Source: a virus
Lineage: Duplodnaviria > Caudoviricetes
Length of the DNA: 53,434 nucleotides
Strand: one strand, 5' to 3'
Virus record (IMG/VR): IMGVR_UViG_3300046658_000024
Coordinates: 1 to 53,434 of that record
Shown here: piece by piece, positions 1 to 53,434 of the stretch
Layout of the letters: each line of letters starts with the position of its first letter
Position numbering within the stretch: the first letter of the stretch is position 1
Program-made: the position numbers and the translations under genes
The notes under the pieces: generated by a model
Databases searched by the model: none
The model's input: only the letters and a program-made list of their open reading frames with translations
What the model was told of the DNA's origin: nothing

Positions 1-68
1 TGGCGCTCGAAAGTCCGTCAAGTTCAGGACTACCAAGCGTGAGTTTTGAACGAGAGGGGTGAGCCGCC

Positions 69-527
69 ATGCCAAGCGGTGGTGCTCGATCTCGTTCCGG
101 TCCTCCCCCGGACCCGAACGCGCTGCGCCGTGAGCGGGATTCTGGCGAGTGGGTAACGCTGCCTGCGGCAGGTCGTGAGGGTCCGCTTCCAGAGTGGCCA
201 TTGACGCGGGCAACGAAACGCGAGGCGGCCCTGTGGGATCTGATGTGGCGCCGACCTCAAGCGGTGATGTGGGAGCGCCTGAGCCAGGAGTTCGAGGTTG
301 CGCTGTATGTGCGCCGCCTCGTGGAAGCCGAACAGCGGGACTCTGCGGTAAACCTGTCGACTTTGGTTCGCCAGATGGCTGATTCGCTCGGTCTGACCAC
401 TCCTGGCCTGCGGTCGAACCGTTGGCGAATCGTCGCCGAGAAGCCCGTTCCGCAGGCGGCCACCAAGGCGACGGTGCGGCGGTCGACGCGGGACAGGCTG
501 AGGGTCGTCGATGGCGATGGAGCCTGA
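69..527 (+). CDS. Terminase small subunit
   Basis: 152 aa; MPSGGARSRSGPPPDPNALRR start and LGLTTPGLRSNRWRI motif typical of actinophage small terminases; overlaps the large terminase. Confidence 0.85.
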   Translation: MPSGGARSRSGPPPDPNALRRERDSGEWVTLPAAGREGPLPEWPLTRATKREAALWDLMWRRPQAVMWERLSQEFEVALYVRRLVEAEQRDSAVNLSTLVRQMADSLGLTTPGLRSNRWRIVAEKPVPQAATKATVRRSTRDRLRVVDGDGA

Positions 528-2124
528 GTACATCGTTGACTTCCCCACACTGTGGGTGGCCTGTGACTGGATTGAGGCTCACTGTGTGGTCCCGGACGGA
601 TTCAACAAGGGCACACCTTTCGTCATGTACGACTGGCAGTTGTACTGCACGGCGTGCCACTACCGGATCAAGCCTGAGGCTGAAGCAGGCCAGCTCGCGC
701 CGGCTTTCTACCACCGCCGCTCCCAGGTTGTGGCGCCCCAAAAAACCGGGAAAGGTCCTTGGACGGCCACGATTTGCGCCCTTGAAGGTGTCGGCCCGAC
801 GGTGTTCGACGGGTGGGCCGAGAAGGGCGACGGGTATGCGTGCTCTGACCATGGCTGTGGGTGTGGCTGGGAGTACGAGTACAAGCAGGGTGAGGCTATG
901 GCCATCCCGTGGCCGACACCGCTGATCCAGCTGACAGCGACGGCCGAGGATCAGACAGACAACGTCTACCGTCCCCTCCAGGCGATGATCCGCTCTGGTC
1001 CGCTGGGTGACCTTATGCGCGTCGGTGAGGCGTTCATCCGGCTACCGAATGATGGTCGGATTGACGTAGTGACCTCGTCTGCACAGTCCCGTCTGGGTAA
1101 TCCGGTGACGTTTGTGCTCCAGGACGAGACCGGCATCTGGAACGCAACGAACAAGATGGTTCGGGTGGCTGAGACCCAGCGCCGTGGCGCGGCCGGTATG
1201 GGCGGCAGGACCATGGAGACGACGAACCCGTGGGATCCAGCCGAGAACTCGGTGGCGCAACGAACCTCGGAATCCCGGGCGGCAGACATCTTCAAGTTCC
1301 ACCGAGCACCCCCGGCGAACCTGTCCTATCGGAACAAGGTGGAGCGCCGAAGGATCCACAAGTACGTGTACGCAGGATCCACACACATAGACCTGGATGC
1401 GATCGAGGCCGAGGCTGCGGAACTGTTGGAACGTGACCCAGCGCAGGCTGAGCGCTTCTTCGGGAATCGAGTTGTCCACGGCCTGGGGTCCTGGCTCAAG
1501 GACGGCCTGTGGGCGGGCTCCGAGAGGTCCCGGATCGTCGAGGATCGCACAGAGGTTGCGCTCGGGTTCGACGGTTCGGAGTCGGATGACTGGACCGCGA
1601 TTCGGGCCGTCACGGTGGACGGGTACCGGTTCACTCCGCTGTACGGGCCAGATAAGCGTCCGACGATCTGGAACCCTGCCGAGTGGGATGGTCAGATCCC
1701 CCGTAGCGAAGTCAATGCGGCTGTGGACGAGCTGTTCCGCCGCTACCGAGTACTAAGGATGCACTGTGACCCGCGGGACTGGCAGACCGAGATCGGCGAT
1801 TGGGCGCTCAGGCACGGCGAGAAAGTTGTCCTGGAGTGGCCGACGTACCGGGTCGTTCAGATGCACGCCGCGCTGGAGCGGTCGGTTACGGACCTGATCT
1901 CGGGTCGGTCAACACATGATGGCTGCCAGATCACATCCGTGCATGTGGCGAACGCTCGGAAGCTGGCCAAGCCGGGCGACCGGTACATCCTCGGCAAGCC
2001 GAACCAGCATCAGAAGATTGACGCCGCGATGGCCGACGTTCTCGCGTATGAGGCTTGGGCCGACGCTATGGCGGCAGCTTCGGGAAAGAAGCCGCTGACT
2101 CGTGTGGTTGGCCGCGCCCGTTGA
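511..2124 (+). CDS. Terminase large subunit
   Basis: 537 aa; Walker A-like PQKTGKG, Walker B VLQDE, nuclease motifs LGFDGSESDDWTA and KIDAAMA. Confidence 0.95.
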   Translation: MAMEPEYIVDFPTLWVACDWIEAHCVVPDGFNKGTPFVMYDWQLYCTACHYRIKPEAEAGQLAPAFYHRRSQVVAPQKTGKGPWTATICALEGVGPTVFDGWAEKGDGYACSDHGCGCGWEYEYKQGEAMAIPWPTPLIQLTATAEDQTDNVYRPLQAMIRSGPLGDLMRVGEAFIRLPNDGRIDVVTSSAQSRLGNPVTFVLQDETGIWNATNKMVRVAETQRRGAAGMGGRTMETTNPWDPAENSVAQRTSESRAADIFKFHRAPPANLSYRNKVERRRIHKYVYAGSTHIDLDAIEAEAAELLERDPAQAERFFGNRVVHGLGSWLKDGLWAGSERSRIVEDRTEVALGFDGSESDDWTAIRAVTVDGYRFTPLYGPDKRPTIWNPAEWDGQIPRSEVNAAVDELFRRYRVLRMHCDPRDWQTEIGDWALRHGEKVVLEWPTYRVVQMHAALERSVTDLISGRSTHDGCQITSVHVANARKLAKPGDRYILGKPNQHQKIDAAMADVLAYEAWADAMAAASGKKPLTRVVGRAR

Positions 2125-2142
2125 TGAACCGGAGGGAGAACC

Positions 2143-3543
2143 GTGGCACCTACGGTGGGCTCCCCTGAGTGGTGGCTGAACAGGCTGTACAAGAAGCTGA
2201 GCGACCGCCGTGACCATGTCGACCGGATGGACGCCTACTACCGGGGCGAGCCACCACGCTATCCGTGGCTACCTGAGGAGGCGTACCAGGAGTTCTGTCA
2301 GCTGCTCGTGCTGACGAAGTCGAACTACATGGGCCTGGTCGTGGATGCCACGGCGGAGCGCATGAAGCCGGAGGGTTTCCGGATCGGAGACTCACCGCAG
2401 GCCGATAAGGAAACGTGGCGGATCTGGCAGGCGAACAACCTCGATGGTGATGTGGCTCAGGGGATCCTTGAGGCAGTCAAGTCGGGCCAGTCGTACATGC
2501 TGGTGGCGCCGAATCCGAAGGATCCGAAGACGCCGCTGGTGTGGGTTGAGCATCCGTCTCAGGCGATCGTGGAGTACGAGCCGGGTACGTCACGGCGGGT
2601 CCGCGCTGCCGGCTTGAAGGTCTGGGAAGACGACTGGACCAACAAGATCATGGCCACCTTGTATCTTCCTGGCTGGCTGTACAAGTTCCAGACCGACAAA
2701 CCGAAAAACGGTATTCCGGTCGGCGAGATCCGGTGGCAACGTCGCGAGGTTCGCGGTGAGACATGGCCAGCGAAGAATCCGTTGGGCGTCGTTCCGTTGA
2801 TCGAGCTTCCGAACAACCCTCTGTTGCTAACTGGCGGGGTGTCGGAGATCGCTGACGTAGTCAGCGTTCAGGACCGTATCTGTAAGACGCTCGCTGACCG
2901 TCTGATGACTCAGGACTTCGGGGCGTTCCCACACAAGTGGGCGACCGGGTTCCCGCTTGAGGACGAGGCCGGCAATCCGCAGCAGATTCCCAGGGCTCGT
3001 AACCGGATGGCCGTCTCGGAGATGGCCGAGACACGGTTCGGCCAGTGGGATGCGGCCCCGCTGGACCCGTACTCGAACGCGAAACGCGAGGACGTGAAGG
3101 ACATCGCGTCACGGACTCGCACACCGGCTCAGTACCTTCTCGGCGAGATGAGTAACGTCAACGGGGAGACGTTGAAGGCCGCCGAGTCCGGTTTGGTGTC
3201 GAAGGTTCGGCAGCGCATGGTGCCAGTCGGTGAGGGCCTTGAGGAGGCGGCCCGGGTGTTCCGTGGCGCGGCTGGGCTGTCTGGTGACGATCAGTCGATG
3301 GAGACGATCTGGCGTAACCCCGAGTTCAGGACTGAGGGCGAACTCGTGGACGCGCTGGTGAAGATGAGCACGCTCGGGGTTCCGCAGGAGGCCCTGTGGG
3401 AACGGTGGGGTGCTTCTCAGGAGGAAATACGCCGCTGGAAGGCGATGCAGGCTGATCAGGCGCAGCGGGCCGGCGTGGGCGACCTAGCGTCGTTCTTGAC
3501 CGGTCCGAAGCCGCAACAGCCGGACCAGAACTTGCAGCAGTGA
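2143..3543 (+). CDS. Portal protein (SPP1 gp6-like)
   Basis: 466 aa after terminase; YYRGE, WRIWQANNLD, NPLGVVPL, SRTRTPAQYLLG, GETLKAAESGL motifs. Confidence 0.95.
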   Translation: MAPTVGSPEWWLNRLYKKLSDRRDHVDRMDAYYRGEPPRYPWLPEEAYQEFCQLLVLTKSNYMGLVVDATAERMKPEGFRIGDSPQADKETWRIWQANNLDGDVAQGILEAVKSGQSYMLVAPNPKDPKTPLVWVEHPSQAIVEYEPGTSRRVRAAGLKVWEDDWTNKIMATLYLPGWLYKFQTDKPKNGIPVGEIRWQRREVRGETWPAKNPLGVVPLIELPNNPLLLTGGVSEIADVVSVQDRICKTLADRLMTQDFGAFPHKWATGFPLEDEAGNPQQIPRARNRMAVSEMAETRFGQWDAAPLDPYSNAKREDVKDIASRTRTPAQYLLGEMSNVNGETLKAAESGLVSKVRQRMVPVGEGLEEAARVFRGAAGLSGDDQSMETIWRNPEFRTEGELVDALVKMSTLGVPQEALWERWGASQEEIRRWKAMQADQAQRAGVGDLASFLTGPKPQQPDQNLQQ

Positions 3544-3737
3544 CGGATGGAGTGATCCCGATGTGGGCAGTGCAGTTTTCTGACCGTCCAGAGCTGACTC
3601 CTGTCCGTGACGAATGTGTTGCAACTAGGATCATCAGGCGTCGCCCTGATTTACACGCTTTCCGGCACGTAAATGGAGACTGGGTGGACGGAGAGCCGAA
3701 CTGTCGCTGTTGTGGCTGCGCTCTCTTGAATCGGTAG
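3540..3737 (+). CDS. Small hypothetical protein
   Basis: 65 aa; GTGA overlap with portal stop; fills the gap before the next gene. Confidence 0.45.
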   Translation: MTDGVIPMWAVQFSDRPELTPVRDECVATRIIRRRPDLHAFRHVNGDWVDGEPNCRCCGCALLNR

Positions 3738-3747
3738 TGCTATTTCG

Positions 3748-4692
3748 ATGTCGCTGGATTCCTTGGCGATGCAGCATTACCGAACCCAACAGGCTTTGAC
3801 CCGCCGCGCTGCACAGACCGCTCAAGCGTGGTGGGCGCGCCTGGATTCCCGAGACCTGACCGGGTCGTGGGATGCCGGTGTTGGCTCACGGGTGGTGTCT
3901 GCTGTTGCGGCCGGACAGTTGCTGGCGGCGTCAACGGCTGACCGGTACGTGGCGGCTCAGGTCGCCGAACAGAATGTGGCGTCGGATCTCGCTGGATCGG
4001 TCAACGCGCAGGCCCTGGCCGGGGTGGCGTCGGATGGTCGCGACCTCGCGTCACTGCTGTACCTGCCGGTGATTACGACGAAGCAGCAGATCGGTTCCGG
4101 ATCTCTCCTGGAAGACTCGCTGCGGTCGGGTCTGGCTCAGATGCTCAACATGGTTTCCACGCAGGTTCAGGATGCCGGTCGTGCGGCGGCTGGAGTCGCG
4201 TTGACGTCAGAGCGGGCCATGCTCGGGTATTCACGCAGATTGAACCCTCCGTCCTGCTCTCGATGCGCCGTTCTGGCCGGTCGGGTGTATCGGTGGAACC
4301 AAGGATTTAGACGCCATAATCGTTGCGACTGTGTACACGTCCCTCTGTCCCGTGACGAGTTTGACCGGCACGAGACGTCGGTTCGGAATGATCCCCGCTC
4401 CTACTTCAACAGCCTGTCTCGCACCGATCAGGACGGTCTGTTCACGCAGGCCGGCGCTGAGGCGATCCGTAGTGGTGCCGACATTTCGCAGGTTGTGAAC
4501 GCTCGACGCGGGATGACCACAGCCGGCACGACGACCGAAGGAACGACTCGCCGCGGCGTCGCCGGTAACCGACTCGGTGCCAGCCGTGGGCAACGCGCCG
4601 CACGTCTCATGCCAGAGCGGATCTACGAGCTTGCGGCAGGCGACCGCGATGAAGCCATACGACTTCTCGCCCGCAATGGCTACCTCCTGTAG
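3748..4692 (+). CDS. MuF-like minor capsid / capsid maturation protein
   Basis: 314 aa; CSRCAVLAGR and RHNRCDC motifs, GADISQVVNARRG, TTEGTTRRG; position after portal. Confidence 0.85.
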   Translation: MSLDSLAMQHYRTQQALTRRAAQTAQAWWARLDSRDLTGSWDAGVGSRVVSAVAAGQLLAASTADRYVAAQVAEQNVASDLAGSVNAQALAGVASDGRDLASLLYLPVITTKQQIGSGSLLEDSLRSGLAQMLNMVSTQVQDAGRAAAGVALTSERAMLGYSRRLNPPSCSRCAVLAGRVYRWNQGFRRHNRCDCVHVPLSRDEFDRHETSVRNDPRSYFNSLSRTDQDGLFTQAGAEAIRSGADISQVVNARRGMTTAGTTTEGTTRRGVAGNRLGASRGQRAARLMPERIYELAAGDRDEAIRLLARNGYLL

Positions 4693-4787
4693 CCAGATTC
4701 ATCGACTTCCCGCATTGAGCGGGGTAGGCGCTACGGCCGCGCTAAAGGCCGGCATGCCGACGGGCTTACGGAGCAAAAGGACACGTC

Positions 4788-5303
4788 ATGCCTGATGACG
4801 GAAGCACGAACCAGGGCACCGGTCAGTCGACCGGTGGGGGCCAGCAGTCGCAGGCTCCGGCCCAGACGTTTACGCAGGCCGATGTTGACCGAATCCTTTC
4901 CGATCGACTGACGCGGGAGCGTGGCAAGTTCGCCGACTACGACGATCTCAAGTCCAAGGCGGCCGAGTTCGACCGTGCGTCGGATGCACAGAAGACGGAA
5001 GCGCAGCGCATCGCGGGCCAGCTCGCCAAGGTCGAGAAAGAGCGCGACGGTACCTCCAGAGAGCGTGACGAACTGCGGACCCAGCTCGCTCGACTTGAAG
5101 TCGCGCTGGAGCACGGAATTTCCAGGGAGGACATCGACCTTCTCGGCTCTGGTTCACGTGAGGAAATCGACGCCCGTGCGAAGCGTCTCGCTGAGCGTCT
5201 CGCACCGAACACTCCCCCGGACTTCGACGGCGGGACCCGGTCGCCCGCCGGGAAGCCAACCGACATGAATGGCCTGATCCGGCGAGCTGCCGGACTCGGC
5301 TGA
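4788..5303 (+). CDS. Capsid scaffolding protein
   Basis: 171 aa; TFTQADVDRI..RLTRER..FADYDDLK coiled coil; directly before major capsid. Confidence 0.9.
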   Translation: MPDDGSTNQGTGQSTGGGQQSQAPAQTFTQADVDRILSDRLTRERGKFADYDDLKSKAAEFDRASDAQKTEAQRIAGQLAKVEKERDGTSRERDELRTQLARLEVALEHGISREDIDLLGSGSREEIDARAKRLAERLAPNTPPDFDGGTRSPAGKPTDMNGLIRRAAGLG

Positions 5304-5367
5304 ACGGCGTGACCCGACACATGGCTCGGGCCTGCCGCAACCCCGTATCTCAAGGAGGTACTGAGCC

Positions 5368-6312
5368 ATGGCATACACCAACCTGACCAGTCGCACCGAT
5401 GTGGCTGCGCTCATCCCGGAAGAGGTCTCGAAGGAGATGCTCGGGAAAGCGGTGGAGACTTCCGCCACCCTGTCCCTCTTCCGCCGCGTTCCGGTGGGTC
5501 GGGCGCAGGTGCGGTTCCCTGTGCTGTCGGCTCTTCCGGTGGCCTACTTCGTTTCGGGCGACACTGGCCTGAAGCAGACCACCGAAGTGAACTGGACGAA
5601 CAAGTTCCTCAACATCGAGGAAATCGCCGCCATCATGCCGGTTCCGGACGCCGTCCTCGCGGACGTGGACGCAAACGTGTGGGACGAGGCCATGCCGCTG
5701 CTGGTCGAGGCGTTCGGAAGAACTCTGGACGCGGCTGTGTACTTCGGCACGAACGCACCTTCGTCCTGGCCGACGAATATCAATGCCGCGTCAACGGCCG
5801 CCGGCAACAACATCACCGAGGGCGCCACGGCAGCACAGGGTGGATTCTTCGGCGACATCGACAACGTGTACGAGAAAGTCGAAGGTGACGGCTACGAGGT
5901 CAACGGCTTCGTCGCCGCCACGTCGGCAAAGTCGAAGCTCCGGAAGGCCCGGGACACGCAGGGCCGCAAGCTGGACGAAGCGCGGCTCAATGGTGCGCTG
6001 AACATGCTCGACGGGTATCCGGTCATGTACTCCATGCGTGGCCTGTTCCCGACGTCGAGCGGTTCACCGCGCCTGTTCGCCGGAGACTGGGGCCAGTTCG
6101 TGGTGGGTGTCCGGCAGGACATCACGATGAAGATTCTGGACCAGGCTGTGATTCAAGACAACACGGGTGCCATCGTCTACAACCTGGCCCAACAAGATAT
6201 GACCGCTGTGCGTCTCACCTTCCGGGTGGGCTGGCAGGTCGCGAACACGATCAACAACGAGCAGCCCACCGAAGCCAGCCGGTACCCGGTCGGCACGCTG
6301 CTTCTCGCCTGA
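5368..6312 (+). CDS. Major capsid protein (HK97 fold)
   Basis: 314 aa; LIPEEVS, GDWGQFVVGVRQDIT, NLAQQDMTAVR; strong SD AAGGAGG. Confidence 0.95.
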   Translation: MAYTNLTSRTDVAALIPEEVSKEMLGKAVETSATLSLFRRVPVGRAQVRFPVLSALPVAYFVSGDTGLKQTTEVNWTNKFLNIEEIAAIMPVPDAVLADVDANVWDEAMPLLVEAFGRTLDAAVYFGTNAPSSWPTNINAASTAAGNNITEGATAAQGGFFGDIDNVYEKVEGDGYEVNGFVAATSAKSKLRKARDTQGRKLDEARLNGALNMLDGYPVMYSMRGLFPTSSGSPRLFAGDWGQFVVGVRQDITMKILDQAVIQDNTGAIVYNLAQQDMTAVRLTFRVGWQVANTINNEQPTEASRYPVGTLLLA

Positions 6313-6349
6313 TCAGGCCAGCTTTCACGGAAATGGAAGAGGTATAGCA

Positions 6350-6763
6350 ATGGTGTACACCGCACCTTTCGGCCAAGTCATCGAGCGTGCCGTTCCGGCC
6401 GTTTCGACGGCTGGCAACGACGACGACACGGTATTCGGGCAGGCGCCGTATGACTGCACTGTTACCGCAGTGCAGTACATCCCGGAGGCCGCCATCACGG
6501 GGGCCGCGACCAATAAGCGGGACGTCTCGCTGGTCAACAAGGGGCAAACCGGCGTGGGCACGACCGTCGTGGCAACCCTGTCATTCGACAACGGGATCAA
6601 CGCCTCGGCGAATGACGAGAAGACGATCACCCTGTCTGCCACTCCCGCGAACCTGGTCTTGGCCGCCGGGGACACGCTGCAATGGCGGTCCATCCACATC
6701 GGTACCGGCATCACCGACCCGGGTGGCCTGGCTAGGGTCACCGTCAACCGTAACTACACCTAA
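6350..6763 (+). CDS. Putative head decoration/structural protein
   Basis: 137 aa, Thr/Gly/Ala-rich and beta-like, right after the capsid gene. Confidence 0.65.
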   Translation: MVYTAPFGQVIERAVPAVSTAGNDDDTVFGQAPYDCTVTAVQYIPEAAITGAATNKRDVSLVNKGQTGVGTTVVATLSFDNGINASANDEKTITLSATPANLVLAAGDTLQWRSIHIGTGITDPGGLARVTVNRNYT

Positions 6764-6776
6764 CAGAGGAGGCGGC

Positions 6777-7031
6777 GTGCCCCCGAGGAAAACGGTCGAC
6801 GCTCCGGAAGGCGCTAATCCGGAGCTGTCGCAAATCGACCCGAAGGCTGTGCCGGAGGTGGCGAAGAAGGCAAACGCCAAGGTGCAGACCGTTTTCGACC
6901 AGGAGTCAGCACAGGGTTTTCGGGGCGTCGAGGTCGACAAGACGCCGAATGAGAACTACACCGTGCAGGGCGTACTGGCCGGTGCTCCGACACCGGAAAC
7001 CGATATTGCCGGGGATCCCACCAAGGGGTGA
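6777..7031 (+). CDS. Small virion-associated hypothetical protein
   Basis: GTG 6777 with SD GAGGAGG; 84 aa, GFRGVEVDKTPNENYT. Confidence 0.7.
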   Translation: MPPRKTVDAPEGANPELSQIDPKAVPEVAKKANAKVQTVFDQESAQGFRGVEVDKTPNENYTVQGVLAGAPTPETDIAGDPTKG

Positions 7032-7039
7032 GTGGACGT

Positions 7040-7074
7040 GTGGGCCAGGACACATCCCACGGGTCCTGGCCCAC
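7040..7074 (+). terminator. Strong hairpin after head genes
   Basis: 12-bp perfect stem GTGGGCCAGGAC / GTCCTGGCCCAC; no U-tail. Confidence 0.55.
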
Positions 7075-7119
7075 GCCCTAATCGGATCCGAACTGCACGG
7101 CCATCGAGGGGAGGCGTAG

Positions 7120-7740
7120 TTGCCAGCGCTACCGCTTCTCGCAACGGCATCACAGCTAGCGAGCCATCTGCAACAGGATGTCGACACGGCAACGGCTGAG
7201 CTTCGTCTCGCCGGAGCTTCCGGGAAGGTCCGTGCGTACACGAAGCAGAAAATCCACCTGGTCTCTGACGACACCATCGAGCTGGACGGGTGTCAGTATG
7301 AAGTAGTGCTCCCGGAACGCCCCGTGGTCGTGGACGGATCTCACGTCCTGACGGTGGTTGAGGTTTCGTCGTTGGGCGTCGCCAGCCCAGCTTTGACGAT
7401 CAACCGGGATTTCATGCGCCGCGGTCAGGTGCTCCGTCGTATGGCCGGTGCTGGTTGGGATGCCCTGGTTGGCTACCCGCGAGGACGGTGGGCGCCTACC
7501 GTGCGGGTCACCTACAGCCATGGCTATGTAACGATCCCAGACGAGATCGTGGATGTCGTCCTGGATGTCGCTGCCCGCACTTACATCAACCCGAGTGCGC
7601 TGCGGTCATTCACGATCGACGACTATTCGGAGACGTACGCCATAGAGAACATCAACGCCGCTGACCTGACCGCGGCTAACAAGGCGACGCTTTCTGAAGC
7701 TGGGTACCGGCGGCGCACCGGCTCGGCGAGGATCAGGTAG
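7120..7740 (+). CDS. Head-to-tail adaptor
   Basis: 206 aa; VRVTYSHGY..IPDEI, NPSALRSFTIDDYSETY. Confidence 0.85.
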   Translation: MPALPLLATASQLASHLQQDVDTATAELRLAGASGKVRAYTKQKIHLVSDDTIELDGCQYEVVLPERPVVVDGSHVLTVVEVSSLGVASPALTINRDFMRRGQVLRRMAGAGWDALVGYPRGRWAPTVRVTYSHGYVTIPDEIVDVVLDVAARTYINPSALRSFTIDDYSETYAIENINAADLTAANKATLSEAGYRRRTGSARIR

Positions 7741-7749
7741 GGGGTCACG

Positions 7750-8157
7750 GTGGCGAATGCTCTCTACGACAAGGGCCGTGAGAAGTTTCTTCGTGGCGAG
7801 ATCTCGTGGAGCTCCGACACGATCAAGGCCGTGCTGGTCGATACCGCCGACTACACCGCGTCCCTGTCCACCCATGAGTTCTTGTCCGACATTCCCGCTG
7901 GCGCCCGTGAAGAGACTTCCGGCGCGCTGGCCTCGAAAACCACGACGGCCGGCGTGGCTGATGCCGCTGACGTGACGTTCACCGCAGCGGCCGGCGACCC
8001 ATGCGAAGCGCTCGTGTTGTACAAGGACACTGGTAGCGCCGCCACGTCGCCGCTGATCGCGTACATCGATACCGCTACGGGCCTGCCCGTTGTCCTCAAT
8101 GGTGGCGACGTAGTTCTGAGCTTTGATAGCGGAGCCAACAAGATCTTCAAGCTGTAG
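7750..8157 (+). CDS. Virion structural protein
   Basis: 135 aa; MANALYDKGREKFL, DAADVTF, PLIAYID, NGGDV; recurrent phage structural family. Confidence 0.7.
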   Translation: MANALYDKGREKFLRGEISWSSDTIKAVLVDTADYTASLSTHEFLSDIPAGAREETSGALASKTTTAGVADAADVTFTAAAGDPCEALVLYKDTGSAATSPLIAYIDTATGLPVVLNGGDVVLSFDSGANKIFKL

Positions 8158-8163
8158 CCTGCC

Positions 8164-8871
8164 ATGACCGACTACCGGATCTGGCCTGCCACGAACGGTC
8201 CGGTCTCATCCTCCGCTGACTCGCCGGTCAACCTCGGAACCCTGGTTCAGCTGTCCGCCACGGGATGGGCAACACGTCTCTGGTACTACCGGCCGGACAC
8301 CAACATCCAGGATCCGGACGCTGGCGCCATTTTCGCGGTCGGTGGCGGCGGTACCCCGGTATCGGGCACTCAGGTCAGCGCATGGCAGGGCCCTACGACC
8401 GGTTGGCGCTACGCGGACATTTCTCCTGCCGTCCAGCTTTCCGCTGGTGACTACTTGGCCACTGCGCACTATGTGGACGGCTATCCGGCGACCGCTGGCT
8501 ACTGGGTTGGCAACAGCATCAACAACGGGATCCTGACCGCGCTCGACAGCACTGCGGTCAATGGCCGATTCAGCTACGGCGCATTGCTCGCGGAGCCGAC
8601 CAGCAACGGTGGCGGCGCCAGTTACTGGGTCGACGTCACGGTTACGGACACTGACCCGAGCGGCAGCCAAACCATCAGCCCGACCAGTATCTCCTCCGCC
8701 GAGGCATTCGGTACGCCGACGGTCACGCCCGGCCCGGTCACCATCTCGCCGTTCGGGATTGCGTCCACTGAGGCTTTCGGTGTCCTCACCGTGACAGGTG
8801 GTCGTATCACCCCACGCCCGAATTCCGGTATCACGGCCCGCCCGTTTACCGGCATCACGCCGCGTCCGTGA
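8164..8871 (+). CDS. DUF4082-like carbohydrate-binding fibre protein
   Basis: 235 aa; NLGT, GW, NGRF.YG, YWVDVT motifs, then two TISP..I.S.EAFG..TVT repeats. Confidence 0.65.
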   Translation: MTDYRIWPATNGPVSSSADSPVNLGTLVQLSATGWATRLWYYRPDTNIQDPDAGAIFAVGGGGTPVSGTQVSAWQGPTTGWRYADISPAVQLSAGDYLATAHYVDGYPATAGYWVGNSINNGILTALDSTAVNGRFSYGALLAEPTSNGGGASYWVDVTVTDTDPSGSQTISPTSISSAEAFGTPTVTPGPVTISPFGIASTEAFGVLTVTGGRITPRPNSGITARPFTGITPRP

Positions 8872-8881
8872 GGGGGTCGGG

Positions 8882-9274
8882 GTGAGCATTGCTGCGCATC
8901 TGGCCGCCGGTCGTGCCGCAAAACAGCGTCTGATCGAGGGCGCCGGGGATTCGTGCACGATCACGCGACCTGGCGCGAAGACTTTCAACCAGACAACCGG
9001 CGCCTACGCGCAATCCACTGCCACGATCTATACCGGCGTGTGCCGTGTGAAGCCGTGGACCGCGAACGACACCGAAGCTGCCGAGGCCGAGGTGGACGTC
9101 ACCCGGGTGTATGTAGACCTGCCGTGGGGTTCGGCTTTGGTTCAGCGTGGCGACACGATCACGGTCACCTCGAGCAATGCCTGGCTGACGGGTCGAGCCC
9201 TGGCGGTGACTGCGGTACAGCAGTCGACTACCGCTACGGGGCAGCGGATTACTGCCGAGATCGCGCAGCGTTGA
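8882..9274 (+). CDS. Head-to-tail stopper (DUF6093-like)
   Basis: GTG 8882; DSCTITRPG, IYTGVCRVK. Confidence 0.8.
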   Translation: MSIAAHLAAGRAAKQRLIEGAGDSCTITRPGAKTFNQTTGAYAQSTATIYTGVCRVKPWTANDTEAAEAEVDVTRVYVDLPWGSALVQRGDTITVTSSNAWLTGRALAVTAVQQSTTATGQRITAEIAQR

Positions 9275-9283
9275 GGAGGAGTC

Positions 9284-9682
9284 ATGGACGGCACCGACAT
9301 CTCCGAGTTGCGCGCTCTCGCCCGGGATTTTCAGGTGGCTGGGGTCAAGGCTGGCGCTGGTGTCTACGCCGTGGTCAAAAGGGGCGCGCTGAACGTCAAG
9401 AACGACTGGCAGAAGAACGCCCGTTCTTCGTCCGGTAGGCACGCCAGACTCTACCCATCATCGATCAGTTTCGACATGAAGGTCGGCTCCGCGTTGCGCG
9501 GCGCTGTCGAGGCTGAGATCGGCCCGGACAAGGGTCGCCCTCAGGGCGCTCTGGGCAACCTCCTGGAGTACGGCTCCACACACAACCCGCCACACAATGA
9601 CGGTGGCCGCGCCCTGGAATCCGAAGCACCCCGCTTCGAGAAGGCCCTGAGCGATCTGGCCGGGAAGCTGCTCGGCTCGTGA
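9284..9682 (+). CDS. Neck protein (HK97 gp10-like)
   Basis: 132 aa; AEIGPDK, LGNLLEYGS. Confidence 0.85.
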   Translation: MDGTDISELRALARDFQVAGVKAGAGVYAVVKRGALNVKNDWQKNARSSSGRHARLYPSSISFDMKVGSALRGAVEAEIGPDKGRPQGALGNLLEYGSTHNPPHNDGGRALESEAPRFEKALSDLAGKLLGS

Positions 9683-10101
9683 GCGTCGCCATTCCTGAAG
9701 CTGAGCCGCACGTCGAGGCGATCGTTGCCCTCCTGACTGGCCCGATGGCTGCACTACCCACACCCATCCCTGTGTATCGCGGCGGACGTGCCGGTGACGC
9801 GCCCTGCTTGGTCGTGTGGAGCAGTCTGGGTGATATCGAGTCGTCTTCCCTGGCGCACCAGCGGGACTACATCAATCTGGAGTTCCAGCTCTCAGCGGTC
9901 GGTACTGGTCCGGAGCAGGCGACGTGGATCGCCGACAAAGCCCGCGCTGTTCTGCTGCCGGCGGCTCTTGCCGTGACTGGCCGGCAGGTGTGGCGCATCC
10001 ACCCCGTGCAGGCCCCCCCGGATCCGATTCGTGACGACGACGTACAGCCACCCCTGTGGGTTATGCCGGTGCGCTACACCGTGCGCTCTGGGCCTGCCTG
10101 A
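9679..10101 (+). CDS. Tail terminator
   Basis: 140 aa; position in tail module; RDDDVQPPLW motif. Confidence 0.8.
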   Translation: MSVAIPEAEPHVEAIVALLTGPMAALPTPIPVYRGGRAGDAPCLVVWSSLGDIESSSLAHQRDYINLEFQLSAVGTGPEQATWIADKARAVLLPAALAVTGRQVWRIHPVQAPPDPIRDDDVQPPLWVMPVRYTVRSGPA

Positions 10102-10166
10102 TACCTCGCTTCGATCCATCGCCGTCCCGCACGGCCTGTTTCTCACGTCCTGAAGGAGGACTCAGC

Positions 10167-10484
10167 ATGGCCTTGCTTGCCTACAAGCAGATTGGCGACG
10201 GCGCGGCGATAACGCTCGATGCCGTCAACTCAAGCGAAACGATCCCGTGGGATGACCGCGGCTTTTATGAAATCGCGAACGCGTCGGGCGGATCGGAAAA
10301 CGTGACGTTCGTTGTCCCGGGCACTGTTCACGGCACTGCCGTACCTGACCTGGTGGTGGCCGTGCCTAACAGCGCGACCCGACAGGTCAAGCTCACGTAC
10401 GACATGGTCGACCAGTCCACGGGCCTGATCACCATTACCCACTCGGTCACCACGTCGGTGACGGCTGCTGCGAAGAGGGTGTGA
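10167..10484 (+). CDS. Small structural hypothetical protein
   Basis: ATG 10167 with SD AAGGAGG; 105 aa, beta-rich. Confidence 0.7.
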   Translation: MALLAYKQIGDGAAITLDAVNSSETIPWDDRGFYEIANASGGSENVTFVVPGTVHGTAVPDLVVAVPNSATRQVKLTYDMVDQSTGLITITHSVTTSVTAAAKRV

Positions 10485-10487
10485 ACA

Positions 10488-10778
10488 GTGACTGAATTTA
10501 CCCGCATGCGGCATCCGGATATCGCCGGGGAGTCCGTGCAGCCGCTGGATTCCATGCCGACCTGGCGGGCCCGCGGCTGGGTGAAGTACGGGGAGCCGGC
10601 CGATGACCCGAACACGCTGTGGGGCCAGATCGAGGATGAAGAACTCCTGGCTCAGATAGCCGCCGTGGAGCAGGCTGCCGCCGAACGTACCGGTGCCATC
10701 ACGCCGACCGACCCGCCCTCTCCGCGTTCCCGCCGTCAGAACGTCGCCGCGACCGGCGACTCGACCGATAAGGAGTAG
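10488..10778 (+). CDS. Hypothetical protein
   Basis: 96 aa; MRHP..WRARGW; co-oriented within the tail operon. Confidence 0.65.
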   Translation: MTEFTRMRHPDIAGESVQPLDSMPTWRARGWVKYGEPADDPNTLWGQIEDEELLAQIAAVEQAAAERTGAITPTDPPSPRSRRQNVAATGDSTDKE

Positions 10779-10784
10779 CCGGTC

Positions 10785-11264
10785 ATGGCCGACCTTCTCA
10801 ACGATGGCAATAGTCGGGTCTACTGGGTGGCGTCCGGAGGTATCGCCAACATCGCCGCCCCCACCACAACGGAGCTGAATGCTGGCGTGCGACTCGACCA
10901 GCTCCTGACTCCGGACGGGCTCAAGGAGGATTCGTCGACTGCGGACATCGACCTGTCCTTCCTCTCGTCCACGTTCAACACCGCCAGTGCCGGTCGCCGC
11001 AAATTCGACATAGCGGTGGTGGCAAAGCGGCAGACTCCGACCGATACCGTCCTGAACCTCCTGCCGTACAGGACGTCTGGGTATCTGGTCGTGCGGGACA
11101 CGGTAGACGCAAACACGGCGTGGACCGCTGCTCAGAAGTGCAGGGTGTACCCGGTTCAGACTGGCGAGCCGATGATGGCTGCCAAGACGGAAAACTCGGT
11201 CGCCCGCTTCACTTCCCCCATGTACATGACGGCTGAGCCGAACACTAGCGCGACGGTGGCCTGA
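10785..11264 (+). CDS. Major tail protein
   Basis: 159 aa; IANIAAPTTTELNAG, GYLVVR, VYPV motifs of actinophage tail tube proteins. Confidence 0.9.
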   Translation: MADLLNDGNSRVYWVASGGIANIAAPTTTELNAGVRLDQLLTPDGLKEDSSTADIDLSFLSSTFNTASAGRRKFDIAVVAKRQTPTDTVLNLLPYRTSGYLVVRDTVDANTAWTAAQKCRVYPVQTGEPMMAAKTENSVARFTSPMYMTAEPNTSATVA

Positions 11265-11767
11265 TGGCCGATAGCTTCGACGCGTTCCTGGACGGCATCA
11301 AGCTCCCGGAACGCTCCGTGTCCCTGTGCCTCCGCGGCGACCTCCAGGACGCCTACGAGGACATCCAGCGGCGCATCGATGACCTGCCCAGCAAATGGGA
11401 ATCTGGGTCTCTGTCGGACGTCAACCCGCGGATCGCACTGGAACGGCAGCGTGAAGAAGTCCGGGATGAGATGGCCGCCCACGAGAAGGTGTTCCGGTTC
11501 CGAGCTCTGCCCCGACAGCAGTACGCGGAACTGCTCGTCAGGCACCAGAACGACCGTGGTGGCCTGGACCCTGCGACCTGGCCGATCGCACTGATAGCCG
11601 CATGCCTGTTCGAGCCGTGGACGCTGTCTGAGGATCAGGTAGCGCAGCTTCCGCAGCGCATGTCGGACATCCAGTTTCAGCAGCTGTACGACACCGCGCT
11701 GGCCTGCAACCGTGAAGGGGTGTCGGTCCCTTTCTCGCGGCGTCCATCCGCCGCGAGCCCGAACTAA
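11264..11767 (+). CDS. Tail assembly chaperone (G)
   Basis: 167 aa between major tail and tape measure; ends VSVPFS. Confidence 0.9.
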   Translation: MADSFDAFLDGIKLPERSVSLCLRGDLQDAYEDIQRRIDDLPSKWESGSLSDVNPRIALERQREEVRDEMAAHEKVFRFRALPRQQYAELLVRHQNDRGGLDPATWPIALIAACLFEPWTLSEDQVAQLPQRMSDIQFQQLYDTALACNREGVSVPFSRRPSAASPN

Positions 11768-12126
11768 GAGCGGAACTCGAAGCTGCCCGTGCGTGGTCGG
11801 TGGCCCCATCCCGATGGAGGGGTAGGGAACCGAAAACCACCATCACGCATGAGTACAACGATGATGGTCGGCTCGTCCGGTCTGTAGTCTCCCGCGAGAC
11901 TGAATGGCTGGAGTCTGACCGGGCTGAAGCCCTGGCTCTCGGGCTGGAGGATGCGGCCCGCTGTGGTGGCTGTGGCCAGCCGGTGGACGAATCGATGGAC
12001 GAAGATTCCGAAGGCTCCTACCAGGCCAAGGCTTACTCGTGCCACGCCTGTGCGGCCCGGGACGCCAAGGCCCCCGACTATGCCGATCAGAACGGTATCT
12101 ACTTCAAGGTCGTCCGGAAAACCTGA
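11728..12126 (+). CDS. Tail assembly chaperone GT extension via -1 frameshift
   Basis: Heptamer C_CCT_TTC at 11728-11734 in the correct phase; the -1 frame (LAASIRREPELRAELEAARAWSVAPSRW...) is open into the 11800-12126 ORF. Confidence 0.9.
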   Translation, partial: PFLAASIRREPELRAELEAARAWSVAPSRWRGREPKTTITHEYNDDGRLVRSVVSRETEWLESDRAEALALGLEDAARCGGCGQPVDESMDEDSEGSYQAKAYSCHACAARDAKAPDYADQNGIYFKVVRKT

Positions 12127-12304
12127 CCGCAAACCCGATCAGGCCAGCCAAACCGGACATGAGACCGAATAGCAGGACCGGCCAGCCACCGATGACTACC
12201 GCCCACAAGATGGCCACGGCTGAGCAGAGCAGCAACACCTGGTAGCCGGGTCTGCGTACCGATGCACCCTCAAGGTCGCGCCGTGCGCGATCACCGATGT
12301 CCAT
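12104..12304 (-). CDS. Small reverse-strand membrane protein
   Basis: ATG 12304; 66 aa with two hydrophobic segments; fills the chaperone-tape measure gap. Confidence 0.55.
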   Translation of the reverse strand: MDIGDRARRDLEGASVRRPGYQVLLLCSAVAILWAVVIGGWPVLLFGLMSGLAGLIGFAVRFSGRP

Positions 12305-12338
12305 GGGGCCCGATGGTACGCCGGAGCGGGGGTGACGT

Positions 12339-15203
12339 GTGCCTGATCGCTCCGTAAAGGTCACGATCGGCGCCAATGTCGCCGGCTTCCTCGCTGCGGT
12401 CAAGGCTGCCGAGAAAGCGACCGTTGATCTCGGTAAGGCCGTGGTTGACAAGGCCGGGAAGAACCAGAAGGAGTTCCACACCCTCGGCATGGCGGCCGGC
12501 ATTGCTGGCGGTGCCATTGGTGCCGGGGTGGGGCTCGCGGTCAAGTCGTTCATGGATTTCGACAAGGCCATGTCCGGGGTCAAGGCCGTGTCGAACGCCA
12601 CCACGGGCGAGATGGATCGGCTACGAGAGGCCGCCCTCAAAGCTGGAGCTGATACGGCGTTCTCGGCTACTGATGCGGCCCGTGCTGAGGCCGAACTCGC
12701 CAAGGTTGGCATCTCTACCTCAGACATTCTCGGCGGCGCCCTACGCGGCTCCCTGGACCTTGCAGCAGCAGGCCAGCTCGACCTGAGCGAGTCGGCAACC
12801 ATCGCCGGTCAGTCGATGAAAATCTTCAATCTCCAGGGCAAGGACGTCGGGCACGTCGCCGACCTTCTCGCGGCCGGAGCAAACAAGAGCGCGGCCGACG
12901 TGAAAGGACTCGGCGATTCGCTCCGTCAGGGCGGACTCGTTGCTGCTCAGGCCGGCCTATCGATCGAGGACACAGTCGGCGCCCTGTCCATGTTCGCCGA
13001 CAACGCGCTCATCGGCTCCGACGCTGGTACGTCGTTGAAGACGATGCTCGTTGCGTTGATGAACCCCAGCAAGCAATCAGCCCAGCTGATGCAAGAGCTG
13101 GGCATCAATGCCTACGACGCTCAGGGCCGTTTCGTTGGTCTCGAAGGGCTCGCAGGCCAACTACAGTCCCGACTCGGTGGGTTGACGCAGCAACAGCGTG
13201 ACCAAGCGCTCGCCCAAATCTTCGGCAACGATGCAGTGCGGGCCGCCAACATCCTCTTCAAGGAGGGTGCCAGCGGGGTCCAGAACTACACGAAAGCCGT
13301 AAACGATCAGGGCGCGGCCGGGCGTATGGCCGCCACTCAGATGGACAACTTGGCCGGTGACCTCGAAGCGCTCAAGGGCTCCCTCGAAACCGACCTGATC
13401 AAGAGTGGGTCCGCGGCGAACGGCATGTTACGGGGGATGACTCAGGGCGCAACCATGGCGGCTAACGCCTACGGCAGCCTCCCCGGCCCGATTCAGAAAA
13501 CCGTCACCCTTCTCGGCGGGGTCGCTAGTGCTGCCCTAATCGCTGGCGGCGGCATGATGATTCTGTTGCCGAAGATCGTTGAAACCAAGGCTGCGCTCGA
13601 CACGCTGAACATCAGCGCCGTGCGCGTCAAGGGATCGCTCGCACTGATCGGCAAGGCTGCCGGCTTTGTCGGCGCCGTCATGGCGATCACTTCCGGTATC
13701 GAAGCCCTTGACCGCAAACTGAGCCCAGCACCACCGAAGGTCGACAAGCTCAGCGCATCTCTGCTCAAGCTCGCTACAACAGGTCGAGCGTCCGGCGAAG
13801 TCGTGGATGCGTTCGGCAAACATCTGGACGGGTTCGGCGACGTCGTCAAGCGGATTGCTGACCCGAGGTTTATGGATCGGGTCGCTGACTTCGGTACCAC
13901 ATTCTCATCATTCGGCATGGACCAAGGCGCAGGCGACCTGGACCAGGCACGTAACAAGATCGAGTCGCTCGACAAGTCCCTTTCCGACCTGGTGCAGCAT
14001 GGTCACGCATCCGAGGCTAACCAAGCATTCAACCGGCTTGCCACGGAAGCCAACCACGCCGGGGTCTCAACGGAAAAGCTCAGGTCCCTCCTCCCCAACT
14101 ACTCCGGCGCACTCTCCACAGCCGGTTCCCAATCGGTGGCAGCGGCCAGCGGAACCGACCAGTTTGGCCAGGCGGCCGACGGTGCGGCCGGATCCGTTGA
14201 GAAGCAGGCCGATGCAGTCAAGGAGCTAACCGATCAGATCGATGGCCTAGGCAATAAGCTACTGGCCCAGCGAGGTGACGAGCGCGCCTACCAGGCTGCG
14301 ATCGATAACGCCACGGACGCGCTGAAGAAAAACGGCCGCACACTGAATACCAACACTGACGCTGGTCGCGCCAATCAGGATTCCCTGGATGGGATCGCGT
14401 CTTCAGCGAACGCGATGAGTAAAAGCATGCTGGAGAACAGGGCATCTTTTTCTCAGGTGTCGGCGCATGCTCGTGGCGCTCGAGTGGCGTTCGAGAACAC
14501 TGCCGTGTCTATGGGGATGGCGCGGTCGGCGGCTCGGGCTTTGGCTGTCCAGCTAATCACCATCCCGGAGGAAACCCATACCCAGATGCTGGCCGAGAAG
14601 CGCGACCTCGAGACGAAGATTTCCTCTGCCAAGGCTTCCATCGCCTCGGTGCCGAAATCGAAGCGGACACAGATTCTCGCGGATATTGCTGCTGCGCAAG
14701 CCCGGTTGAATCAAATCAAGCAGCAACTGAACGCGCTCGATGGCAGGACGGCGACCACTACCGTCACTACCCGCTACGTGCGGGTGGGAACAGGTCCCGC
14801 ACGGGCGTCAATGGGTGCAACCGGTGGCCTGTACGAGAATGGCGCGTTCACCCGTCGTGGCCCTAAGTATGCCGTTGGTGGCGAGATCTCGGGTCTGGTC
14901 TCCGGACCGGGTACCGGCACTTCGGACGACGTGTCGGCCCCCTGGTTGTCGAATGGCGAGTTCGTGATGCGTTCCGCCGCTGTGGACCGTTACGGGCCGG
15001 CATTCATGGAGGCGATCAACTCGGGATCGTTCACGTCAGCTGGCCGCTCTGGTGGGGGATTCAGCGGTGTGACGATCAATGCCCCGATCACCATCAATGG
15101 CGCCTCTGACCCGATGGCGGTCCGCCGACAGGTTGAGGCCGCGATGAATGGCTGGTCGCAAAAGCTCGGCCGTCAGGCTGACCTGTTCGTGAGAGGCGGC
15201 TGA
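12339..15203 (+). CDS. Tape measure protein (TP901 type)
   Basis: 954 aa, Ala-rich; FDKAMSGV, GSDAGTSLK, GPGTGTSD..LSNGEFV. Confidence 0.95.
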   Translation: MPDRSVKVTIGANVAGFLAAVKAAEKATVDLGKAVVDKAGKNQKEFHTLGMAAGIAGGAIGAGVGLAVKSFMDFDKAMSGVKAVSNATTGEMDRLREAALKAGADTAFSATDAARAEAELAKVGISTSDILGGALRGSLDLAAAGQLDLSESATIAGQSMKIFNLQGKDVGHVADLLAAGANKSAADVKGLGDSLRQGGLVAAQAGLSIEDTVGALSMFADNALIGSDAGTSLKTMLVALMNPSKQSAQLMQELGINAYDAQGRFVGLEGLAGQLQSRLGGLTQQQRDQALAQIFGNDAVRAANILFKEGASGVQNYTKAVNDQGAAGRMAATQMDNLAGDLEALKGSLETDLIKSGSAANGMLRGMTQGATMAANAYGSLPGPIQKTVTLLGGVASAALIAGGGMMILLPKIVETKAALDTLNISAVRVKGSLALIGKAAGFVGAVMAITSGIEALDRKLSPAPPKVDKLSASLLKLATTGRASGEVVDAFGKHLDGFGDVVKRIADPRFMDRVADFGTTFSSFGMDQGAGDLDQARNKIESLDKSLSDLVQHGHASEANQAFNRLATEANHAGVSTEKLRSLLPNYSGALSTAGSQSVAAASGTDQFGQAADGAAGSVEKQADAVKELTDQIDGLGNKLLAQRGDERAYQAAIDNATDALKKNGRTLNTNTDAGRANQDSLDGIASSANAMSKSMLENRASFSQVSAHARGARVAFENTAVSMGMARSAARALAVQLITIPEETHTQMLAEKRDLETKISSAKASIASVPKSKRTQILADIAAAQARLNQIKQQLNALDGRTATTTVTTRYVRVGTGPARASMGATGGLYENGAFTRRGPKYAVGGEISGLVSGPGTGTSDDVSAPWLSNGEFVMRSAAVDRYGPAFMEAINSGSFTSAGRSGGGFSGVTINAPITINGASDPMAVRRQVEAAMNGWSQKLGRQADLFVRGG

Positions 15204-15205
15204 AC

Positions 15206-16594
15206 GTGACCTCGTGGGCTCAGTTCGTCGACAGCGTTTCGGCCACCCCGACGATACGGCTCGACCTGGACGGCCCTGCGTTCAAGCTCCAGAGGGACGG
15301 TACAGATTTCGGGACACCGGAACTGAATCGGGCTACCGTCTCCACCCTGATGACCGACGGGGACCCCATCCCTGCCGCCGCCTACGGCAACCGGGTACTC
15401 ACCCTGGCGCTGAAGACACCGGACAATCCGTCTGCGGACACTGTGGCGACCCGCTTACAGCAGCTCGTTCGTGAGCTTGACCGGACCACGAACTATCTGC
15501 GATATCAGCCTGACACGTCAGCGCCGGTGTTTTTCAGGACTATGCGATCCGACATTGGAACGCCGACGTGGGATCCGGTTGAGAAGCGATTCATCGCCCG
15601 CGTCGTGGCCGAACCGTTCGCGCTTGGCCTGCGCGAGGACGTCTCTCCCGGCTCTGCGGTCAGCAACAACCCGGCAGCGGCTACGAACCCGGGCTACTTC
15701 GACATCAGCAGCGTGAAAGGCGACGTAGAAACGCCACTCCTGCTCAACTTCACCAGCACCGGAACTAGCGGTGTCGGCAACAAGCAGACCGTTCTGGCCG
15801 TCCGACGCCGGGGAGATCCGACCGCCGTCAGTTTCCTTGTCCAGTCCGAGGCGATGACTCTGGGCACCGACGTTACTCTCCCCGGAAATGACGCGGCCAT
15901 GTCCGGGAGCAGCTCCAACTATGCCCGATGCTCTTTCGCGACCGTGCCGGCCTCGGCGACACGTCTCAGTAGCGGTTTTCCGGTGTCCGGTACTGCGACG
16001 GTTGAGGCCCGCGGCCAGTACCGGGTATGGGGGCGATTCCGGAAGTCTGTCGCGGGCGATGTCATCTACGTGGGTTTCGGGTACGGGAGCTCGGCTTCGA
16101 TTTTCAACGGCTGGGTTCAGCTACCACAGTCCACGAACCTCGGCTACGTGGATCTCGGCTACATGCCGGTGCCGGCCGGCGCGGACCCGGTGGATTTCGG
16201 CTACAACTCGTCACTCAAGGCGCTCATGTCCACGATCGCGCTGTTTGCGTACCGCCAGTCAGGTTCCGGAAACTTCGACACCGACTTTCTGCTGTTCATG
16301 CCGGCCGATGACCGATACGGGCTTATCGACTGGCCCGGAACGGACGTACGTTACGTGGCTGACGGTATCCGAACGATGGCCTATCCGATCAACTCCGGGC
16401 AGGACACCGTGGGCACCGTAGACGTTCCGGCAGGGATAGCCGGTGGGCTGCCCATGATCAGTCCCGGGGTCACAAACAGGATCTACATGATCCGTGATGT
16501 CACATCCGCCGTGACTGATGCGATCGGGAACACGACTCCGATCAGCGCTTACTACTGGCCTCGCTACCAGTTCGTAAGGCCGCCGACGACATGA
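15206..16594 (+). CDS. Minor tail protein (distal tail-like)
   Basis: 462 aa immediately after tape measure; AYGNRVLTL, KGDVETP. Confidence 0.8.
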   Translation: MTSWAQFVDSVSATPTIRLDLDGPAFKLQRDGTDFGTPELNRATVSTLMTDGDPIPAAAYGNRVLTLALKTPDNPSADTVATRLQQLVRELDRTTNYLRYQPDTSAPVFFRTMRSDIGTPTWDPVEKRFIARVVAEPFALGLREDVSPGSAVSNNPAAATNPGYFDISSVKGDVETPLLLNFTSTGTSGVGNKQTVLAVRRRGDPTAVSFLVQSEAMTLGTDVTLPGNDAAMSGSSSNYARCSFATVPASATRLSSGFPVSGTATVEARGQYRVWGRFRKSVAGDVIYVGFGYGSSASIFNGWVQLPQSTNLGYVDLGYMPVPAGADPVDFGYNSSLKALMSTIALFAYRQSGSGNFDTDFLLFMPADDRYGLIDWPGTDVRYVADGIRTMAYPINSGQDTVGTVDVPAGIAGGLPMISPGVTNRIYMIRDVTSAVTDAIGNTTPISAYYWPRYQFVRPPTT

Positions 16595-18237
16595 GTATCC
16601 CCCTGCCGCTCGCGATGCGGCTGAAAACGTCCCACCAGGATCTGCACGTTACGGCCGATCTCCGCGACCTGACTTTCCGGTCTGTCGTTCCTGGAGGATT
16701 CGCATCGGCCACATGCTCCCTCGACCGCCCACTGATTTTCCAACCCGGGGAGATTGCCCTCTACGGGAAGATGTTCGTGTATGACACCCGGCACGGTGGC
16801 ACGGTCTGGGAGGGCCGGCTTGAGGACCCTGGTGTTACCGCTGGGGATGGCCAGATCTGGGAGCTGTCCGCCGTCGGCCCGTCCGCCCATATGCGGGACC
16901 GGACGACTCCAATCATCTACGTTGACCGGTCGCTGGAGCGGTGGCGTCGTACCGCAGTCCCGTCGAACGAAAAGCCGGGGATCAGCTTCTCGGTCACGGA
17001 CGATCCGGGCGGTTCCGGTTCGCAGGCCATCGTTCTTGGCGTGCCCGATTCGTTCCACCTGGCGAACAGTGACTCGTGCACAGTGAACTACGAGGGCCTC
17101 CTGTCGGACGGGGGGTCCAATCAGAATCTCGCCCTCCTCGACTACCAGTGGGATGCCGGCTTCACGAACTCCGGCTGGCATGTCCGGGGCTTCTCGGCAC
17201 CCACTGACCTAGTGCGCGATCAGACTTTCACAACCAGCGGCTCAGGTTTCTCCGCTGCCGTCATCGGTTCGGGCGCGTTCGCCGTCGGCGACAACAGGCC
17301 ATTCTTGCAATTATTTTTTCAGACCGGTGGGCCAGCCACCACCAGTTCCGATGTCGGCTGGGTGGCATTCCGAAACGTCATCGTGCGCGCCACGACCTAC
17401 AACCGCAGCGGAACAGAGATAACCAGCGGCTACACCAGCGCTGATAGCACTATCCTGGCGTCCACGGTTGTCGCGGACCTCCTGGGCCGGCTGCTCACAC
17501 AGTTCGACGGAGCTAACGCGACCATCGACACCACCAGTTTCGGAATCGAGCAGCTCGCCTACCCGGACGGCGTGACAGCCGAACAGGTGATCGAGGATCT
17601 CTCGAAATTCGAACCCGGATACTACGCCGCCGCGTGGGAGTCGAACGCGGCCGGGAAGTACCGTTTCGAGTACAAAGCCTGGCCAACCAGCATCGGCCTG
17701 GAAGCGGACATCGTCGATGGGTTTTCATCGCCCGGATCAGCGGATGGCCTGTACAACAAGGTGCGAATCAGATACCGCGGCGAGGGCGGCCGGTCGAAAA
17801 CTGTGCAGCGTACCCAGACTGTGCAGCAGCTCACCGATGCCGGGATTGACCGCGAGGCATACCTGGACCTTGGTGACGAGGTCGGGACAACAACCAACAA
17901 CGCCAACCAGGCCGGCGACCAGTTCTTGGCCGAGCACGCCCAACCCCCGAACGCGGGCCGGCTCACGCTCGCGCGACCCATCTTGGACCTGGAAACCGGC
18001 CGGATGTTGTCGCCGTGGGAGATTCGCCCGGGTCGCCTGATCCGGGTCCGTGGGGTCATGCCAACCCGCGACTCGCTCAATGCGACCACGAGGGACGGCG
18101 TCACCGTGTTTCGCGTCGTGGGCTCGGAGTTCAGGGCATCGTCAGCTACGGCGGAACTGGAGCTCGACTCCTACCCCGTGTCGATCGCGCGCGCGATCGC
18201 GACGATGAAGAAGCGACCAGACATTAGGCGGCGGTGA
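16591..18237 (+). CDS. Minor tail protein (baseplate hub/Tal-like)
   Basis: 548 aa; PGGFASA, VWEGRLEDP, PWEIRPG. Confidence 0.8.
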   Translation: MSIPLPLAMRLKTSHQDLHVTADLRDLTFRSVVPGGFASATCSLDRPLIFQPGEIALYGKMFVYDTRHGGTVWEGRLEDPGVTAGDGQIWELSAVGPSAHMRDRTTPIIYVDRSLERWRRTAVPSNEKPGISFSVTDDPGGSGSQAIVLGVPDSFHLANSDSCTVNYEGLLSDGGSNQNLALLDYQWDAGFTNSGWHVRGFSAPTDLVRDQTFTTSGSGFSAAVIGSGAFAVGDNRPFLQLFFQTGGPATTSSDVGWVAFRNVIVRATTYNRSGTEITSGYTSADSTILASTVVADLLGRLLTQFDGANATIDTTSFGIEQLAYPDGVTAEQVIEDLSKFEPGYYAAAWESNAAGKYRFEYKAWPTSIGLEADIVDGFSSPGSADGLYNKVRIRYRGEGGRSKTVQRTQTVQQLTDAGIDREAYLDLGDEVGTTTNNANQAGDQFLAEHAQPPNAGRLTLARPILDLETGRMLSPWEIRPGRLIRVRGVMPTRDSLNATTRDGVTVFRVVGSEFRASSATAELELDSYPVSIARAIATMKKRPDIRRR

Positions 18238-18350
18238 TGCGCGTACCCGAGGTACCTGGCGGGCTCATGCCGGATGCCACATGGCTGCTGCCCTCAGGGC
18301 TGCCGCTGACCGGTGAGGAGATATCGCGTCTCCCGGAAGAGCTTTCGTGA
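18237..18350 (+). CDS. Possible 37-aa microprotein
   Basis: ATG overlaps upstream TGA; MRVPEVPGGLMPDATWLLP. Confidence 0.35.
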   Translation: MRVPEVPGGLMPDATWLLPSGLPLTGEEISRLPEELS

Positions 18351-18371
18351 CCACGCACTACAGGAGGACGG

Positions 18372-19061
18372 ATGACGGAGGAAGACGTGGGTAACTACGG
18401 TGCTGGTGTGCTCGGTAGCTGGTCTGGTCTGGGTCACTCGATCTCACCGGTGGACATTCTCCAGACCGTCCATGACTCGGGCGGGATTCTGGCGCTCGGG
18501 GATTCGATCCTGTACGCCACCGTCACCGACCTAGCTACTCGGGCCAACAACCACGGCACGAACTTCGCGGTCAACGCGTGGTCGGGCCGTCCCACAACCC
18601 CGGCGGTGGACTGGCTCCAGAGCAACGTGGTCAACGCCAACCTGATGCCGGGCACACTGCTGATGTGCACGGGGACGAATGACGTGTTCGACCCGTCTGT
18701 TTTCGACCCGGCGGCGGTGGGTCAGGTGGACCAGCTGGAACGTGTGATGGCTTTGGTTGGCCCGGATCTGCCGGTGTGGTGGGTCACGGTGTACGTGGGC
18801 CGGTTCGACGCGACGGCTGCGGTGCGTGAGGCTCAAGTCCGTAACAGCGGCTGGATCAACGGCCAGCTTCACGAGGCTGCGAGCCGACACCCGAACCTGC
18901 ACATCATCGACTGGTACCGGTTCCTCGCTCAAGGCGTCACCAACGGGTCACCGCCGCAGGACTGGCGGATCAGGTCCGGCCTGGTCGACGGGGTGCACAC
19001 CACGGCGTGGGGTTCGGATGCGCGTAACGACCTGATCGAGGCCGCCATCTGGCCGGCGTAA
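18372..19061 (+). CDS. SGNH/GDSL hydrolase
   Basis: Blocks LALGDSI, SGR, GTND, DGVH all present; SD AGGAGG. Confidence 0.9.
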   Translation: MTEEDVGNYGAGVLGSWSGLGHSISPVDILQTVHDSGGILALGDSILYATVTDLATRANNHGTNFAVNAWSGRPTTPAVDWLQSNVVNANLMPGTLLMCTGTNDVFDPSVFDPAAVGQVDQLERVMALVGPDLPVWWVTVYVGRFDATAAVREAQVRNSGWINGQLHEAASRHPNLHIIDWYRFLAQGVTNGSPPQDWRIRSGLVDGVHTTAWGSDARNDLIEAAIWPA

Positions 19062-19070
19062 GGAGCCGCA

Positions 19071-19874
19071 ATGCCTGAACTGTGGATGCCCGGGGTCGTC
19101 CATCATCCGCTGCCCGATTCGGACACCGGAATGCAGACCCAGTACCCGCCGCGGGCTATCGCCCACATCACCTGGGACGCCAAACCGGTCAGCTTCGAGG
19201 CGCTGTTCCGGTACTTCACTGGTGACGGCCAGAGCAAGGCCCCCCACATTCTGTGGGATCCGATCACCGGCAAGATCGGCCAGTTCTACCCGGCCACCTC
19301 GCGCTCAAAGAGCGTGGCGGACAGGGCCGGGGGCACCCGTACCAACCGCACGGGAAGGGTCTGCATCCAGATCGAGGCTCTCCTGTCGCCCGGGAAAACC
19401 ACATACAACGGCCGCGTATGCCAGACCCTGCTCGACACTCCCTGTAAGGGCTGGGATCAGCTCCTGGCTTGGGTGTGTTCGTGGGGTGTGCCCTGCGTGT
19501 GGCCCATGGGGATGCCGGATTTCGCGAGCCACCGTAACGAGCGTGTGTGGGAGGCCCAAGGCGGCTGGTACGGACACTCCCAGGTCCCCGAGAACACGCA
19601 CACCGATCCCGGCCCATGGCCTGCTTTCCCGCCACCGAAGCCGACCTCCGAGAAGGATGACGACATGACCCCCGAGCAGGACGCGCTCCTGACGTACGTC
19701 AGCAAGCAGGTGAAAGCCGTGGCCGACCTGGTGATCCTGCTGGACGGCCGTCGTGCCACCCAGATCCAGGCTCTCGGTACGGCGATCGACGCGAACGTCG
19801 ACGCCGAGACAACCGAGATCGACGGGAAGCTGGCCGAACTGAAGGCCCTACTCGCTGCGAGCCCGGGAAACTGA
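19071..19874 (+). CDS. Endolysin, N-acetylmuramoyl-L-alanine amidase with C-terminal helical domain
   Basis: AHITW, PHILWDP, GHSQVPENTHTDPG zinc-amidase motifs; Pro linker, then helical tail. Confidence 0.9.
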   Translation: MPELWMPGVVHHPLPDSDTGMQTQYPPRAIAHITWDAKPVSFEALFRYFTGDGQSKAPHILWDPITGKIGQFYPATSRSKSVADRAGGTRTNRTGRVCIQIEALLSPGKTTYNGRVCQTLLDTPCKGWDQLLAWVCSWGVPCVWPMGMPDFASHRNERVWEAQGGWYGHSQVPENTHTDPGPWPAFPPPKPTSEKDDDMTPEQDALLTYVSKQVKAVADLVILLDGRRATQIQALGTAIDANVDAETTEIDGKLAELKALLAASPGN

Positions 19875-20431
19875 CTGGGCCGGTCCCGATCCTGGGCCCG
19901 GCCTCCACATCTGTCGCCACCGTGTCCGGCTACATTCGCGCCCAGCTCGACATCCCACCCCGGGAGACGACTTGGTTTCTCGAGGCGTGCGAAGCGCTGT
20001 GGGATGCCGGGGTCACGCACGGGGTTGACCCGGTGGTGCTGATCGCCCAATGCGCATTGGAAACCGGCTGGGGGCAGTTCGGTGGCGTGATCGACAGCTC
20101 GTACAACAACACCTGCGGATTGAAGGCGGCCGGTCGGACCGGTGACACTCCCGAGGATCACGCCCGTTTCGACAGCCTCGCCACGGGCGCCCTGGCTCAT
20201 TGCCAGCACCTGATGGGCTACGCCGGGGTTGTCCCGGGCACGCCGATCGTGGACCCGCGCTGGTCCGGTGTGGCACCCGGGACCGTACGGCACGGCATTG
20301 CCCCGGCCGTGCGTGAGCTCGGCGGCCTAGTGGATCCGAACCAGCCGGAGTTGGGGTCGCGGTGGAATCCGGATCCAGAGTACGGAGTCAAGATCGAGGC
20401 CATCTTCTGGCGTTTGCGCGGCCAAACCTGA
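19865..20431 (+). CDS. GH73 glucosaminidase domain, probably reached by -1 frameshift from the endolysin
   Basis: DPVVLIAQCALETGWG, NNTCGLK; frame open back through G_GGA_AAC (19865-19871); no SD before GTG 19922. Confidence 0.85.
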   Translation, partial: GKLTGPVPILGPASTSVATVSGYIRAQLDIPPRETTWFLEACEALWDAGVTHGVDPVVLIAQCALETGWGQFGGVIDSSYNNTCGLKAAGRTGDTPEDHARFDSLATGALAHCQHLMGYAGVVPGTPIVDPRWSGVAPGTVRHGIAPAVRELGGLVDPNQPELGSRWNPDPEYGVKIEAIFWRLRGQT

Positions 20432-20485
20432 ACCGCGCTGGTGAACGTTCAAGCCTGAGCCACGAAACCTGAACCAGGAGGATCG

Positions 20486-20725
20486 ATGCTCAACCATCTA
20501 CGTCACTTCGAGCCGGCCCGACTCCAGGCTCTGAAGGTCGCAGTGTTCGGCGTCCTGGCCGTGCTCGGCGTGACCGTGCCAGCCGACGTGGACGGCCGGA
20601 TCGCCGCCGGTCTGACCGTCCTCGCCGGAGTGCTGGCGCTGTTCCAGGGGGAGACCACCCGCCGTCGCGTCCGGCCCGCAGTGGAGCACGGTGTACGGGC
20701 TGTTGAACCCGACCGGAGCGAGTAG
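20486..20725 (+). CDS. Holin
   Basis: 79 aa, two hydrophobic segments, basic C-terminus; SD AGGAGG; follows lysins. Confidence 0.8.
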   Translation: MLNHLRHFEPARLQALKVAVFGVLAVLGVTVPADVDGRIAAGLTVLAGVLALFQGETTRRRVRPAVEHGVRAVEPDRSE

Positions 20726-20737
20726 CCGGCGCGTGAT

Positions 20738-21007
20738 GTGACCGATGATCCGTCTCCCCGCGAGCTCGGCCGGTCCATCGACCGAGTCGAGCGGCGAGTC
20801 GATGCGTTGGCGTCGGATCTGGTTGGTCGACGCGAGTACGAGCAGCGCATCAAGGCCATCGAGGACGACATTGCGGAGATCCGCCAGGCGCTCAAGGATG
20901 GCCAGCGGCAGCGCGGTACGGACTGGCGGCAGCTCGCCTACGGTGCCCTCATCCCCGCTCTCCTGTTCGTTGCCTCGGTGCTGGCGGCTTCCCGGGCTGG
21001 TCACTGA
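20738..21007 (+). CDS. Lysis-cassette membrane protein
   Basis: 89 aa; coiled coil followed by a C-terminal TM segment. Confidence 0.75.
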   Translation: MTDDPSPRELGRSIDRVERRVDALASDLVGRREYEQRIKAIEDDIAEIRQALKDGQRQRGTDWRQLAYGALIPALLFVASVLAASRAGH

Positions 21008-21720
21008 TGGCCCATAAGGTCCGCCGGGATCTCCTGCCCGCGCTCGCTGCGGTGGTTGCGGTGCTGTTGCTCGCCGCCGGGTATTGGCAGATCGCCCGCA
21101 TGGGTGCCCGGCTGGACCAAGCGGAGACGGACCGGGCCGCGGTGGCGAAAGCGATGGCGGACGCAAACAGCAACGTGGCGGCCCTCCAGAAGCAGGTCAA
21201 GGGCCTGGGTGGTCAGCCGGTCGCCGGACCGGTGCCGATGCCTGAGCGGGGCGTTCAGGGCGTCCCTGGACCACAAGGTCCGGCTGGTCCGGGGCCGACT
21301 CGGCAGCAGATCGACGACGGGCTCAGCAGGTACCTGACGCTGCATCCACCAGCGCGTGGGGCCAAAGGTGAGCCGGGTTCCAGCGTCACTCAGGCTCAGG
21401 CTGCAACCCTGGTGGCGGCCTACCTACAGACCCATCCGCCAGCCTCAGGCAAGGACGGTCGGGACGGGCAGGATGGTGCCCCCGGTCCAGGACCGACCCA
21501 GCAGCAGATCGCTACTGAGGTAGCGGCGTACCTGCAAGCCCATCCCCCGGCGGCTGGCGAGAAGGGCGACCCGGGCGAGCCTGGCCGTCCTCCGACCGCG
21601 GAGGAGATCTCTGCTGCGGTGTCCTCGTGGATGGCTGGCCACGACCTGTACTGCACGCCCCCGGGGCCGCTAGGGCAGGTCAAGGACGAGCCCTGGCCGT
21701 GCGAGTTCCGATCGAAGTAG
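21007..21720 (+). CDS. Membrane-anchored collagen-like lysis accessory protein
   Basis: N-terminal TM, coiled coil, Gly-X-Y runs, repeated YL..HPPA units, two C-terminal Cys. Confidence 0.75.
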   Translation: MAHKVRRDLLPALAAVVAVLLLAAGYWQIARMGARLDQAETDRAAVAKAMADANSNVAALQKQVKGLGGQPVAGPVPMPERGVQGVPGPQGPAGPGPTRQQIDDGLSRYLTLHPPARGAKGEPGSSVTQAQAATLVAAYLQTHPPASGKDGRDGQDGAPGPGPTQQQIATEVAAYLQAHPPAAGEKGDPGEPGRPPTAEEISAAVSSWMAGHDLYCTPPGPLGQVKDEPWPCEFRSK

Positions 21721-21810
21721 CGCCACCCAGTACGTCTCGCGGTGCCGGTACTGGTAACCCGGCCCGGGATCCCCCGGTACGAGCCAAGACGCCTAAGGTC
21801 GGCGAGACAA

Positions 21811-21848
21811 GGCCCCCGCTCCTCCTTCGGGAGGTCGGGGGCCGTTTT
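21811..21848 (+). terminator. Intrinsic terminator ending the late operon
   Basis: GGCCCCCG..CTCC TTCG GGAG..CGGGGGCC followed by TTTT; between convergent genes. Confidence 0.85.
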
Positions 21849-21862
21849 CGTGTTGTCTGGGG

Positions 21863-22525
21863 TCAGTCCCAGCGGCAGGCTTCCACGATGAGGGTGCCAA
21901 CGTGCCCCGGCTCCGGGGCGGGTTCGACACGGGCGCGAACGTTCACGAAGCCATGCCGGTGAAGGAGGTCGGCCCAGGTGGCGGGTTCATAAGCCCAGCG
22001 GTAGACCCAGGTCTGTCGGCCAGTGAACCCGTTGCCGTACATGCCCTGGGCGCCGTAGCTGCCAGGGACGGTGGGAGCGTGGGAGAACACGAGCCGCCCG
22101 CCGGGGGTGAGCCGCTGACGCAGGAGAGGCAACAGGATCTCGGGATCGGTGAACCACAAGGCGCCCCAGATCGAGTAGATCGCCTCCCACTGCCCTCCGG
22201 TGGTAGCGAGATAGTCGACCACGTCAGCCTGGACGTAGCGGGCGCCGGGAAGATGACCCCAGCGTCGGCGGGCCTGCTCGCACTGGACAGGGGAGATGTC
22301 GATGCCGGTGGCCTCGATTCCCTTGGAGGCCAGGGCGGCGACCGCGTTGCCGCGACCGGAGCCGAGTTCGGCGGCGGTGACCGGGTCACCGAGGAGTTCA
22401 TCACCGGGGCCGTGGCCGTCGTACTGGGTCCAGCCGAAGGCGTTCTTCAGTGCCTCGGCTTCTTGCCCGACCCCGCCCGCATAGTGATCCCAGTAGCCGG
22501 CGTGATCGGTGATCTCCACGTTCAC
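21863..22525 (-). CDS. Class I SAM-dependent methyltransferase
   Basis: ELGSGRG motif I, GIDIS, LTPGGRLVFS; likely GTG start 22525 with SD GGAG. Confidence 0.9.
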   Translation of the reverse strand: MNVEITDHAGYWDHYAGGVGQEAEALKNAFGWTQYDGHGPGDELLGDPVTAAELGSGRGNAVAALASKGIEATGIDISPVQCEQARRRWGHLPGARYVQADVVDYLATTGGQWEAIYSIWGALWFTDPEILLPLLRQRLTPGGRLVFSHAPTVPGSYGAQGMYGNGFTGRQTWVYRWAYEPATWADLLHRHGFVNVRARVEPAPEPGHVGTLIVEACRWD

Positions 22526-22573
22526 GTCATCTCCTTCCGTCGAGCTCGGCATCGGTGTAGCGGCGAGGGTTGG

Positions 22574-22777
22574 TCACGGCTGGATCCTCAAGATGCGGGC
22601 CCCGCGACGGAGCTTGCGGCCAGCACCTTTGCAACGTCGACAGTTCCCGAACGTGTCGGTCAGCTTGCTGTCCTTTTTGCTGCTCCCCTCGCAGAGACCA
22701 CAGCGTCGCCAGGGGTGCCGCCACACGTCATACGCATAGACGGCAACCCCGACGGCGATCAGTGCAGCGAGCGCCAT
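22574..22777 (-). CDS. Small membrane-anchored zinc-finger protein
   Basis: TM followed by CGLCEG and CRRCKG. Confidence 0.75.
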   Translation of the reverse strand: MALAALIAVGVAVYAYDVWRHPWRRCGLCEGSSKKDSKLTDTFGNCRRCKGAGRKLRRGARILRIQP

Positions 22778-22953
22778 CAGACCCTGCGCTCACTCTCGTA
22801 GGACAACGGACCCGGTAGATCGGTCCGGACTCGACGTTTCCGTGAGTTCCACGAAATGGGGCCGACCTTGATGCCCCACGAGGTGAAGCCGCGCTTGCTG
22901 AAGTTGAACCGCAGGATCCCGAGCCGGGCCGTCTTGCGGAAGATGAGGCCCAT
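22777..22953 (-). CDS. DUF4236-like small basic protein
   Basis: MGLIFRKT..LRFNFSKRG, DLPGPLSY; start overlaps upstream stop. Confidence 0.75.
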   Translation of the reverse strand: MGLIFRKTARLGILRFNFSKRGFTSWGIKVGPISWNSRKRRVRTDLPGPLSYESERRV

Positions 22954-23147
22954 CAGAAGTGGATCCCGGACAGAATCTGAGTGATGGTCTGGCCACCCTG
23001 ACGGATCTGGGGAGCAATCGAAGTGCTGGCCAGGTAAAACCCGAACAGTGAGCACACGATCGCATGGCTGACCTTCAGCTCGGACGTACGGACGAGCAGT
23101 ACGACCAGGGCGGCGAGTATGACAATGCCGGAAATGGACAGGATCAT
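22953..23147 (-). CDS. Small two-TM protein of the AICE spread-region type
   Basis: MILSISGIVIL...SHAIVCSLFGFYLASTSIAP, resembling small proteins recalled from pSAM2-like elements. Confidence 0.75.
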   Translation of the reverse strand: MILSISGIVILAALVVLLVRTSELKVSHAIVCSLFGFYLASTSIAPQIRQGGQTITQILSGIHF

Positions 23148-23149
23148 GA

Positions 23150-23275
23150 TTAGACATCCGTCCTGTCGGTAGCACAACGACCGTCATACAGGCCGAACTC
23201 ACGACACCCAGGTCGGGTGCACTCCTGGTCGGGTGGCCTACGTAGTCGAAGCGCGTCGGTGATGGTCGATATCAA
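23150..23275 (-). CDS. 41-aa Cys-containing microprotein
   Basis: TTG start with SD GAGGAGG; MISTITDALRLRRPPDQECTRPGCREFGLYDGRCATDRTDV. Confidence 0.55.
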   Translation of the reverse strand: MISTITDALRLRRPPDQECTRPGCREFGLYDGRCATDRTDV

Positions 23276-23300
23276 GGTCTCCTCCTCAGTGGATTCGCGG

Positions 23301-23474
23301 TCAGAGATCGATGCAGGGGCAGAGCGTCGAGACGGTGCGGTGCACGGTGCCGGTGCTGCGGGAGGCCCGAACGCGTCCGGTGCCGCTGCACAGCCCGCAG
23401 TGGGAATCGGCCTGACTTTCAGGGCCCGGTTCCGCTTGGTCCTGTTCGGTGGGGTCTTGCTTGTTCTTACTCAC
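23301..23474 (-). CDS. 57-aa zinc-finger microprotein
   Basis: GTG 23474 with SD AAAGGA; CGLCSGTG...LCPC. Confidence 0.65.
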   Translation of the reverse strand: MSKNKQDPTEQDQAEPGPESQADSHCGLCSGTGRVRASRSTGTVHRTVSTLCPCIDL

Positions 23475-23574
23475 GGCGTTCCTTTCGGGTCGGACGGCAG
23501 TGCCGTCAAGGGGGTCGGTCCCTCCCGCCGGACCCGGGCTGTGAGTCCCGAGGCCAGCGCCAGCGGCCGACCCG

Positions 23575-23751
23575 TCAGCCGACAGCCCGGCACGTCTGGG
23601 CGTGGGCGTTTGCGGCTTCGCTCTCCAGGCCGTAGGACCCGAACCCGCGCTCACCGCAGGGGCACGTCCAGCTCGCCGCATCCCCATCTGCGGAGTAGTC
23701 CTCGATGCGTTCCAGCTGGAGAATTGCGCCCCCCGCTGTCCGGTATTTCAT
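23575..23751 (-). CDS. 58-aa hypothetical protein
   Basis: ATGA overlap with translocase stop, SD GGAGG; [25 protein letters not shown]. Confidence 0.7.
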
Positions 23752-25748
23752 GAGTCCTCCTTGGTGTCGGTGTTATCGGCGAGCAGCCAACCGGCGGCGC
23801 CGTCCGGGGTGCGGGCAGGCGCGACTTTGCCGGTGGTGACGAGGTCGGCCATACGGCGGTAGATCGTGGCTCGGCTCGCCCCGGTCGCCTCGTTCAACTC
23901 CCGCCAGCCGAGCGCCTCGTCACCAGCAGCGGTAAGTGCCGTTAGAAGCTGCTCGTCCAGTGGAGGCTCTGGCTCAGTGACAGCCGGGGCTGGCGCCGCT
24001 GGCGGGTCGTCCACGACCAGTCGGTCAGTGGCCGTCGGAACGGCACGCTCCTGCTTCGCCGGTTCAGGCGCAGCGAGCCGCTTGGCCAGACGCACAACCG
24101 TGCTGATCTCAGCCTCGCTGACCCAAGCGCCTTGTAGCCGGACCGGCCTGCTCGCACCCATCGGCAGGAACAGGGCATCCCCCTGCCCGGTGAGCTTCTC
24201 AGCTCCCGCGGTGTCGATGATCACCCGGGAGTCGGTAGAGCTCGCGGTGGCGAACGCCAGCCGGGAGGGCACGTTGGCCTTGATCAACCCGGTCACCACG
24301 TCCACGCTCGGCCGCTGGGTGGCCAGCACCAGGTGGATGCCGGCGGCTCTGGCCAGCTGGGTGATCCGCACGATCGCGTCCTCGACGTCGCGCGGCGCCA
24401 CCATCATCAGGTCCGCGAGCTCGTCCACGATGACCAGCAGGTACGGGTACGGCTGGTAGGTGCGCTCACTGCCCGGTGGTGTGGTGAGCTTTCCCGCCCG
24501 CACCGCGGCGTTGAACTCGTCAACGTGCCGGACTCCGGCCGCCGCCATGTCGTCGTAGCGCTGGTCCATCTCTTCGACCACCCACTGGAGCGCGTTGGCG
24601 GCCTTCTTCGCGTTGGTGATGATCGGCATGAGCAGGTGAGGGACACCCGCGTAGGGGGTCAACTCGACCTGCTTCGGGTCGATGAGGATCATCCGCACCT
24701 GTTCCGGGGTGGCCCGGGACAGCACCGACACAAGCAGGGTGTTGATGCACACCGACTTACCGGACCCGGTCGCGCCGGCCACCAGAAGGTGTGGCGTCTT
24801 GGCGAGGTTGGCGCACACGTAGCGGCCATCCATGTCGAGCCCGAGCCCAGCCAGCAGTGGGTGGAGATCCCGGGCCGCCGCCTTGGAGCGGAGCACGTCA
24901 CCCAGGGAGACCACGTCACGGACCCGGTTGGGGAGCTCGATGCCGATCAGCGACTTGCCGGGGATGGTCGGAAGCATCCGCATGTCCTCCACACCCACGC
25001 CGGCCGCCAGGGCGAGGTTCTGGTGAAGCGCGGTGATCTTCTCGACCTTCACGCCCTGACCCGGCCGAACCTCGTAGCGGGTGACGGCAGGGCCACGCGT
25101 GTGGCTGACCACCATGGCGTCAACGCCAAACTGCTTGAACTGCGCGTTGATGGCATCGGTGATCCGGGTGGTCTCTTTGGTGTCGCCCTTGCTGACCTTG
25201 CCAGCGGCTAGGGCATCCACCCCGGCTGGCTGCGGCTTGTCGTGGCCCCCGGCAGGCTTCCCGCCGTCAGTGCCACCCTTCCGCTTGGGTGCCGTCTGGA
25301 CGGCCTCCTCAGCCTCCTGTCCGGCATCCTCGGAGGTCGGCTCGTCACTGCGTCCGGTCCACCACAGGAACCCCACGGCGACAACAGCAGCGATCGGCAA
25401 CGCGGCCGGCATCCGCATCGCGACGTTCGCGCCCACCATGGGCACCGCCAGCACACCGAGAGCTCGACCGAGACGCATCTTCGTACGCGCCCGGGAAATC
25501 TGGTCAGGAGTCGGGATCGGCATCCCCTGCTCCCCGGCCATGAGCCGCTCCACAATCTCTTCATCGCCCACGCTGGCCGTGGTCAGCCACGCCCGGAGCC
25601 GGGCACCAACCAGTTCGGCGCCAGTCCGAAGCTGATTACGGTGTGTGGCAATCCGGGCCCGTAGGCCGGTCGCTACCTCCTGGTCCTCGTCCACGATCGT
25701 CTCCGTCTCAAGTGTCTTCCTCGCGCGCGCGCGTACACGCGCGCGCAT
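23748..25748 (-). CDS. FtsK/SpoIIIE family DNA translocase (TraB-like)
   Basis: TM segments, FtsK alpha domain (GPAVTRYE), Walker A GATGSGKS, Walker B VIVDE, ATQRP, C-terminal wHTH; start may be GTG 25694. Confidence 0.95.
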
Positions 25749-25811
25749 AGGGGGTCAAATTTTGGGTTAGAGGGGGTGAGACGCGGCCCGTGAGACGCCC
25801 CCGTGAGACGC
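25698..25811. repeat. GAGACG repeat cluster, candidate clt/TRS locus
   Basis: GTGAGACGC at 25776, 25790, 25803; inverted CGTCTC at 25698 and 25704; alternating purine/pyrimidine tract 25722-25749. Confidence 0.55.
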
Positions 25812-25906
25812 TCTCCGGCCGCTTACCGACTGTTCACGCTGAGTGAGTGCCAGCCAGCGACCAGGCCGGCCCCCCGTGGGGAGCCGCCCCAGTCGTCGGC
25901 CGGTCC

Positions 25907-26212
25907 TCATCGACCAGCGCCGTTGCCTGAGCCAGCCACGGTGCCGAGCATCGAAGCGACGCCGCCGCCGACAGCACTACCAGCCGTCGCCGCGATCGAG
26001 CCGAACAGCGACCCGGCCATGAGCACGCCAGCAGTGAATGCCGCGAGCACGTGCGGAACCTTGGCCTTGTTCTTCTCGACAGCTCGGTGCAGGTACCAAG
26101 CGATCAGGACAACGACCAGCAACGAGCCGCCGATCGCGCCCGCCGTGCCGCCGGCCGCATCCTGCACGGGTGCGTTCGTGACCACGGTCGCCAGGTTGTG
26201 TACCTGTGACAT
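25907..26212 (-). CDS. Membrane protein (Spd-like)
   Basis: ATG 26212 with SD GGAGG; 101 aa, 2-3 hydrophobic segments; upstream of the translocase. Confidence 0.75.
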   Translation of the reverse strand: MSQVHNLATVVTNAPVQDAAGGTAGAIGGSLLVVVLIAWYLHRAVEKNKAKVPHVLAAFTAGVLMAGSLFGSIAATAGSAVGGGVASMLGTVAGSGNGAGR

Positions 26213-26349
26213 GGGGATTCCTCCTTCCCGTCCTAGTTGGTTCGGTTCTTCTTGCGTGCCGCGACCGGGTTCTGATCCCTGCCGGCCCATGTCCGGAGTC
26301 GAGGCTATTTGTGCAGGTCAGAGCCTTGTTACCTGTCGCGCGTGCTTGG

Positions 26350-26481
26350 TCAGCCGTCTTCGGGCTCGGCGACCAGCGCGGCCTCGACCTCGCAGTGGTC
26401 CTCGGTGCACTTGTGGCCGACGGTCTGGTATGCCTCCTTGGCCATCTCGGCTATGCGGGTGGGGTCCTGCTGCTTGTCCAT
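26350..26481 (-). CDS. 43-aa microprotein
   Basis: SD AGGAGG; MDKQQDPTRIAEMAKEAYQTVGHKCTEDHCEVEAALVAEPEDG. Confidence 0.6.
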   Translation of the reverse strand: MDKQQDPTRIAEMAKEAYQTVGHKCTEDHCEVEAALVAEPEDG

Positions 26482-26618
26482 CTAGCTCTCCTCCTGTTGG
26501 TTCGGTTTGCTTTGCGTGCCCCGACCGGATTCCGACTCCCGCCGGGCTGGCTACCGGGGGCCGGGGCTGGTGTTGCTGTTCATGGCATTCCTTGCGTTTG
26601 TGCAGGTCAGCGCCTTGT

Positions 26619-26744
26619 TTAGCGCCTGGGTGCGGGCACGACGATCACGCCGTCCTGATCGATCTCTGCGTTTCTGGTGCCGGGCTGAATCTTGATCGGG
26701 AGGGGCTGCTCACGCGGGTTCTGCGGAACCTTGACGTGCGGCAT
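26619..26744 (-). CDS. 41-aa microprotein
   Basis: SD AAGGAGGTG; MPHVKVPQNPREQPLPIKIQPG. Confidence 0.6.
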   Translation of the reverse strand: MPHVKVPQNPREQPLPIKIQPGTRNAEIDQDGVIVVPAPRR

Positions 26745-26837
26745 GATGGGTGTCACCTCCTTCTCGTCTCTCGTGGGCGGTTGGGGTGGTGGGGCGGCCC
26801 GGGACCTGGCAGGGTGTGGGGGCCGCCCCGCGCTACA

Positions 26838-26963
26838 TCAAGCGGCGATTGGCTCGACGTAATAGACGCGCTGCTCGCCGGGGTGCTTGGTGCAGGTGGG
26901 CTTCCGCTTCGGCTCGTCCGTGTCGATCTCGCAGGTGCACGACAGGGTGATCCTGTGGGTCAT
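26838..26963 (-). CDS. 41-aa zinc-ribbon-like microprotein
   Basis: SD AGGAGG; LSCTC...CTKH. Confidence 0.6.
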   Translation of the reverse strand: MTHRITLSCTCEIDTDEPKRKPTCTKHPGEQRVYYVEPIAA

Positions 26964-27001
26964 GAATCCTCCTAGGGTTGTGTTTGTGCAGGTCAGGGGC
27001 T

Positions 27002-27073
27002 TTATCGGGTGGCCAGGAAGGCGATCAGGATGAAGAACGGTGTGAGCATCCCGGCCAGGTAGACGAATCGCAT
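27002..27073 (-). CDS. 23-aa single-TM micropeptide
   Basis: SD GAGGAG; MRFVYLAGMLTPFFILIAFLATR. Confidence 0.55.
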   Translation of the reverse strand: MRFVYLAGMLTPFFILIAFLATR

Positions 27074-27102
27074 TTCGGTTCTCCTCAGGCTGTTTGTGCA
27101 GG

Positions 27103-27342
27103 TCAGGACTGGTTTACGGATTCTGGGTCGTACTCGGTGCTCAACAGCCCTACGAGCTCGTCATGCAGCTTGCCGGCCACGTACGCGAGGCCCATCACGA
27201 CCACCGCCGGGCCGGCCAGGTACCGGTGGTCGGTGACCATGGCGACCAGGGCGCCGCACGCAGCGAGCCAGAAGACGGCTGTGATGGCGTAGGGCGCGGC
27301 GTTCAGGACCCAGATCACGAAGCCGGGCAGTCTGATCGTCAT
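27103..27342 (-). CDS. Small membrane protein
   Basis: ATG 27342 with SD AGGAGG; 79 aa, two TM segments. Confidence 0.7.
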   Translation of the reverse strand: MTIRLPGFVIWVLNAAPYAITAVFWLAACGALVAMVTDHRYLAGPAVVVMGLAYVAGKLHDELVGLLSTEYDPESVNQS

Positions 27343-27343
27343 C

Positions 27344-28375
27344 TCACGCCTCCTGGGCGTCGTCGGTGTCGGTCTCACGCTCGGCCTTGAGCGCCGCGAT
27401 GACTTCTTGCGCAGTGCGCGAACTGGTCAGGCCCATCTCTGCCTTGACCGTCGGGCGACCCGGGATGTCGGTGCCCACGGGCCAGCGCTCCCGTGCCTCC
27501 TTGAGACGTGCCTCGAACGGGACCCGGGTCACTCCTGTGGTCCCCCGACGGGCGCGTCGAGTGGTCCGCCTGCGGAAACGGGTCACCGTGCCGCCGGAGT
27601 CACCCGTGGTCACGTCGTCGGAGTCAGCCGCACCCTGCTCGACGGAGTCATCGGCCTCAGCGAACTCGCAAACGGCCTGAGGAGTCAGCTCCCCGATCTG
27701 GTACAGAGCCAGTTCCCGGGGGGTCGCTACCCGCTTCCAGTTGCGGCCGTAACGCTCTTTCATGTCAGCTACGGCGAGGACTCGGGAGCGCTCCCGACGG
27801 AGAGCCTCGGGGTAGGAATGGATCTCCCACAGGATCATCCGGCGCCACAATGACATGGTGGTGAAGGGAGCCAAAACCCACCGTGACCTGCGGATACGGT
27901 CCATTCGGGTGCCAGCGATCATGCCGGCTTGGACGCGCAGGACGTGAGAGCCGACGTCCACGGCAACCACCCACAGGCCAGGCAGGACAGCGTGGGCGAT
28001 GATCCCGACCAGGGACAGGGACTTGTGCCCGAACTCCGGGGCGACGTTCATGCAGATGGTCGCAATGGTCAGTCCCCAAGGGATGACCTTAACTACACGC
28101 CTTTGCATGTTCCGCTTGGCGAGCCAGATTTCGAACAGCGAGAACGCGGCGATGCCCACATCGACGGTGAGGGGCACCATCCAGGCGAGCTTGCCGCAGG
28201 AGGCACCCGCTGCCTCATTGACGCGCACGAAGCTGTTGATGAAGCCGAGGACTCCGAGCAGACCAATGACAGCGACCACTGCGGAGTCAGCCTTGGATCC
28301 GCTTTGGGTCAGGGGGCGCCGGGCCGGTGACCCGTCGGTGTTGGGTCCGGGCTGTTGGGTCAGCTCTGGAGTCAT
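27344..28375 (-). CDS. DUF2637 family Spd-like membrane protein
   Basis: Four N-terminal TMs, AWMVPLTVD, MDRIRRSRWVLAPFTT..LWRRMILWE, C-terminal HTH-like segment; ATG 28375 probably leaderless. Confidence 0.85.
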   Translation of the reverse strand: MTPELTQQPGPNTDGSPARRPLTQSGSKADSAVVAVIGLLGVLGFINSFVRVNEAAGASCGKLAWMVPLTVDVGIAAFSLFEIWLAKRNMQRRVVKVIPWGLTIATICMNVAPEFGHKSLSLVGIIAHAVLPGLWVVAVDVGSHVLRVQAGMIAGTRMDRIRRSRWVLAPFTTMSLWRRMILWEIHSYPEALRRERSRVLAVADMKERYGRNWKRVATPRELALYQIGELTPQAVCEFAEADDSVEQGAADSDDVTTGDSGGTVTRFRRRTTRRARRGTTGVTRVPFEARLKEARERWPVGTDIPGRPTVKAEMGLTSSRTAQEVIAALKAERETDTDDAQEA

Positions 28376-28500
28376 GTGGACACCGTACATCAGTTGCATC
28401 AGTTACCACAACACCATCAGTTGACCCGGTATGCTGAACCGGCGGCAGGAGCAGGCCAACAGTTCCCCCAGTCGCTACGATTTCCACAGTTGCGACAGAA
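28376..28500. promoter_or_regulatory. Divergent promoter/operator region with CATCAGTT direct repeats
   Basis: CATCAGTT at 28388, 28397, 28415 plus variants at 28457 and 28484; minus-strand TACGGT 6 nt before ATG 28375. Confidence 0.6.
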
Positions 28501-28508
28501 GGCGGGTA

Positions 28509-29246
28509 ATGAGCGACGAGCAGCACACCGAACCGGACCAATGGCTACGTGCACACCAGGTCGCACAGCGATGGCGCGTGGATCGGACCTCGGTCTCCCG
28601 CATCGCAGAGCGATACGGCGTGCGGTACCAGGAGCTGCCTCCGGCCAAGAAACGTGACATCGGTGAACGTCGCTACCACCCAGGAGACGTCGAGGACGCT
28701 CTGCGGAAGATGCGGGGCGGAGTCGTTGTCAGCCATGGCATCCAGCGCCTGATCGGCTCGTGGGCTGAAGGTAAGTCCATCTGGGACGTGGACCCCGGCA
28801 CGGCTGGAGTGCCGTGGGATACGGACGTGCTATCGGTCGGCCCCGAACCAATCCCGGATCATGTAGCCCAGAAAATGGACATCCCGGCCGGCTCGGATGT
28901 CCTGGTACGGCGTCGCCGGTATCAAGTCGAAGAGCGATGGATGATGGTGTCCAACTCCTACATCCCGCTCGACCTTGCGGCCGGAACGCAAATAGCCGAA
29001 CCACACCCCGGTCCGGGTGGAATCTGGAAGCGGCTCGAAGAGCTGGGGCACGCTCCGGTGAGCACGCCGGAGACGTTGGCGTCCCGCCAGGCCACGGACG
29101 AGGAAGCGCGGCTGCTGGAGATCGAGCCTGGCTCACCCGTCCTGGAGATCCTGCGGATGGCGTCCACGGCTGAGGGCCGGGTGGTCGACCTGTCGGAGAT
29201 GGCGGCCGTGCCGCGGTACTTCCGACACTACGAACTCAAGATCTAA
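28509..29246 (+). CDS. UTRA-domain regulator (Kor-like) with Xis/MerR-type N-terminal HTH
   Basis: C-terminal UTRA (VLVRRR, SYIP, GPGGI..RLEELGH, EARLLEI.PGSPVL); N-terminal WLRAHQVAQRW..RRYHPGDVE. Confidence 0.85.
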   Translation: MSDEQHTEPDQWLRAHQVAQRWRVDRTSVSRIAERYGVRYQELPPAKKRDIGERRYHPGDVEDALRKMRGGVVVSHGIQRLIGSWAEGKSIWDVDPGTAGVPWDTDVLSVGPEPIPDHVAQKMDIPAGSDVLVRRRRYQVEERWMMVSNSYIPLDLAAGTQIAEPHPGPGGIWKRLEELGHAPVSTPETLASRQATDEEARLLEIEPGSPVLEILRMASTAEGRVVDLSEMAAVPRYFRHYELKI

Positions 29247-29255
29247 GGGGGAACG

Positions 29256-29648
29256 GTGGGGTCTACGGTCGGTGCGCACGCAGTTCGTTTTGGAAAGTAC
29301 ATCCGTGACCGACGTGAGGAATTGAAACTCACACAGGAGGACATTGCGGCACAGCTGGGTGTATCTCAGCCCTTAGTGTCCCGCTGGGAGCAGGGCAAGG
29401 ACTCACCGGTCGACAGGATTGATCACCTCGCACGGATCCTCGAAGTGCCCCTGATCCAGCTAGTGGAGCGCGTCTTTGAGCTGTTCAATCCAGTTGAGCA
29501 AGCGATCATGAACGACGATGCGCTCTTACCCAAGGAGAGGACGGCGATGCTCTCGGCATACGGCGCTCTGACTGGCCGCGATTCGGCCCGTCTTGTCGCA
29601 TCTTTTCAGGCGCAGGTCGAGAGTGAACGACTACGACGGACGTCCTGA
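29256..29648 (+). CDS. XRE-family HTH regulator
   Basis: LTQEDIAAQLGVSQPLVSRWEQG. Confidence 0.9.
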   Translation: MGSTVGAHAVRFGKYIRDRREELKLTQEDIAAQLGVSQPLVSRWEQGKDSPVDRIDHLARILEVPLIQLVERVFELFNPVEQAIMNDDALLPKERTAMLSAYGALTGRDSARLVASFQAQVESERLRRTS

Positions 29649-29660
29649 CCCCACACACCA

Positions 29661-29698
29661 CAGCGCCCCGCCTCCCGGACTGGGATGGCGGGGCGCTG
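29661..29698. terminator. Hairpin between convergent genes
   Basis: CAGCGCCCCGCC / GGCGGGGCGCTG 12-bp stem. Confidence 0.7.
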
Positions 29699-29705
29699 GT
29701 GCGTC

Positions 29706-29921
29706 TCAGCCGTGAACGACGACCCAAAGGAGAGTGAGGACGCCGACTATCAGATTGGCCATGCCGATCAGGTTGGGTATCTGGGCTTGCCTGCGAGCGC
29801 GATACACCAACCTGATCAACTCATCCTTGCCACGTGCAGGTAGCCAATGGCGCGACTGGAACCGGATTCGTCGAACATGCCGTTTCAGCCCAGCAGGCAG
29901 GGCGAGAGCTGGTCTCTTCAT
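29706..29921 (-). CDS. Small basic protein with C-terminal TM
   Basis: ATG 29921; 71 aa. Confidence 0.5.
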   Translation of the reverse strand: MKRPALALPAGLKRHVRRIRFQSRHWLPARGKDELIRLVYRARRQAQIPNLIGMANLIVGVLTLLWVVVHG

Positions 29922-30012
29922 GGCGCGACTGTACTGGCCCGGGGTGGTCACTGTCCGGCGGATACAGTGGAGCGTCCCGCCGCCATGGTTCGACGACGGG
30001 GCGCTCGTGCGG

Positions 30013-30591
30013 TCAGGCCAGCTCGGGTGAGTCACGGGCCGTCTTCCGGATGGGAGCGAGCAGGTTCAGGGCGTTCTTGCTGACCAAGTAGTCCACCAAG
30101 CGTTGTTCGTAGCCCGGATTTGAGTGAGCGACGTTGAAGAGTGGGTTTTTTTCTTGAATTTCCTTGCGTTCGACCCACTCGGCATACTCTCTACTGAACA
30201 AGACGGCAACCCTTCTGTAGGAAACGAAGCGCATCCATGCAGATGACTTCTCATGCGCCTTAGTTCTCGTCTCAAGGTCGTCAGTGACGCCCACATACAG
30301 CAGCAAACGGTCGATATCGAAGTAGTAGTACAGGTAAGTGCGCTGTTCGTACCGCCCAAGCCGGCTTTGGAGAACTTTTGTATAGAAGGCCAGAGTTTCA
30401 TGCTCGTCCATGTCGGATAACGCAGCCTCGGTCAACCATTGGTTATCGATTGGGTCATGGCAGCCACAGTGACAGGGTCCAGGGTTTGGTGGGCGGAAGT
30501 GAAAGTAACCAAGAGCTTTCAGGTGCGCCTCACACACATGGTGCTGATGTCTTTGGCATGGTGGACAGATGGGGGTAGCAGAGTCAGTCAC
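30013..30591 (-). CDS. GIY-YIG nuclease family protein
   Basis: YLYYYF..LLYVGVT..RTKAH..E..EI..NPLFN; Cys/His-rich N-terminus; lower GC. Confidence 0.85.
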   Translation of the reverse strand: MTDSATPICPPCQRHQHHVCEAHLKALGYFHFRPPNPGPCHCGCHDPIDNQWLTEAALSDMDEHETLAFYTKVLQSRLGRYEQRTYLYYYFDIDRLLLYVGVTDDLETRTKAHEKSSAWMRFVSYRRVAVLFSREYAEWVERKEIQEKNPLFNVAHSNPGYEQRLVDYLVSKNALNLLAPIRKTARDSPELA

Positions 30592-31494
30592 GGTCGTACT
30601 CCTCCGTTGGCTTGTGCGGCAACCCGGATCATCGCCACGGGTCTACTGATGGGCCGTCCCGCGTCCTGAGCCACACGCTGTTCGACCTGGATCAGGTACT
30701 CGGCCTTGTCGGAGCCCATGAAGATCAGGGTTTTCTGTGCGTTCCAGTACTCGGTCTGGTCGTAGTCATCGAGGATCTGGGGGTTGGGGGGATCGTCTTC
30801 ATCGTCGTCTTCGTCGCTGGTCGTCGTCGCGCTGGCGCTAGCCGGCCCCGGACTCCCATGAGGAACTGGGATGACGAACTCAGTTACGTACTCGGGTCTA
30901 TTGGTTAGACCGGTGGGGTCTACTGGATAGACCGGTATGGGGTTCCTCGAACCCTTCGGCGTTGCCTTCCTGGGTGTCTACTGGTTGGACCGGTTCAATC
31001 TTGGGCTTGCCGCCGTGGCGGACACACGGACCCTCTCCAGGCGTGGCCGTGCCCCATCCGGCTCGACGCTCACACCGGCCGCCCGTCTTAGTCTCGGTGG
31101 CGCACTGGACTGGCTGATCTCGGCTAACGGCCATGGGGTCCTCTGCTGGCCAGGACAGGTAGTAGGTGCTCTTCCGGCCCGGGGTTCGTCGCACCACGAT
31201 CCAGCCCTCTTGCTCTAGCTCGGCGAGCGAGTCAACGACTGTTTGACGGCTAAGCCCGATGTTGTCCATCAGCGTGGCCACCGCCGGCCAAAGTCGATGG
31301 TCATCCCTGCCGACCGTGTAGATGTACAGCCGCCGGGCGATGTTCCTACGGCTTGCTTCCAGGTGGGTCGTGTAGTCGAACATGAGTACCCACTGAAGCC
31401 CGGGGGTGATGTCCCGTCGGGCTTCAGTGAGGTACTCGAACACCCACTCCAGCGGCATGTACTGGTCGAGTGGGTATCCCCTGGGCTGGCTCAC
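30588..31494 (-). pseudogene. HTH replication-initiator-like gene split by a +1 frame change
   Basis: N part 30898-31494 (WPAVATL..GLSRQTV..SLAELEQEGWI HTH; C..C..C..HGG); start-less C part in the +1 frame ends at 30588, overlapping the next GTG. Confidence 0.65.
30894..30994. repeat. Three 21-bp iteron-like repeats
   Basis: GGGTCTATTGGTTAGACCGGT (30894), GGGTCTACTGGATAGACCGGT (30916), GTGTCTACTGGTTGGACCGGT (30974). Confidence 0.8.
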
Positions 31495-31555
31495 TTCCCA
31501 CCCCCTTCCAGGCCAGCGGGGCGACCCCCGTAGAGGCCGCCCCTTCGGTGATGGG

Positions 31556-31873
31556 TCACTGACGGCCGGCGGGGTCGATCTGGTTGGCGGCCTCGATCAG
31601 GGCCTGGCCGATCTCGCGGGCGCGGTTCGGCGACAGGTCCAAGCAGTCGGCGGCGTCGCGAAGCAGGGACACCAGGGAGGTGACGCCATCGGCGTTGATG
31701 TACGTGCTGGCGTACACCTTGATGTCGTAGTCCTGCTCACCGTCTACCGATGTGGGGAACTCGCGGCCGGCGGCGAAGTGGTGCGTAGTGTTCGGCTCGT
31801 CAGACCGGTGGCTGGCGGTGCACCACGGTGGACAGGTGACGTTCTGCGGGCGGTCACAGGTAATCTGAGACAC
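31556..31873 (-). CDS. DUF6907-like hypothetical protein
   Basis: CPPWCTASH..HH; C-terminal LSPNRAREIGQALIEAA. Confidence 0.7.
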   Translation of the reverse strand: MSQITCDRPQNVTCPPWCTASHRSDEPNTTHHFAAGREFPTSVDGEQDYDIKVYASTYINADGVTSLVSLLRDAADCLDLSPNRAREIGQALIEAANQIDPAGRQ

Positions 31874-31945
31874 GGTTCCTCACCCTCCTACTTAGGGTTG
31901 GGATCTAAGCCCTCACCGGTGGTTGCACACCGGTTCGGGCTGGTC

Positions 31946-31980
31946 AACGGCCTCTCGGGTACCCCCCGGGGGGCCGTTTT
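31946..31980 (+). terminator. Terminator-like hairpin
   Basis: AACGGCC..GGCCGTT stem followed by T run. Confidence 0.55.
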
Positions 31981-32050
31981 CTGTTGCTTCGCCAGTCTTT
32001 CAGATGCGGTTGACTAGCGCAAGTGCGCTAAGTGCGTTTAGTATCTGGTC

Positions 32051-32305
32051 ATGCCCCGCGATGCTGACGAGATGACCCCACGGGAAGTCGCAGACTTCCT
32101 CGACGTGTCCACGACCACGATCCGAAGGTGGGCCAATGACGGCACGCTGACGCCTTGCCGGATCTTCCCTGGCTCCAACTACCGCCGCTACGCGCGGGCT
32201 GACGTCGAGCGGATCAAGCAGCAGATGGAAGCCGGCACCCCGGTCGACAAGCGCAGCAAGCGCCCGAACAAGCCCCAAACCGAGACCCCTGAGGAGGAAT
32301 CGTGA
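32051..32305 (+). CDS. Excisionase/MerR-like HTH protein
   Basis: MTPREVADFLDVSTTTIRRWANDG..GSNYRRY. Confidence 0.9.
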   Translation: MPRDADEMTPREVADFLDVSTTTIRRWANDGTLTPCRIFPGSNYRRYARADVERIKQQMEAGTPVDKRSKRPNKPQTETPEEES

Positions 32306-32475
32306 ACTGCCCCGACTGCCAGCACGAGATCGCTGGCCATACTGCCCGCGTGGGCGAGGAAGGCCGCGTCTGCTACCTATGCGACTGCTACCGGTACAGC
32401 GGGGACCGGGCGTTCCTCGGCAAAGACCTCCTGGCCGAATGGCAGGCCGCGATGCAGGCCAGACTCAGCGCCTAA
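32302..32475 (+). CDS. 57-aa Cys/His zinc-binding microprotein
   Basis: GTG with SD GAGGAGG; CPDCQH..GH..VC..CDC.RY. Confidence 0.7.
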   Translation: MNCPDCQHEIAGHTARVGEEGRVCYLCDCYRYSGDRAFLGKDLLAEWQAAMQARLSA

Positions 32476-32840
32476 CCCATCCAGCCCGAGCATGACCCGC
32501 GCCGCACACCGCGGCCGGACGAGACCCCTGAGGAGACGTCGTGATCTACGACTGGAATAGCGGGAGGCTCACGTCCATCGATCCCGCTGTTGCCGAAATG
32601 CATCAGCCCGCACGGTGTAACCACTGCTGCGGAATCTACGACCTGGGCACCGTGACCGTGACCGCCAGGTACGCCGACTGTTCGATGTGGACCACGCCTT
32701 GCTGCGGCCGGACGGTTGACGACCGGGGCGAAACGGGATGGAAGTCGATCAAAGACTACGAGCGGCTGACCACCACCTAACCCGACCATCCCGAGCTTGA
32801 CCCGCGCCGCACGCCGCGGCCGGACGAGACCCCTGAGGAG
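32471..32840 (+). repeat. 65-bp direct repeats flanking one gene
   Basis: 32471-32535 and 32776-32840 near-identical, ending CGAGACCCCTGAGGAG; the same 16-mer also at 32281. Confidence 0.9.
32541..32780 (+). CDS. Hypothetical Cys-rich protein
   Basis: 79 aa; RCNHC, ARYADCS.W.TPCCGR. Confidence 0.75.
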   Translation: MIYDWNSGRLTSIDPAVAEMHQPARCNHCCGIYDLGTVTVTARYADCSMWTTPCCGRTVDDRGETGWKSIKDYERLTTT

Positions 32841-32845
32841 GGGAG

Positions 32846-33001
32846 ATGAGCGAGATCAGCACCGAAGAGGTTGAAGAGGAGGTCTGCGACAAACACTTCG
32901 ACCAAGAGATCGAAATCATCACCGAGCGCGACGGTATCCGCCGATGGGCATGCGTGCACTGTGGCGGGGAGTGGCCGGAAGACGCGGAGGAGAAGTCGTG
33001 A
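32846..33001 (+). CDS. 51-aa acidic zinc-ribbon microprotein
   Basis: SD GGAGG; CDKH...CVHCGGEW. Confidence 0.65.
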   Translation: MSEISTEEVEEEVCDKHFDQEIEIITERDGIRRWACVHCGGEWPEDAEEKS

Positions 33002-33141
33002 GACTCACGAACAGGTCGTGCCCCGTCTGCGACCACCCGATCACCGGCCACTCCGCACAGGTGGGCGGCATCCGCTACGTGTGCTCGGCGCCGGATTGCG
33101 ACTGCCGCCGGTACTGCACGTCACAGATGGCCAGCCGCTGA
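32998..33141 (+). CDS. 47-aa zinc-binding microprotein, paralog of 32302-32475
   Basis: CPVCDH..GH..VG..VC..CDCRRY. Confidence 0.65.
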   Translation: MRLTNRSCPVCDHPITGHSAQVGGIRYVCSAPDCDCRRYCTSQMASR

Positions 33142-33160
33142 ACTGAGCCCAGACAGCACG

Positions 33161-33191
33161 AAGCCCCCGGTTTTTAGCCGGGGGCTTTCTT
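33161..33191. terminator. Bidirectional intrinsic terminator
   Basis: AAGCCCCCGG / CCGGGGGCTT stem with T-rich tail, between convergent genes. Confidence 0.85.
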
Positions 33192-33201
33192 GCGTGTGGG
33201 G

Positions 33202-33456
33202 TTAGTCGCGGGGGGCCACCTGGGCAAGGGTGGCGAGTGCACCTACAGCCTGGTTGAGCTGGGTTACGACCTGAGCCAGGTGGCGTGCCTCTCCGGCGAT
33301 GATGGGCGCCGACCTTTTTGTGTAGCTGGCGATCCGTCCTTGCAGGTTGTGGACTAGGCGGGCCGCCTGGTCAATCTCTATCTGCGCGGTCTCCAGATGC
33401 CCATGCTGCTCGTGCTCGATGGCGTGCGCGGTCAGATCCTGGTCAGTGCTGGTCAC
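33202..33456 (-). CDS. Hypothetical helical protein
   Basis: GTG 33456 with SD GAGGGGAG; 84 aa. Confidence 0.6.
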   Translation of the reverse strand: MTSTDQDLTAHAIEHEQHGHLETAQIEIDQAARLVHNLQGRIASYTKRSAPIIAGEARHLAQVVTQLNQAVGALATLAQVAPRD

Positions 33457-33685
33457 TGTCGCTCCCCTCGTTGATGTCTTCGCTGGCGTAGGGATCCTTG
33501 ATGCCGGCCTCGCGGGCTTTGCGGCGGATGGTCTCCCGGGATGCGCCCGTGATCTGTACAGCCCTGGCCTGCCAGCCGCGTACGCCGGCTCGGAGCACGT
33601 CGAGAAGTGCGGCGTGCTCAGCAGCCTCGGCCTTCCGGCGGGTTTCGACTGCCGTTCGTAGGCGGTTGAGGGGTGTCTCGTCCAT
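33443..33685 (-). CDS. Small HTH DNA-binding protein
   Basis: QARAVQITGASRETIRRK; ATG 33685. Confidence 0.7.
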   Translation of the reverse strand: MDETPLNRLRTAVETRRKAEAAEHAALLDVLRAGVRGWQARAVQITGASRETIRRKAREAGIKDPYASEDINEGSDSDQH

Positions 33686-33732
33686 GACCCCAGTATGCCG
33701 CAAATCTGGGCCGAAAGGTACGGCCAAACCTC

Positions 33733-33761
33733 TTGACTTAGCCTCACAGTTAGGCCATAGT
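33733..33761 (+). promoter_or_regulatory. Sigma70-like promoter
   Basis: TTGACT-17 nt-CATAGT in an AT-richer divergent intergenic region. Confidence 0.55.
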
Positions 33762-33802
33762 TATGGGCATAAGGGAAGACGACCAGCAAGGGGGAGATCC
33801 AA

Positions 33803-34027
33803 ATGGCCACCACGATCAACACCTTCGAGATCACCGCCATCACCGGCGACGACGAAGCGCTCGACCTGGTCGTGACGGCCGAAGAGGTCCACGAGGGCCT
33901 GGACTCCGGCGACTGGACCGACGTCATCCACCAGGGCTGCGGCGACACCGCGGCGTACTGCCCCGACCTGCGGCCGGTCGTCCCCCGCGAGTGGCTGGAC
34001 CGCAAGCTCGACGTCGAGGACGAGTAG
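33803..34027 (+). CDS. Hypothetical acidic protein
   Basis: 74 aa; SD GGGGAG; high GC3. Confidence 0.7.
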   Translation: MATTINTFEITAITGDDEALDLVVTAEEVHEGLDSGDWTDVIHQGCGDTAAYCPDLRPVVPREWLDRKLDVEDE

Positions 34028-34104
34028 CGAGCGGCCACCACCCGTCCAACCGCAGACCCGGGCCGGTCCACCAGGGCCGGCCCCCAACCAGCAAGGAGGA
34101 CTCG

Positions 34105-34347
34105 GTGGCAGCCAGGGCGACAGTCTGGACAGGAGGCTTCCGCTGGGACGTCCGTCAGCGCTACATCGACAGCAAGGCTGGCGAGACGCGCTACGAAATC
34201 ACCCGTCGCTGCGCTGGCCACTGGACCGAGAGCGCCGCGTGCATTTCAGGTCTGCACGTCCAAACCATCGGCCAGGTGGAGTACGAGCGGGCCATCGGCC
34301 GTGAGGCTCGCCTTCGGGCCGTCGGCGAACTCCCTGCCGAGCAGTAG
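34105..34347 (+). CDS. Hypothetical protein
   Basis: GTG with SD AAGGAGG; 80 aa. Confidence 0.7.
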   Translation: MAARATVWTGGFRWDVRQRYIDSKAGETRYEITRRCAGHWTESAACISGLHVQTIGQVEYERAIGREARLRAVGELPAEQ

Positions 34348-34441
34348 CCAACAACACAGAGGCCCGGGCCGAACCCAGGTAAAAGGAGCCAGCGGGTTCC
34401 CTTCCTGGGGGGACAGCCCGGGCCAGAAAGGAAGGATCGAG

Positions 34442-34648
34442 ATGAGCCGCACCTACAAGCCGGGCGACAAGATGACCGCAACCCGTCGTGAGCGGCAGCG
34501 GAACGCCAACACCGGCAAGTGGGTCGAGTGGTCCCAGAAGCCCTTCAACGGCGTGGTCCGGTCGCTTTGGCGCGGCCAGTACATCGTGATGGACGAGAAG
34601 AACTGCACCACGGCCACCTACTCGGACGCGGAGCTCAAAGCCCGCTAA
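34442..34648 (+). CDS. Hypothetical protein
   Basis: ATG with SD AAGGA; 68 aa. Confidence 0.7.
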   Translation: MSRTYKPGDKMTATRRERQRNANTGKWVEWSQKPFNGVVRSLWRGQYIVMDEKNCTTATYSDAELKAR

Positions 34649-34881
34649 TTCAGACCCGGGCCGGCCTCCAGGTCGGCCCACGACAAAGCCTAGATGGGGG
34701 TCACGCTCCACCTAGGCGCGCAGGGGGCTAGGCATCTACCGGGTGCCGAGTCCACCACCCGGGGTCGCTCCCCAGGGTGGTCCTCCCGGGGTCGACCCGG
34801 TCCGTACCCAACGGGCCGGCAAAGGGCCCCGGGAGGCCATTGAAAACCAACCGCCAGACCATCACCGGAAAGGAAAGCCCC

Positions 34882-35265
34882 ATGGCCGCCACCGCCACAG
34901 TGCAGCTCGCCCTCCCGTATTGGGACAGAGACCGCAAATATGGCGCGGGAGAGCCCACCTACCGGCTGCTGGTGGACGCGATCCCCGCAGGCAACGGCCT
35001 GTACGTGTACCGCTCCGTCCTCCTGCATGCCCTGCCGGAGAACCGGTCCGGAGACATCGTCGCCCCGATCAACCCGAAAGGTCACTGGCAAGTCGCAAAC
35101 CATGAAGGCGCAGCGGTGGCCGACTGTCGGACCCGGAAGGCAGCCCTGGAACTGTGCGCCCAGCTCGGCGAGATCTCGTCTGACTGGAACCGGAAAGCGG
35201 TGCGCGCGATGTCCCGGGAGGACCGGGAGCAGGTCCATAAGTTGATCTCGAACGCTGAACGCTGA
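34882..35265 (+). CDS. Hypothetical protein
   Basis: ATG with SD AAGGA; 127 aa. Confidence 0.7.
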   Translation: MAATATVQLALPYWDRDRKYGAGEPTYRLLVDAIPAGNGLYVYRSVLLHALPENRSGDIVAPINPKGHWQVANHEGAAVADCRTRKAALELCAQLGEISSDWNRKAVRAMSREDREQVHKLISNAER

Positions 35266-35322
35266 CCCAAACCCGGACCCGGGCCGGCCTCCAGGTCGGC
35301 CCACGACAACCAGGAGGACCCG

Positions 35323-35580
35323 GTGGCCACAACCGAAAACGAGATCAACGTTCCCGCCATGCTGCTCGACAGGGCCACCAAACTCTGGAGCGAGCGGTCC
35401 CGGATTCAGGTAACCGACGACTCAGGCAGGGTCAACAAGGCCGCCGCTGATCGGTGCGAGCGCCTGTTCGAGCAGGTCCGAGAGCTGCTGCACGAATGGC
35501 AGGACATAACCGGAGGGTCCGACTCTGACCGCGCCAAAGCGTGGCAGGAAATCGACCAGCGTTCAAAATCAACACCATAA
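35323..35580 (+). CDS. Hypothetical protein
   Basis: GTG with SD AGGAGG; 85 aa. Confidence 0.7.
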   Translation: MATTENEINVPAMLLDRATKLWSERSRIQVTDDSGRVNKAAADRCERLFEQVRELLHEWQDITGGSDSDRAKAWQEIDQRSKSTP

Positions 35581-35622
35581 TCGTTCTTATGTAGTCAATT
35601 CCAAAAATCGAGAGGAAGGGAA

Positions 35623-35832
35623 ATGGCGAAGAAGCCCCGCACCCCCGTTGAGCAGGTCAACGCTTTGGGCGCGAAGTGGTCTCCCGACCTGGACAGTTAC
35701 GCCAGCGGCGAGATGCCGGCCAGCGCCATCCGGTGTGCGCTGTGCGCTAACGCCCCGTGCCAGTGCCCGGAGTTCGGTACTCCCGAATACTTCGCGCTGA
35801 TGGAGCGTCGGCACGGAAAGGGTCGGAAGTAG
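35623..35832 (+). CDS. Hypothetical Cys-cluster protein
   Basis: 69 aa; CALCANAPCQC. Confidence 0.7.
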   Translation: MAKKPRTPVEQVNALGAKWSPDLDSYASGEMPASAIRCALCANAPCQCPEFGTPEYFALMERRHGKGRK

Positions 35833-35874
35833 TCGCCGATTTCAACAACGTGGTAAATGAAGGGGGTGAATATC

Positions 35875-36027
35875 ATGAAGCGGCGCATGCGCGACCAGTA
35901 CACCATTACCTGGGACGATGGCACTAGCGAAACCGGGCTTGACGAGGTTTTCACTGCTTACGCCAGTTGGGTCAAGAGGAACGAAGTTGCCAAGGTCACC
36001 ACCCGGCGCGTTCTGGTCCTCGGTTAG
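35875..36027 (+). CDS. 50-aa hypothetical protein
   Basis: SD GGGGGTG; MKRRMRDQYTITWDDG. Confidence 0.55.
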   Translation: MKRRMRDQYTITWDDGTSETGLDEVFTAYASWVKRNEVAKVTTRRVLVLG

Positions 36028-36057
36028 CCGAATCGGCATTGCGAGAGAAGGAAACCA

Positions 36058-36201
36058 ATGAGCATGAAGTCTGATATTCGAGACATGAATATCGCTATCG
36101 GGAAAGGGCAGACCACCGAGTCAAAAGCGGTGGCCACGTTGATGGACAGATACCAGCTGACCAAGGAGGGTGCCAGGGACCTGCTCGATGGCGGCGTGTG
36201 A
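36058..36201 (+). CDS. 47-aa hypothetical protein
   Basis: SD AAGGA; MSMKSDIRDMN. Confidence 0.55.
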   Translation: MSMKSDIRDMNIAIGKGQTTESKAVATLMDRYQLTKEGARDLLDGGV

Positions 36202-36220
36202 CCCACCCAACCCCCAACCT

Positions 36221-36257
36221 AAACCACCCCGGCCTCAGTGAGGTCCGGGGTGGTTTC
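36221..36257 (+). terminator. Intrinsic terminator
   Basis: AAACCACCCCGG / CCGGGGTGGTTT 12-bp stem. Confidence 0.8.
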
Positions 36258-36324
36258 GTCTTCATGTGTCCCGCCCGGTAACGCAGGGGCGTACCCTGGC
36301 GGTCTCTGTGACACGACGAAGGAC

Positions 36325-37542
36325 ATGACCATGATAGACGACCCCTCTGCCAGTGACGGCCGCCGAATCCGCGCGATCCGCAAGCGGGCAGACTTGAACC
36401 AGAAGGAACTCGCCGCCCGCGTCGGCAAGACACAGAGCTGGGTCTCGCAGGTCGAACACGACATCATCCCCGTCGACAGCATCAGCCTGTTGAACGAGCT
36501 CGCCAAGGCCCTACGCGTCCACCCGAACGAGATCGTGGGCAAGCCATACCGCGGCGACAACCCGAACTCGGACGCCGGCCACCAGGCGATCCCGGAGATT
36601 CGGCGGCAGGTAGAACGCTACGATCTGCCGCCCGCGTGGGACGGGCCGATCTCGCCCCTACCGGTGCTTCAGGGAAAGGTTTCCGCACTGGCTCATCTTG
36701 GTCTCCAGGCCCGCTACACGGCAGCCGCGCAACAGGCTCCCCCGCTACTGGCTGAGCTTCAGGCCGCGACCTACATCCACACCGGTACGCAACGCGAGCA
36801 GGCTTGCCAACTGCTGGCCGACGCCTACCGCGAGGTATATGCCCTGGTACAGGCGCTGGGCTACGGGGACCTCGCCGGGCTCGTGACCCGCAATGTGCGC
36901 TGGTTCGCGGGCCAGTCTGGTGACCCGCTCATGGTGGCCGCCGGAGGATTCCTCCGCACTCGCGACCTGTGGAGCTCGGCCAGCTGGGGTGACGCGCTGC
37001 TGGTGACCGATCGCACGCTGGCCGATATCGGCGACCTGAACACCCCGGACGCGCTTGAGGTTCAGACGTTCGGCCACCTGGCCGCTGCCGTCACCGCAGC
37101 GCGGGCAGCCAATGAAGCCGAGGCATGGGAGCGCCACACCCGGGCCGTCGAGACCATCAAGCTCCTGCCGCCTGAAAGGCCAGCAGTGGACCGGTACCGG
37201 TTCAGCTCCAACGGTGCCAACGTTGCGATTCATGGCGTCGCTGTGGCCGTGGAGCTCCGCAACGGTCAGAAGGCGATTGAGCTGGGAGCCGACCTGCATC
37301 TCCCGGACGATATGCCGCCCTACCGGGTGGGTCACCACTACATGGACATGGCCCGCGGGTGGCTCTGGTACGGCGACCGGGAGAAGGCTCTGAGGTCCAT
37401 GGAGCAGGCATACAGGGCTGCGCCGATGATGATCCGGCATCACCCCATGGCCCGAAGGTGTGTGCGTCAGCTCCGCGAGGCTCCGGGCCGGACCTATCAG
37501 GAGCGGCTACGGCGGCTTTGCGTACGCATGCAAGTTTTGTGA
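36325..37542 (+). CDS. XRE-family regulator with long helical C-terminal domain
   Basis: LNQKELAARVGKTQSWVSQVE HTH; ANVAIHGVAVAVEL, HHYMDMAR, APMMIRHHP typical of actinomycete XRE proteins. Confidence 0.9.
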   Translation: MTMIDDPSASDGRRIRAIRKRADLNQKELAARVGKTQSWVSQVEHDIIPVDSISLLNELAKALRVHPNEIVGKPYRGDNPNSDAGHQAIPEIRRQVERYDLPPAWDGPISPLPVLQGKVSALAHLGLQARYTAAAQQAPPLLAELQAATYIHTGTQREQACQLLADAYREVYALVQALGYGDLAGLVTRNVRWFAGQSGDPLMVAAGGFLRTRDLWSSASWGDALLVTDRTLADIGDLNTPDALEVQTFGHLAAAVTAARAANEAEAWERHTRAVETIKLLPPERPAVDRYRFSSNGANVAIHGVAVAVELRNGQKAIELGADLHLPDDMPPYRVGHHYMDMARGWLWYGDREKALRSMEQAYRAAPMMIRHHPMARRCVRQLREAPGRTYQERLRRLCVRMQVL

Positions 37543-37617
37543 CCCGATCGGGTGATGCTCGTCAGATATCAGCACGGCTGATATTCGGTGGCCGGATCAG
37601 TCCTACTGTCCTCACGC

Positions 37618-37797
37618 ATGGACCCCATCGCCGTCATCGACCCAGAGTGCGCAACCTGCCACGGAACTGGCTACGTGCTTGGCACCAGCAACCGGTGTAC
37701 CCCATGCTCGCTGCAACCGTCACTGCCGACCGCTGAGGGCCTGTCGCCAGCGGAACTCCTGGCCGCCGAGCCTGAGTCCTCATGGGCATCGCCGTGA
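37618..37797 (+). CDS. Small zinc-finger protein
   Basis: CATCHGTG..CTPC. Confidence 0.55.
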   Translation: MDPIAVIDPECATCHGTGYVLGTSNRCTPCSLQPSLPTAEGLSPAELLAAEPESSWASP

Positions 37798-37922
37798 CGG
37801 GAGACCAGCAACCTCGCCGTGGTGGCCAACGTGTACACCGCAACCCGAACTTGAGGCGGCGCCTAGTCACTGTTCTACTCATCGGTGCGCTAGTGGCGGG
37901 TATCTGCGGTTCGGTGCTTTGA
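37782..37922 (+). CDS. Small C-terminal TM protein
   Basis: RRRLVTVLLIGALVAGICGSVL. Confidence 0.45.
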   Translation: MGIAVTGDQQPRRGGQRVHRNPNLRRRLVTVLLIGALVAGICGSVL

Positions 37923-38040
37923 CCTAGGGCTGGGATCTTTTGAACCGGCGGGACCGTCGTCGCAGGTGAGCAGCCGGCGGCGGTCCCGTCTTTCATCGGC
38001 CGGGCGAGGGAGGTCCTCTCAACTCTCTCGCCCGGTCTCA

Positions 38041-38118
38041 CCACGACATCCTTCATATGTGTTAGCGAACGGTTGTGATGTCACGCCTTACACTAAGGAC
38101 GTATGAAGGATGCCGTGG
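38041..38118. other. attP candidate for the serine integrase
   Basis: Imperfect palindrome centred on TG 38079-38080: inner GTGA/TCAC and outer CCACGACATCCTTCATA / TATGAAGGATGCCGTGG share the same axis. Confidence 0.7.
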
Positions 38119-39539
38119 AGCGAGACGCTGTCTACGCGAGGATCTCAGACGACCGCGATGGCGAACAGCTGGGTGTCGAGCGCCAACTGAAGGCTGGCCG
38201 CGAGCTAGTTGCCCAGCGCGGCGGCAAGCTGGTCATGGAGCGAGCAGACAACGACATCACAGCCCTGACGGGCAAACCCCGGCCCGGCTACCAGGACATC
38301 ATGCGTGCCGCCGAAGCCGGCGATATCACCCACATTGTGGTGTTCCACACTTCCCGACTGTGGCGTAACCGTACAGAACGCGCCGAGGGCATTGACTTGC
38401 TTCGCAAAGCGGGCGTCTCTGTTGTTGCAGTGAAAGGGCCGGCTTTGGATATGTCTACTGCCGCCGGCCGCGGTATGGCTGGCCTGCTCGGCGAGTTCGA
38501 CACCATGGAATCCGAGATCAAGAGTGAACGAATCAGGCTCAAGGCAGCCGAACTGGCCATGAATGGGAAAATTGCAAACGGTGGTCCGAGACCGTTCGGC
38601 TACCGCCGGGTCTACGCCGGGGAGGGACCTCGCCGCAAAATCCTGCGAGACGAGGTCAACGAGACTGAGGCTGCCCTCATCCGGGAATGGGCAAAACGCG
38701 CCCTGGCTGGAGAACCGCTGCGTAGCATCTTGCGGGACATCAACGATCGCGGCATCCGAACCAGTATGGGCAACAAGTGGTCACAGCAGGGACTGCGGTA
38801 CATGCTGATCTCTGGACGCATCGCAGGACTGAAGGAGCACAAGGGCGTTGTGGTTGGCCCGGCCGTGTGGCCCGCCATCGTCGACCGTGAGACACACGAG
38901 CAGCTACGAGCACTGTTGACTGCCGCTGGCCGCCGTACCGGTGGGGTGCAGCCCCGTAAGTACTACCTAACTGGGTGGGTGTGGTGCACATGCGACACCC
39001 GTATGAGGGCTGGCCGCTTTGGAAGCAGTGGCAGGGTGAAATACGTATGCGCGCCCAAGGTTGAGGGTGGGTGTGGTGCCCGCCTTGTCGACATGGTCTA
39101 CCTCGAACAGATGGTCGACGCCTATGTCATAGGGCGGCTGTCGGACCCAGCGACGTTGCGTGAGCTGGCCGCCCGCGAGGATACGACAGACGCTAGAAGC
39201 AAGGAGATCGCGGAGTGCGTTGAAGCGGATGAGCGTCGCCTGGTGTTGCTTGAGACTGCCATGACGGATGGCGATGAGGATGAGCTCATCGAGGTAGTTA
39301 AGTCGGTCAGGGTGGTGCGTCAGCGAATCCGCGTGAATCGTGGGCAGTTGGCTCAGTTAGCTGGTGCGCCACGAGATCTTTGGGATGACGTGGCTCAGGT
39401 TGCTGATCGCTGGCCTGCGGCTGGGATTGACCGCAAGCAGGCACTACTAGCCCTTGTGGTGTCACGGATTGTGATCAAACCAGCAGTGCGGGGGCTTGGT
39501 CGTTTTGACCCACGACGGGTCGAGATCATCCCGCGCTGA
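38103..39539 (+). CDS. int: Large serine recombinase (phage integrase)
   Basis: YARIS catalytic Ser, RPGY, SRLWRN, RPFGY recombinase domain, zinc ribbon CTC..YVC..CG, coiled coil. Confidence 0.95.
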   Translation: MKDAVERDAVYARISDDRDGEQLGVERQLKAGRELVAQRGGKLVMERADNDITALTGKPRPGYQDIMRAAEAGDITHIVVFHTSRLWRNRTERAEGIDLLRKAGVSVVAVKGPALDMSTAAGRGMAGLLGEFDTMESEIKSERIRLKAAELAMNGKIANGGPRPFGYRRVYAGEGPRRKILRDEVNETEAALIREWAKRALAGEPLRSILRDINDRGIRTSMGNKWSQQGLRYMLISGRIAGLKEHKGVVVGPAVWPAIVDRETHEQLRALLTAAGRRTGGVQPRKYYLTGWVWCTCDTRMRAGRFGSSGRVKYVCAPKVEGGCGARLVDMVYLEQMVDAYVIGRLSDPATLRELAAREDTTDARSKEIAECVEADERRLVLLETAMTDGDEDELIEVVKSVRVVRQRIRVNRGQLAQLAGAPRDLWDDVAQVADRWPAAGIDRKQALLALVVSRIVIKPAVRGLGRFDPRRVEIIPR

Positions 39540-39544
39540 AAATG

Positions 39545-39599
39545 AAAAACAGCGGGGGGGGGGGGGGGGCTTCTTCCTGGCCTCCTCCCCCACGCCCCG
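39545..39599 (-). terminator. Terminator-like hairpin containing a 16-nt G/C homopolymer
   Basis: G16 at 39554-39569; on the minus strand a G-rich arm can pair with C16, followed by TTTTT. Confidence 0.45.
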
Positions 39600-39611
39600 T
39601 GTAACAGATAG

Positions 39612-39818
39612 TCACAGTGCCTGTCGGGAGTGGGCCAGGACGTCCCGCTCCTGTTTGACACCTTCCGCGAACCCGTTGTCCCAAATTTCGCCGTCGTGCT
39701 CCCCGCTGCGTTTGACGCAGGTTCGCGCGGATGACGCTGCCGATGCTGCGGATGCTCCAGCGACAACAGCGATAGCTGCTGCTGCGACAGCCGCACTAAT
39801 AATGATCATGATTGCCAT
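39612..39818 (-). CDS. Small secreted/membrane protein
   Basis: Hydrophobic Ala-rich N-terminus; downstream of the repressor. Confidence 0.55.
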   Translation of the reverse strand: MAIMIIISAAVAAAAIAVVAGASAASAASSARTCVKRSGEHDGEIWDNGFAEGVKQERDVLAHSRQAL

Positions 39819-40025
39819 GTTGCCCGATGGTGCACTCTTCTGGGGTTGATGCGCTTCACTCACTCCACTACACCTCTCCCAAGCTCACCGCTAGACCGAT
39901 TTCACTCCTCTGAGCTACAAACAGAGTATGTTGCGCAGACAACACGACCGGTACCCAATCGGGTTAGATGGCACACTCCGGGAGTAACGGAAAGGCGTTG
40001 CCGATCAGTTCGGTAGCGTTGCTGA

Positions 40026-40532
40026 TCAGTTCGGGTCGGACTCGGGCTCTCGCAGCGCGGCGGCCATCCGCCGGAACTCCTCAATCTCCGCCTGGCGCCG
40101 CTCCCGGAACTCCCTGATCGTCCTTTCGCGGCGTTCTAGGAGGATTTTCTTTACAGGTTCCTGTATGTCCATTTCGAGAATCTCTTGCAGGAGTTCGTCG
40201 ACGGGCTCTGCGGGGGGTAGCGGGGGTCGATCTTCGTGGGCCAGTGGCACGAGATGTCCGAAGCCGAACCGGCGGAGCAGGGCGCCCCGATCTTCACCGA
40301 AGATGTCAGCAACGAGCGCGACACCTTCAGGGTCGGGGCGTTGGTCCTTGTTCAGCCATGTGCTGACTCGTGATGCGGTGATGGCTCCACCGCTGCGCTC
40401 GACGATCCACTGCTGCCTACGTCCAGCGAGCTTCTCCCGGAGCCAAGCTGACCAGGACTGCCCGGACTGGTCATCGTTCTGACGTTCAGCCACACGCTGA
40501 TCGTCGCTTAAAAAGTTCGATGTATCAAACAA
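40026..40532 (-). CDS. Immunity repressor (CI-like HTH)
   Basis: QQWIVERSGGAITASRVSTWL..QRPD HTH; divergent from cro-like gene; true start may be GTG 40493. Confidence 0.75.
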   Translation of the reverse strand: MFDTSNFLSDDQRVAERQNDDQSGQSWSAWLREKLAGRRQQWIVERSGGAITASRVSTWLNKDQRPDPEGVALVADIFGEDRGALLRRFGFGHLVPLAHEDRPPLPPAEPVDELLQEILEMDIQEPVKKILLERRERTIREFRERRQAEIEEFRRMAAALREPESDPN

Positions 40533-40609
40533 AATTGCACCTCACCCGATGAGTTGACCCAACCCCCTTGTGTTCGATGGATCGAAGGTATAGTTTAGAT
40601 CCATCGAAC
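40515..40609. promoter_or_regulatory. Lysis/lysogeny switch with three 16-bp operators
   Basis: GTTCGATGTATCAAAC (40515), GTTCGATGGATCGAAG (40572), TTTAGATCCATCGAAC (40594); TTGTGT-17-TAGTTT overlaps them. Confidence 0.8.
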
Positions 40610-40627
40610 CACACACCTGGAGGGCCA

Positions 40628-40894
40628 GTGTCAACAACGATCCGGCTCCGTAAGGATCGCCTCCTTGAGACGGCCAAGATCCATGGTTGGACCAAGCTGG
40701 ACGGCGAGATCATCAACGCCCGTCGGATGGCGGATGACATCAACCTCTCGCACTCCAGCGTCACGCACATCATGAGGGACCTCCTGCCTGTGAGCTGGGG
40801 ATTCGTCGGTCGAATCCTGGCCGCAACGGGCTGCAAGTTCAACCAACTGTTCGAGATCGTGGACGAAGACGATGACGCGCAGGTGGCGTCATGA
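40628..40894 (+). CDS. Cro-like HTH protein
   Basis: GTG with SD GGAGG; RRMADDINLSHSSVTHI, QLFEIV. Confidence 0.8.
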   Translation: MSTTIRLRKDRLLETAKIHGWTKLDGEIINARRMADDINLSHSSVTHIMRDLLPVSWGFVGRILAATGCKFNQLFEIVDEDDDAQVAS

Positions 40895-41250
40895 CAAATC
40901 GTGACGAACATGCCCAAAAGGGTAACCCAACCGTCGGTAATGCGCCGGTCACTGTCGGGGAACCGACAGCCGTCCCGACCGTCGAGGACTACGTAGCCGA
41001 GCTGATCGCCCAGCACAACCGGACCCGCCCGATCGATGACGAGACTCGTCGGCAGGCCGTGTCGATCCTGGCCACCATCCCCATGATCCGCGACACCGGG
41101 ACGTCCATTCCCCCCGCACCCGGTGTCGCGCTCAATGCCTCTCCTGTCCCCACCGGGGAGGCCCCGGTCCGGCCGGTTCAGAGCGACCCCATCCCGCTCC
41201 CGGCCGGGCCGGCACCAGACGCACCACAGCAAAACCGGAAGTCCGCGTAA
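40891..41250 (+). CDS. Hypothetical Pro-rich protein
   Basis: 119 aa; ATGA coupled. Confidence 0.6.
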   Translation: MTNRDEHAQKGNPTVGNAPVTVGEPTAVPTVEDYVAELIAQHNRTRPIDDETRRQAVSILATIPMIRDTGTSIPPAPGVALNASPVPTGEAPVRPVQSDPIPLPAGPAPDAPQQNRKSA

Positions 41251-41327
41251 TGGGCGCGGCCGGCACCCGGGCAAACGGGGGCCGGCCACTTGCCCCCCAC
41301 CTAACACCTAGAGACAGGTGAGGAACC

Positions 41328-41690
41328 GTGAACAAGGTACCGAACCAACGCCGGTCCGGACTGTTCGACCACATCCGGGCCCACCAGATCCAGCCCGGGA
41401 CCGTCGTGTCCGTCCCCGGCGCCGACGACCAGAGGATCCGCACATACAACGGCGGCGGCGAGTCTCCGTGGGACGGTCACACCAAGGCCGTCATCGTCGT
41501 GGACCACGTCGAGATCCGCGAGCACACCTGCGGCGCCGATGTCCGCTTGGTCGGTCACCGCCCGGACGGCACCGACGTGGACCTGTGGGTGTGGGCAGCC
41601 TCCCCTGTCCGTGTGATGACCCCAACGGCAGCCTGGGTCGTCCTCGCCACCTGGAACGCTCAGCCCGCGACGCAGGTCGAGGGGCGGTGA
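41328..41690 (+). CDS. Hypothetical protein
   Basis: 120 aa; SD GAGG. Confidence 0.7.
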   Translation: MNKVPNQRRSGLFDHIRAHQIQPGTVVSVPGADDQRIRTYNGGGESPWDGHTKAVIVVDHVEIREHTCGADVRLVGHRPDGTDVDLWVWAASPVRVMTPTAAWVVLATWNAQPATQVEGR

Positions 41691-41980
41691 CTTCGGTGAG
41701 CTTGCATCTTCCCGCCGCCGACATCGACCGGAACACGGTCCGTCACATCCACCCCGCCGACATCCACCCCCACGCCCACCTGCTGGCCGTGGACCTGCCG
41801 GACGAGCGCCACACCCACCTGGACTACCCCGACGGCCCCGACGTTTGGGCTATCCAAATCATTCCGGCCCGTCACGTGGTCGTTGTGGCCCTGCTGCGGG
41901 TCTCCGGGGAGCGTGCCCGCGAGCTGCCCGAGGACGCCTGGGTGGACGTGTACCGACCGGACCGTGGGGCGGTGGCGTGA
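41687..41980 (+). CDS. Hypothetical protein
   Basis: GTGA coupled; 97 aa. Confidence 0.65.
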   Translation: MTSVSLHLPAADIDRNTVRHIHPADIHPHAHLLAVDLPDERHTHLDYPDGPDVWAIQIIPARHVVVVALLRVSGERARELPEDAWVDVYRPDRGAVA

Positions 41981-42132
41981 TGGCCAACAACTGCGCCAAC
42001 AACTGCCAGTGCCTGGCGTGTATCGCCGAGAAGCGGCCGGGTGACTTCCCGGCCGCGGTGAAGGCAGAGCGGAAGAAGTACGACACCAACGCCGACCAGA
42101 GCTCGTGGACCCTACGGGGAGGCCGGTCATGA
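41980..42132 (+). CDS. 50-aa hypothetical protein
   Basis: TGATG coupled; CQCLAC. Confidence 0.6.
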   Translation: MANNCANNCQCLACIAEKRPGDFPAAVKAERKKYDTNADQSSWTLRGGRS

Positions 42133-42365
42133 GGCCCACCCCGCCGGTTGAGCCCGGCAGTGAGCGCCCATTCAAGCCGACCCGCCATTCCCACCGGCTC
42201 TCAGCCGCGCTCGTTGCAGCCGGCGCCGTGATAGTCGGCGCATCCCTCTATTGGGCGCACCACGACGCAGACCATCTCGCCATTGCCGTGGGCATCGGCT
42301 GGACCGGTTTGGCGCTGATCGCGTCCGGGCTGATCACGTTCGGCCAGAAAGGCGGGCGGTCATGA
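42129..42365 (+). CDS. Small two-TM membrane protein
   Basis: ATGA coupled; hydrophobic. Confidence 0.65.
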   Translation: MRPTPPVEPGSERPFKPTRHSHRLSAALVAAGAVIVGASLYWAHHDADHLAIAVGIGWTGLALIASGLITFGQKGGRS

Positions 42366-42736
42366 CCATCACATCCTGGACGGACAGCAAGGGTGGCCAG
42401 CACGTCATGACCGGAAAGGCTGGTATCGCCGACCTGACTGATGACGGACTGACCCGGCTGGCCCGCACATATCGCCACGCCATTGAGGACGGCGGCAGCG
42501 CCAAAATGTATGGCCGTCTGCTGGAAGTCATCCGCAGGCAGCGACTCTCTCGGATGCGTCTGAAGATGCGGTACGGGGCCGTTGATAACCATGCCGGTAC
42601 CGATTCCTACGACCGTTGGTACCGGCTGGATGAGCCACCTACCTACCGGCTGGCCGCCGTCATGGACCACCAGCGATTCCTACTCGGTCAGCGTCACGTT
42701 CTGGCCTGGACCACCGAGGCGGGTGAGTCCTCGTGA
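42362..42736 (+). CDS. Hypothetical protein
   Basis: ATGA coupled; 124 aa. Confidence 0.65.
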   Translation: MTITSWTDSKGGQHVMTGKAGIADLTDDGLTRLARTYRHAIEDGGSAKMYGRLLEVIRRQRLSRMRLKMRYGAVDNHAGTDSYDRWYRLDEPPTYRLAAVMDHQRFLLGQRHVLAWTTEAGESS

Positions 42737-42954
42737 TCCTCACCGATCTCGCGGCCATCCAGAACGAGCAAGAGCGCGACGTGGTCCGTGACGCTGCCGA
42801 CACCATACGGGCCGCACATGGTCCTGAGAGCCCGCAGCACGCGTTCTGGGACAGCGCGGCCTACTGGCTGGACCTGGACGCTCGGCTGTACGACAGGCCC
42901 TCCAGGTACGCCCTGGCTATCGCCCGAACCGTCAACACTGGGGGTGCGGCATGA
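42733..42954 (+). CDS. Hypothetical protein
   Basis: GTGA coupled; 73 aa. Confidence 0.65.
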   Translation: MILTDLAAIQNEQERDVVRDAADTIRAAHGPESPQHAFWDSAAYWLDLDARLYDRPSRYALAIARTVNTGGAA

Positions 42955-43457
42955 GTGCCGCCATATTCGCGGCCTCGTTCGCCGCTCTCTACGCCGGCCA
43001 CATGGTCGGGGACCATTGGATCCAGACCGGCTGGCAGGCCGCCAATAAGGGACGTCACGACCACACCGGCCGCCTCGCGTGCGCCGCGCACGTGGCCACC
43101 TATACCGCCACGCAGGCCGTGTTCCTGGCCTCGGTCGCGTTGGCCATTGATGTTCACGTCGCCTCGCCTTGGCTGCTGGTTGGGCTGTCTGTCTCGGCGG
43201 TGACGCACTACTGGGCAGACCGCCGGTTCACCCTCGCCCGGCTGGCTGGGCGTCTCGGCAAGGCCGACTTCTACCGGCTCGGTCAGCCACGCAAGCACAA
43301 GATCGGTCAGACGGCTGACGACTTCCCGGACGCGCCATACGAGCTCAAGGCACTCGACAACCCGTGCCTAGGTACTGGCGCCTACGCCCTGAATCAGTCA
43401 TTCCACATCGGGTGGCTTTTCGTGGCCGCTCTGATCATCGCGGGCGGTGCGGCATGA
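42951..43457 (+). CDS. DUF3307-like membrane protein
   Basis: HMVGDHWIQT, HVATY, THYWADRR, NQSFH. Confidence 0.8.
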   Translation: MSAAIFAASFAALYAGHMVGDHWIQTGWQAANKGRHDHTGRLACAAHVATYTATQAVFLASVALAIDVHVASPWLLVGLSVSAVTHYWADRRFTLARLAGRLGKADFYRLGQPRKHKIGQTADDFPDAPYELKALDNPCLGTGAYALNQSFHIGWLFVAALIIAGGAA

Positions 43458-43786
43458 GTCCCGTCGACGCCCTGGCCAGTGGTCTGCCTGACCGCCGGCC
43501 TCGTATCCAGCTGGACTCCGAGCAGACCGCTGACCTAGTTGTCCAGATCGCCCGGCTCATGGCTGAGATCGACTCGGACAACGATGCGATCCTGCCCGGT
43601 CGACGCTCCCTGACGGCGTTCAGAGACCTCGCCACCGCGCTGTTCGCGGCCAAGCATGAGGACGGCCTCGCAGTCCAGGAGCGTGCCGCCGATGACGCTG
43701 CGGACCACCTCGCGGACATCATGCGGGAACTGTCCGACATGCCGCTCACCGTGCTCGACACGACACGCATGGAGGTGGCGGCGTAA
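43454..43786 (+). CDS. Hypothetical protein
   Basis: ATGA coupled; 110 aa. Confidence 0.65.
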   Translation: MSPVDALASGLPDRRPRIQLDSEQTADLVVQIARLMAEIDSDNDAILPGRRSLTAFRDLATALFAAKHEDGLAVQERAADDAADHLADIMRELSDMPLTVLDTTRMEVAA

Positions 43787-44058
43787 TGGACCCGTTCTGG
43801 ACGTACGTCCTCGTCTTCCTCGGCTTCTTGTTCATCTCGTCTTGCATCATCCGTGGCGCCTTTTGGCTGCTGGATCGGCAAGAGGAGCGGTTCCGGAAGC
43901 AAGCGGCCCGACCGAACTACATCACCATCCCGCTGCGCGACAGGACCGTCCCCGGGGTGCGACCACTGCCCGAACTCACAGCCCAAGAAATCCGCGAACT
44001 CCACGACGCACGCCGGGCTATCACCGGCGAATCCACAGGGGGAATCCGAAATGGCTGA
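43786..44058 (+). CDS. Small membrane protein
   Basis: N-terminal TM; TAATG coupled. Confidence 0.65.
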   Translation: MDPFWTYVLVFLGFLFISSCIIRGAFWLLDRQEERFRKQAARPNYITIPLRDRTVPGVRPLPELTAQEIRELHDARRAITGESTGGIRNG

Positions 44059-44506
44059 TCGACTTACCGACCAGGAACTAAACGAAATCCGCGACGCACT
44101 CCCGCCCGAGGGCCCCTGGGTCAACATCGGCAGCAGCGTCAATGTCCCGTTCCGCCGCGACACCGACGCGCCGCCCACCGGGTGGGACTCCGGCCGATAC
44201 CTGACGGTCGAGGAAAACGAATGGCATGACGACGGCGATCTGCCACGAGAGGTCTGGGAGTTCATTGCCCGCTCGCCACGTGACGTCCGCGCACTGCTGG
44301 CCCACATCGAGGCCCTGACCGCCGAACGGGACACTGCGCTCCGGTTCGCGCTCTCCCGCGGCAGCGTCTTCAGGATCAACAACGACGACGCCCCGTGGGA
44401 CGAGCAGCAGCGCTACGTGCGGCTTATGCAGGCCGAGGCGGCTGTCCGGCCGGGTGGAGACCAGCACCTGGACTACCTGCTCAACCGCGACGGCGGTGAG
44501 TCATGA
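44051..44506 (+). CDS. Hypothetical phage early protein (Ead-like motif)
   Basis: LTDQELNEIR..GPW, EFIARSPRDVRALLAHIEAL. Confidence 0.7.
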   Translation: MADRLTDQELNEIRDALPPEGPWVNIGSSVNVPFRRDTDAPPTGWDSGRYLTVEENEWHDDGDLPREVWEFIARSPRDVRALLAHIEALTAERDTALRFALSRGSVFRINNDDAPWDEQQRYVRLMQAEAAVRPGGDQHLDYLLNRDGGES

Positions 44507-45042
44507 CCGCCAACCCCGTGACGCCGCCCTGGTCGGGTGACACCACCCCCGGCCAGGGCCCGGCAGCAACGCCGAAGCGGCGCAACAAGTCCAAGGCCAT
44601 CGGCACCAGCGTCGAGTCCGCCGTAGTGCGCTACCTCCAGGACAACGGCTGGCCATCAGCCGAACGCCGCTCGCTCAAGGGCATCCAGGACCAGGGGGAC
44701 GTCACGGGAACTCCCGGCATTTGCTGGGAGATCAAAGGCGGCCACGCAGCCGAAAACGCCTCGGACGGGCAAATAACCGCGTGGCTGGACGAGACAGAAC
44801 GGGAGCGGGTCAACGCCCGCGCCGGCATCGGGATCCTGGTCGTCAAGCGCAAGGGTGTCTCCGCAGCGAACTCCGGACGCTGGTGGGCAATCCTGCGGAT
44901 CTGGCAGCTCTCTGAGCTGTACCGCAATGCTGGTCCGCTCGGACAGGCCGATGGATTCGCACCAGTCCGGCTCCACCTCGCGGACGCTGTGACCCTGTTG
45001 CGGGCCGCCGGATACGGGGACCAGCTCGGGGGTGCGGCATGA
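44503..45042 (+). CDS. Holliday junction resolvase (PD-(D/E)xK)
   Basis: SKAIGT..E, AERR, DQGDV, WEIK. Confidence 0.85.
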   Translation: MTANPVTPPWSGDTTPGQGPAATPKRRNKSKAIGTSVESAVVRYLQDNGWPSAERRSLKGIQDQGDVTGTPGICWEIKGGHAAENASDGQITAWLDETERERVNARAGIGILVVKRKGVSAANSGRWWAILRIWQLSELYRNAGPLGQADGFAPVRLHLADAVTLLRAAGYGDQLGGAA

Positions 45043-45329
45043 CGTCGCCAAAGAAGACTCCACCCACCGACTGGAACTGGCAGGGAGATGCTGCCTGCCA
45101 AGGCATGGATGTGGACCTGTTCTTCGCGCAGGACGGCGAACGGGAACGCGATCGCGGCCGCCGCCGAAACAGAGCTCTGGCCGTTTGCGCCCACTGCCCC
45201 CTGGCCACCAAGCAAGCCTGCCTCGAACACGCCCTGACCATGCCGGAGCACCAGGGGGTCTGGGGCGGCATGACCGAAGAAGAGCGCGAAACTGAACGGC
45301 GCAGTCGCAGGAAGAGGGCCGCCGCATGA
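45039..45329 (+). CDS. whiB: WhiB family transcription factor
   Basis: Four Cys (AAC, CAHCP, AC) and GVWGG. Confidence 0.92.
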   Translation: MTSPKKTPPTDWNWQGDAACQGMDVDLFFAQDGERERDRGRRRNRALAVCAHCPLATKQACLEHALTMPEHQGVWGGMTEEERETERRSRRKRAAA

Positions 45330-46186
45330 AACCTCTACCGCAGCACGGCACCCCTGCTCGCGCCAAAGGCCGATATCGGCGAGGCATCCCGCCTTGCCAC
45401 TGTGAGCCATGCCGGAAAGCTCTACGGCGCTACGACAAGAGACTCAGGTACCGCAACGCCAGCCCAGACCGGACGCCGCAAATCGATACCGCCCCAGTGG
45501 TCGAACACCTTCGACAGCTACGAGCGGCTCGCACAAGCTGGGATCACATCGAGAAAGCGTCGGGCTGCACATCATCAACCATTTACCGGGTTATGTACGA
45601 ACAAAAGAAAATGCATCGCGCTGTGGCGGAACGGATATTGGCGGTTCGTCCGGCAGAACTTGATCCTCAACAGCTGGTGCCTGCCATTGGATCTACTCGC
45701 CGCGTCAAGGCGCTCATCGCGATCAAGCACGGAAACAAAGACATTGCCGCCGAATCTGGTGTCTCGAAAGAAGTCATCAGCTATTTGGCCAATGACAGGC
45801 TAGAGAATGTTCGCGCGGATACGGCCGAGAAGATCCGGTACGGCTACGCCCGGTTGAGCATGCAGCCTGGCACGTCCTCTCGGTCCCTACAGCGCGCCAG
45901 TGTCGACTGCTGGCTGCCACCAGCTGCGTGGGATGACGACCTGATTGACCTGCCCGAGGAAGAGCTGCGCGCCGAATGTGCCCGCCGGGTCTCGCTCTGG
46001 AGCGATGGCGAGGTGAGCAGCGCCAGCTGCTCCTACTACAGCCATGGCGACAGGTCACCGTTGACGGTCGCAGGCAAGGTCGAGCACTACCGGAGGAAAG
46101 CCGCGAGGCAAGCTGCGGAAGAAGCAGCCCGGAAAGCCGCAGAAGAAGCCGCCACCCAAACCATTGAAGGAGCCCAAGCAGCATGA
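45326..46186 (+). CDS. HTH DNA-binding protein with CxCxxC motif
   Basis: HGT..CHCEPC, two HTH-like segments, PPAAWDDD. Confidence 0.75.
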   Translation: MKPLPQHGTPARAKGRYRRGIPPCHCEPCRKALRRYDKRLRYRNASPDRTPQIDTAPVVEHLRQLRAARTSWDHIEKASGCTSSTIYRVMYEQKKMHRAVAERILAVRPAELDPQQLVPAIGSTRRVKALIAIKHGNKDIAAESGVSKEVISYLANDRLENVRADTAEKIRYGYARLSMQPGTSSRSLQRASVDCWLPPAAWDDDLIDLPEEELRAECARRVSLWSDGEVSSASCSYYSHGDRSPLTVAGKVEHYRRKAARQAAEEAARKAAEEAATQTIEGAQAA

Positions 46187-46611
46187 CCCGCATCGACCTC
46201 ACCGTACCCGTAACCGGGTCTGACCTGCCGCGGCTCTTCCAACTCGTCCGACACACCGACGACACCGGGGTCTCAGACCCCGGCCACGTCGCCGACGGCG
46301 TCCTGTGGCCAGACGGAATCGTCACCGTCCACTGGCACCGCCACTCATCCCTCCTCACATCCCTCAGCTGCTGGATCAACCTCACCGAAGCCAAACGCCA
46401 CATCAAAGACGCCCAGATCATGTGGCTCGACGGCAACACCGCCGACTACCGGGCCGTGGCCGAACTCGAACTGCACGCCGCGACCCTCAACGCCTGGGCC
46501 AACAAACCCGACCAGCACGTCAGCCGGGAAGCCGCACTACGGGGCGCGGCCAAAGCCGCCGAAAGACGGGCCGCCGAACTCCGCAACCAGATGACTGGAG
46601 GTGAGCGGTGA
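46183..46611 (+). CDS. Hypothetical protein
   Basis: FQLVRHTDDTGVS..GHVADGVLWPDG conserved phage motif. Confidence 0.7.
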   Translation: MTRIDLTVPVTGSDLPRLFQLVRHTDDTGVSDPGHVADGVLWPDGIVTVHWHRHSSLLTSLSCWINLTEAKRHIKDAQIMWLDGNTADYRAVAELELHAATLNAWANKPDQHVSREAALRGAAKAAERRAAELRNQMTGGER

Positions 46612-47837
46612 AGCCAACCACCGGCCAGGCCGTCGTCATCCACGGCGACGCTCGACGTCTCCCGCTCGCAGACGGTTCGATCTCAAGCATCGTGTGCGAC
46701 CCGCCATACGAAATCGGGTTCATGGGCCGCACATGGGACTCCACTGGCGTGGCATACGACGTGGCTACCTGGCGTGAGGTGTATCGGGTGTTGAAGCCCG
46801 GCGGTCACCTTGTGGCGTTCGGCGGAACCCGCACGTACCACCGCATGGCCTGCGCGATCGAAGATGCCGGATTCGAGATCCGCGACTCCCTGCACTGGAT
46901 ATTCGGCAGCGGCTTCCCGAAGTCGCTCGACGTGTCCAAGGCGCTCGACAAGTCGGCCGGTGCCGAGCGCGAGGTGATCGACGAAGGCCCGTTTGCGGCT
47001 CGCCGGCCCCGGGCCGATCACGGCTCCCAGGGAATGACGTTCGCTGACGACTCGTACGTACGTCCGTCTGGGCACGCCATCACCGCTCCCGCAACCGACG
47101 CGGCCCGCCAGTGGGCAGGGTTCGGAACAGCGTTGAAACCGGCACACGAACCGATCGTTCTCGCCCGCAAGCCCCTGGCCGGCACGGTCGCGCAGAACGT
47201 CCTGACGCACGGCACAGGCGCGCTGAACATCGACAGGACGCGGATAGCACCAACCGGGGAGTCCCGCGTCCGCGTGGGTGAGGAGTCCCAAGAGCGCCGC
47301 TACACAGAGAAGGGCGGAACCAACTTCGCGGCGACGCCCGGCGTGCGCGGCGGATCTCCGGCGGGCCGCTGGCCGACGAACCTAGTCCTGTCGCACCCAT
47401 CCACCGAGGACGGCTACGACGCCTGCGCTGACGGGTGCGTGCCCTGGTGCCCGGTCGCGGAGATGGACCGGCAAAGCGCATCCCGGTTTTTCCCTGTTTT
47501 CCGATACCAGGCAAAGGCACCCACCCACGAGCGACCAAAGGGCGACAACGGAACAGGACACCCCACCGTCAAGCCCTTCGACCTGCTGACCTGGCTCGTC
47601 CAGCTCATCACCCCACCCGGCGGGATCGTCCTCGACCCGTTCGCCGGCACCGGCACGACCCTTCAGGCAGCCACCGCGCTGGGCCTGCCCTCGATCGGGA
47701 TCGAGCTCGACGCCGGCAACCTGCCGCTCATCACCCAGCGGCTACGGCGACGCCGCGTCGGCCGACCAGCACGGCCTCGTGTCAAGCCGATCACGGGCCA
47801 GGCCGACCTATTCGCCGAGGCTGGTGAAGCGTCATGA
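46608..47837 (+). CDS. DNA N6-adenine/N4-cytosine methyltransferase (beta class)
   Basis: DPPY near N-terminus; HPTVKP and LDPFAGTGTT near C-terminus. Confidence 0.92.
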   Translation: MKPTTGQAVVIHGDARRLPLADGSISSIVCDPPYEIGFMGRTWDSTGVAYDVATWREVYRVLKPGGHLVAFGGTRTYHRMACAIEDAGFEIRDSLHWIFGSGFPKSLDVSKALDKSAGAEREVIDEGPFAARRPRADHGSQGMTFADDSYVRPSGHAITAPATDAARQWAGFGTALKPAHEPIVLARKPLAGTVAQNVLTHGTGALNIDRTRIAPTGESRVRVGEESQERRYTEKGGTNFAATPGVRGGSPAGRWPTNLVLSHPSTEDGYDACADGCVPWCPVAEMDRQSASRFFPVFRYQAKAPTHERPKGDNGTGHPTVKPFDLLTWLVQLITPPGGIVLDPFAGTGTTLQAATALGLPSIGIELDAGNLPLITQRLRRRRVGRPARPRVKPITGQADLFAEAGEAS

Positions 47838-47896
47838 CCCGACCCCGTCTCTACATCCTCGTCACCGCGAGCCGGAAAGGTGATTCTTGTGCCTAG
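47834..47896 (+). pseudogene. N-terminal stub of a DUF2493/SLOG-like gene
   Basis: MTRPRLYILVTASR, then stop as GC drops at the HNH gene. Confidence 0.4.
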
Positions 47897-48581
47897 GCGT
47901 CGAACGATTGAGGAGGCGCGGAGTTTATTTACAGGGCCTCCAGATGGATGCTGGCACTTGCCAGAAGGCGCCGGAGGTCCTCATGGGAATGGCTATTTTC
48001 AGATCACCGTGTCTGGACGTCGTTGGTACGCACACAGGCTTGCGTACACGTTGCTAGTTGGACCGATTCCCGACGGCTTAGTACTAGACCACCTGTGTCA
48101 CACAAACGACCCGTCTTGCGTCGGTGGAGATTCCTGCATGCATCGTCGGTGCGTCAACCCCGCCCACCTAGAACCTGTGACGGACGCAACCAATGCACTT
48201 CGGGGGTTGGGTCCAACAGCCATGAACGCACGACGTGAGACCTGTTTGGAAGGTCACCCACTTGTTCCGCAGGGTAAAACAAGTTCTCGGTATTGTCCCA
48301 AATGCTCTCTTGCTCGGCGAATAGCAAAAGGTGAAACGAGCGGTAATGGGCATTGGCGCGACCGGACCCACTGTCCACAAGGTCACCCGTATGACGAAAA
48401 AAACACGTACATCAATCGTTACCCCGACGGAAGCCCGAGATGTCGTATGTGCCGAACATGTATGCGCGAACGTGCTGACCAGCGAAGAAGGGATGCCGGC
48501 ATCCCCACCCGACCGTGGAGGGCCGGATCCAACGGGGTCATACGGGCCGAGACTGTCGCGGTACAGGGGGAGCTGCTGTGA
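47880..48581 (+). CDS. HNH endonuclease
   Basis: CW, GYFQ, YAHR, LDHLC, RCVNPAHLEPVT..N, two TxC..GH zinc repeats; lower GC. Confidence 0.9.
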   Translation: MILVPRRRTIEEARSLFTGPPDGCWHLPEGAGGPHGNGYFQITVSGRRWYAHRLAYTLLVGPIPDGLVLDHLCHTNDPSCVGGDSCMHRRCVNPAHLEPVTDATNALRGLGPTAMNARRETCLEGHPLVPQGKTSSRYCPKCSLARRIAKGETSGNGHWRDRTHCPQGHPYDEKNTYINRYPDGSPRCRMCRTCMRERADQRRRDAGIPTRPWRAGSNGVIRAETVAVQGELL

Positions 48582-48826
48582 TTCGCTGCGACTACTCCGA
48601 CCTTCCGGTCAACCAATGCGCCCACTGCCTTGGTCACCAGAATCCCGAACAACAAGCCGCTGCCGATCGTACGGAACTGCTTACCCGGCCCTGCTGGATC
48701 CCCGCCCAATACCCCGGTACCTGCGCGACGTGCGGAGAGCACTTCGAACCCGGCACCCCCATCATCGGATCCCCGGCTGGTGGCTGGCGGGCCGAATGCT
48801 GCGCAGAACAGGGAGGGCTGCTGTGA
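48578..48826 (+). CDS. Cys-rich hypothetical protein
   Basis: DLPVNQCAHC, AQYPGTCATCGE. Confidence 0.7.
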   Translation: MIRCDYSDLPVNQCAHCLGHQNPEQQAAADRTELLTRPCWIPAQYPGTCATCGEHFEPGTPIIGSPAGGWRAECCAEQGGLL

Positions 48827-49803
48827 ACGCCCTCGTCACGCCTACCGCGGTCCAGATCGCGCCCCCTGGCCTAGAGCAGGAGGACCGGGAAACCTGGCTC
48901 AAGGTCCGCCAACAGGGCATCGGAAGCTCGGACGTGGCCGCAATCCTTGGCCTGTCGCCGTGGGAGAGCCCGTTCTCACTGTGGCACCGCAAGGCCGGCA
49001 ACATTCCGCCCAAGACTCAGAACCGGGGCATGCGTTGGGGCCGACTACTCGAAGAAGTCGTGTGCCAGGAATGGGTCGCACGTCGGCCTGAGATGTCCAT
49101 CAGGTACGCCGGAACCCTGGCCCACGTTGACCGCCCATGGCAGTTGGCCAACCCCGACCGGTTCGCCTTCCAGACCGGCAGCACGGGGACGGCCGAGGAA
49201 ATCGTCGAAGCCAAGACGGACTACCGCAGCGACGTGTGGGGGCCGGACGGGTCAGACGAGATCCCTATTTACTACCGGGCACAGGTCATGTGGCAGATGG
49301 ACGTAACCGGGATCCGCATCACCAACATTCCGGTGCTGATCTCAGGCTCAGACTTCCGCCAGTACCGGATCGAGTACGACACGAAAGAGGCCACGTTCAT
49401 CCGTGAGCGGGCTGAGGAGTTCCAAGCCTCGATCCTGGCCGGCAAGGCACCCAAGCTCGATGACTCCCTGTACACCGCCCAGGCGTTGAGGCAGCTACAC
49501 CCGACGGTGGAAGACATCAACGTCGAGATCCCGGTGACGCTGGCTATCGCCTACGACGACGCCTGCCAGCAGTACGCCAAGGCTGTGAAGGCTAAGCAGC
49601 AGGCCACGAACGAGATGCTCGCCGCCATCGGTACTGGTCGCGGCGCTACCTGCGACAACCACCTGATCGCAACCCGGATCGTCTACGACGAAACCCGAGT
49701 GGACGTGAAGCGGCTCAAGGTCGAGCGCGGCGACGACATCGCCGACTACCTCGACACCACAACCAAAGTCCAACTCCGACCCGCACAGAAACTAGGGGAA
49801 TAG
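48823..49803 (+). CDS. YqaJ/RecE-like exonuclease
   Basis: WLKVRQQGIGSSD, ANPDR, EAKT, YYRAQVMWQM. Confidence 0.92.
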   Translation: MNALVTPTAVQIAPPGLEQEDRETWLKVRQQGIGSSDVAAILGLSPWESPFSLWHRKAGNIPPKTQNRGMRWGRLLEEVVCQEWVARRPEMSIRYAGTLAHVDRPWQLANPDRFAFQTGSTGTAEEIVEAKTDYRSDVWGPDGSDEIPIYYRAQVMWQMDVTGIRITNIPVLISGSDFRQYRIEYDTKEATFIRERAEEFQASILAGKAPKLDDSLYTAQALRQLHPTVEDINVEIPVTLAIAYDDACQQYAKAVKAKQQATNEMLAAIGTGRGATCDNHLIATRIVYDETRVDVKRLKVERGDDIADYLDTTTKVQLRPAQKLGE

Positions 49804-49805
49804 GT

Positions 49806-50702
49806 ATGCCAGCCCAGAGCGTCACCAATGCTGTAGCCGTTCGAGACAACGGCCCCGGCGCCCTCATCGAGCACTACCGTGCCGACTTCACCGCCGTACT
49901 GCCGTCCCACGTCAAGCCTGAGACTTGGGTCCGGCTGGCAACCGGCGCGCTGCGTCGTGACCCGAAGGTCGCCGAAGCCGCCGCCAATAACACCGGGGCT
50001 TTCCTGGGGGCCCTCCTGACCGCCGCCCGGCTCGGGTTGGAGCCCGGTACGGAGCAGTTCTACCTGGTTCCGCAGTCGCCCAGAGCAAACGCGCCCAAGG
50101 AAATCATGGGTGTCACTGGATACCAGGGCCTCGTCGAGCTGATGTACCGGGCAGGCGCCGTGTCTTCAGTCATCGTGGAGTGCGTCTACTCGGGAGATGG
50201 GTTCTCCTACGTGCCCGGCCGGGACGAGCGGCCGGTCCACGAGATCGACTGGGACGCCGAGAACCGGGGCGCTCTCCGTCTGGTCTACGCGTACGCAGTG
50301 ATGAAGGACGGCGCCACATCCAAGGTCGTCGTGCTGAACAAGTCCGACATTGCCCGCATTCGGGAATCGTCTCGCAGCGCGAAGAGTGACTACTCACCGT
50401 GGAACAAGCACGAGTCATCCATGTGGATGAAGTCCGCAGCCCGCCAGCTCGCCAAGTGGGTCCCCACCTCGGCCGAGTACATGCGGGAGCGGCTCCGGGC
50501 TGCCGCCGAGGTCGCGGGTGAACAGCGGCCAGGCGTCTCCAGTGGGCTGTCCTCGCCGAATGGTGTGCCAGTTGGTGACGCGGTTGAAGGCGAGCTGATG
50601 GACGCCGACGAACCGCACCCGTTCGCGCAGCAGCAGGAAAGTGACCGGTGCGCTCGGTGTGGCGGTTTCGCCGACGACGACATTCACAGGGGTGCCGCAT
50701 GA
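49806..50702 (+). CDS. recT: RecT-like single-strand annealing protein
   Basis: LGLEPG..YLVP, GYQGLVEL.YR, SPW..H..SMW.KS. Confidence 0.92.
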   Translation: MPAQSVTNAVAVRDNGPGALIEHYRADFTAVLPSHVKPETWVRLATGALRRDPKVAEAAANNTGAFLGALLTAARLGLEPGTEQFYLVPQSPRANAPKEIMGVTGYQGLVELMYRAGAVSSVIVECVYSGDGFSYVPGRDERPVHEIDWDAENRGALRLVYAYAVMKDGATSKVVVLNKSDIARIRESSRSAKSDYSPWNKHESSMWMKSAARQLAKWVPTSAEYMRERLRAAAEVAGEQRPGVSSGLSSPNGVPVGDAVEGELMDADEPHPFAQQQESDRCARCGGFADDDIHRGAA

Positions 50703-50757
50703 CGGCCTGAAGGGCGACTGAACGGCACACGACAACGGCACACGAGAGGAGCCCGCG

Positions 50758-51012
50758 ATGGAGCGGAAACAGGTTGACGCAAGAACGCGTCAGAGCCAGC
50801 GCGGGCAAGGGGGAAAAGGTAGGATGAAGCAGACAACTAAAAAAAGCGGGCCCGATCAGGTGGTGGAACACCTGCCGGGCCCTTGCGACCGGACCGTCCT
50901 AGAAGGGCCCGACGCCATGTTCCACGTTAGTGGGTGTACGCCCACACTGACCACCCGCACGACCATATGCCGCGTAACTGACCGTAGAGACTACTCCGGC
51001 GGTGCGCGATGA
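50758..51012 (+). CDS. Uncertain hypothetical protein
   Basis: SD GAGGAG and ATGA coupling to the next gene, but atypical composition. Confidence 0.35.
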   Translation: MERKQVDARTRQSQRGQGGKGRMKQTTKKSGPDQVVEHLPGPCDRTVLEGPDAMFHVSGCTPTLTTRTTICRVTDRRDYSGGAR

Positions 51013-51458
51013 CCCCCGTTGAGCTGGTCATCTGTCGCGGCCTACCTGCCAGCGGTAAGAGCACGTGGGCACTCCAGTGGATCGCTGAGGACCGCGCCAG
51101 CAGGGCCCGCGTCAACCGCGACCAGCTCCGGCTGATGGTCGACGGCGGATGGATCGGCAGCCGCGAAGTCGAGGACCGCATCACCACGGTTCAGGTGGCC
51201 GCGATCCTGGCTCTACTCAAGCAGCGCATCTCGGTCGTCGTCGACGAAACCAACCTGTCCGGACGGACCCTGGTGATGCTGAAGGGGCTGGCCAGGCAGG
51301 GGCGGGCGACGTGGCGGGTGCAGGACTTCACGCACGTCGGCCTGGAGGAGTGCATCCGCCGGGATGCCGCCAGGACCGGACACGAGCACGTCGGCGAGCA
51401 GGTCATCCGCGGCATGCACGAGCGGCACATGGTGGCCGCGGGCGGTGATGCCGCATGA
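51009..51458 (+). CDS. P-loop kinase (polynucleotide kinase-like, AAA_33)
   Basis: GLPASGKST, VNRDQLR, VVVDETN, ECIRRDAAR. Confidence 0.9.
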   Translation: MTPVELVICRGLPASGKSTWALQWIAEDRASRARVNRDQLRLMVDGGWIGSREVEDRITTVQVAAILALLKQRISVVVDETNLSGRTLVMLKGLARQGRATWRVQDFTHVGLEECIRRDAARTGHEHVGEQVIRGMHERHMVAAGGDAA

Positions 51459-52513
51459 CGCGCATCGGCTCGCTCTGTACGGGTTACGGCGGCCTAGACC
51501 AAGGCGTCCAAGCCGTACTCGGCGGAACCGTCACCTGGCACGCGGAGATCGACCCTGACGCGTCCCGGGTGCTCGCCCACCACTACCCCGACGTGGTCAA
51601 CCACGGGGATTTGACGGCCGCGGACTGGTCGCAGGTCGAGCCCGTCGACATCCTCACGGCCGGTTTCCCGTGCCAGCCGGTATCCATGGCCGGACGCAGG
51701 AAAGGGACCTCGGATGAACGCTGGCTCTGGGAACACATTGAGGCCGCTATTGGCCGAATGGACCCACAGCCCGGGCTGCTGCTGCTCGAAAACGTCCCTG
51801 GGTTGCTCACTGCAAACCACGGGAACGCTTTTGCCCGAGTCATTCACGGCTTGGCCGCGCTCGGGTACGTGGGGTCCTACCGGACTGTACGAGCATCCGA
51901 CGTCGGCGCCCCCCACCGTCGTGAACGGATCTTCATCGTTGCTCGCGACACCCACGGCATGGCTCGGAGCACGCGAAGTGCACAGCCATGGGGATCCCAA
52001 CCGGTGGACGAACCCGGAACGCTCGAACGAACTGTCGGATCAAATCGCACACATGCTCCTTCCCACCCCGGCGGCCAGGGACTGGAAATCGGGCCAGTCG
52101 AACATCATGGACCGGAACGCCAGGCCGCTGAACGAGGTCGTGGTGAACCTCCTGCCCACACCCCGGGCGACGGACGGAACCAAGGGTGGGCCGAATCAGC
52201 GGGGATCCTCTGGGGACCTGATGCTCCCTTCGGCGGTGATGTCGATTGGGGACTCTACGGCCCCGCGATCGATCGCTGGGAACACGCCACCGGTCGACCT
52301 GCTCCAGCTCCTACAGAGCCAGGAAGCCGAGGACGAGACCGCCTGAGCCCCCGCTTCGTCGAGTGGCTTATGGGGCTGCCGGACGGGTGGGTCACCGCCG
52401 TACCCGGCCTTTCCCGCAACGCCAAGTTGCGGATTCTCGGAAACGGTGTCGTGCCGCGGCAATCCGCCTACGCGCTGTCCCTACTACTCGATCGAGAAGG
52501 GATGGCCGCATGA
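51455..52513 (+). CDS. DNA cytosine-C5 methyltransferase
   Basis: SLCTGYGG, GFPCQ, ENV, PHRRERIF, EWLMG, LGNGVVP. Confidence 0.92.
   Translation: MTRIGSLCTGYGGLDQGVQAVLGGTVTWHAEIDPDASRVLAHHYPDVVNHGDLTAADWSQVEPVDILTAGFPCQPVSMAGRRKGTSDERWLWEHIEAAIGRMDPQPGLLLLENVPGLLTANHGNAFARVIHGLAALGYVGSYRTVRASDVGAPHRRERIFIVARDTHGMARSTRSAQPWGSQPVDEPGTLERTVGSNRTHAPSHPGGQGLEIGPVEHHGPERQAAERGRGEPPAHTPGDGRNQGWAESAGILWGPDAPFGGDVDWGLYGPAIDRWEHATGRPAPAPTEPGSRGRDRLSPRFVEWLMGLPDGWVTAVPGLSRNAKLRILGNGVVPRQSAYALSLLLDREGMAA
51714..52346 (+). CDS. Nested +1-frame ORF, probable second methyltransferase subunit
   Basis: 210 aa; WPRSG, three LL(A/P)TP repeats, overlapping the motif-free middle of the C5 MTase. Confidence 0.7.
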   Translation: MNAGSGNTLRPLLAEWTHSPGCCCSKTSLGCSLQTTGTLLPESFTAWPRSGTWGPTGLYEHPTSAPPTVVNGSSSLLATPTAWLGAREVHSHGDPNRWTNPERSNELSDQIAHMLLPTPAARDWKSGQSNIMDRNARPLNEVVVNLLPTPRATDGTKGGPNQRGSSGDLMLPSAVMSIGDSTAPRSIAGNTPPVDLLQLLQSQEAEDETA

Positions 52514-52710
52514 CGCCCCCCACTGGCCGCTGCGCCGCCGGAGCCACCCCGTGCGGAGCCCCAGCGCGGCTGTACCTACAGGGCTGGCGCTGCCCCACAC
52601 ACAAGCCCGAACCCAAGCCGCTGACCGAACAGCAGCAGGCGCGGGGAGTACGGCACGCGGCGATCCACGAGTGCGGATGCTGCCCGGCTGAGCAGAGGAG
52701 GGCGGCGTAG
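52510..52710 (+). CDS. Small Cys-containing protein
   Basis: CGAPARLYLQGWRCPTH. Confidence 0.65.
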   Translation: MTPPTGRCAAGATPCGAPARLYLQGWRCPTHKPEPKPLTEQQQARGVRHAAIHECGCCPAEQRRAA

Positions 52711-53198
52711 TGGGCCGGTTCAAGGTGGACAGCAGCTTCCACGCCCACCCAAAGGTTCTTGCTGCCGACATCAGCGCAATAGGGCTCTACGCCCGATGCG
52801 GCTCATACGCAGCACAACATCTAACCGACGGGTTCATCCCGCGGGATGTCGCGCTCACGTACGGAGACGCCGAACAGGTCGCATCTCTAGTGGCCGCCGG
52901 ACTGTGGGTGCCGACGCGAAGTGGATGGCGAATGCCCAAACGGATCTCCTCCATACCTGGAGGAAGAACAAAGATCCTCTGGTCTGCCGAGCGGGACGAC
53001 TGCCGCCAGCCCATCCCGCCGGAGCTTCGCGAGTTCGTCTTTAGGCGAGACGGCAACCGCTGCGGTGAGTGTGGAACCACGGACGACCTCACGCTCGACC
53101 ACGTCCACCCATGGTCCCTAGGAGGACCGGACACTCCCGAGAACTTGCAGACCCTCTGTCGGTCCTGCAACAGCCGGAAAGGAGCACGCACCCAGTGA
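52710..53198 (+). CDS. HNH endonuclease fused to a replication-protein-like N-terminus
   Basis: FKVD..HPKV..LTDGFIP N-domain; RDGNRCGECG, DHVHPWSLGG, NLQTLCRSCN. Confidence 0.85.
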   Translation: MGRFKVDSSFHAHPKVLAADISAIGLYARCGSYAAQHLTDGFIPRDVALTYGDAEQVASLVAAGLWVPTRSGWRMPKRISSIPGGRTKILWSAERDDCRQPIPPELREFVFRRDGNRCGECGTTDDLTLDHVHPWSLGGPDTPENLQTLCRSCNSRKGARTQ

Positions 53199-53434
53199 GC
53201 AGCGGCGAGATCTATGTTCAACTCGCGGTCGATTTTGCAGACGACCCGAAGGTACGAGCGCTCGCCAAGTACGGGAAAACGTCGCGAAGCGCGCGGGACC
53301 TTTACGTGCAGATGCTCTGCTACTGCAAGCGAACGCTCTCTGACGGGTTCGTACCAGACGAGCAAATCGGCATTCTCGTGTACCCCGATCCGCCCAGGTT
53401 GGGCAACCAGGACGCGCAGAGACTGGCCGACGTC
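53195..53434 (+). CDS. Replication initiator-like protein (5' partial)
   Basis: GTG with SD AAGGAG; YVQLAVDFADDPKV..LSDGFVP; runs off the window end. Confidence 0.65.
   Translation, partial: MSSGEIYVQLAVDFADDPKVRALAKYGKTSRSARDLYVQMLCYCKRTLSDGFVPDEQIGILVYPDPPRLGNQDAQRLADV

What the first reader, a model, noticed from the sequence alone, without database searches (positions are those of the whole stretch)
19855..20431. Programmed -1 frameshift predicted to fuse the amidase endolysin to a GH73 glucosaminidase
Seen: the amidase ORF ends CCG GGA AAC TGA, a perfect in-phase X_XXY_YYZ heptamer G_GGA_AAC (19865-19871) right before the stop. After a 5-nt spacer comes a GC-rich hairpin (19877-19904: GGGCCGG-T-CCCG ATCC TGGG-C-CCGGCCT). 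The -1 frame reads LTGPVPILGPASTSVATVSGY... without a stop into the glucosaminidase ORF, whose GTG (19922) has no Shine-Dalgarno, unlike neighbouring genes. Established: heptamer, short spacer and stem is the canonical -1 frameshift signal; in phages it is best known in tail chaperone and capsid/tail genes. Inference: the locus makes a 267-aa amidase and a ~453-aa amidase-glucosaminidase at a set ratio. I know of no such recoded endolysin.
Basis: partly seen in the sequence, partly recalled or inferred. Interest (0 to 1): 0.9.

Follow-up and report, generated by a model that had tools for sequence, protein, structure and literature searches.

The report
Frameshift-fused two-enzyme phage endolysin
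A soil phage appears to use a programmed backward slip of the ribosome to join its cell-wall amidase to a second wall-cutting enzyme that has no start codon of its own, and three otherwise unrelated phage contigs carry the same signal, which would be a use of frameshifting not yet described for lysis enzymes.

Summary
ORF 19071-19874 ends CCG GGA AAC TGA, with in-phase G_GGA_AAC at 19865-19871. A hairpin at 19877-19904 starts 5 nt after the heptamer. A GH73 glucosaminidase follows in the -1 frame.

- **No usable start.** The conserved N-terminal I-L-G-P motif of the GH73 domain (19889-19900) lies upstream of the only canonical start, GTG 19922.
- **Same junction elsewhere.** Three other contigs (L040, L046, L057), otherwise unrelated to the window, have the same start-less GH73. 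It sits behind an amidase with a helical tail, an in-phase X_XXA_AAC heptamer 0-1 codons before the stop, and a GCCGG/CCGGC hairpin.
- **Different parts, same design.** Pfam places two of the upstream amidases in different families (Amidase_2, Amidase_3). L057 uses C_CCA_AAC instead of G_GGA_AAC.
- **Contrast.** None of 9 relatives with their own start has a heptamer.
- **Conservation.** Window and L040 share 43 of 45 nt at the junction, against about 60% downstream.

Caveats: AAC-to-AAA slips are poor in E. coli. The hairpin is no stronger than shuffles, and covariation is negligible with four sequences. No product has been observed. Six literature searches found no frameshifted endolysin. 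I put programmed -1 frameshifting at about 0.78.

The parts
19071..19874 (+). 0-frame ORF, 267 aa plus stop: peptidoglycan amidase with a helical tail (the short product)
   Evidence: ORF listing. PHROG 17214 endolysin, E 1.1e-52. 58% identity to Streptomyces phage mu1/6 endolysin over residues 1-179. SD AAGGAG before the ATG.
19071..19628 (+). Catalytic domain (residues about 1-186), Amidase_2 / PGRP fold
   Evidence: AF2 model m3613f46433cc, blocks mostly pLDDT 80-96. Foldseek top hits are AmiA 4knl (E 8.6e-6), PlyP100, AmiE, AmpD and LytA amidase. No Pfam hit. Invariant H32, E102, H169, H177 and D179 in 26 homologues.
19629..19871 (+). Helical C-terminal tail (residues about 187-267), ending ..ASPGN
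   Evidence: Three helices, 201-224, 226-241 and 247-263, pLDDT 58-75. Tails of the same style precede the junction in L040, L046 and L057, and also occur without GH73 in L005, L034 and VWB gp52.
19862..19871 (+). Tandem slip site C_CCG_GGA_AAC: in-phase heptamers at 19862-19868 and 19865-19871
   Evidence: Identical in L040 and L046. Replaced by C_CCC_CCA_AAC in L057. GGA is only 10% of Gly codons and CCA 12% of Pro codons in this genome.
19872..19874 (+). 0-frame stop TGA, directly after the heptamer
   Evidence: Same position in L040 and L046, one codon later (CAG TAG) in L057.
19877..19904 (+). GC-rich hairpin, 5 nt after the heptamer (7 + 4 pairs, one 1x1 mismatch, 4-nt loop)
   Evidence: -20.2 kcal/mol. 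A hairpin with the same GCCGG/CCGGC arms folds in L040, L046 and L057. Consensus of 10 pairs, covariation term only -0.06.
19871..20431 (+). -1-frame coding region of the GH73 glucosaminidase module (186 codons plus stop), the C-terminal part of the predicted 453-aa trans-frame product
   Evidence: Open frame. PF01832. AF2 pLDDT 93.6. PDB fold hits Auto 3fi7, LytB 7pj4 and FlgJ 5dn5. GC3 is 0.82 in this frame across 19871-19921, against 0.40 in the same frame upstream of the heptamer.
19889..19900 (+). I-L-G-P, the conserved N-terminal motif of this GH73 subfamily, encoded upstream of any canonical start
   Evidence: Aligns with the M[RKT]ILGP N-termini of 11 of 14 homologues in A1. Many of the 150 listed hits align from query residue 5-7. 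Residues 1-10 of the model have pLDDT 88.
19922..19924 (+). GTG, the start used by gene callers (P0151, 169 aa). In my reading it is an internal Val codon (residue 18 of the module)
   Evidence: No SD. It lies inside predicted helix 15-25. P0151 is the window's own called protein.
20060..20062 (+). Codon of the invariant Glu (E64 of the module, in ..ALETGWG..), the presumed catalytic acid of GH73
   Evidence: Invariant in A1 and A2. The catalytic role is recalled knowledge of GH73 and was not tested.
20486..20725 (+). 79-aa protein with two hydrophobic stretches: holin-like gene that places the locus in a lysis cassette
   Evidence: ORF and translation. SD AGGAGG. No Pfam or PHROG hit. The membrane-protein reading is by eye only.

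Best explanation
The locus is one recoded endolysin gene. Most ribosomes translate 19071-19871 and stop at TGA 19872. This gives a 267-aa enzyme: an Amidase_2-fold domain plus a three-helix tail. A fraction of ribosomes pause over G_GGA_AAC (19865-19871) against the hairpin that begins 5 nt downstream. The P-site and A-site tRNAs slip back one base (GGA to GGG, AAC to AAA). Translation then continues in the -1 frame with CTG ACT GGG..., producing a 453-aa amidase-tail-GH73 glucosaminidase.

The GH73 module has no start codon of its own, so it can be made whole only in this way.

Shown here:
- the signal itself;
- that the GH73 fold begins upstream of any canonical start;
- that the whole arrangement is conserved in three other, otherwise unrelated phage contigs.

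Inferred:
- that the slip occurs, and how often;
- that both products act in lysis. Both would cleave peptidoglycan. One cuts the MurNAc-L-Ala amide bond. The other cuts the glycan strand, as in in-frame amidase-glucosaminidase lysins.
For: 1. **The GH73 coding region starts before any start codon.**
- In one search (1637 hits), many alignments begin at query residue 5-7.
- In A1, the window's PILGPAS aligns with the M[RKT]ILGP N-termini of 11 of 14 homologues.
- The AF2 model (pLDDT 93.6) gives residues 1-10 a pLDDT of 88. It places a helix at 15-25 across the GTG codon.

2. **Four of four start-less loci carry the signal.**
- These are the window, L040, L046 and L057. Their first canonical start is 46, 24, 9 and 47 codons before the catalytic Glu.
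- Each has a 270-308-codon ORF in the 0 frame. It ends 0-1 codons after an in-phase X_XXA_AAC heptamer.
- None of 9 distinct relatives with their own start 50-56 codons upstream has a heptamer (sequences).

3. **The heptamer varies but stays slippery.** It is G_GGA_AAC three times and C_CCA_AAC once. It is built with rare codons: GGA is 10% of Gly and CCA 12% of Pro.

4. **The upstream enzymes differ.**
- Window: mu1/6-type, no Pfam hit.
- L040: Amidase_2, PF01510.
- L057: Amidase_3, PF01520.
- L046: no Pfam hit.
- Outside the junction and the GH73, the contigs share nothing significant with the window.

5. **There is an island of nucleotide conservation.**
- Window 19862-19906 against L040 is 43 of 45 identical. 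Both changes are synonymous in the -1 frame. The upstream side is unalignable.
- Identical codons at identical residues: 10 of 12 at the junction against 15 of 37 downstream.
- L046 gives a separate 37-nt HSP at 92% over 19857-19893, against 74% in the catalytic core.

6. **A hairpin with GCCGG/CCGGC arms lies 5-7 nt after the heptamer in all four.** In L057 the 3' arm sits in another codon phase (GGC CGG CCT, G-R-P, rather than CCG GCC, P-A). In L046 it is displaced by a 2-codon insertion.

7. **The predicted product has a common architecture.** In-frame amidase-to-GH73 proteins with a ..[TI]PI[ILV]G.. linker are frequent: P0017, P0023, L051, L053-55, L062/63, Pd_22F and FP_Mushu.

8. **The same genome has a canonical -1 site in its tail chaperone genes.** C_CCT_TTC at 11728 leads into a -1 frame open to 12126.

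9. **An independent assembly of the probable source run gives the identical sequence.** There are no indels.
Against: - There is no direct evidence of the trans-frame protein. No RNA or proteome data exist for this phage.
[quoted passage not shown] High-level heptamers need ZZN to be all purine or all pyrimidine (passage of PMC4066793). X_XXA_AAC is therefore not a strong bacterial slip site as far as is known. The host's tRNA-Asn behaviour is unknown.
- The hairpin is no more stable than shuffled sequence in three of four loci (z -0.94, -0.99, -2.25 and +0.09).
- The four-sequence consensus shows almost no covariation (term -0.06, 1 pair with a double change). Part of its sequence is dictated by the G-P..G-P-A codons.
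- Three of the four junctions are nearly identical and may descend from one origin. Independent support therefore comes to about two lineages.
- CTG overlaps the stop (CTGA) in three loci. More distant relatives start their GH73 with an ATG that overlaps the upstream stop at the same place (L047, L048). A coupling or reinitiation mechanism therefore has precedent here.
- P0152, a 51%-identical relative, was called from a GTG four codons before ILGP. Some relatives may therefore initiate on their own. Its DNA could not be fetched.
Confidence: 0.78

Rival explanations
1. Two proteins by termination-reinitiation or non-AUG initiation. The ribosome that stops at TGA 19872 restarts at the overlapping CTG 19871 (or at ATC 19889). 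This would give a free, full-length GH73 with no fusion.
For: - CTGA overlap occurs in the window, L040 and L046.
- ATC of the ILGP/PIAG motif is present in all four loci.
- More distant relatives L047/L060 and L048 have an ATG that overlaps the upstream stop at the equivalent place. The -1 frame relation is what ATGA-type coupling produces.
- P0152 is called from a GTG four codons before ILGP.
Against: - L057 has no CTG, GTG, TTG or ATG between its stop and the motif. The codons are CCA GTA GAG CCG GTT CCC ATC.
- This model gives no reason for the in-phase heptamer in 4 of 4 loci, for its change to another slippery heptamer in L057, or for the rare GGA/CCA codons.
- The candidate start codons lie at the foot of or inside a -20 kcal/mol hairpin, with no SD.
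Confidence: 0.13
2. Two ordinary genes as annotated. GH73 starts at GTG 19922 (169 aa, P0151), and the heptamer and hairpin are coincidence.
For: GTG 19922 is the first canonical start. Gene callers chose it (P0151). SD-less initiation exists in Actinobacteria (recalled, not tested).
Against: - This start removes the conserved ILGP strand and the start of helix 15-25.
- In L046 the equivalent first start is 9 codons before the catalytic Glu, and in L040 it is 24 codons before it. Neither could give a folded domain.
- GC3 is 0.82 in the -1 frame across 19871-19921.
- The junction is conserved at nucleotide level.
Confidence: 0.05
3. A broken gene or a sequence error. A once continuous amidase-GH73 ORF lost one base in the CCCGGGAAAC run, so the GH73 part is dead or the assembly is wrong.
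For: A one-base loss in a short homopolymer run would give exactly this frame relation (from the sequence). In-frame amidase-GH73 fusions are common.
Against: - The same frame break occurs in four contigs from different samples, with different upstream enzymes.
- The GH73 frames remain open for 170-186 codons with all family-invariant residues.
- The exhaustive search at 50% clustering found no in-frame fused relative closer than 49%.
- The second assembly of the run is identical, though it is probably the source sample and so not independent.
Confidence: 0.04

Closest known systems
Tail assembly chaperone G/GT -1 frameshift of long-tailed phages (lambda type; cited in PMC12859696 and PMC5009743, passages seen)
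   Same: An in-phase X_XXY_YYZ heptamer lies a few codons before the stop of the upstream ORF. Two products share an N-terminal part. The window itself has such a site (C_CCT_TTC at 11728). G_GGA_AAC is reported for g-t in haloarchaeal virus HCTV-1.
   Different: The proteins are lysis enzymes, not chaperones, and there is no homology. The extension here is a complete catalytic domain.
In-frame bifunctional amidase-glucosaminidase lysins and autolysins (S. aureus Atl with AmiA 4knl; Paenibacillus phage Pd_22F 420 aa; Faecalibacterium phage FP_Mushu 458 aa; P0017, P0023)
   Same: The domain order is amidase then GH73. The linker ends in ..PI[ILV]G... Both folds are matched.
   Different: Those are single ORFs. 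Here the two halves lie in different frames and are joined only by recoding, and a helical tail sits between them.
Split 'lysin A' genes of actinobacteriophages (recalled from the SEA-PHAGES literature; only a citing passage was seen in PMC12859696)
   Same: Separate adjacent ORFs each hold one peptidoglycan-hydrolase domain in a high-GC phage lysis cassette.
   Different: Split lysin genes are taken to have their own starts. Here the second ORF has none before its conserved N-terminus, and a conserved slip signal is present.
IS3-family transposase OrfA-OrfB -1 frameshift (passages of PMC13313380 and PMC4066793)
   Same: The slip site lies at the very end of ORF1, with the 0-frame stop close by and a downstream structure. 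The fusion protein is the full enzyme.
   Different: The heptamers are usually A_AAA_AAG type. The proteins are unrelated.
Endolysins that give two products from one gene by an internal in-frame start (CD27L, CTP1L, Lys170; recalled, no call)
   Same: One lysis gene yields a long and a short protein that share sequence.
   Different: There the short form is the C-terminal binding domain made by internal initiation. Here the short form is the N-terminal enzyme, and the long form needs a frame change.

Membership tests
Canonical -1 programmed ribosomal frameshift signal | X_XXY_YYZ heptamer in phase with the upstream ORF | tested here: met
   G_GGA_AAC at 19865-19871, plus C_CCG_GGA at 19862-19868. 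Present in 4 of 4 start-less loci.
Canonical -1 programmed ribosomal frameshift signal | Stable RNA structure 5-9 nt downstream | tested here: inconclusive
   The hairpin is present at 5 nt (-20.2 kcal/mol) and in all four loci. It is not stronger than shuffles in 3 of 4, and the covariation term is -0.06.
Canonical -1 programmed ribosomal frameshift signal | The -1 frame is open and coding from the slip site, with no start of its own | tested here: met
   188 codons are open. The ILGP motif lies upstream of the first start. GC3 is 0.82 downstream against 0.40 upstream of the heptamer.
Canonical -1 programmed ribosomal frameshift signal | Signal conserved among diverged relatives, with reduced synonymous change | tested here: met
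   43 of 45 nt are shared with L040. Codon identity is 10 of 12 at the junction against 15 of 37 downstream. There is a separate 92% HSP with L046. Only four loci were available.
Canonical -1 programmed ribosomal frameshift signal | Trans-frame protein observed | not testable with these tools
   No RNA holder is listed and no proteome exists.
Canonical -1 programmed ribosomal frameshift signal | Heptamer of a class known to be efficient in bacteria | tested here: not met
   The passage in PMC4066793 says the AAC-to-AAA shift is poorly tolerated in E. coli. G_GGA_AAC is efficient in mammalian systems and used by an archaeal virus. The host here is unknown.
GH73 N-acetylglucosaminidase (Pfam PF01832) | Profile match above the curated cut-off | tested here: met
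   41.6 bits against 30.2.
GH73 N-acetylglucosaminidase (Pfam PF01832) | GH73 fold and conserved Glu in the E-[TS]-G motif | tested here: met
   PDB hits are Auto 3fi7, LytB 7pj4, FlgJ 5dn5 and AtlE 4pi9. E64 is invariant. The catalytic role is recalled.
Amidase_2 / PGRP-fold N-acetylmuramoyl-L-alanine amidase | Pfam PF01510 match | tested here: not met
   No Pfam family at E up to 1. No NCBIfam or PDB sequence hit.
Amidase_2 / PGRP-fold N-acetylmuramoyl-L-alanine amidase | Fold and zinc-ligand pattern (His .. His .. Asp/Cys-Pro-Gly) | tested here: inconclusive
   The fold is matched: AmiA, E 8.6e-6, probability 1.00, TM 0.42-0.53. H32, E102, H169/H177 and D179-P180 are invariant in 26 sequences. 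Assigning them as ligands rests on recalled motifs.
Split lysin A (two independent genes) | Second gene has its own start codon and ribosome-binding site ahead of its domain | tested here: not met
   There is no ATG, GTG or TTG between the upstream -1-frame stop and 19922, and no SD. The same holds in L040, L046 and L057.
Single-ORF bifunctional amidase-glucosaminidase endolysin | Both domains in one continuous reading frame | tested here: not met
   The 0-frame stop is at 19872 and the GH73 is in the -1 frame.

The most novel reading that the evidence does not exclude
The helical tail, slip site, hairpin and start-less GH73 form a portable recoding cassette. It has been joined to at least two Pfam-distinct families of amidase (Amidase_2 and Amidase_3), plus two upstream enzymes with no Pfam hit. 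The frameshift fixes the ratio of a short amidase to a long amidase-glucosaminidase. The two would co-assemble through the shared tail into a hetero-oligomeric lysin. That would make it a lysis-gene counterpart of the G/GT chaperone pair, using an X_XXA_AAC site that works in actinobacterial hosts although it is poor in E. coli.
Probability: 0.2. Interest if true: 0.9.

Novelty: new variant of a known kind. Interest (0 to 1): 0.8.

Why it matters
Programmed -1 frameshifting in phages is known from tail chaperones, some capsid genes and transposases. Six full-text searches and the passages I read found no case in an endolysin. The 2016 recoding review never uses the word endolysin in its first 300,000 characters.

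If confirmed, this would matter in four ways:
- It would show that phages can dose a second wall-degrading activity by recoding.
- It would explain a set of 'truncated' glucosaminidase gene calls in metagenomes. Eleven of the 84 other close hits are under 165 aa, and the ten whose sequences I looked at start inside the domain.
- It would give annotators a rule for joining such ORFs.
- It would give a natural test of A_AAC slippage in high-GC Gram-positive hosts.

The two-enzyme product is also a ready-made design for engineered lysins.

Tried and rejected
**Hairpin.** The hairpin as statistical evidence on its own is rejected. Shuffles fold as well, and covariation is negligible with four sequences.

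**Known RNA and transcription signals.**
- Rfam found no family in 19750-20000 at E up to 1.
- The promoter and terminator consensus scans found none in 18200-21800.

**Searches for close relatives of the locus.**
- 34 IMG/VR loci with amidase homologues (up to 62% identity): none has GH73 within 3 kb downstream. Most are amidase plus a PG-binding tail of 283-309 aa.
- Window GH73 against viral contigs: no relative.
- P0001 against viral contigs: none.
- P0152 against viral contigs: 3 loci, all ordinary, being two in-frame fusions and one with ATG plus SD.
- Genome contigs: one locus at 41%, an in-frame long ORF.

**Pattern scans for the junction.**
- The strict pattern gave 0 hits in viral contigs.
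- The relaxed pattern gave 24 stretches. Only 2 were real, and they are L046 and L057 again.
- 401 genomes of the phylum of G001 gave 1 match without GH73, so chance.

**Other checks that led nowhere.**
- The N-terminus of P0006 (447 aa) is not this amidase.
- Cultured phages: only Streptomyces phages match the amidase (14 of 14 records). Only Firmicutes phages match the GH73, at up to 34%.
- Reads: one run, a soil metagenome that is probably the source sample and is kept as contigs, was identical. This is not independent, and no RNA holder is listed.
- Tail self-association: the complex-prediction job (two copies of the 81-residue tail, alignment A6) returned 'no answer'. It says nothing either way.
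- Transcriptional slippage was considered and set aside. The longest runs are AAA/GGG, and C6 in L057, shorter than the runs of 7-9 I recall as needed. This was not tested.

**Tools and files that were closed.**
The DNA behind P0001, P0003, P0005, P0152, P0193, P0213 and others could therefore not be read.
- Supplementary tables of PMC4066793, which may give values for X_XXA_AAC heptamers, were not seen.

**Papers.**
- Passages only were read (find mode) of PMC9671017, PMC13313380, PMC12859696, PMC9030533, PMC4066793 and PMC5009743.
- All other papers were seen as search listings only.
Full report
**What is in the window.** The window is a complete 53,434-base virus record of about 64% G+C. 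It comes from a soil metagenome. Terminase, portal, tape-measure and tail genes lie on the + strand, followed by a lysis region.

ORF 19071-19874 (267 aa) has a good Shine-Dalgarno. It ends GCG AGC CCG GGA AAC TGA. The heptamer G_GGA_AAC lies at 19865-19871, in phase with that ORF. A second in-phase heptamer, C_CCG_GGA, overlaps it at 19862-19868. The stop is 19872-19874.

A hairpin of 7 + 4 pairs occupies 19877-19904, five bases after the heptamer (-20.2 kcal/mol). The -1 frame reads through from 19871 to the stop at 20431. It matches Pfam Glucosaminidase PF01832 above the curated cut-off.

The first ATG, GTG or TTG of that frame is GTG 19922. It has no purine-rich sequence upstream, unlike its neighbours.

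**What the two halves are.**
- *Upstream protein.* It has no Pfam, NCBIfam or PDB sequence match. It belongs to PHROG 17214 'endolysin' and is 58% identical to the Streptomyces phage mu1/6 endolysin over residues 1-179. All 14 phage records that match it are Streptomyces phages.
- *Its model.* An AlphaFold model built on 26 homologues gives a confident N-terminal domain. That domain matches Amidase_2-fold enzymes: AmiA 4knl at E 8.6e-6, then PlyP100, AmiE, AmpD and LytA. The model also gives a tail of three helices (201-263) at lower confidence. 'Amidase' is thus supported by fold, not by family profile.
- *Downstream module.* It folds with pLDDT 93.6 into a GH73-like structure. Top PDB matches are Auto 3fi7, LytB 7pj4 and FlgJ.

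**The GH73 module begins before any start codon.** I searched 1.84 billion cluster representatives with the 186-residue -1-frame translation. This gave 1637 hits, and many of the 150 listed align from query residue 5-7, inside the 17 residues upstream of GTG 19922.

In alignment A1, the window's P-I-L-G-P-A-S lines up with the very N-terminus of stand-alone homologues, of the form M-[RKT]-I-L-G-P. Eleven of 14 carry the motif, and the other three are shorter at the N-terminus. In the model, residues 1-10 have pLDDT 88, and helix 15-25 runs across the GTG codon.

Third-position G+C is 0.82 in the -1 frame across 19871-19921, the same as in the flanking genes. It is 0.40 in that frame upstream of the heptamer. 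Coding in the -1 frame therefore begins at the slip site. A protein started at 19922 would lack a conserved part of the fold.

**The same junction elsewhere.** Profile-guided scans found three further loci whose GH73 has no start ahead of its N-terminal motif: L040 (a 1203-base metagenome contig), L046 and L057 (IMG/VR contigs of 63.7 and 55.1 kb).
- In each, a 284-298-aa ORF in the 0 frame ends at the junction.
- L040 and L046 end ..CCG GGA AAC TGA. L057 ends ..CCC CCA AAC CAG TAG.
- All carry an in-phase X_XXA_AAC heptamer 0-1 codons before the stop.
- The upstream enzymes differ. L040 is Pfam Amidase_2, L057 is Amidase_3, and L046 and the window have no Pfam hit. All four have a helical tail of similar style that ends P-x-[ST]-P-[GP]-N.
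- Outside the junction and the GH73 core, the contigs share nothing significant with the window.

I then classified 42 sources (the window plus L039-L079). My motif search located the catalytic Glu in 37 of them, which are 30 distinct sequences.
- Four have their first canonical start fewer than 48 codons before the Glu (46, 24, 9 and 47). These are exactly the four with a long 0-frame ORF and a heptamer.
- Nine distinct loci have their own start 50-56 codons upstream, and none has a heptamer.
- The rest are mostly in-frame fusions. One of these (L073) has an incidental A_AAA_AAT in a frame open for only 25 codons.
- Database gene calls P0009 and P0008 are the truncated products of L046 and L057, called from GTGs inside the domain.

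**Constraint at the nucleotide level.**
- Window 19862-19906 and L040 share 43 of 45 bases. Both differences are synonymous in the -1 frame. The upstream side cannot be aligned, and the downstream coding region is about 60% identical.
- At residues that are identical between the two proteins, the codon is also identical in 10 of 12 cases at the junction, against 15 of 37 further on.
- With L046, blastn gives a separate 37-base match at 92% over 19857-19893 and 74% in the catalytic core.
- The slip codons are rare ones. GGA is 10% of Gly codons and CCA 12% of Pro codons in this genome.
- Each locus folds a hairpin with GCCGG/CCGGC arms 5-7 bases after the heptamer. In L046 the 3' arm is displaced by a two-codon insertion. 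In L057 it lies in another codon phase and encodes G-R-P instead of G-P-A. This suggests the bases, not the residues, are kept.

**Points against.**
- The hairpins are not more stable than shuffles in three of four loci, and the four-sequence consensus has a covariation term of only -0.06.
- Three junctions are nearly identical and may share one origin.
[quoted passage not shown] G_GGA_AAC is among the best sites for mammalian ribosomes and is reported for g-t expression in a haloarchaeal virus (passage of PMC5009743). The rate in the unknown, probably actinobacterial, host cannot be guessed.
- CTG overlaps the stop in three loci. More distant relatives (L047/L060, L048) start their GH73 with an ATG that overlaps the upstream stop at the same place. 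Reinitiation at a non-AUG codon is therefore the main rival.
- That rival does not explain L057, which has no such codon. It also does not explain the heptamers or the rare codons.
- An indel or assembly error is made unlikely by the four independent contigs and the intact GH73 frames. An identical second assembly of the run also agrees, although that run is probably the source.

**Mechanism proposed.** Standard decoding gives the 267-aa amidase with its helical tail. A -1 tandem slip on G_GGA_AAC, promoted by the hairpin and perhaps by the adjacent stop, gives a 453-aa amidase-tail-glucosaminidase.

That architecture, amidase then GH73 through a ..PI[ILV]G.. linker, is common as a single ORF. 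Examples are P0017, P0023, L051, L053-55, L062/63, and phages Pd_22F and FP_Mushu. It is also the order in staphylococcal Atl, whose amidase is the best fold match.

The same genome has a canonical -1 site in its tail chaperone genes (C_CCT_TTC at 11728, -1 frame open to 12126). Whether the short and long forms associate through the tail is open. The one complex prediction gave no answer (see Tried and rejected).

**Novelty.** The full-text searches were:
- endolysin with ribosomal or translational frameshift;
- slippery with endolysin and frameshift;
- lysin A with programmed, frameshift and actinobacteriophage;
- programmed ribosomal frameshift with phage, lysin and amidase;
- lysin A with frameshift, glycoside hydrolase and amidase.

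They gave 17, 90, 18, 6, 3 and 0 papers. The listings, and the passages I opened, concern tail chaperones, terminase, transposases, or putative shifts 'near' endolysins in cluster BI Streptomyces phages (PMC9671017). None describes a frameshift within an endolysin. Subscription journals and supplements were not searchable.

I rate this a new variant of a known kind: a known recoding mechanism in a gene class where it has not been described, conserved across at least two lineages. Among 84 other close GH73 proteins in the large protein collection, 11 are shorter than 165 aa. The ten whose sequences I looked at begin inside the conserved domain, several on contigs of 20-59 kb. The arrangement may therefore be more common than the four loci I could read.

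**Verdict.** My confidence is 0.78 for programmed -1 frameshifting, 0.13 for non-AUG reinitiation, 0.05 for ordinary separate genes and 0.04 for a broken gene. Interest is 0.8.

Noticed in passing
window 11728-11734 (ORFs 11264-11767 and 11800-12126): In-phase C_CCT_TTC lies 11 codons before the stop of the ORF upstream of the tape-measure gene. The -1 frame stays open for 132 codons to 12126. This is the expected tail assembly chaperone G/GT frameshift of this phage.
   Followed up: partly
window 18372-19061: A 229-aa ORF directly upstream of the amidase gives a weak GDSL/SGNH hydrolase match (PF13472, E 0.001, 20 bits, below the cut-off of 32.9) and has no PHROG or NCBIfam hit. It could be a third wall-active enzyme (an esterase) of the lysis cassette, or a tail accessory.
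   Followed up: no
window 21007-21720: A 237-aa protein has an N-terminal hydrophobic stretch and three repeats of ..AAYLQ[TA]HPPA.G..G.. with collagen-like G-x-y runs. It gives a weak PHROG 18350 'tail fiber' hit (E 5e-6). It sits after the two small membrane-protein genes 20486-20725 and 20738-21007.
   Followed up: no
window 21570 and 21660: In-phase C_CCG_GGC and C_CCG_GGG heptamers in ORF 21007-21720 lead into a -1 frame open for 130 and 100 codons (to 21962). The region is 68% G+C, so long open frames are expected. The -1 frame was not checked for homology.
   Followed up: no
window 2082-2088: In-phase G_GGA_AAG lies 12 codons before the stop of the putative terminase ORF 511-2124. The -1 frame is open for only 28 codons, so this is probably chance.
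   Followed up: no
proteins P0001, P0005, P0165, P0193, P0201, P0213, P0214, P0223, P0227, P0230: Close GH73 relatives in the protein collection are called 118-163 aa long and begin inside the conserved domain. Several begin at M[VA]AQCA, just before the catalytic Glu. Many lie on contigs of 20-59 kb. They look like further start-less loci, but their DNA could not be fetched.
   Followed up: partly
protein P0152 (167 aa, 51% identical; JGI contig of 1762 bases): This protein is called from a GTG as V-R-P-V-P-I-L-G-P.., four codons before the ILGP motif. It is a relative in which the linker codon at the junction may serve as a start. It is the case most likely to separate frameshifting from independent initiation.
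   Followed up: partly
L005, L034 and Streptomyces phage VWB gp52 (L004 2501-3409): These loci have the same mu1/6-type amidase with a helical tail but no GH73 behind it. Most other relatives (283-309 aa) carry a PG-binding-like C-terminus (..ADGIPG..SW..L..) instead of the tail. The tail and the wall-binding domain look like alternatives.
   Followed up: partly
L046 1233-1619: An HNH-endonuclease-like ORF sits between the holin-like genes and the amidase in that contig's lysis cassette. The GH73 is the last gene before the strand switches.
   Followed up: no

Follow-up and report, generated by a model that had tools for sequence, protein, structure and literature searches.

The window, meaning the whole 53,434-nucleotide stretch analyzed here, is a 53.4-kb IMG/VR record whose virion module is intact and which encodes a single serine integrase. 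It is a complete temperate tailed phage of soil origin, probably of the cos type, and its host is a filamentous actinomycete, most likely of the order Streptosporangiales. Genes for TerS, TerL, portal, protease, major capsid, tape measure, tail proteins, and two endolysins are open frames throughout, as an earlier note on this DNA had judged for the virion genes. Positions 21863 to 29246 hold a minus-strand operon for a DUF2637 protein, about 12 small ORFs, an FtsK-family translocase (the pump), and a SAM methyltransferase, with an HTH-UTRA regulator divergent from it; Pfam searches recovered these components where the earlier note had placed them. GC3 is of the coding type along the entire operon. 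The features are as follows:

38103..39539, plus strand: large serine integrase (PF00239, 1.3e-21; PF07508, 2.4e-11)
29256..29648, plus strand: XRE-family HTH protein, directly 3' of the UTRA gene (PF13560 and PF01381, each 1.4e-11)
28431..29246, plus strand: HTH-UTRA regulator, divergent from the operon, in a Kor-like position (UTRA, PF07702, 2.3e-22)
27344..28399, minus strand: DUF2637 membrane protein, the operon's first gene (PF10935, 1.1e-17, 64.9 bits versus a cut-off of 22.8)
27103..27378, minus strand: small membrane ORF, 91 aa from GTG, with an internal ATG as probable start (GC3 0.88; hydrophobic segment)
27002..27073, minus strand: 23-aa hydrophobic peptide ORF, predicted only (GAGGAG ribosome-binding site; hydropathy)
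26838..26963, minus strand: 41-aa Cys-containing ORF (GC3 0.93; AGGAGG ribosome-binding site)
26619..26756, minus strand: 45-aa ORF (GC3 0.82)
26350..26481, minus strand: 43-aa ORF (GC3 0.93)
25907..26212, minus strand: 101-aa two-TM protein (tm101), a conserved neighbor upstream of the pump (homologues beside FtsK-like genes elsewhere)
23748..25748, minus strand: FtsK-family dsDNA translocase, the pump (PF01580, 7e-65; PF17854, 1.5e-22)
23575..23751, minus strand: 58-aa Cys-containing ORF whose start overlaps the pump stop (GC3 0.79; AGGAGG ribosome-binding site)
23301..23480, minus strand: possible small CxxC...CxC ORF, uncertain, as is its start (frame GC3 profile, translation)
23150..23275, minus strand: 41-aa Cys-containing ORF with a TTG start (GAGGAGGAG ribosome-binding site)
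22953..23177, minus strand: small membrane ORF, 74 aa (GC3 0.74; hydrophobic segment score 3.03)
22777..22953, minus strand: 58-aa DUF4236-like ORF (frame GC3 0.72-0.85)
22574..22777, minus strand: 67-aa TM and double-CxxC zinc-ribbon-like protein (sequence; Nonomuraea AICE match)
21863..22552, minus strand: class I SAM-dependent methyltransferase, the operon's last gene and probable cargo (PF08241, 5.4e-11; PF13649; PF08242)

The small ORFs between and after the named genes number 12 (23 to 101 aa), in line with the dozen or so membrane or zinc-finger ORFs first reported, and have coding-type GC3 or good ribosome-binding sites. Hydrophobic segments occur in five, five or six are Cys rich, and one (∼23301-23480) is uncertain. 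The leader of the 43-aa ORF is paralogous to that of the following gene (50-nt repeat D6). For the DUF4236-like ORF, all 30 of 30 ESM Atlas feature-search matches were DUF4236 clusters (best, 0.92), a lead from a feature search and not an HMM test. The zinc-ribbon-like protein is 33% identical over 67 aa (E 1.4e-6) to a stretch right after the TraB-type gene of a Nonomuraea AICE and did not match the RRQRL zinc protein from a further locus (L003).

The pump combines a new N-terminal region bearing a TM anchor, an alpha and beta motor, and a C-terminal winged helix, the last in the place that the gamma domain occupies in chromosomal FtsK. Neither the gamma (PF09397) nor the 4TM (PF13491) domain was found in the Pfam search. 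Residues 198-562 match the solved FtsK structure 2IUU (9e-104), and the motor motifs, including Walker A GATGSGKS and DELADL, are intact. The C terminus is predicted to be a wHTH in a structure model (pLDDT 84.9). The motor is of the FtsK-proper alpha/beta type, 68 to 72% identical to chromosomal FtsK. Compared with pIJ101 Tra by hhalign, the pump aligned colinearly across the motor and C terminus, including the HTH (probability 97.9%, E 3.6e-13). It scored 346.9 bits against a cut-off of 1566 with the NCBIfam FtsK equivalog and 68.9 bits against a cut-off of 800 with the NCBIfam plasmid_TraB model, the latter counting against a role in transfer, and it is ∼23 to 25% identical to two AICE TraB-type proteins. 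We therefore reject identification of the pump as a Streptomyces TraB, to which the earlier note had likened it, since the TraB model failed and the motor is far nearer to chromosomal FtsK. Also counted against transfer is its placement in the motor tree, where the pump lies in no starred clade and, apart from its full-length relatives, is attached by a long branch (0.46) next to P0003 and the clade of chromosomal FtsK proteins. Experiments on members of its subfamily were not found, a further point against transfer.

The DUF2637 protein has four hydrophobic segments (four-TM), and its closest relatives are the counterparts on the Nonomuraea AICE (42% identical) and on an 18-kb Streptomyces AICE-like plasmid (39% over 285 aa). 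Similarity to pIJ101 SpdB was not detected; this weighs against the transfer reading, as does phage VWB, in which gp24 is a DUF2637 protein without a recognizable pump and gp25 has no Pfam match. The proposed GntR-family control is not supported as worded. HMM searches recovered the FtsK, DUF2637, and UTRA domains, and the UTRA gene is divergent, but Pfam detected no GntR HTH in the regulator, whose PDB matches are confined to residues 127-268. Its true start is possibly M27, at 28509.

Similar arrangements occur on plasmids and integrated elements. Plasmid pSROS01 of Streptosporangium roseum has a GntR gene divergent from a run of BldC, DUF2637, small-ORF, and FtsK genes, and a UTRA homologue adjoins the operon; on pAGRA3207_1 of Actinomadura graeca, the genes divergent from GntR are small ORFs, a tm101 homologue, and FtsK, and the plasmid also bears a tyrosine integrase and ParA. 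Retrieval with the pump C-terminal domain gave six genome loci (L062-L067; three Actinomadura, Spirillospora, Actinoallomurus, and one MAG). A tm101 homologue lies immediately upstream of the FtsK-like gene in all six, as in pAGRA3207_1 and provirus G001, a UTRA regulator lies upstream of the pump in four of the six, and none of the six has a virion-protein match. Two (L063 and L066) run on into a DnaB_N-DUF3987 replicase, followed in L063 by a tyrosine integrase. The Nonomuraea AICE encodes GntR-UTRA, DUF2637, TraB-type, Prim-Pol, and tyrosine integrase proteins. The same layout (regulator, DUF2637 or small TM protein, small ORFs, FtsK) thus recurs in integrase- and replicase-bearing elements of Actinomadura, Spirillospora, and Nonomuraea that are free of virion genes. 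The tailed provirus G001, whose HK97 capsid, portal, and tail proteins are 28 to 34% identical to those of the window, carries its DUF2637, tm101-homologue, and FtsK genes on the other strand from the tail genes, in the same position as the module here. A close phage relative was not found, so conservation among phages rests on this one distant provirus.

Three sets of oriented direct repeats lie inside or beside the operon:

26087..27106, minus strand: repeat set A, the 8-mer ACCTGCAC in six copies (26087, 26311, 26600, 26890, 26986, and 27096; window counts)
26308, 26597, 26983, and 27093, minus strand: exact 14-mer CTGACCTGCACAAA of set A, in intergenic spacers, holding four of the six 8-mers (shuffle test)
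27596..28374, minus strand: repeat set B, six coding-strand copies of TGACTCC within the DUF2637 gene (count and codon shuffles)
25776..25811, minus strand: repeat set C, GCGTCTCAC in three tandem copies at 13- to 14-nt intervals, in the spacer immediately preceding the pump gene (positions)

The set A 14-mer occurs four times versus 0.21 expected (0 of 100 shuffles reach four), and the 8-mer eight times in the window versus 2.39 expected, seven of the eight on the minus strand. The DUF2637 gene (1056 nt) holds half of the window's 12 copies of the set B word, read in two frames and with three copies at an exact 24-nt spacing (27596, 27620, and 27644); 0 of 1000 synonymous-codon shuffles reach six. 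Set C, a candidate operator, is unexceptional in its window-wide count (4 of 100 shuffles reach four) and notable for its clustering within 36 nt. TraB proteins are described as reading direct 8-bp repeats in clt (Thoma 2015), and the three sets are candidate pump or regulator sites. Arrays occur elsewhere: the pSROS01 DUF2637 gene has 15 copies of CCGTACG (0 of 1000 shuffles reach 15), and G001 has four of CCTGTTCC in the spacer preceding its pump gene. Counting against transfer, the three sets cannot all be the loading site, arrays are missing from two of the five DUF2637 genes tested, and L062, L063, and L066 showed no similar repeat family.

Our best explanation, held with belief and doubt in about equal measure, is that a temperate phage here bears, as its central leftward operon, a transfer (tra/spd-like) operon of the same sort as those of small plasmids and integrating elements in Streptosporangiales. 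Judged by sequence, it is homologous and syntenic to those operons, and it joins a pump with an intact ATPase motor and membrane anchor to membrane partners (DUF2637, tm101, and other small TM proteins) and a divergent ligand-type regulator. The conjugative module claimed in the earlier note therefore holds as to homology and synteny with actinomycete plasmid and element transfer operons and fails as to its Streptomyces type, the nearest relatives being from Streptosporangiales. Because the phage carries a DNA-pump operon as these plasmids and elements do, it may move between hyphal cells without virus particles, and such spread is plausible. A hexameric pump would form a pore at a hyphal contact or cross-wall, its winged helix would load it onto phage dsDNA at one repeat set, and it would drive the excised or replicating genome into the adjacent compartment or mycelium, with the small membrane proteins aiding septal passage. 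The phage could then establish itself in the recipient through the serine integrase or by lytic growth, and the UTRA regulator would hold the operon off until a signal arrived, like a Kil-Kor pair. The integrase, needed for any cycle of excision, transfer, and integration, lies 8.9 kb rightward of the operon block and does not adjoin it. That the related plasmids and elements transfer DNA is in turn only predicted from gene content, a point against the transfer reading; no paper on the function of their operons was found, and they are known from sequence records.

Separate insertion of the operon as an AICE is rejected, since the window yielded no tyrosine integrase (six-frame search), no AICE replicase (Prim-Pol or DUF3987), and no direct repeats bracketing 21.8 kb and 29.2 kb; the earlier statements on a single integrase and on flanking att repeats thus stand. 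It is highly improbable that an assembly error fused phage sequence with a fragment of a plasmid or AICE. The record is metagenome derived, and Logan contigs are interrupted within the conserved motor (24312-24700), where depth rises to 25.5; however, contigs spanning 18197-24334 and 28247-34682 bridge both module borders with zero differences and flat depth (8.6 to 9.6) on either side, phage genes flank the module, and the pump's N- and C-terminal parts around the break match the same rare subfamily (P0014, P0018, and P0112) colinearly. The contigs come from the only public run containing the sequence, possibly the source sample, and so provide an independent assembly and not an independent sample. 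It is unlikely that the operon is a hitch-hiking remnant, a transfer piece of a plasmid or AICE gained by illegitimate recombination and kept as cargo that is neutral or decaying and contributes nothing to phage spread. Such an origin would fit the presence of only the transfer part of an element, the raised GC over 20-26 kb (0.66 to 0.70 versus 0.61 to 0.65 in the phage arms), which is compatible with fairly recent acquisition, and the lack of close phage relatives carrying the module (0 of 34 IMG/VR loci sharing the endolysin), the last two being counted also against the transfer reading. Two further right-arm genes (42951-43457 and 45039-45329) with plasmid or element homologues show mosaic exchange. 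Against decay, the ∼15 ORFs all remain open, with GC3 of the coding type and ribosome-binding sites; the motor has lost none of its motifs, repeat words are retained against codon preference, and the DUF2637-tm101-FtsK trio persists at the same location in the distant provirus.

Alternatively, the pump could act within the cell as chromosomal FtsK/SpoIIIE does at host septa, to clear or partition phage DNA, or DNA bearing the prophage, as septa or spores form, or to resolve phage dimers, with no intercellular transfer. We regard this as unlikely: the motor's closeness to chromosomal FtsK would suit it, and other phages commonly carry FtsK-like genes that lack membrane partners (378 phage records matched; e.g., LittleE gp198), but here the KOPS-reading gamma and 4TM domains are replaced and the gene is set in a plasmid-type operon alongside DUF2637, tm101, and a Kor-like regulator, neighbors that the LittleE protein lacks. 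Quite improbable is a prophage defense or exclusion system in which membrane pump and methyltransferase target incoming foreign DNA. Lysogeny-expressed genes of actinophages typically have such a central position and leftward transcription, and PADLOC matched the methyltransferase to mad2 (4.6e-16) and the pump to SspH (6.4e-57) and mad8 (2.1e-33); yet these matches are limited to generic methyltransferase and FtsK/HerA ATPase domains, of the 10 proteins scanned 8 had no match and none was another MADS/Ssp component, and the entire layout fits plasmid transfer operons instead.

Among known systems, chromosomal FtsK of Actinomycetota shares the alpha and beta domains with the pump and differs at both ends, where FtsK_4TM and gamma are absent and the N-terminal region and winged helix are new. 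FtsK-like proteins encoded by cultured phages (e.g., Omegavirus/cluster J mycobacteriophages, LittleE gp198) also place an alpha/beta motor in a temperate actinophage (about 50 to 53% identical), but LittleE gp198 (442 aa) extends hardly beyond the motor and has no DUF2637, tm101, or divergent UTRA neighbor. The plasmids and elements of Streptosporangiales, including those of Actinomadura soli and Spirillospora sp., have the window's arrangement of a regulator divergent from DUF2637 and/or tm101, small ORFs, and an FtsK-proper-type pump, with a motor 63 to 66% identical and the same extra winged helix after it. Unlike the window, they carry ParA or a replicase with a tyrosine integrase and no virion genes, and their pumps (L066) retain a gamma domain after the winged helix, where the window pump stops. 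pZL12 is reportedly a roughly 90-kb autonomous plasmid prophage with ParAB, from which the window, by description, is set apart as a 53-kb phage with a serine integrase. The Streptomyces TraB/Tra-Spd-TraR/KorA system (pSVH1, pIJ101), as outlined by Thoma (2015) and the pIJ101 map, is alike in relying on one FtsK-like dsDNA pump, membrane associated, whose C-terminal HTH reads clt repeats, in its small overlapping spd genes for membrane proteins, and in its divergent repressor in a Kil-Kor pair; the window differs in its TraB score, its lack of a detected GntR HTH, a DUF2637 protein not detectably related to pIJ101 SpdB, and another host order. The Streptomyces plasmid-phage pZL12/phiZL12, likened by description, is a precedent for the window phage in bearing virion genes and a conjugal tra locus on one replicon (Zhong et al. 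2010, J Bacteriol 192:3747).

An unbroken run of ORFs with GC3 of the coding type extends on the minus strand from 28399 to 21863, in agreement with the operon first described from the sequence of this temperate phage. The genes of the operon, and the two beside it, are as follows.

From 28399 (-), DUF2637 protein, the first gene, with four hydrophobic segments
Between the DUF2637 gene and the pump (-), six small ORFs, among them those for a membrane protein of 91 aa, a membrane peptide of 23 aa, and tm101, a 101-aa protein with two TM segments (25907-26212)
23748-25748 (-), FtsK-family protein of 666 aa (the pump)
After the pump (-), six small ORFs, three or four of them Cys-rich, one a membrane protein, one DUF4236-like (Atlas features), and one with a TM segment plus a double CxxC
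To 21863 (-), class I SAM methyltransferase, the operon end
28431-29246, divergent from the operon, UTRA-domain regulator
29256-29648, in the same direction as the UTRA regulator, XRE protein

Profile searches bore out the domains that the earlier note had named: FtsK_SpoIIIE (PF01580, 219 bits), DUF2637 (PF10935, 64.9 bits against a gathering threshold of 22.8), and UTRA (79.8 bits). No tyrosine integrase was found and no direct repeat brackets the block, so the absence of a second integrase and of flanking att repeats also stands. The location between the lysis cassette and the integrase holds only loosely, because the integrase lies 8.9 kb further to the right. GntR-family Kor control fared less evenly: the UTRA domain is present, but the GntR winged HTH gave no match. 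Matches of the regulator to PDB entries are confined to residues 127 to 268, with the N-terminal 125 aa left unassigned, and it thus falls outside the GntR/HutC-type Kor/TraR regulators, which combine a GntR winged HTH with UTRA. A promoter and terminator scan of the block did not exceed chance level, and no RNA run is listed among the sequencing runs that hold the window's sequence.

The small operon proteins fit Spd proteins in context and membrane character. Spd proteins are defined by loss of pock formation and are small membrane proteins of overlapping operons beside tra; to our knowledge, they have no common sequence signature. The DUF2637 profile aligned with pIJ101 SpdB, the only Spd protein compared, at a probability of 1%.

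The window, which makes up one entire IMG/VR virus record, is classed as linear, with a CheckV completeness of 100% over 53,434 bases and a GC content ranging from 0.57 to 0.70. It belongs to a tailed temperate phage by its terminase, portal, protease, HK97-type capsid, tape measure, lysins, and integrase.

69-527 (+), small terminase subunit (weak match)
511-2124 (+), large terminase subunit
2143-3543 (+), portal
3748-4692 (+), protease
5368-6312 (+), HK97-type major capsid protein
12339-15203 (+), tape measure
Left arm (+), two large tail proteins
19071-19874 and 19922-20431 (+), two endolysins
32302-32475, 32541-32780, and 32846-33001, small Cys-rich ORFs with paralogous leaders, directly downstream of an HTH_17 excisionase-like gene (32051-32305)
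38103-39539, large serine integrase
Right arm, YqaJ exonuclease, RecT, two DNA methylases, and HNH genes
52710-53198, HNH endonuclease at the right end, next to the left-end terminase genes

HNH endonucleases are associated with terminases in cos phages, and the right-end HNH gene beside the left-end terminase genes therefore fits a cos-type genome drawn in virion orientation. The closest large terminase subunits (~60% identical) are from Arthrobacter, Gordonia, and Streptomyces phages. No close relative of this phage emerged: the block found no megablast match among 50,697 phage records, none of the cultured phages resembling it at the DNA level, and a scan of IMG/VR with the tail protein 16591-18237 alone found no relatives. 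The window yielded no tRNA and, over its entire length at the gathering threshold, no Rfam match.

Several local features of the phage genome lie outside the operon. A run of 16 G (39554-39569), 15 nt past the serine integrase stop codon, may be a homopolymer of the kind prone to assembly error, or may belong to the attP or terminator region, and a 25-nt inverted repeat (38036-38060 and 38099-38123; 84% complementary, 38 nt apart), which spans the integrase start codon, is a candidate attP core or operator. A perfect 34-nt direct repeat (34653-34686 and 35276-35309) flanks a 162-aa ORF without a Pfam match (34777-35265), an arrangement suggesting that a small cassette was inserted or a terminator duplicated. 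The leaders ahead of the small Cys-rich ORFs are three paralogous stretches of 28 to 70 nt within 32281-32852, 75 to 90% identical. The lowest-GC stretch of the genome (bin 30001-31000, GC 0.566) contains a 192-aa ORF (30013-30591) that may be an insert resembling a homing endonuclease; its GIY-YIG match, at 20.9 bits, stays below the threshold of 22.6. The right-arm DNA methyltransferases (46608-47837 and 51455-52513; N6/N4 type and C5 type) have probable antirestriction functions.

The feature is real, and the assembly is sound. One public soil run, which may be the source sample, contains 99% of the sampled window words, and the Logan contigs of that run span 18197-24334 and 28247-34682 without differing from the window, at a depth of 8.6 to 9.6. 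The contigs break only at 24312-24700, in the part of the motor that is best conserved; depth there climbs to 25.5, as expected if ftsK genes of other organisms share words there. The N- and C-terminal parts of the pump that flank this break give colinear matches to one rare protein subfamily. Because contigs bridge both borders and the two sides of the break match that one subfamily, we regard an assembly chimera as very improbable.

The pump is a member of the FtsK/SpoIIIE superfamily; besides the ATPase domain PF01580, it matches the FtsK alpha domain PF17854 (80.2 bits) and PDB entry 2IUU (9e-104), and the Walker A and B motifs GATGSGKS and VDELADL are invariant in its alignment. It is not a chromosomal FtsK, since PF13491 (4TM) and PF09397 (gamma, KOPS-binding) are unmatched and the score for the NCBIfam FtsK equivalog NF007615, 346.9 bits, falls far short of the cut-off of 1566. 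Nor is it a Streptomyces-type TraB at the level of sequence: NCBIfam NF041214 gave 68.9 bits against a cut-off of 800, and identity to two TraB-type proteins of actinomycete integrative conjugative elements (AICEs) is 23 to 25%. The architecture of TraB is present, with a membrane-associated N terminus (hydrophobic segment at residues 109 to 127), a motor, and a C-terminal winged HTH (domain at about residues 590 to 666). Of 8,000 database proteins scored, the best 120 consist almost entirely of chromosomal FtsK from Actinomycetota, 62 to 71% identical over the 51 to 69% of the query that makes up the motor part; over the motor only, identity to chromosomal FtsK is 68 to 72%. Three metagenome proteins (P0014, P0018, and P0112) are 49 to 50% identical over 93 to 97% of the pump, likewise lack gamma, and have in common with it an N-terminal region with a hydrophobic anchor and a C-terminal segment, EPPxxEQLxTxL...TxYRxMAxLV. 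AlphaFold2 models this segment as a winged helix of three helices and a hairpin (pLDDT 84.9), and the fold neighbors of the model are DNA-binding domains of the Zur/Fur/MarR type.

When the profile of these four proteins was compared with pIJ101 Tra by hhalign, the alignment (97.9% probability, 307 columns) ran from the motor into the C-terminal HTH; the pump thus has a TraB architecture built with the motor sequence of FtsK proper. In a maximum likelihood tree of 37 motors, the window's pump sits on a long branch beside P0003, an element-borne pump, and the chromosomal clade, apart from its full-length relatives and held by no well-supported clade; this tree omits the two TraB-type proteins (motor not alignable by BLAST), genome locus L067 (match in two pieces), and 41 of the 55 IMG/VR loci from a whole-pump scan. 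On a tentative and rather doubtful reading, this pump family, with an FtsK-proper motor and a new winged helix that either replaces gamma or stands beside it, would be a living intermediate on the way from chromosomal FtsK to Streptomyces TraB and would show how conjugation came to recruit septal DNA pumps.

A search with the C-terminal domain, at one genome per species, returned six loci, three in Actinomadura and one each in Spirillospora, Actinoallomurus, and a MAG. A tm101 homolog lies directly upstream of the pump gene in all six, a UTRA regulator lies further upstream in four, and a homolog of window 42951-43457 lies between the UTRA and tm101-pump genes in three; the window's virion proteins are matched in none of the six. 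At loci L066 and L063, the pump has a winged helix and gamma, and the next gene encodes a DnaB_N-DUF3987 replicase; L063 then has a tyrosine integrase as well. The same plan recurs on two small plasmids: pAGRA3207_1 has a GntR gene divergent from small ORFs, tm101, and FtsK, and also a tyrosine integrase and ParA, and pSROS01 has a GntR gene divergent from BldC, DUF2637, SsgA, small ORFs, and FtsK. For the DUF2637 protein of the window, the nearest proteins are from Nonomuraea and Spirillospora, and those of two AICE-like elements with a TraB-type pump are also close. A 67-aa zinc-ribbon-like protein of the operon (22574-22777) has a match in a Nonomuraea element and gave no alignment with the RRQRL zinc protein of locus L003. 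Through this homology and layout in common with plasmids and integrating elements, we identify the block as a transfer operon of the plasmid/AICE type, probably, on the evidence of its sequence relatives, derived from Streptosporangiales. The window is without the replicase and integrase of those elements, so the transfer module alone is present in the phage.

The pump of L066 (7592-10537) and P0003 have an extra winged helix (HTH_IclR-like) plus gamma, that is, two tandem DNA-reading domains; these two-reader pumps are element borne, in Spirillospora and Actinomadura. Two right-arm genes of unassigned function have homologs inside plasmid/AICE transfer regions: those of 42951-43457 adjoin tm101 and the pump in L063, L065, L066, and pAGRA3207_1, and those of 45039-45329 adjoin DUF2637 at IMG/VR locus L006 and in the Nonomuraea AICE. 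The operon is thus not the only block that the phage and such elements have in common. AICEs, in the outline given by the survey of Ghinet et al. (2011), unite Int, Rep, and Tra in one integrated element. The window has a Tra with an FtsK/SpoIIIE domain; of the AICE-type replication proteins (RepSA, RepAM, and Prim-Pol), Prim-Pol had no match in six frames of the window, nor did DUF3987, and in place of a small, att-bounded element without virion genes, we find a full virion module and no flanking repeats. The AICE list of that survey (Table S1) might contain elements with this pump type.

Among viruses, a comparable gene set occurs in a second tailed provirus (G001; 59.5 kb, 72% GC, 98% complete) with HK97 capsid and portal and two tail proteins that show 28 to 34% identity to those of the window. 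An XRE regulator, DUF2637, a tm101 homolog, and an FtsK that has the alpha, beta, and gamma domains are encoded there on the other strand from the tail genes. Two more IMG/VR records have an FtsK-proper gene and a DUF2637 gene <3 kb apart, one of them with terminal repeats, and virion genes could be confirmed in neither; in genomes G002 and G003, capsid and portal families were not found, and a search of five viral records for the tape-measure family PF10145 gave no match, an uninformative outcome. None of the 34 IMG/VR loci that share the endolysin has the pump, DUF2637, or tm101 within 10 kb. Scanning IMG/VR with the DUF2637 protein alone found no relatives, tm101 aligned with nothing there beyond G001, and the whole pump aligned at 55 loci, chiefly as motor-only matches, none of which covers the N- and C-terminal regions. 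A metagenome scan with the pump's C-terminal domain gave at least two weak loci among the matches listed. The only cultured phages with a DUF2637 match are VWB, in which the gene after the DUF2637 gene is without a Pfam match, and Gilgamesh; a TraB-type query from the Nonomuraea AICE matched, among cultured phages, those of Bacillus and Staphylococcus only and no actinophages.

The operon holds three sets of same-strand direct repeats, with candidate words including ACCTGCAC, TGACTCCG, and GCGTCTCAC. In set A (26087-27106), the exact 14-mer CTGACCTGCACAAA occurs in four intergenic spacers, each time just before the ribosome-binding site (four copies against 0.21 expected), and the 8-mer at its core, ACCTGCAC, has six copies in a stretch of 1,017 nt, with seven of the eight window copies on the minus strand. 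Set B consists of TGACTCC; the DUF2637 gene has six copies on its coding strand (half of the window's copies), three of them spaced exactly 24 nt. The word is used in two reading frames, four same-frame copies force T at the third codon position, and none of 1,000 synonymous shuffles reached six copies. Since TraB proteins recognize direct 8-bp repeats, as described in Thoma et al. (2015), sets A and B are candidate loading sites. Set C (25776-25811), three tandem copies of GCGTCTCAC in the spacer ahead of the pump gene, is a candidate operator. A reading by eye of set A as a sigma-70-type promoter was rejected, as the spacing leaves no -10 element.

Dense word arrays also lie in the 3' half of the DUF2637 genes of pSROS01 (L104 7880-8277; CCGTACG 15 times) and of phage VWB (gp24, L002 8647-9056; CGCACCC 14 times), in both cases matched by 0 of 1,000 synonymous shuffles; two AICE DUF2637 genes tested had none. 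The pSROS01 and VWB arrays may be pump-docking arrays or peptide repeats, and some arrays, VWB's above all, could be explained by tandem peptide repeats or recent slippage. In G001 (L021 3371-3460), direct repeats take up the ~140-nt spacer from the tm101 homolog to FtsK, with four copies of CCTGTTCC and three of CCCTTCCC.

The likeliest reading, to which we give an even chance, is that the operon moves phage double-stranded DNA between hyphal compartments or mycelia, as Tra and Spd do with plasmids. A more tentative and rather doubtful proposition is a capsid-free second infection route of an integrating temperate phage: after excision, the FtsK-derived pump would load at the phage-borne 8-mer repeats and would drive the entire 53-kb genome through hyphal contacts and cross-walls, the element living as both virus and AICE. 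The operon might instead be a hitch-hiking remnant, which we think unlikely, or have a purely intracellular role in segregation or resolution, which is slightly less likely again. A role in defense or exclusion ranks lower still; the PADLOC matches span generic domains only.

Should the operon do what is supposed of its relatives on plasmids, phages that infect filamentous actinomycetes could spread and lysogenize without lysis or receptors. Were DNA movement of this kind true, it would change views of host range, of plaque containment in mycelia, and of gene flow among antibiotic-producing soil bacteria. The pump subfamily also lends itself well to testing how swapping the DNA-reading domain re-aims an FtsK motor, with candidate words in the same operon.

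The Streptomyces system comprises TraB, clt, Spd, and a GntR-type repressor, as set out in Thoma et al. (2015). A full-text literature search, covering few subscription journals, returned no paper on an integrating phage with such an operon or on the pump subfamily. The literature refers to pZL12 as a plasmid-phage that carries a tra locus (Zhong et al., 2010); it is an experimental precedent for a hybrid of phage and conjugative element, so the finding is known in kind. New here are a pump of the FtsK-proper type in which the DNA-reading domain is swapped, the integrating lifestyle, the link to Streptosporangiales, and concrete repeat candidates.
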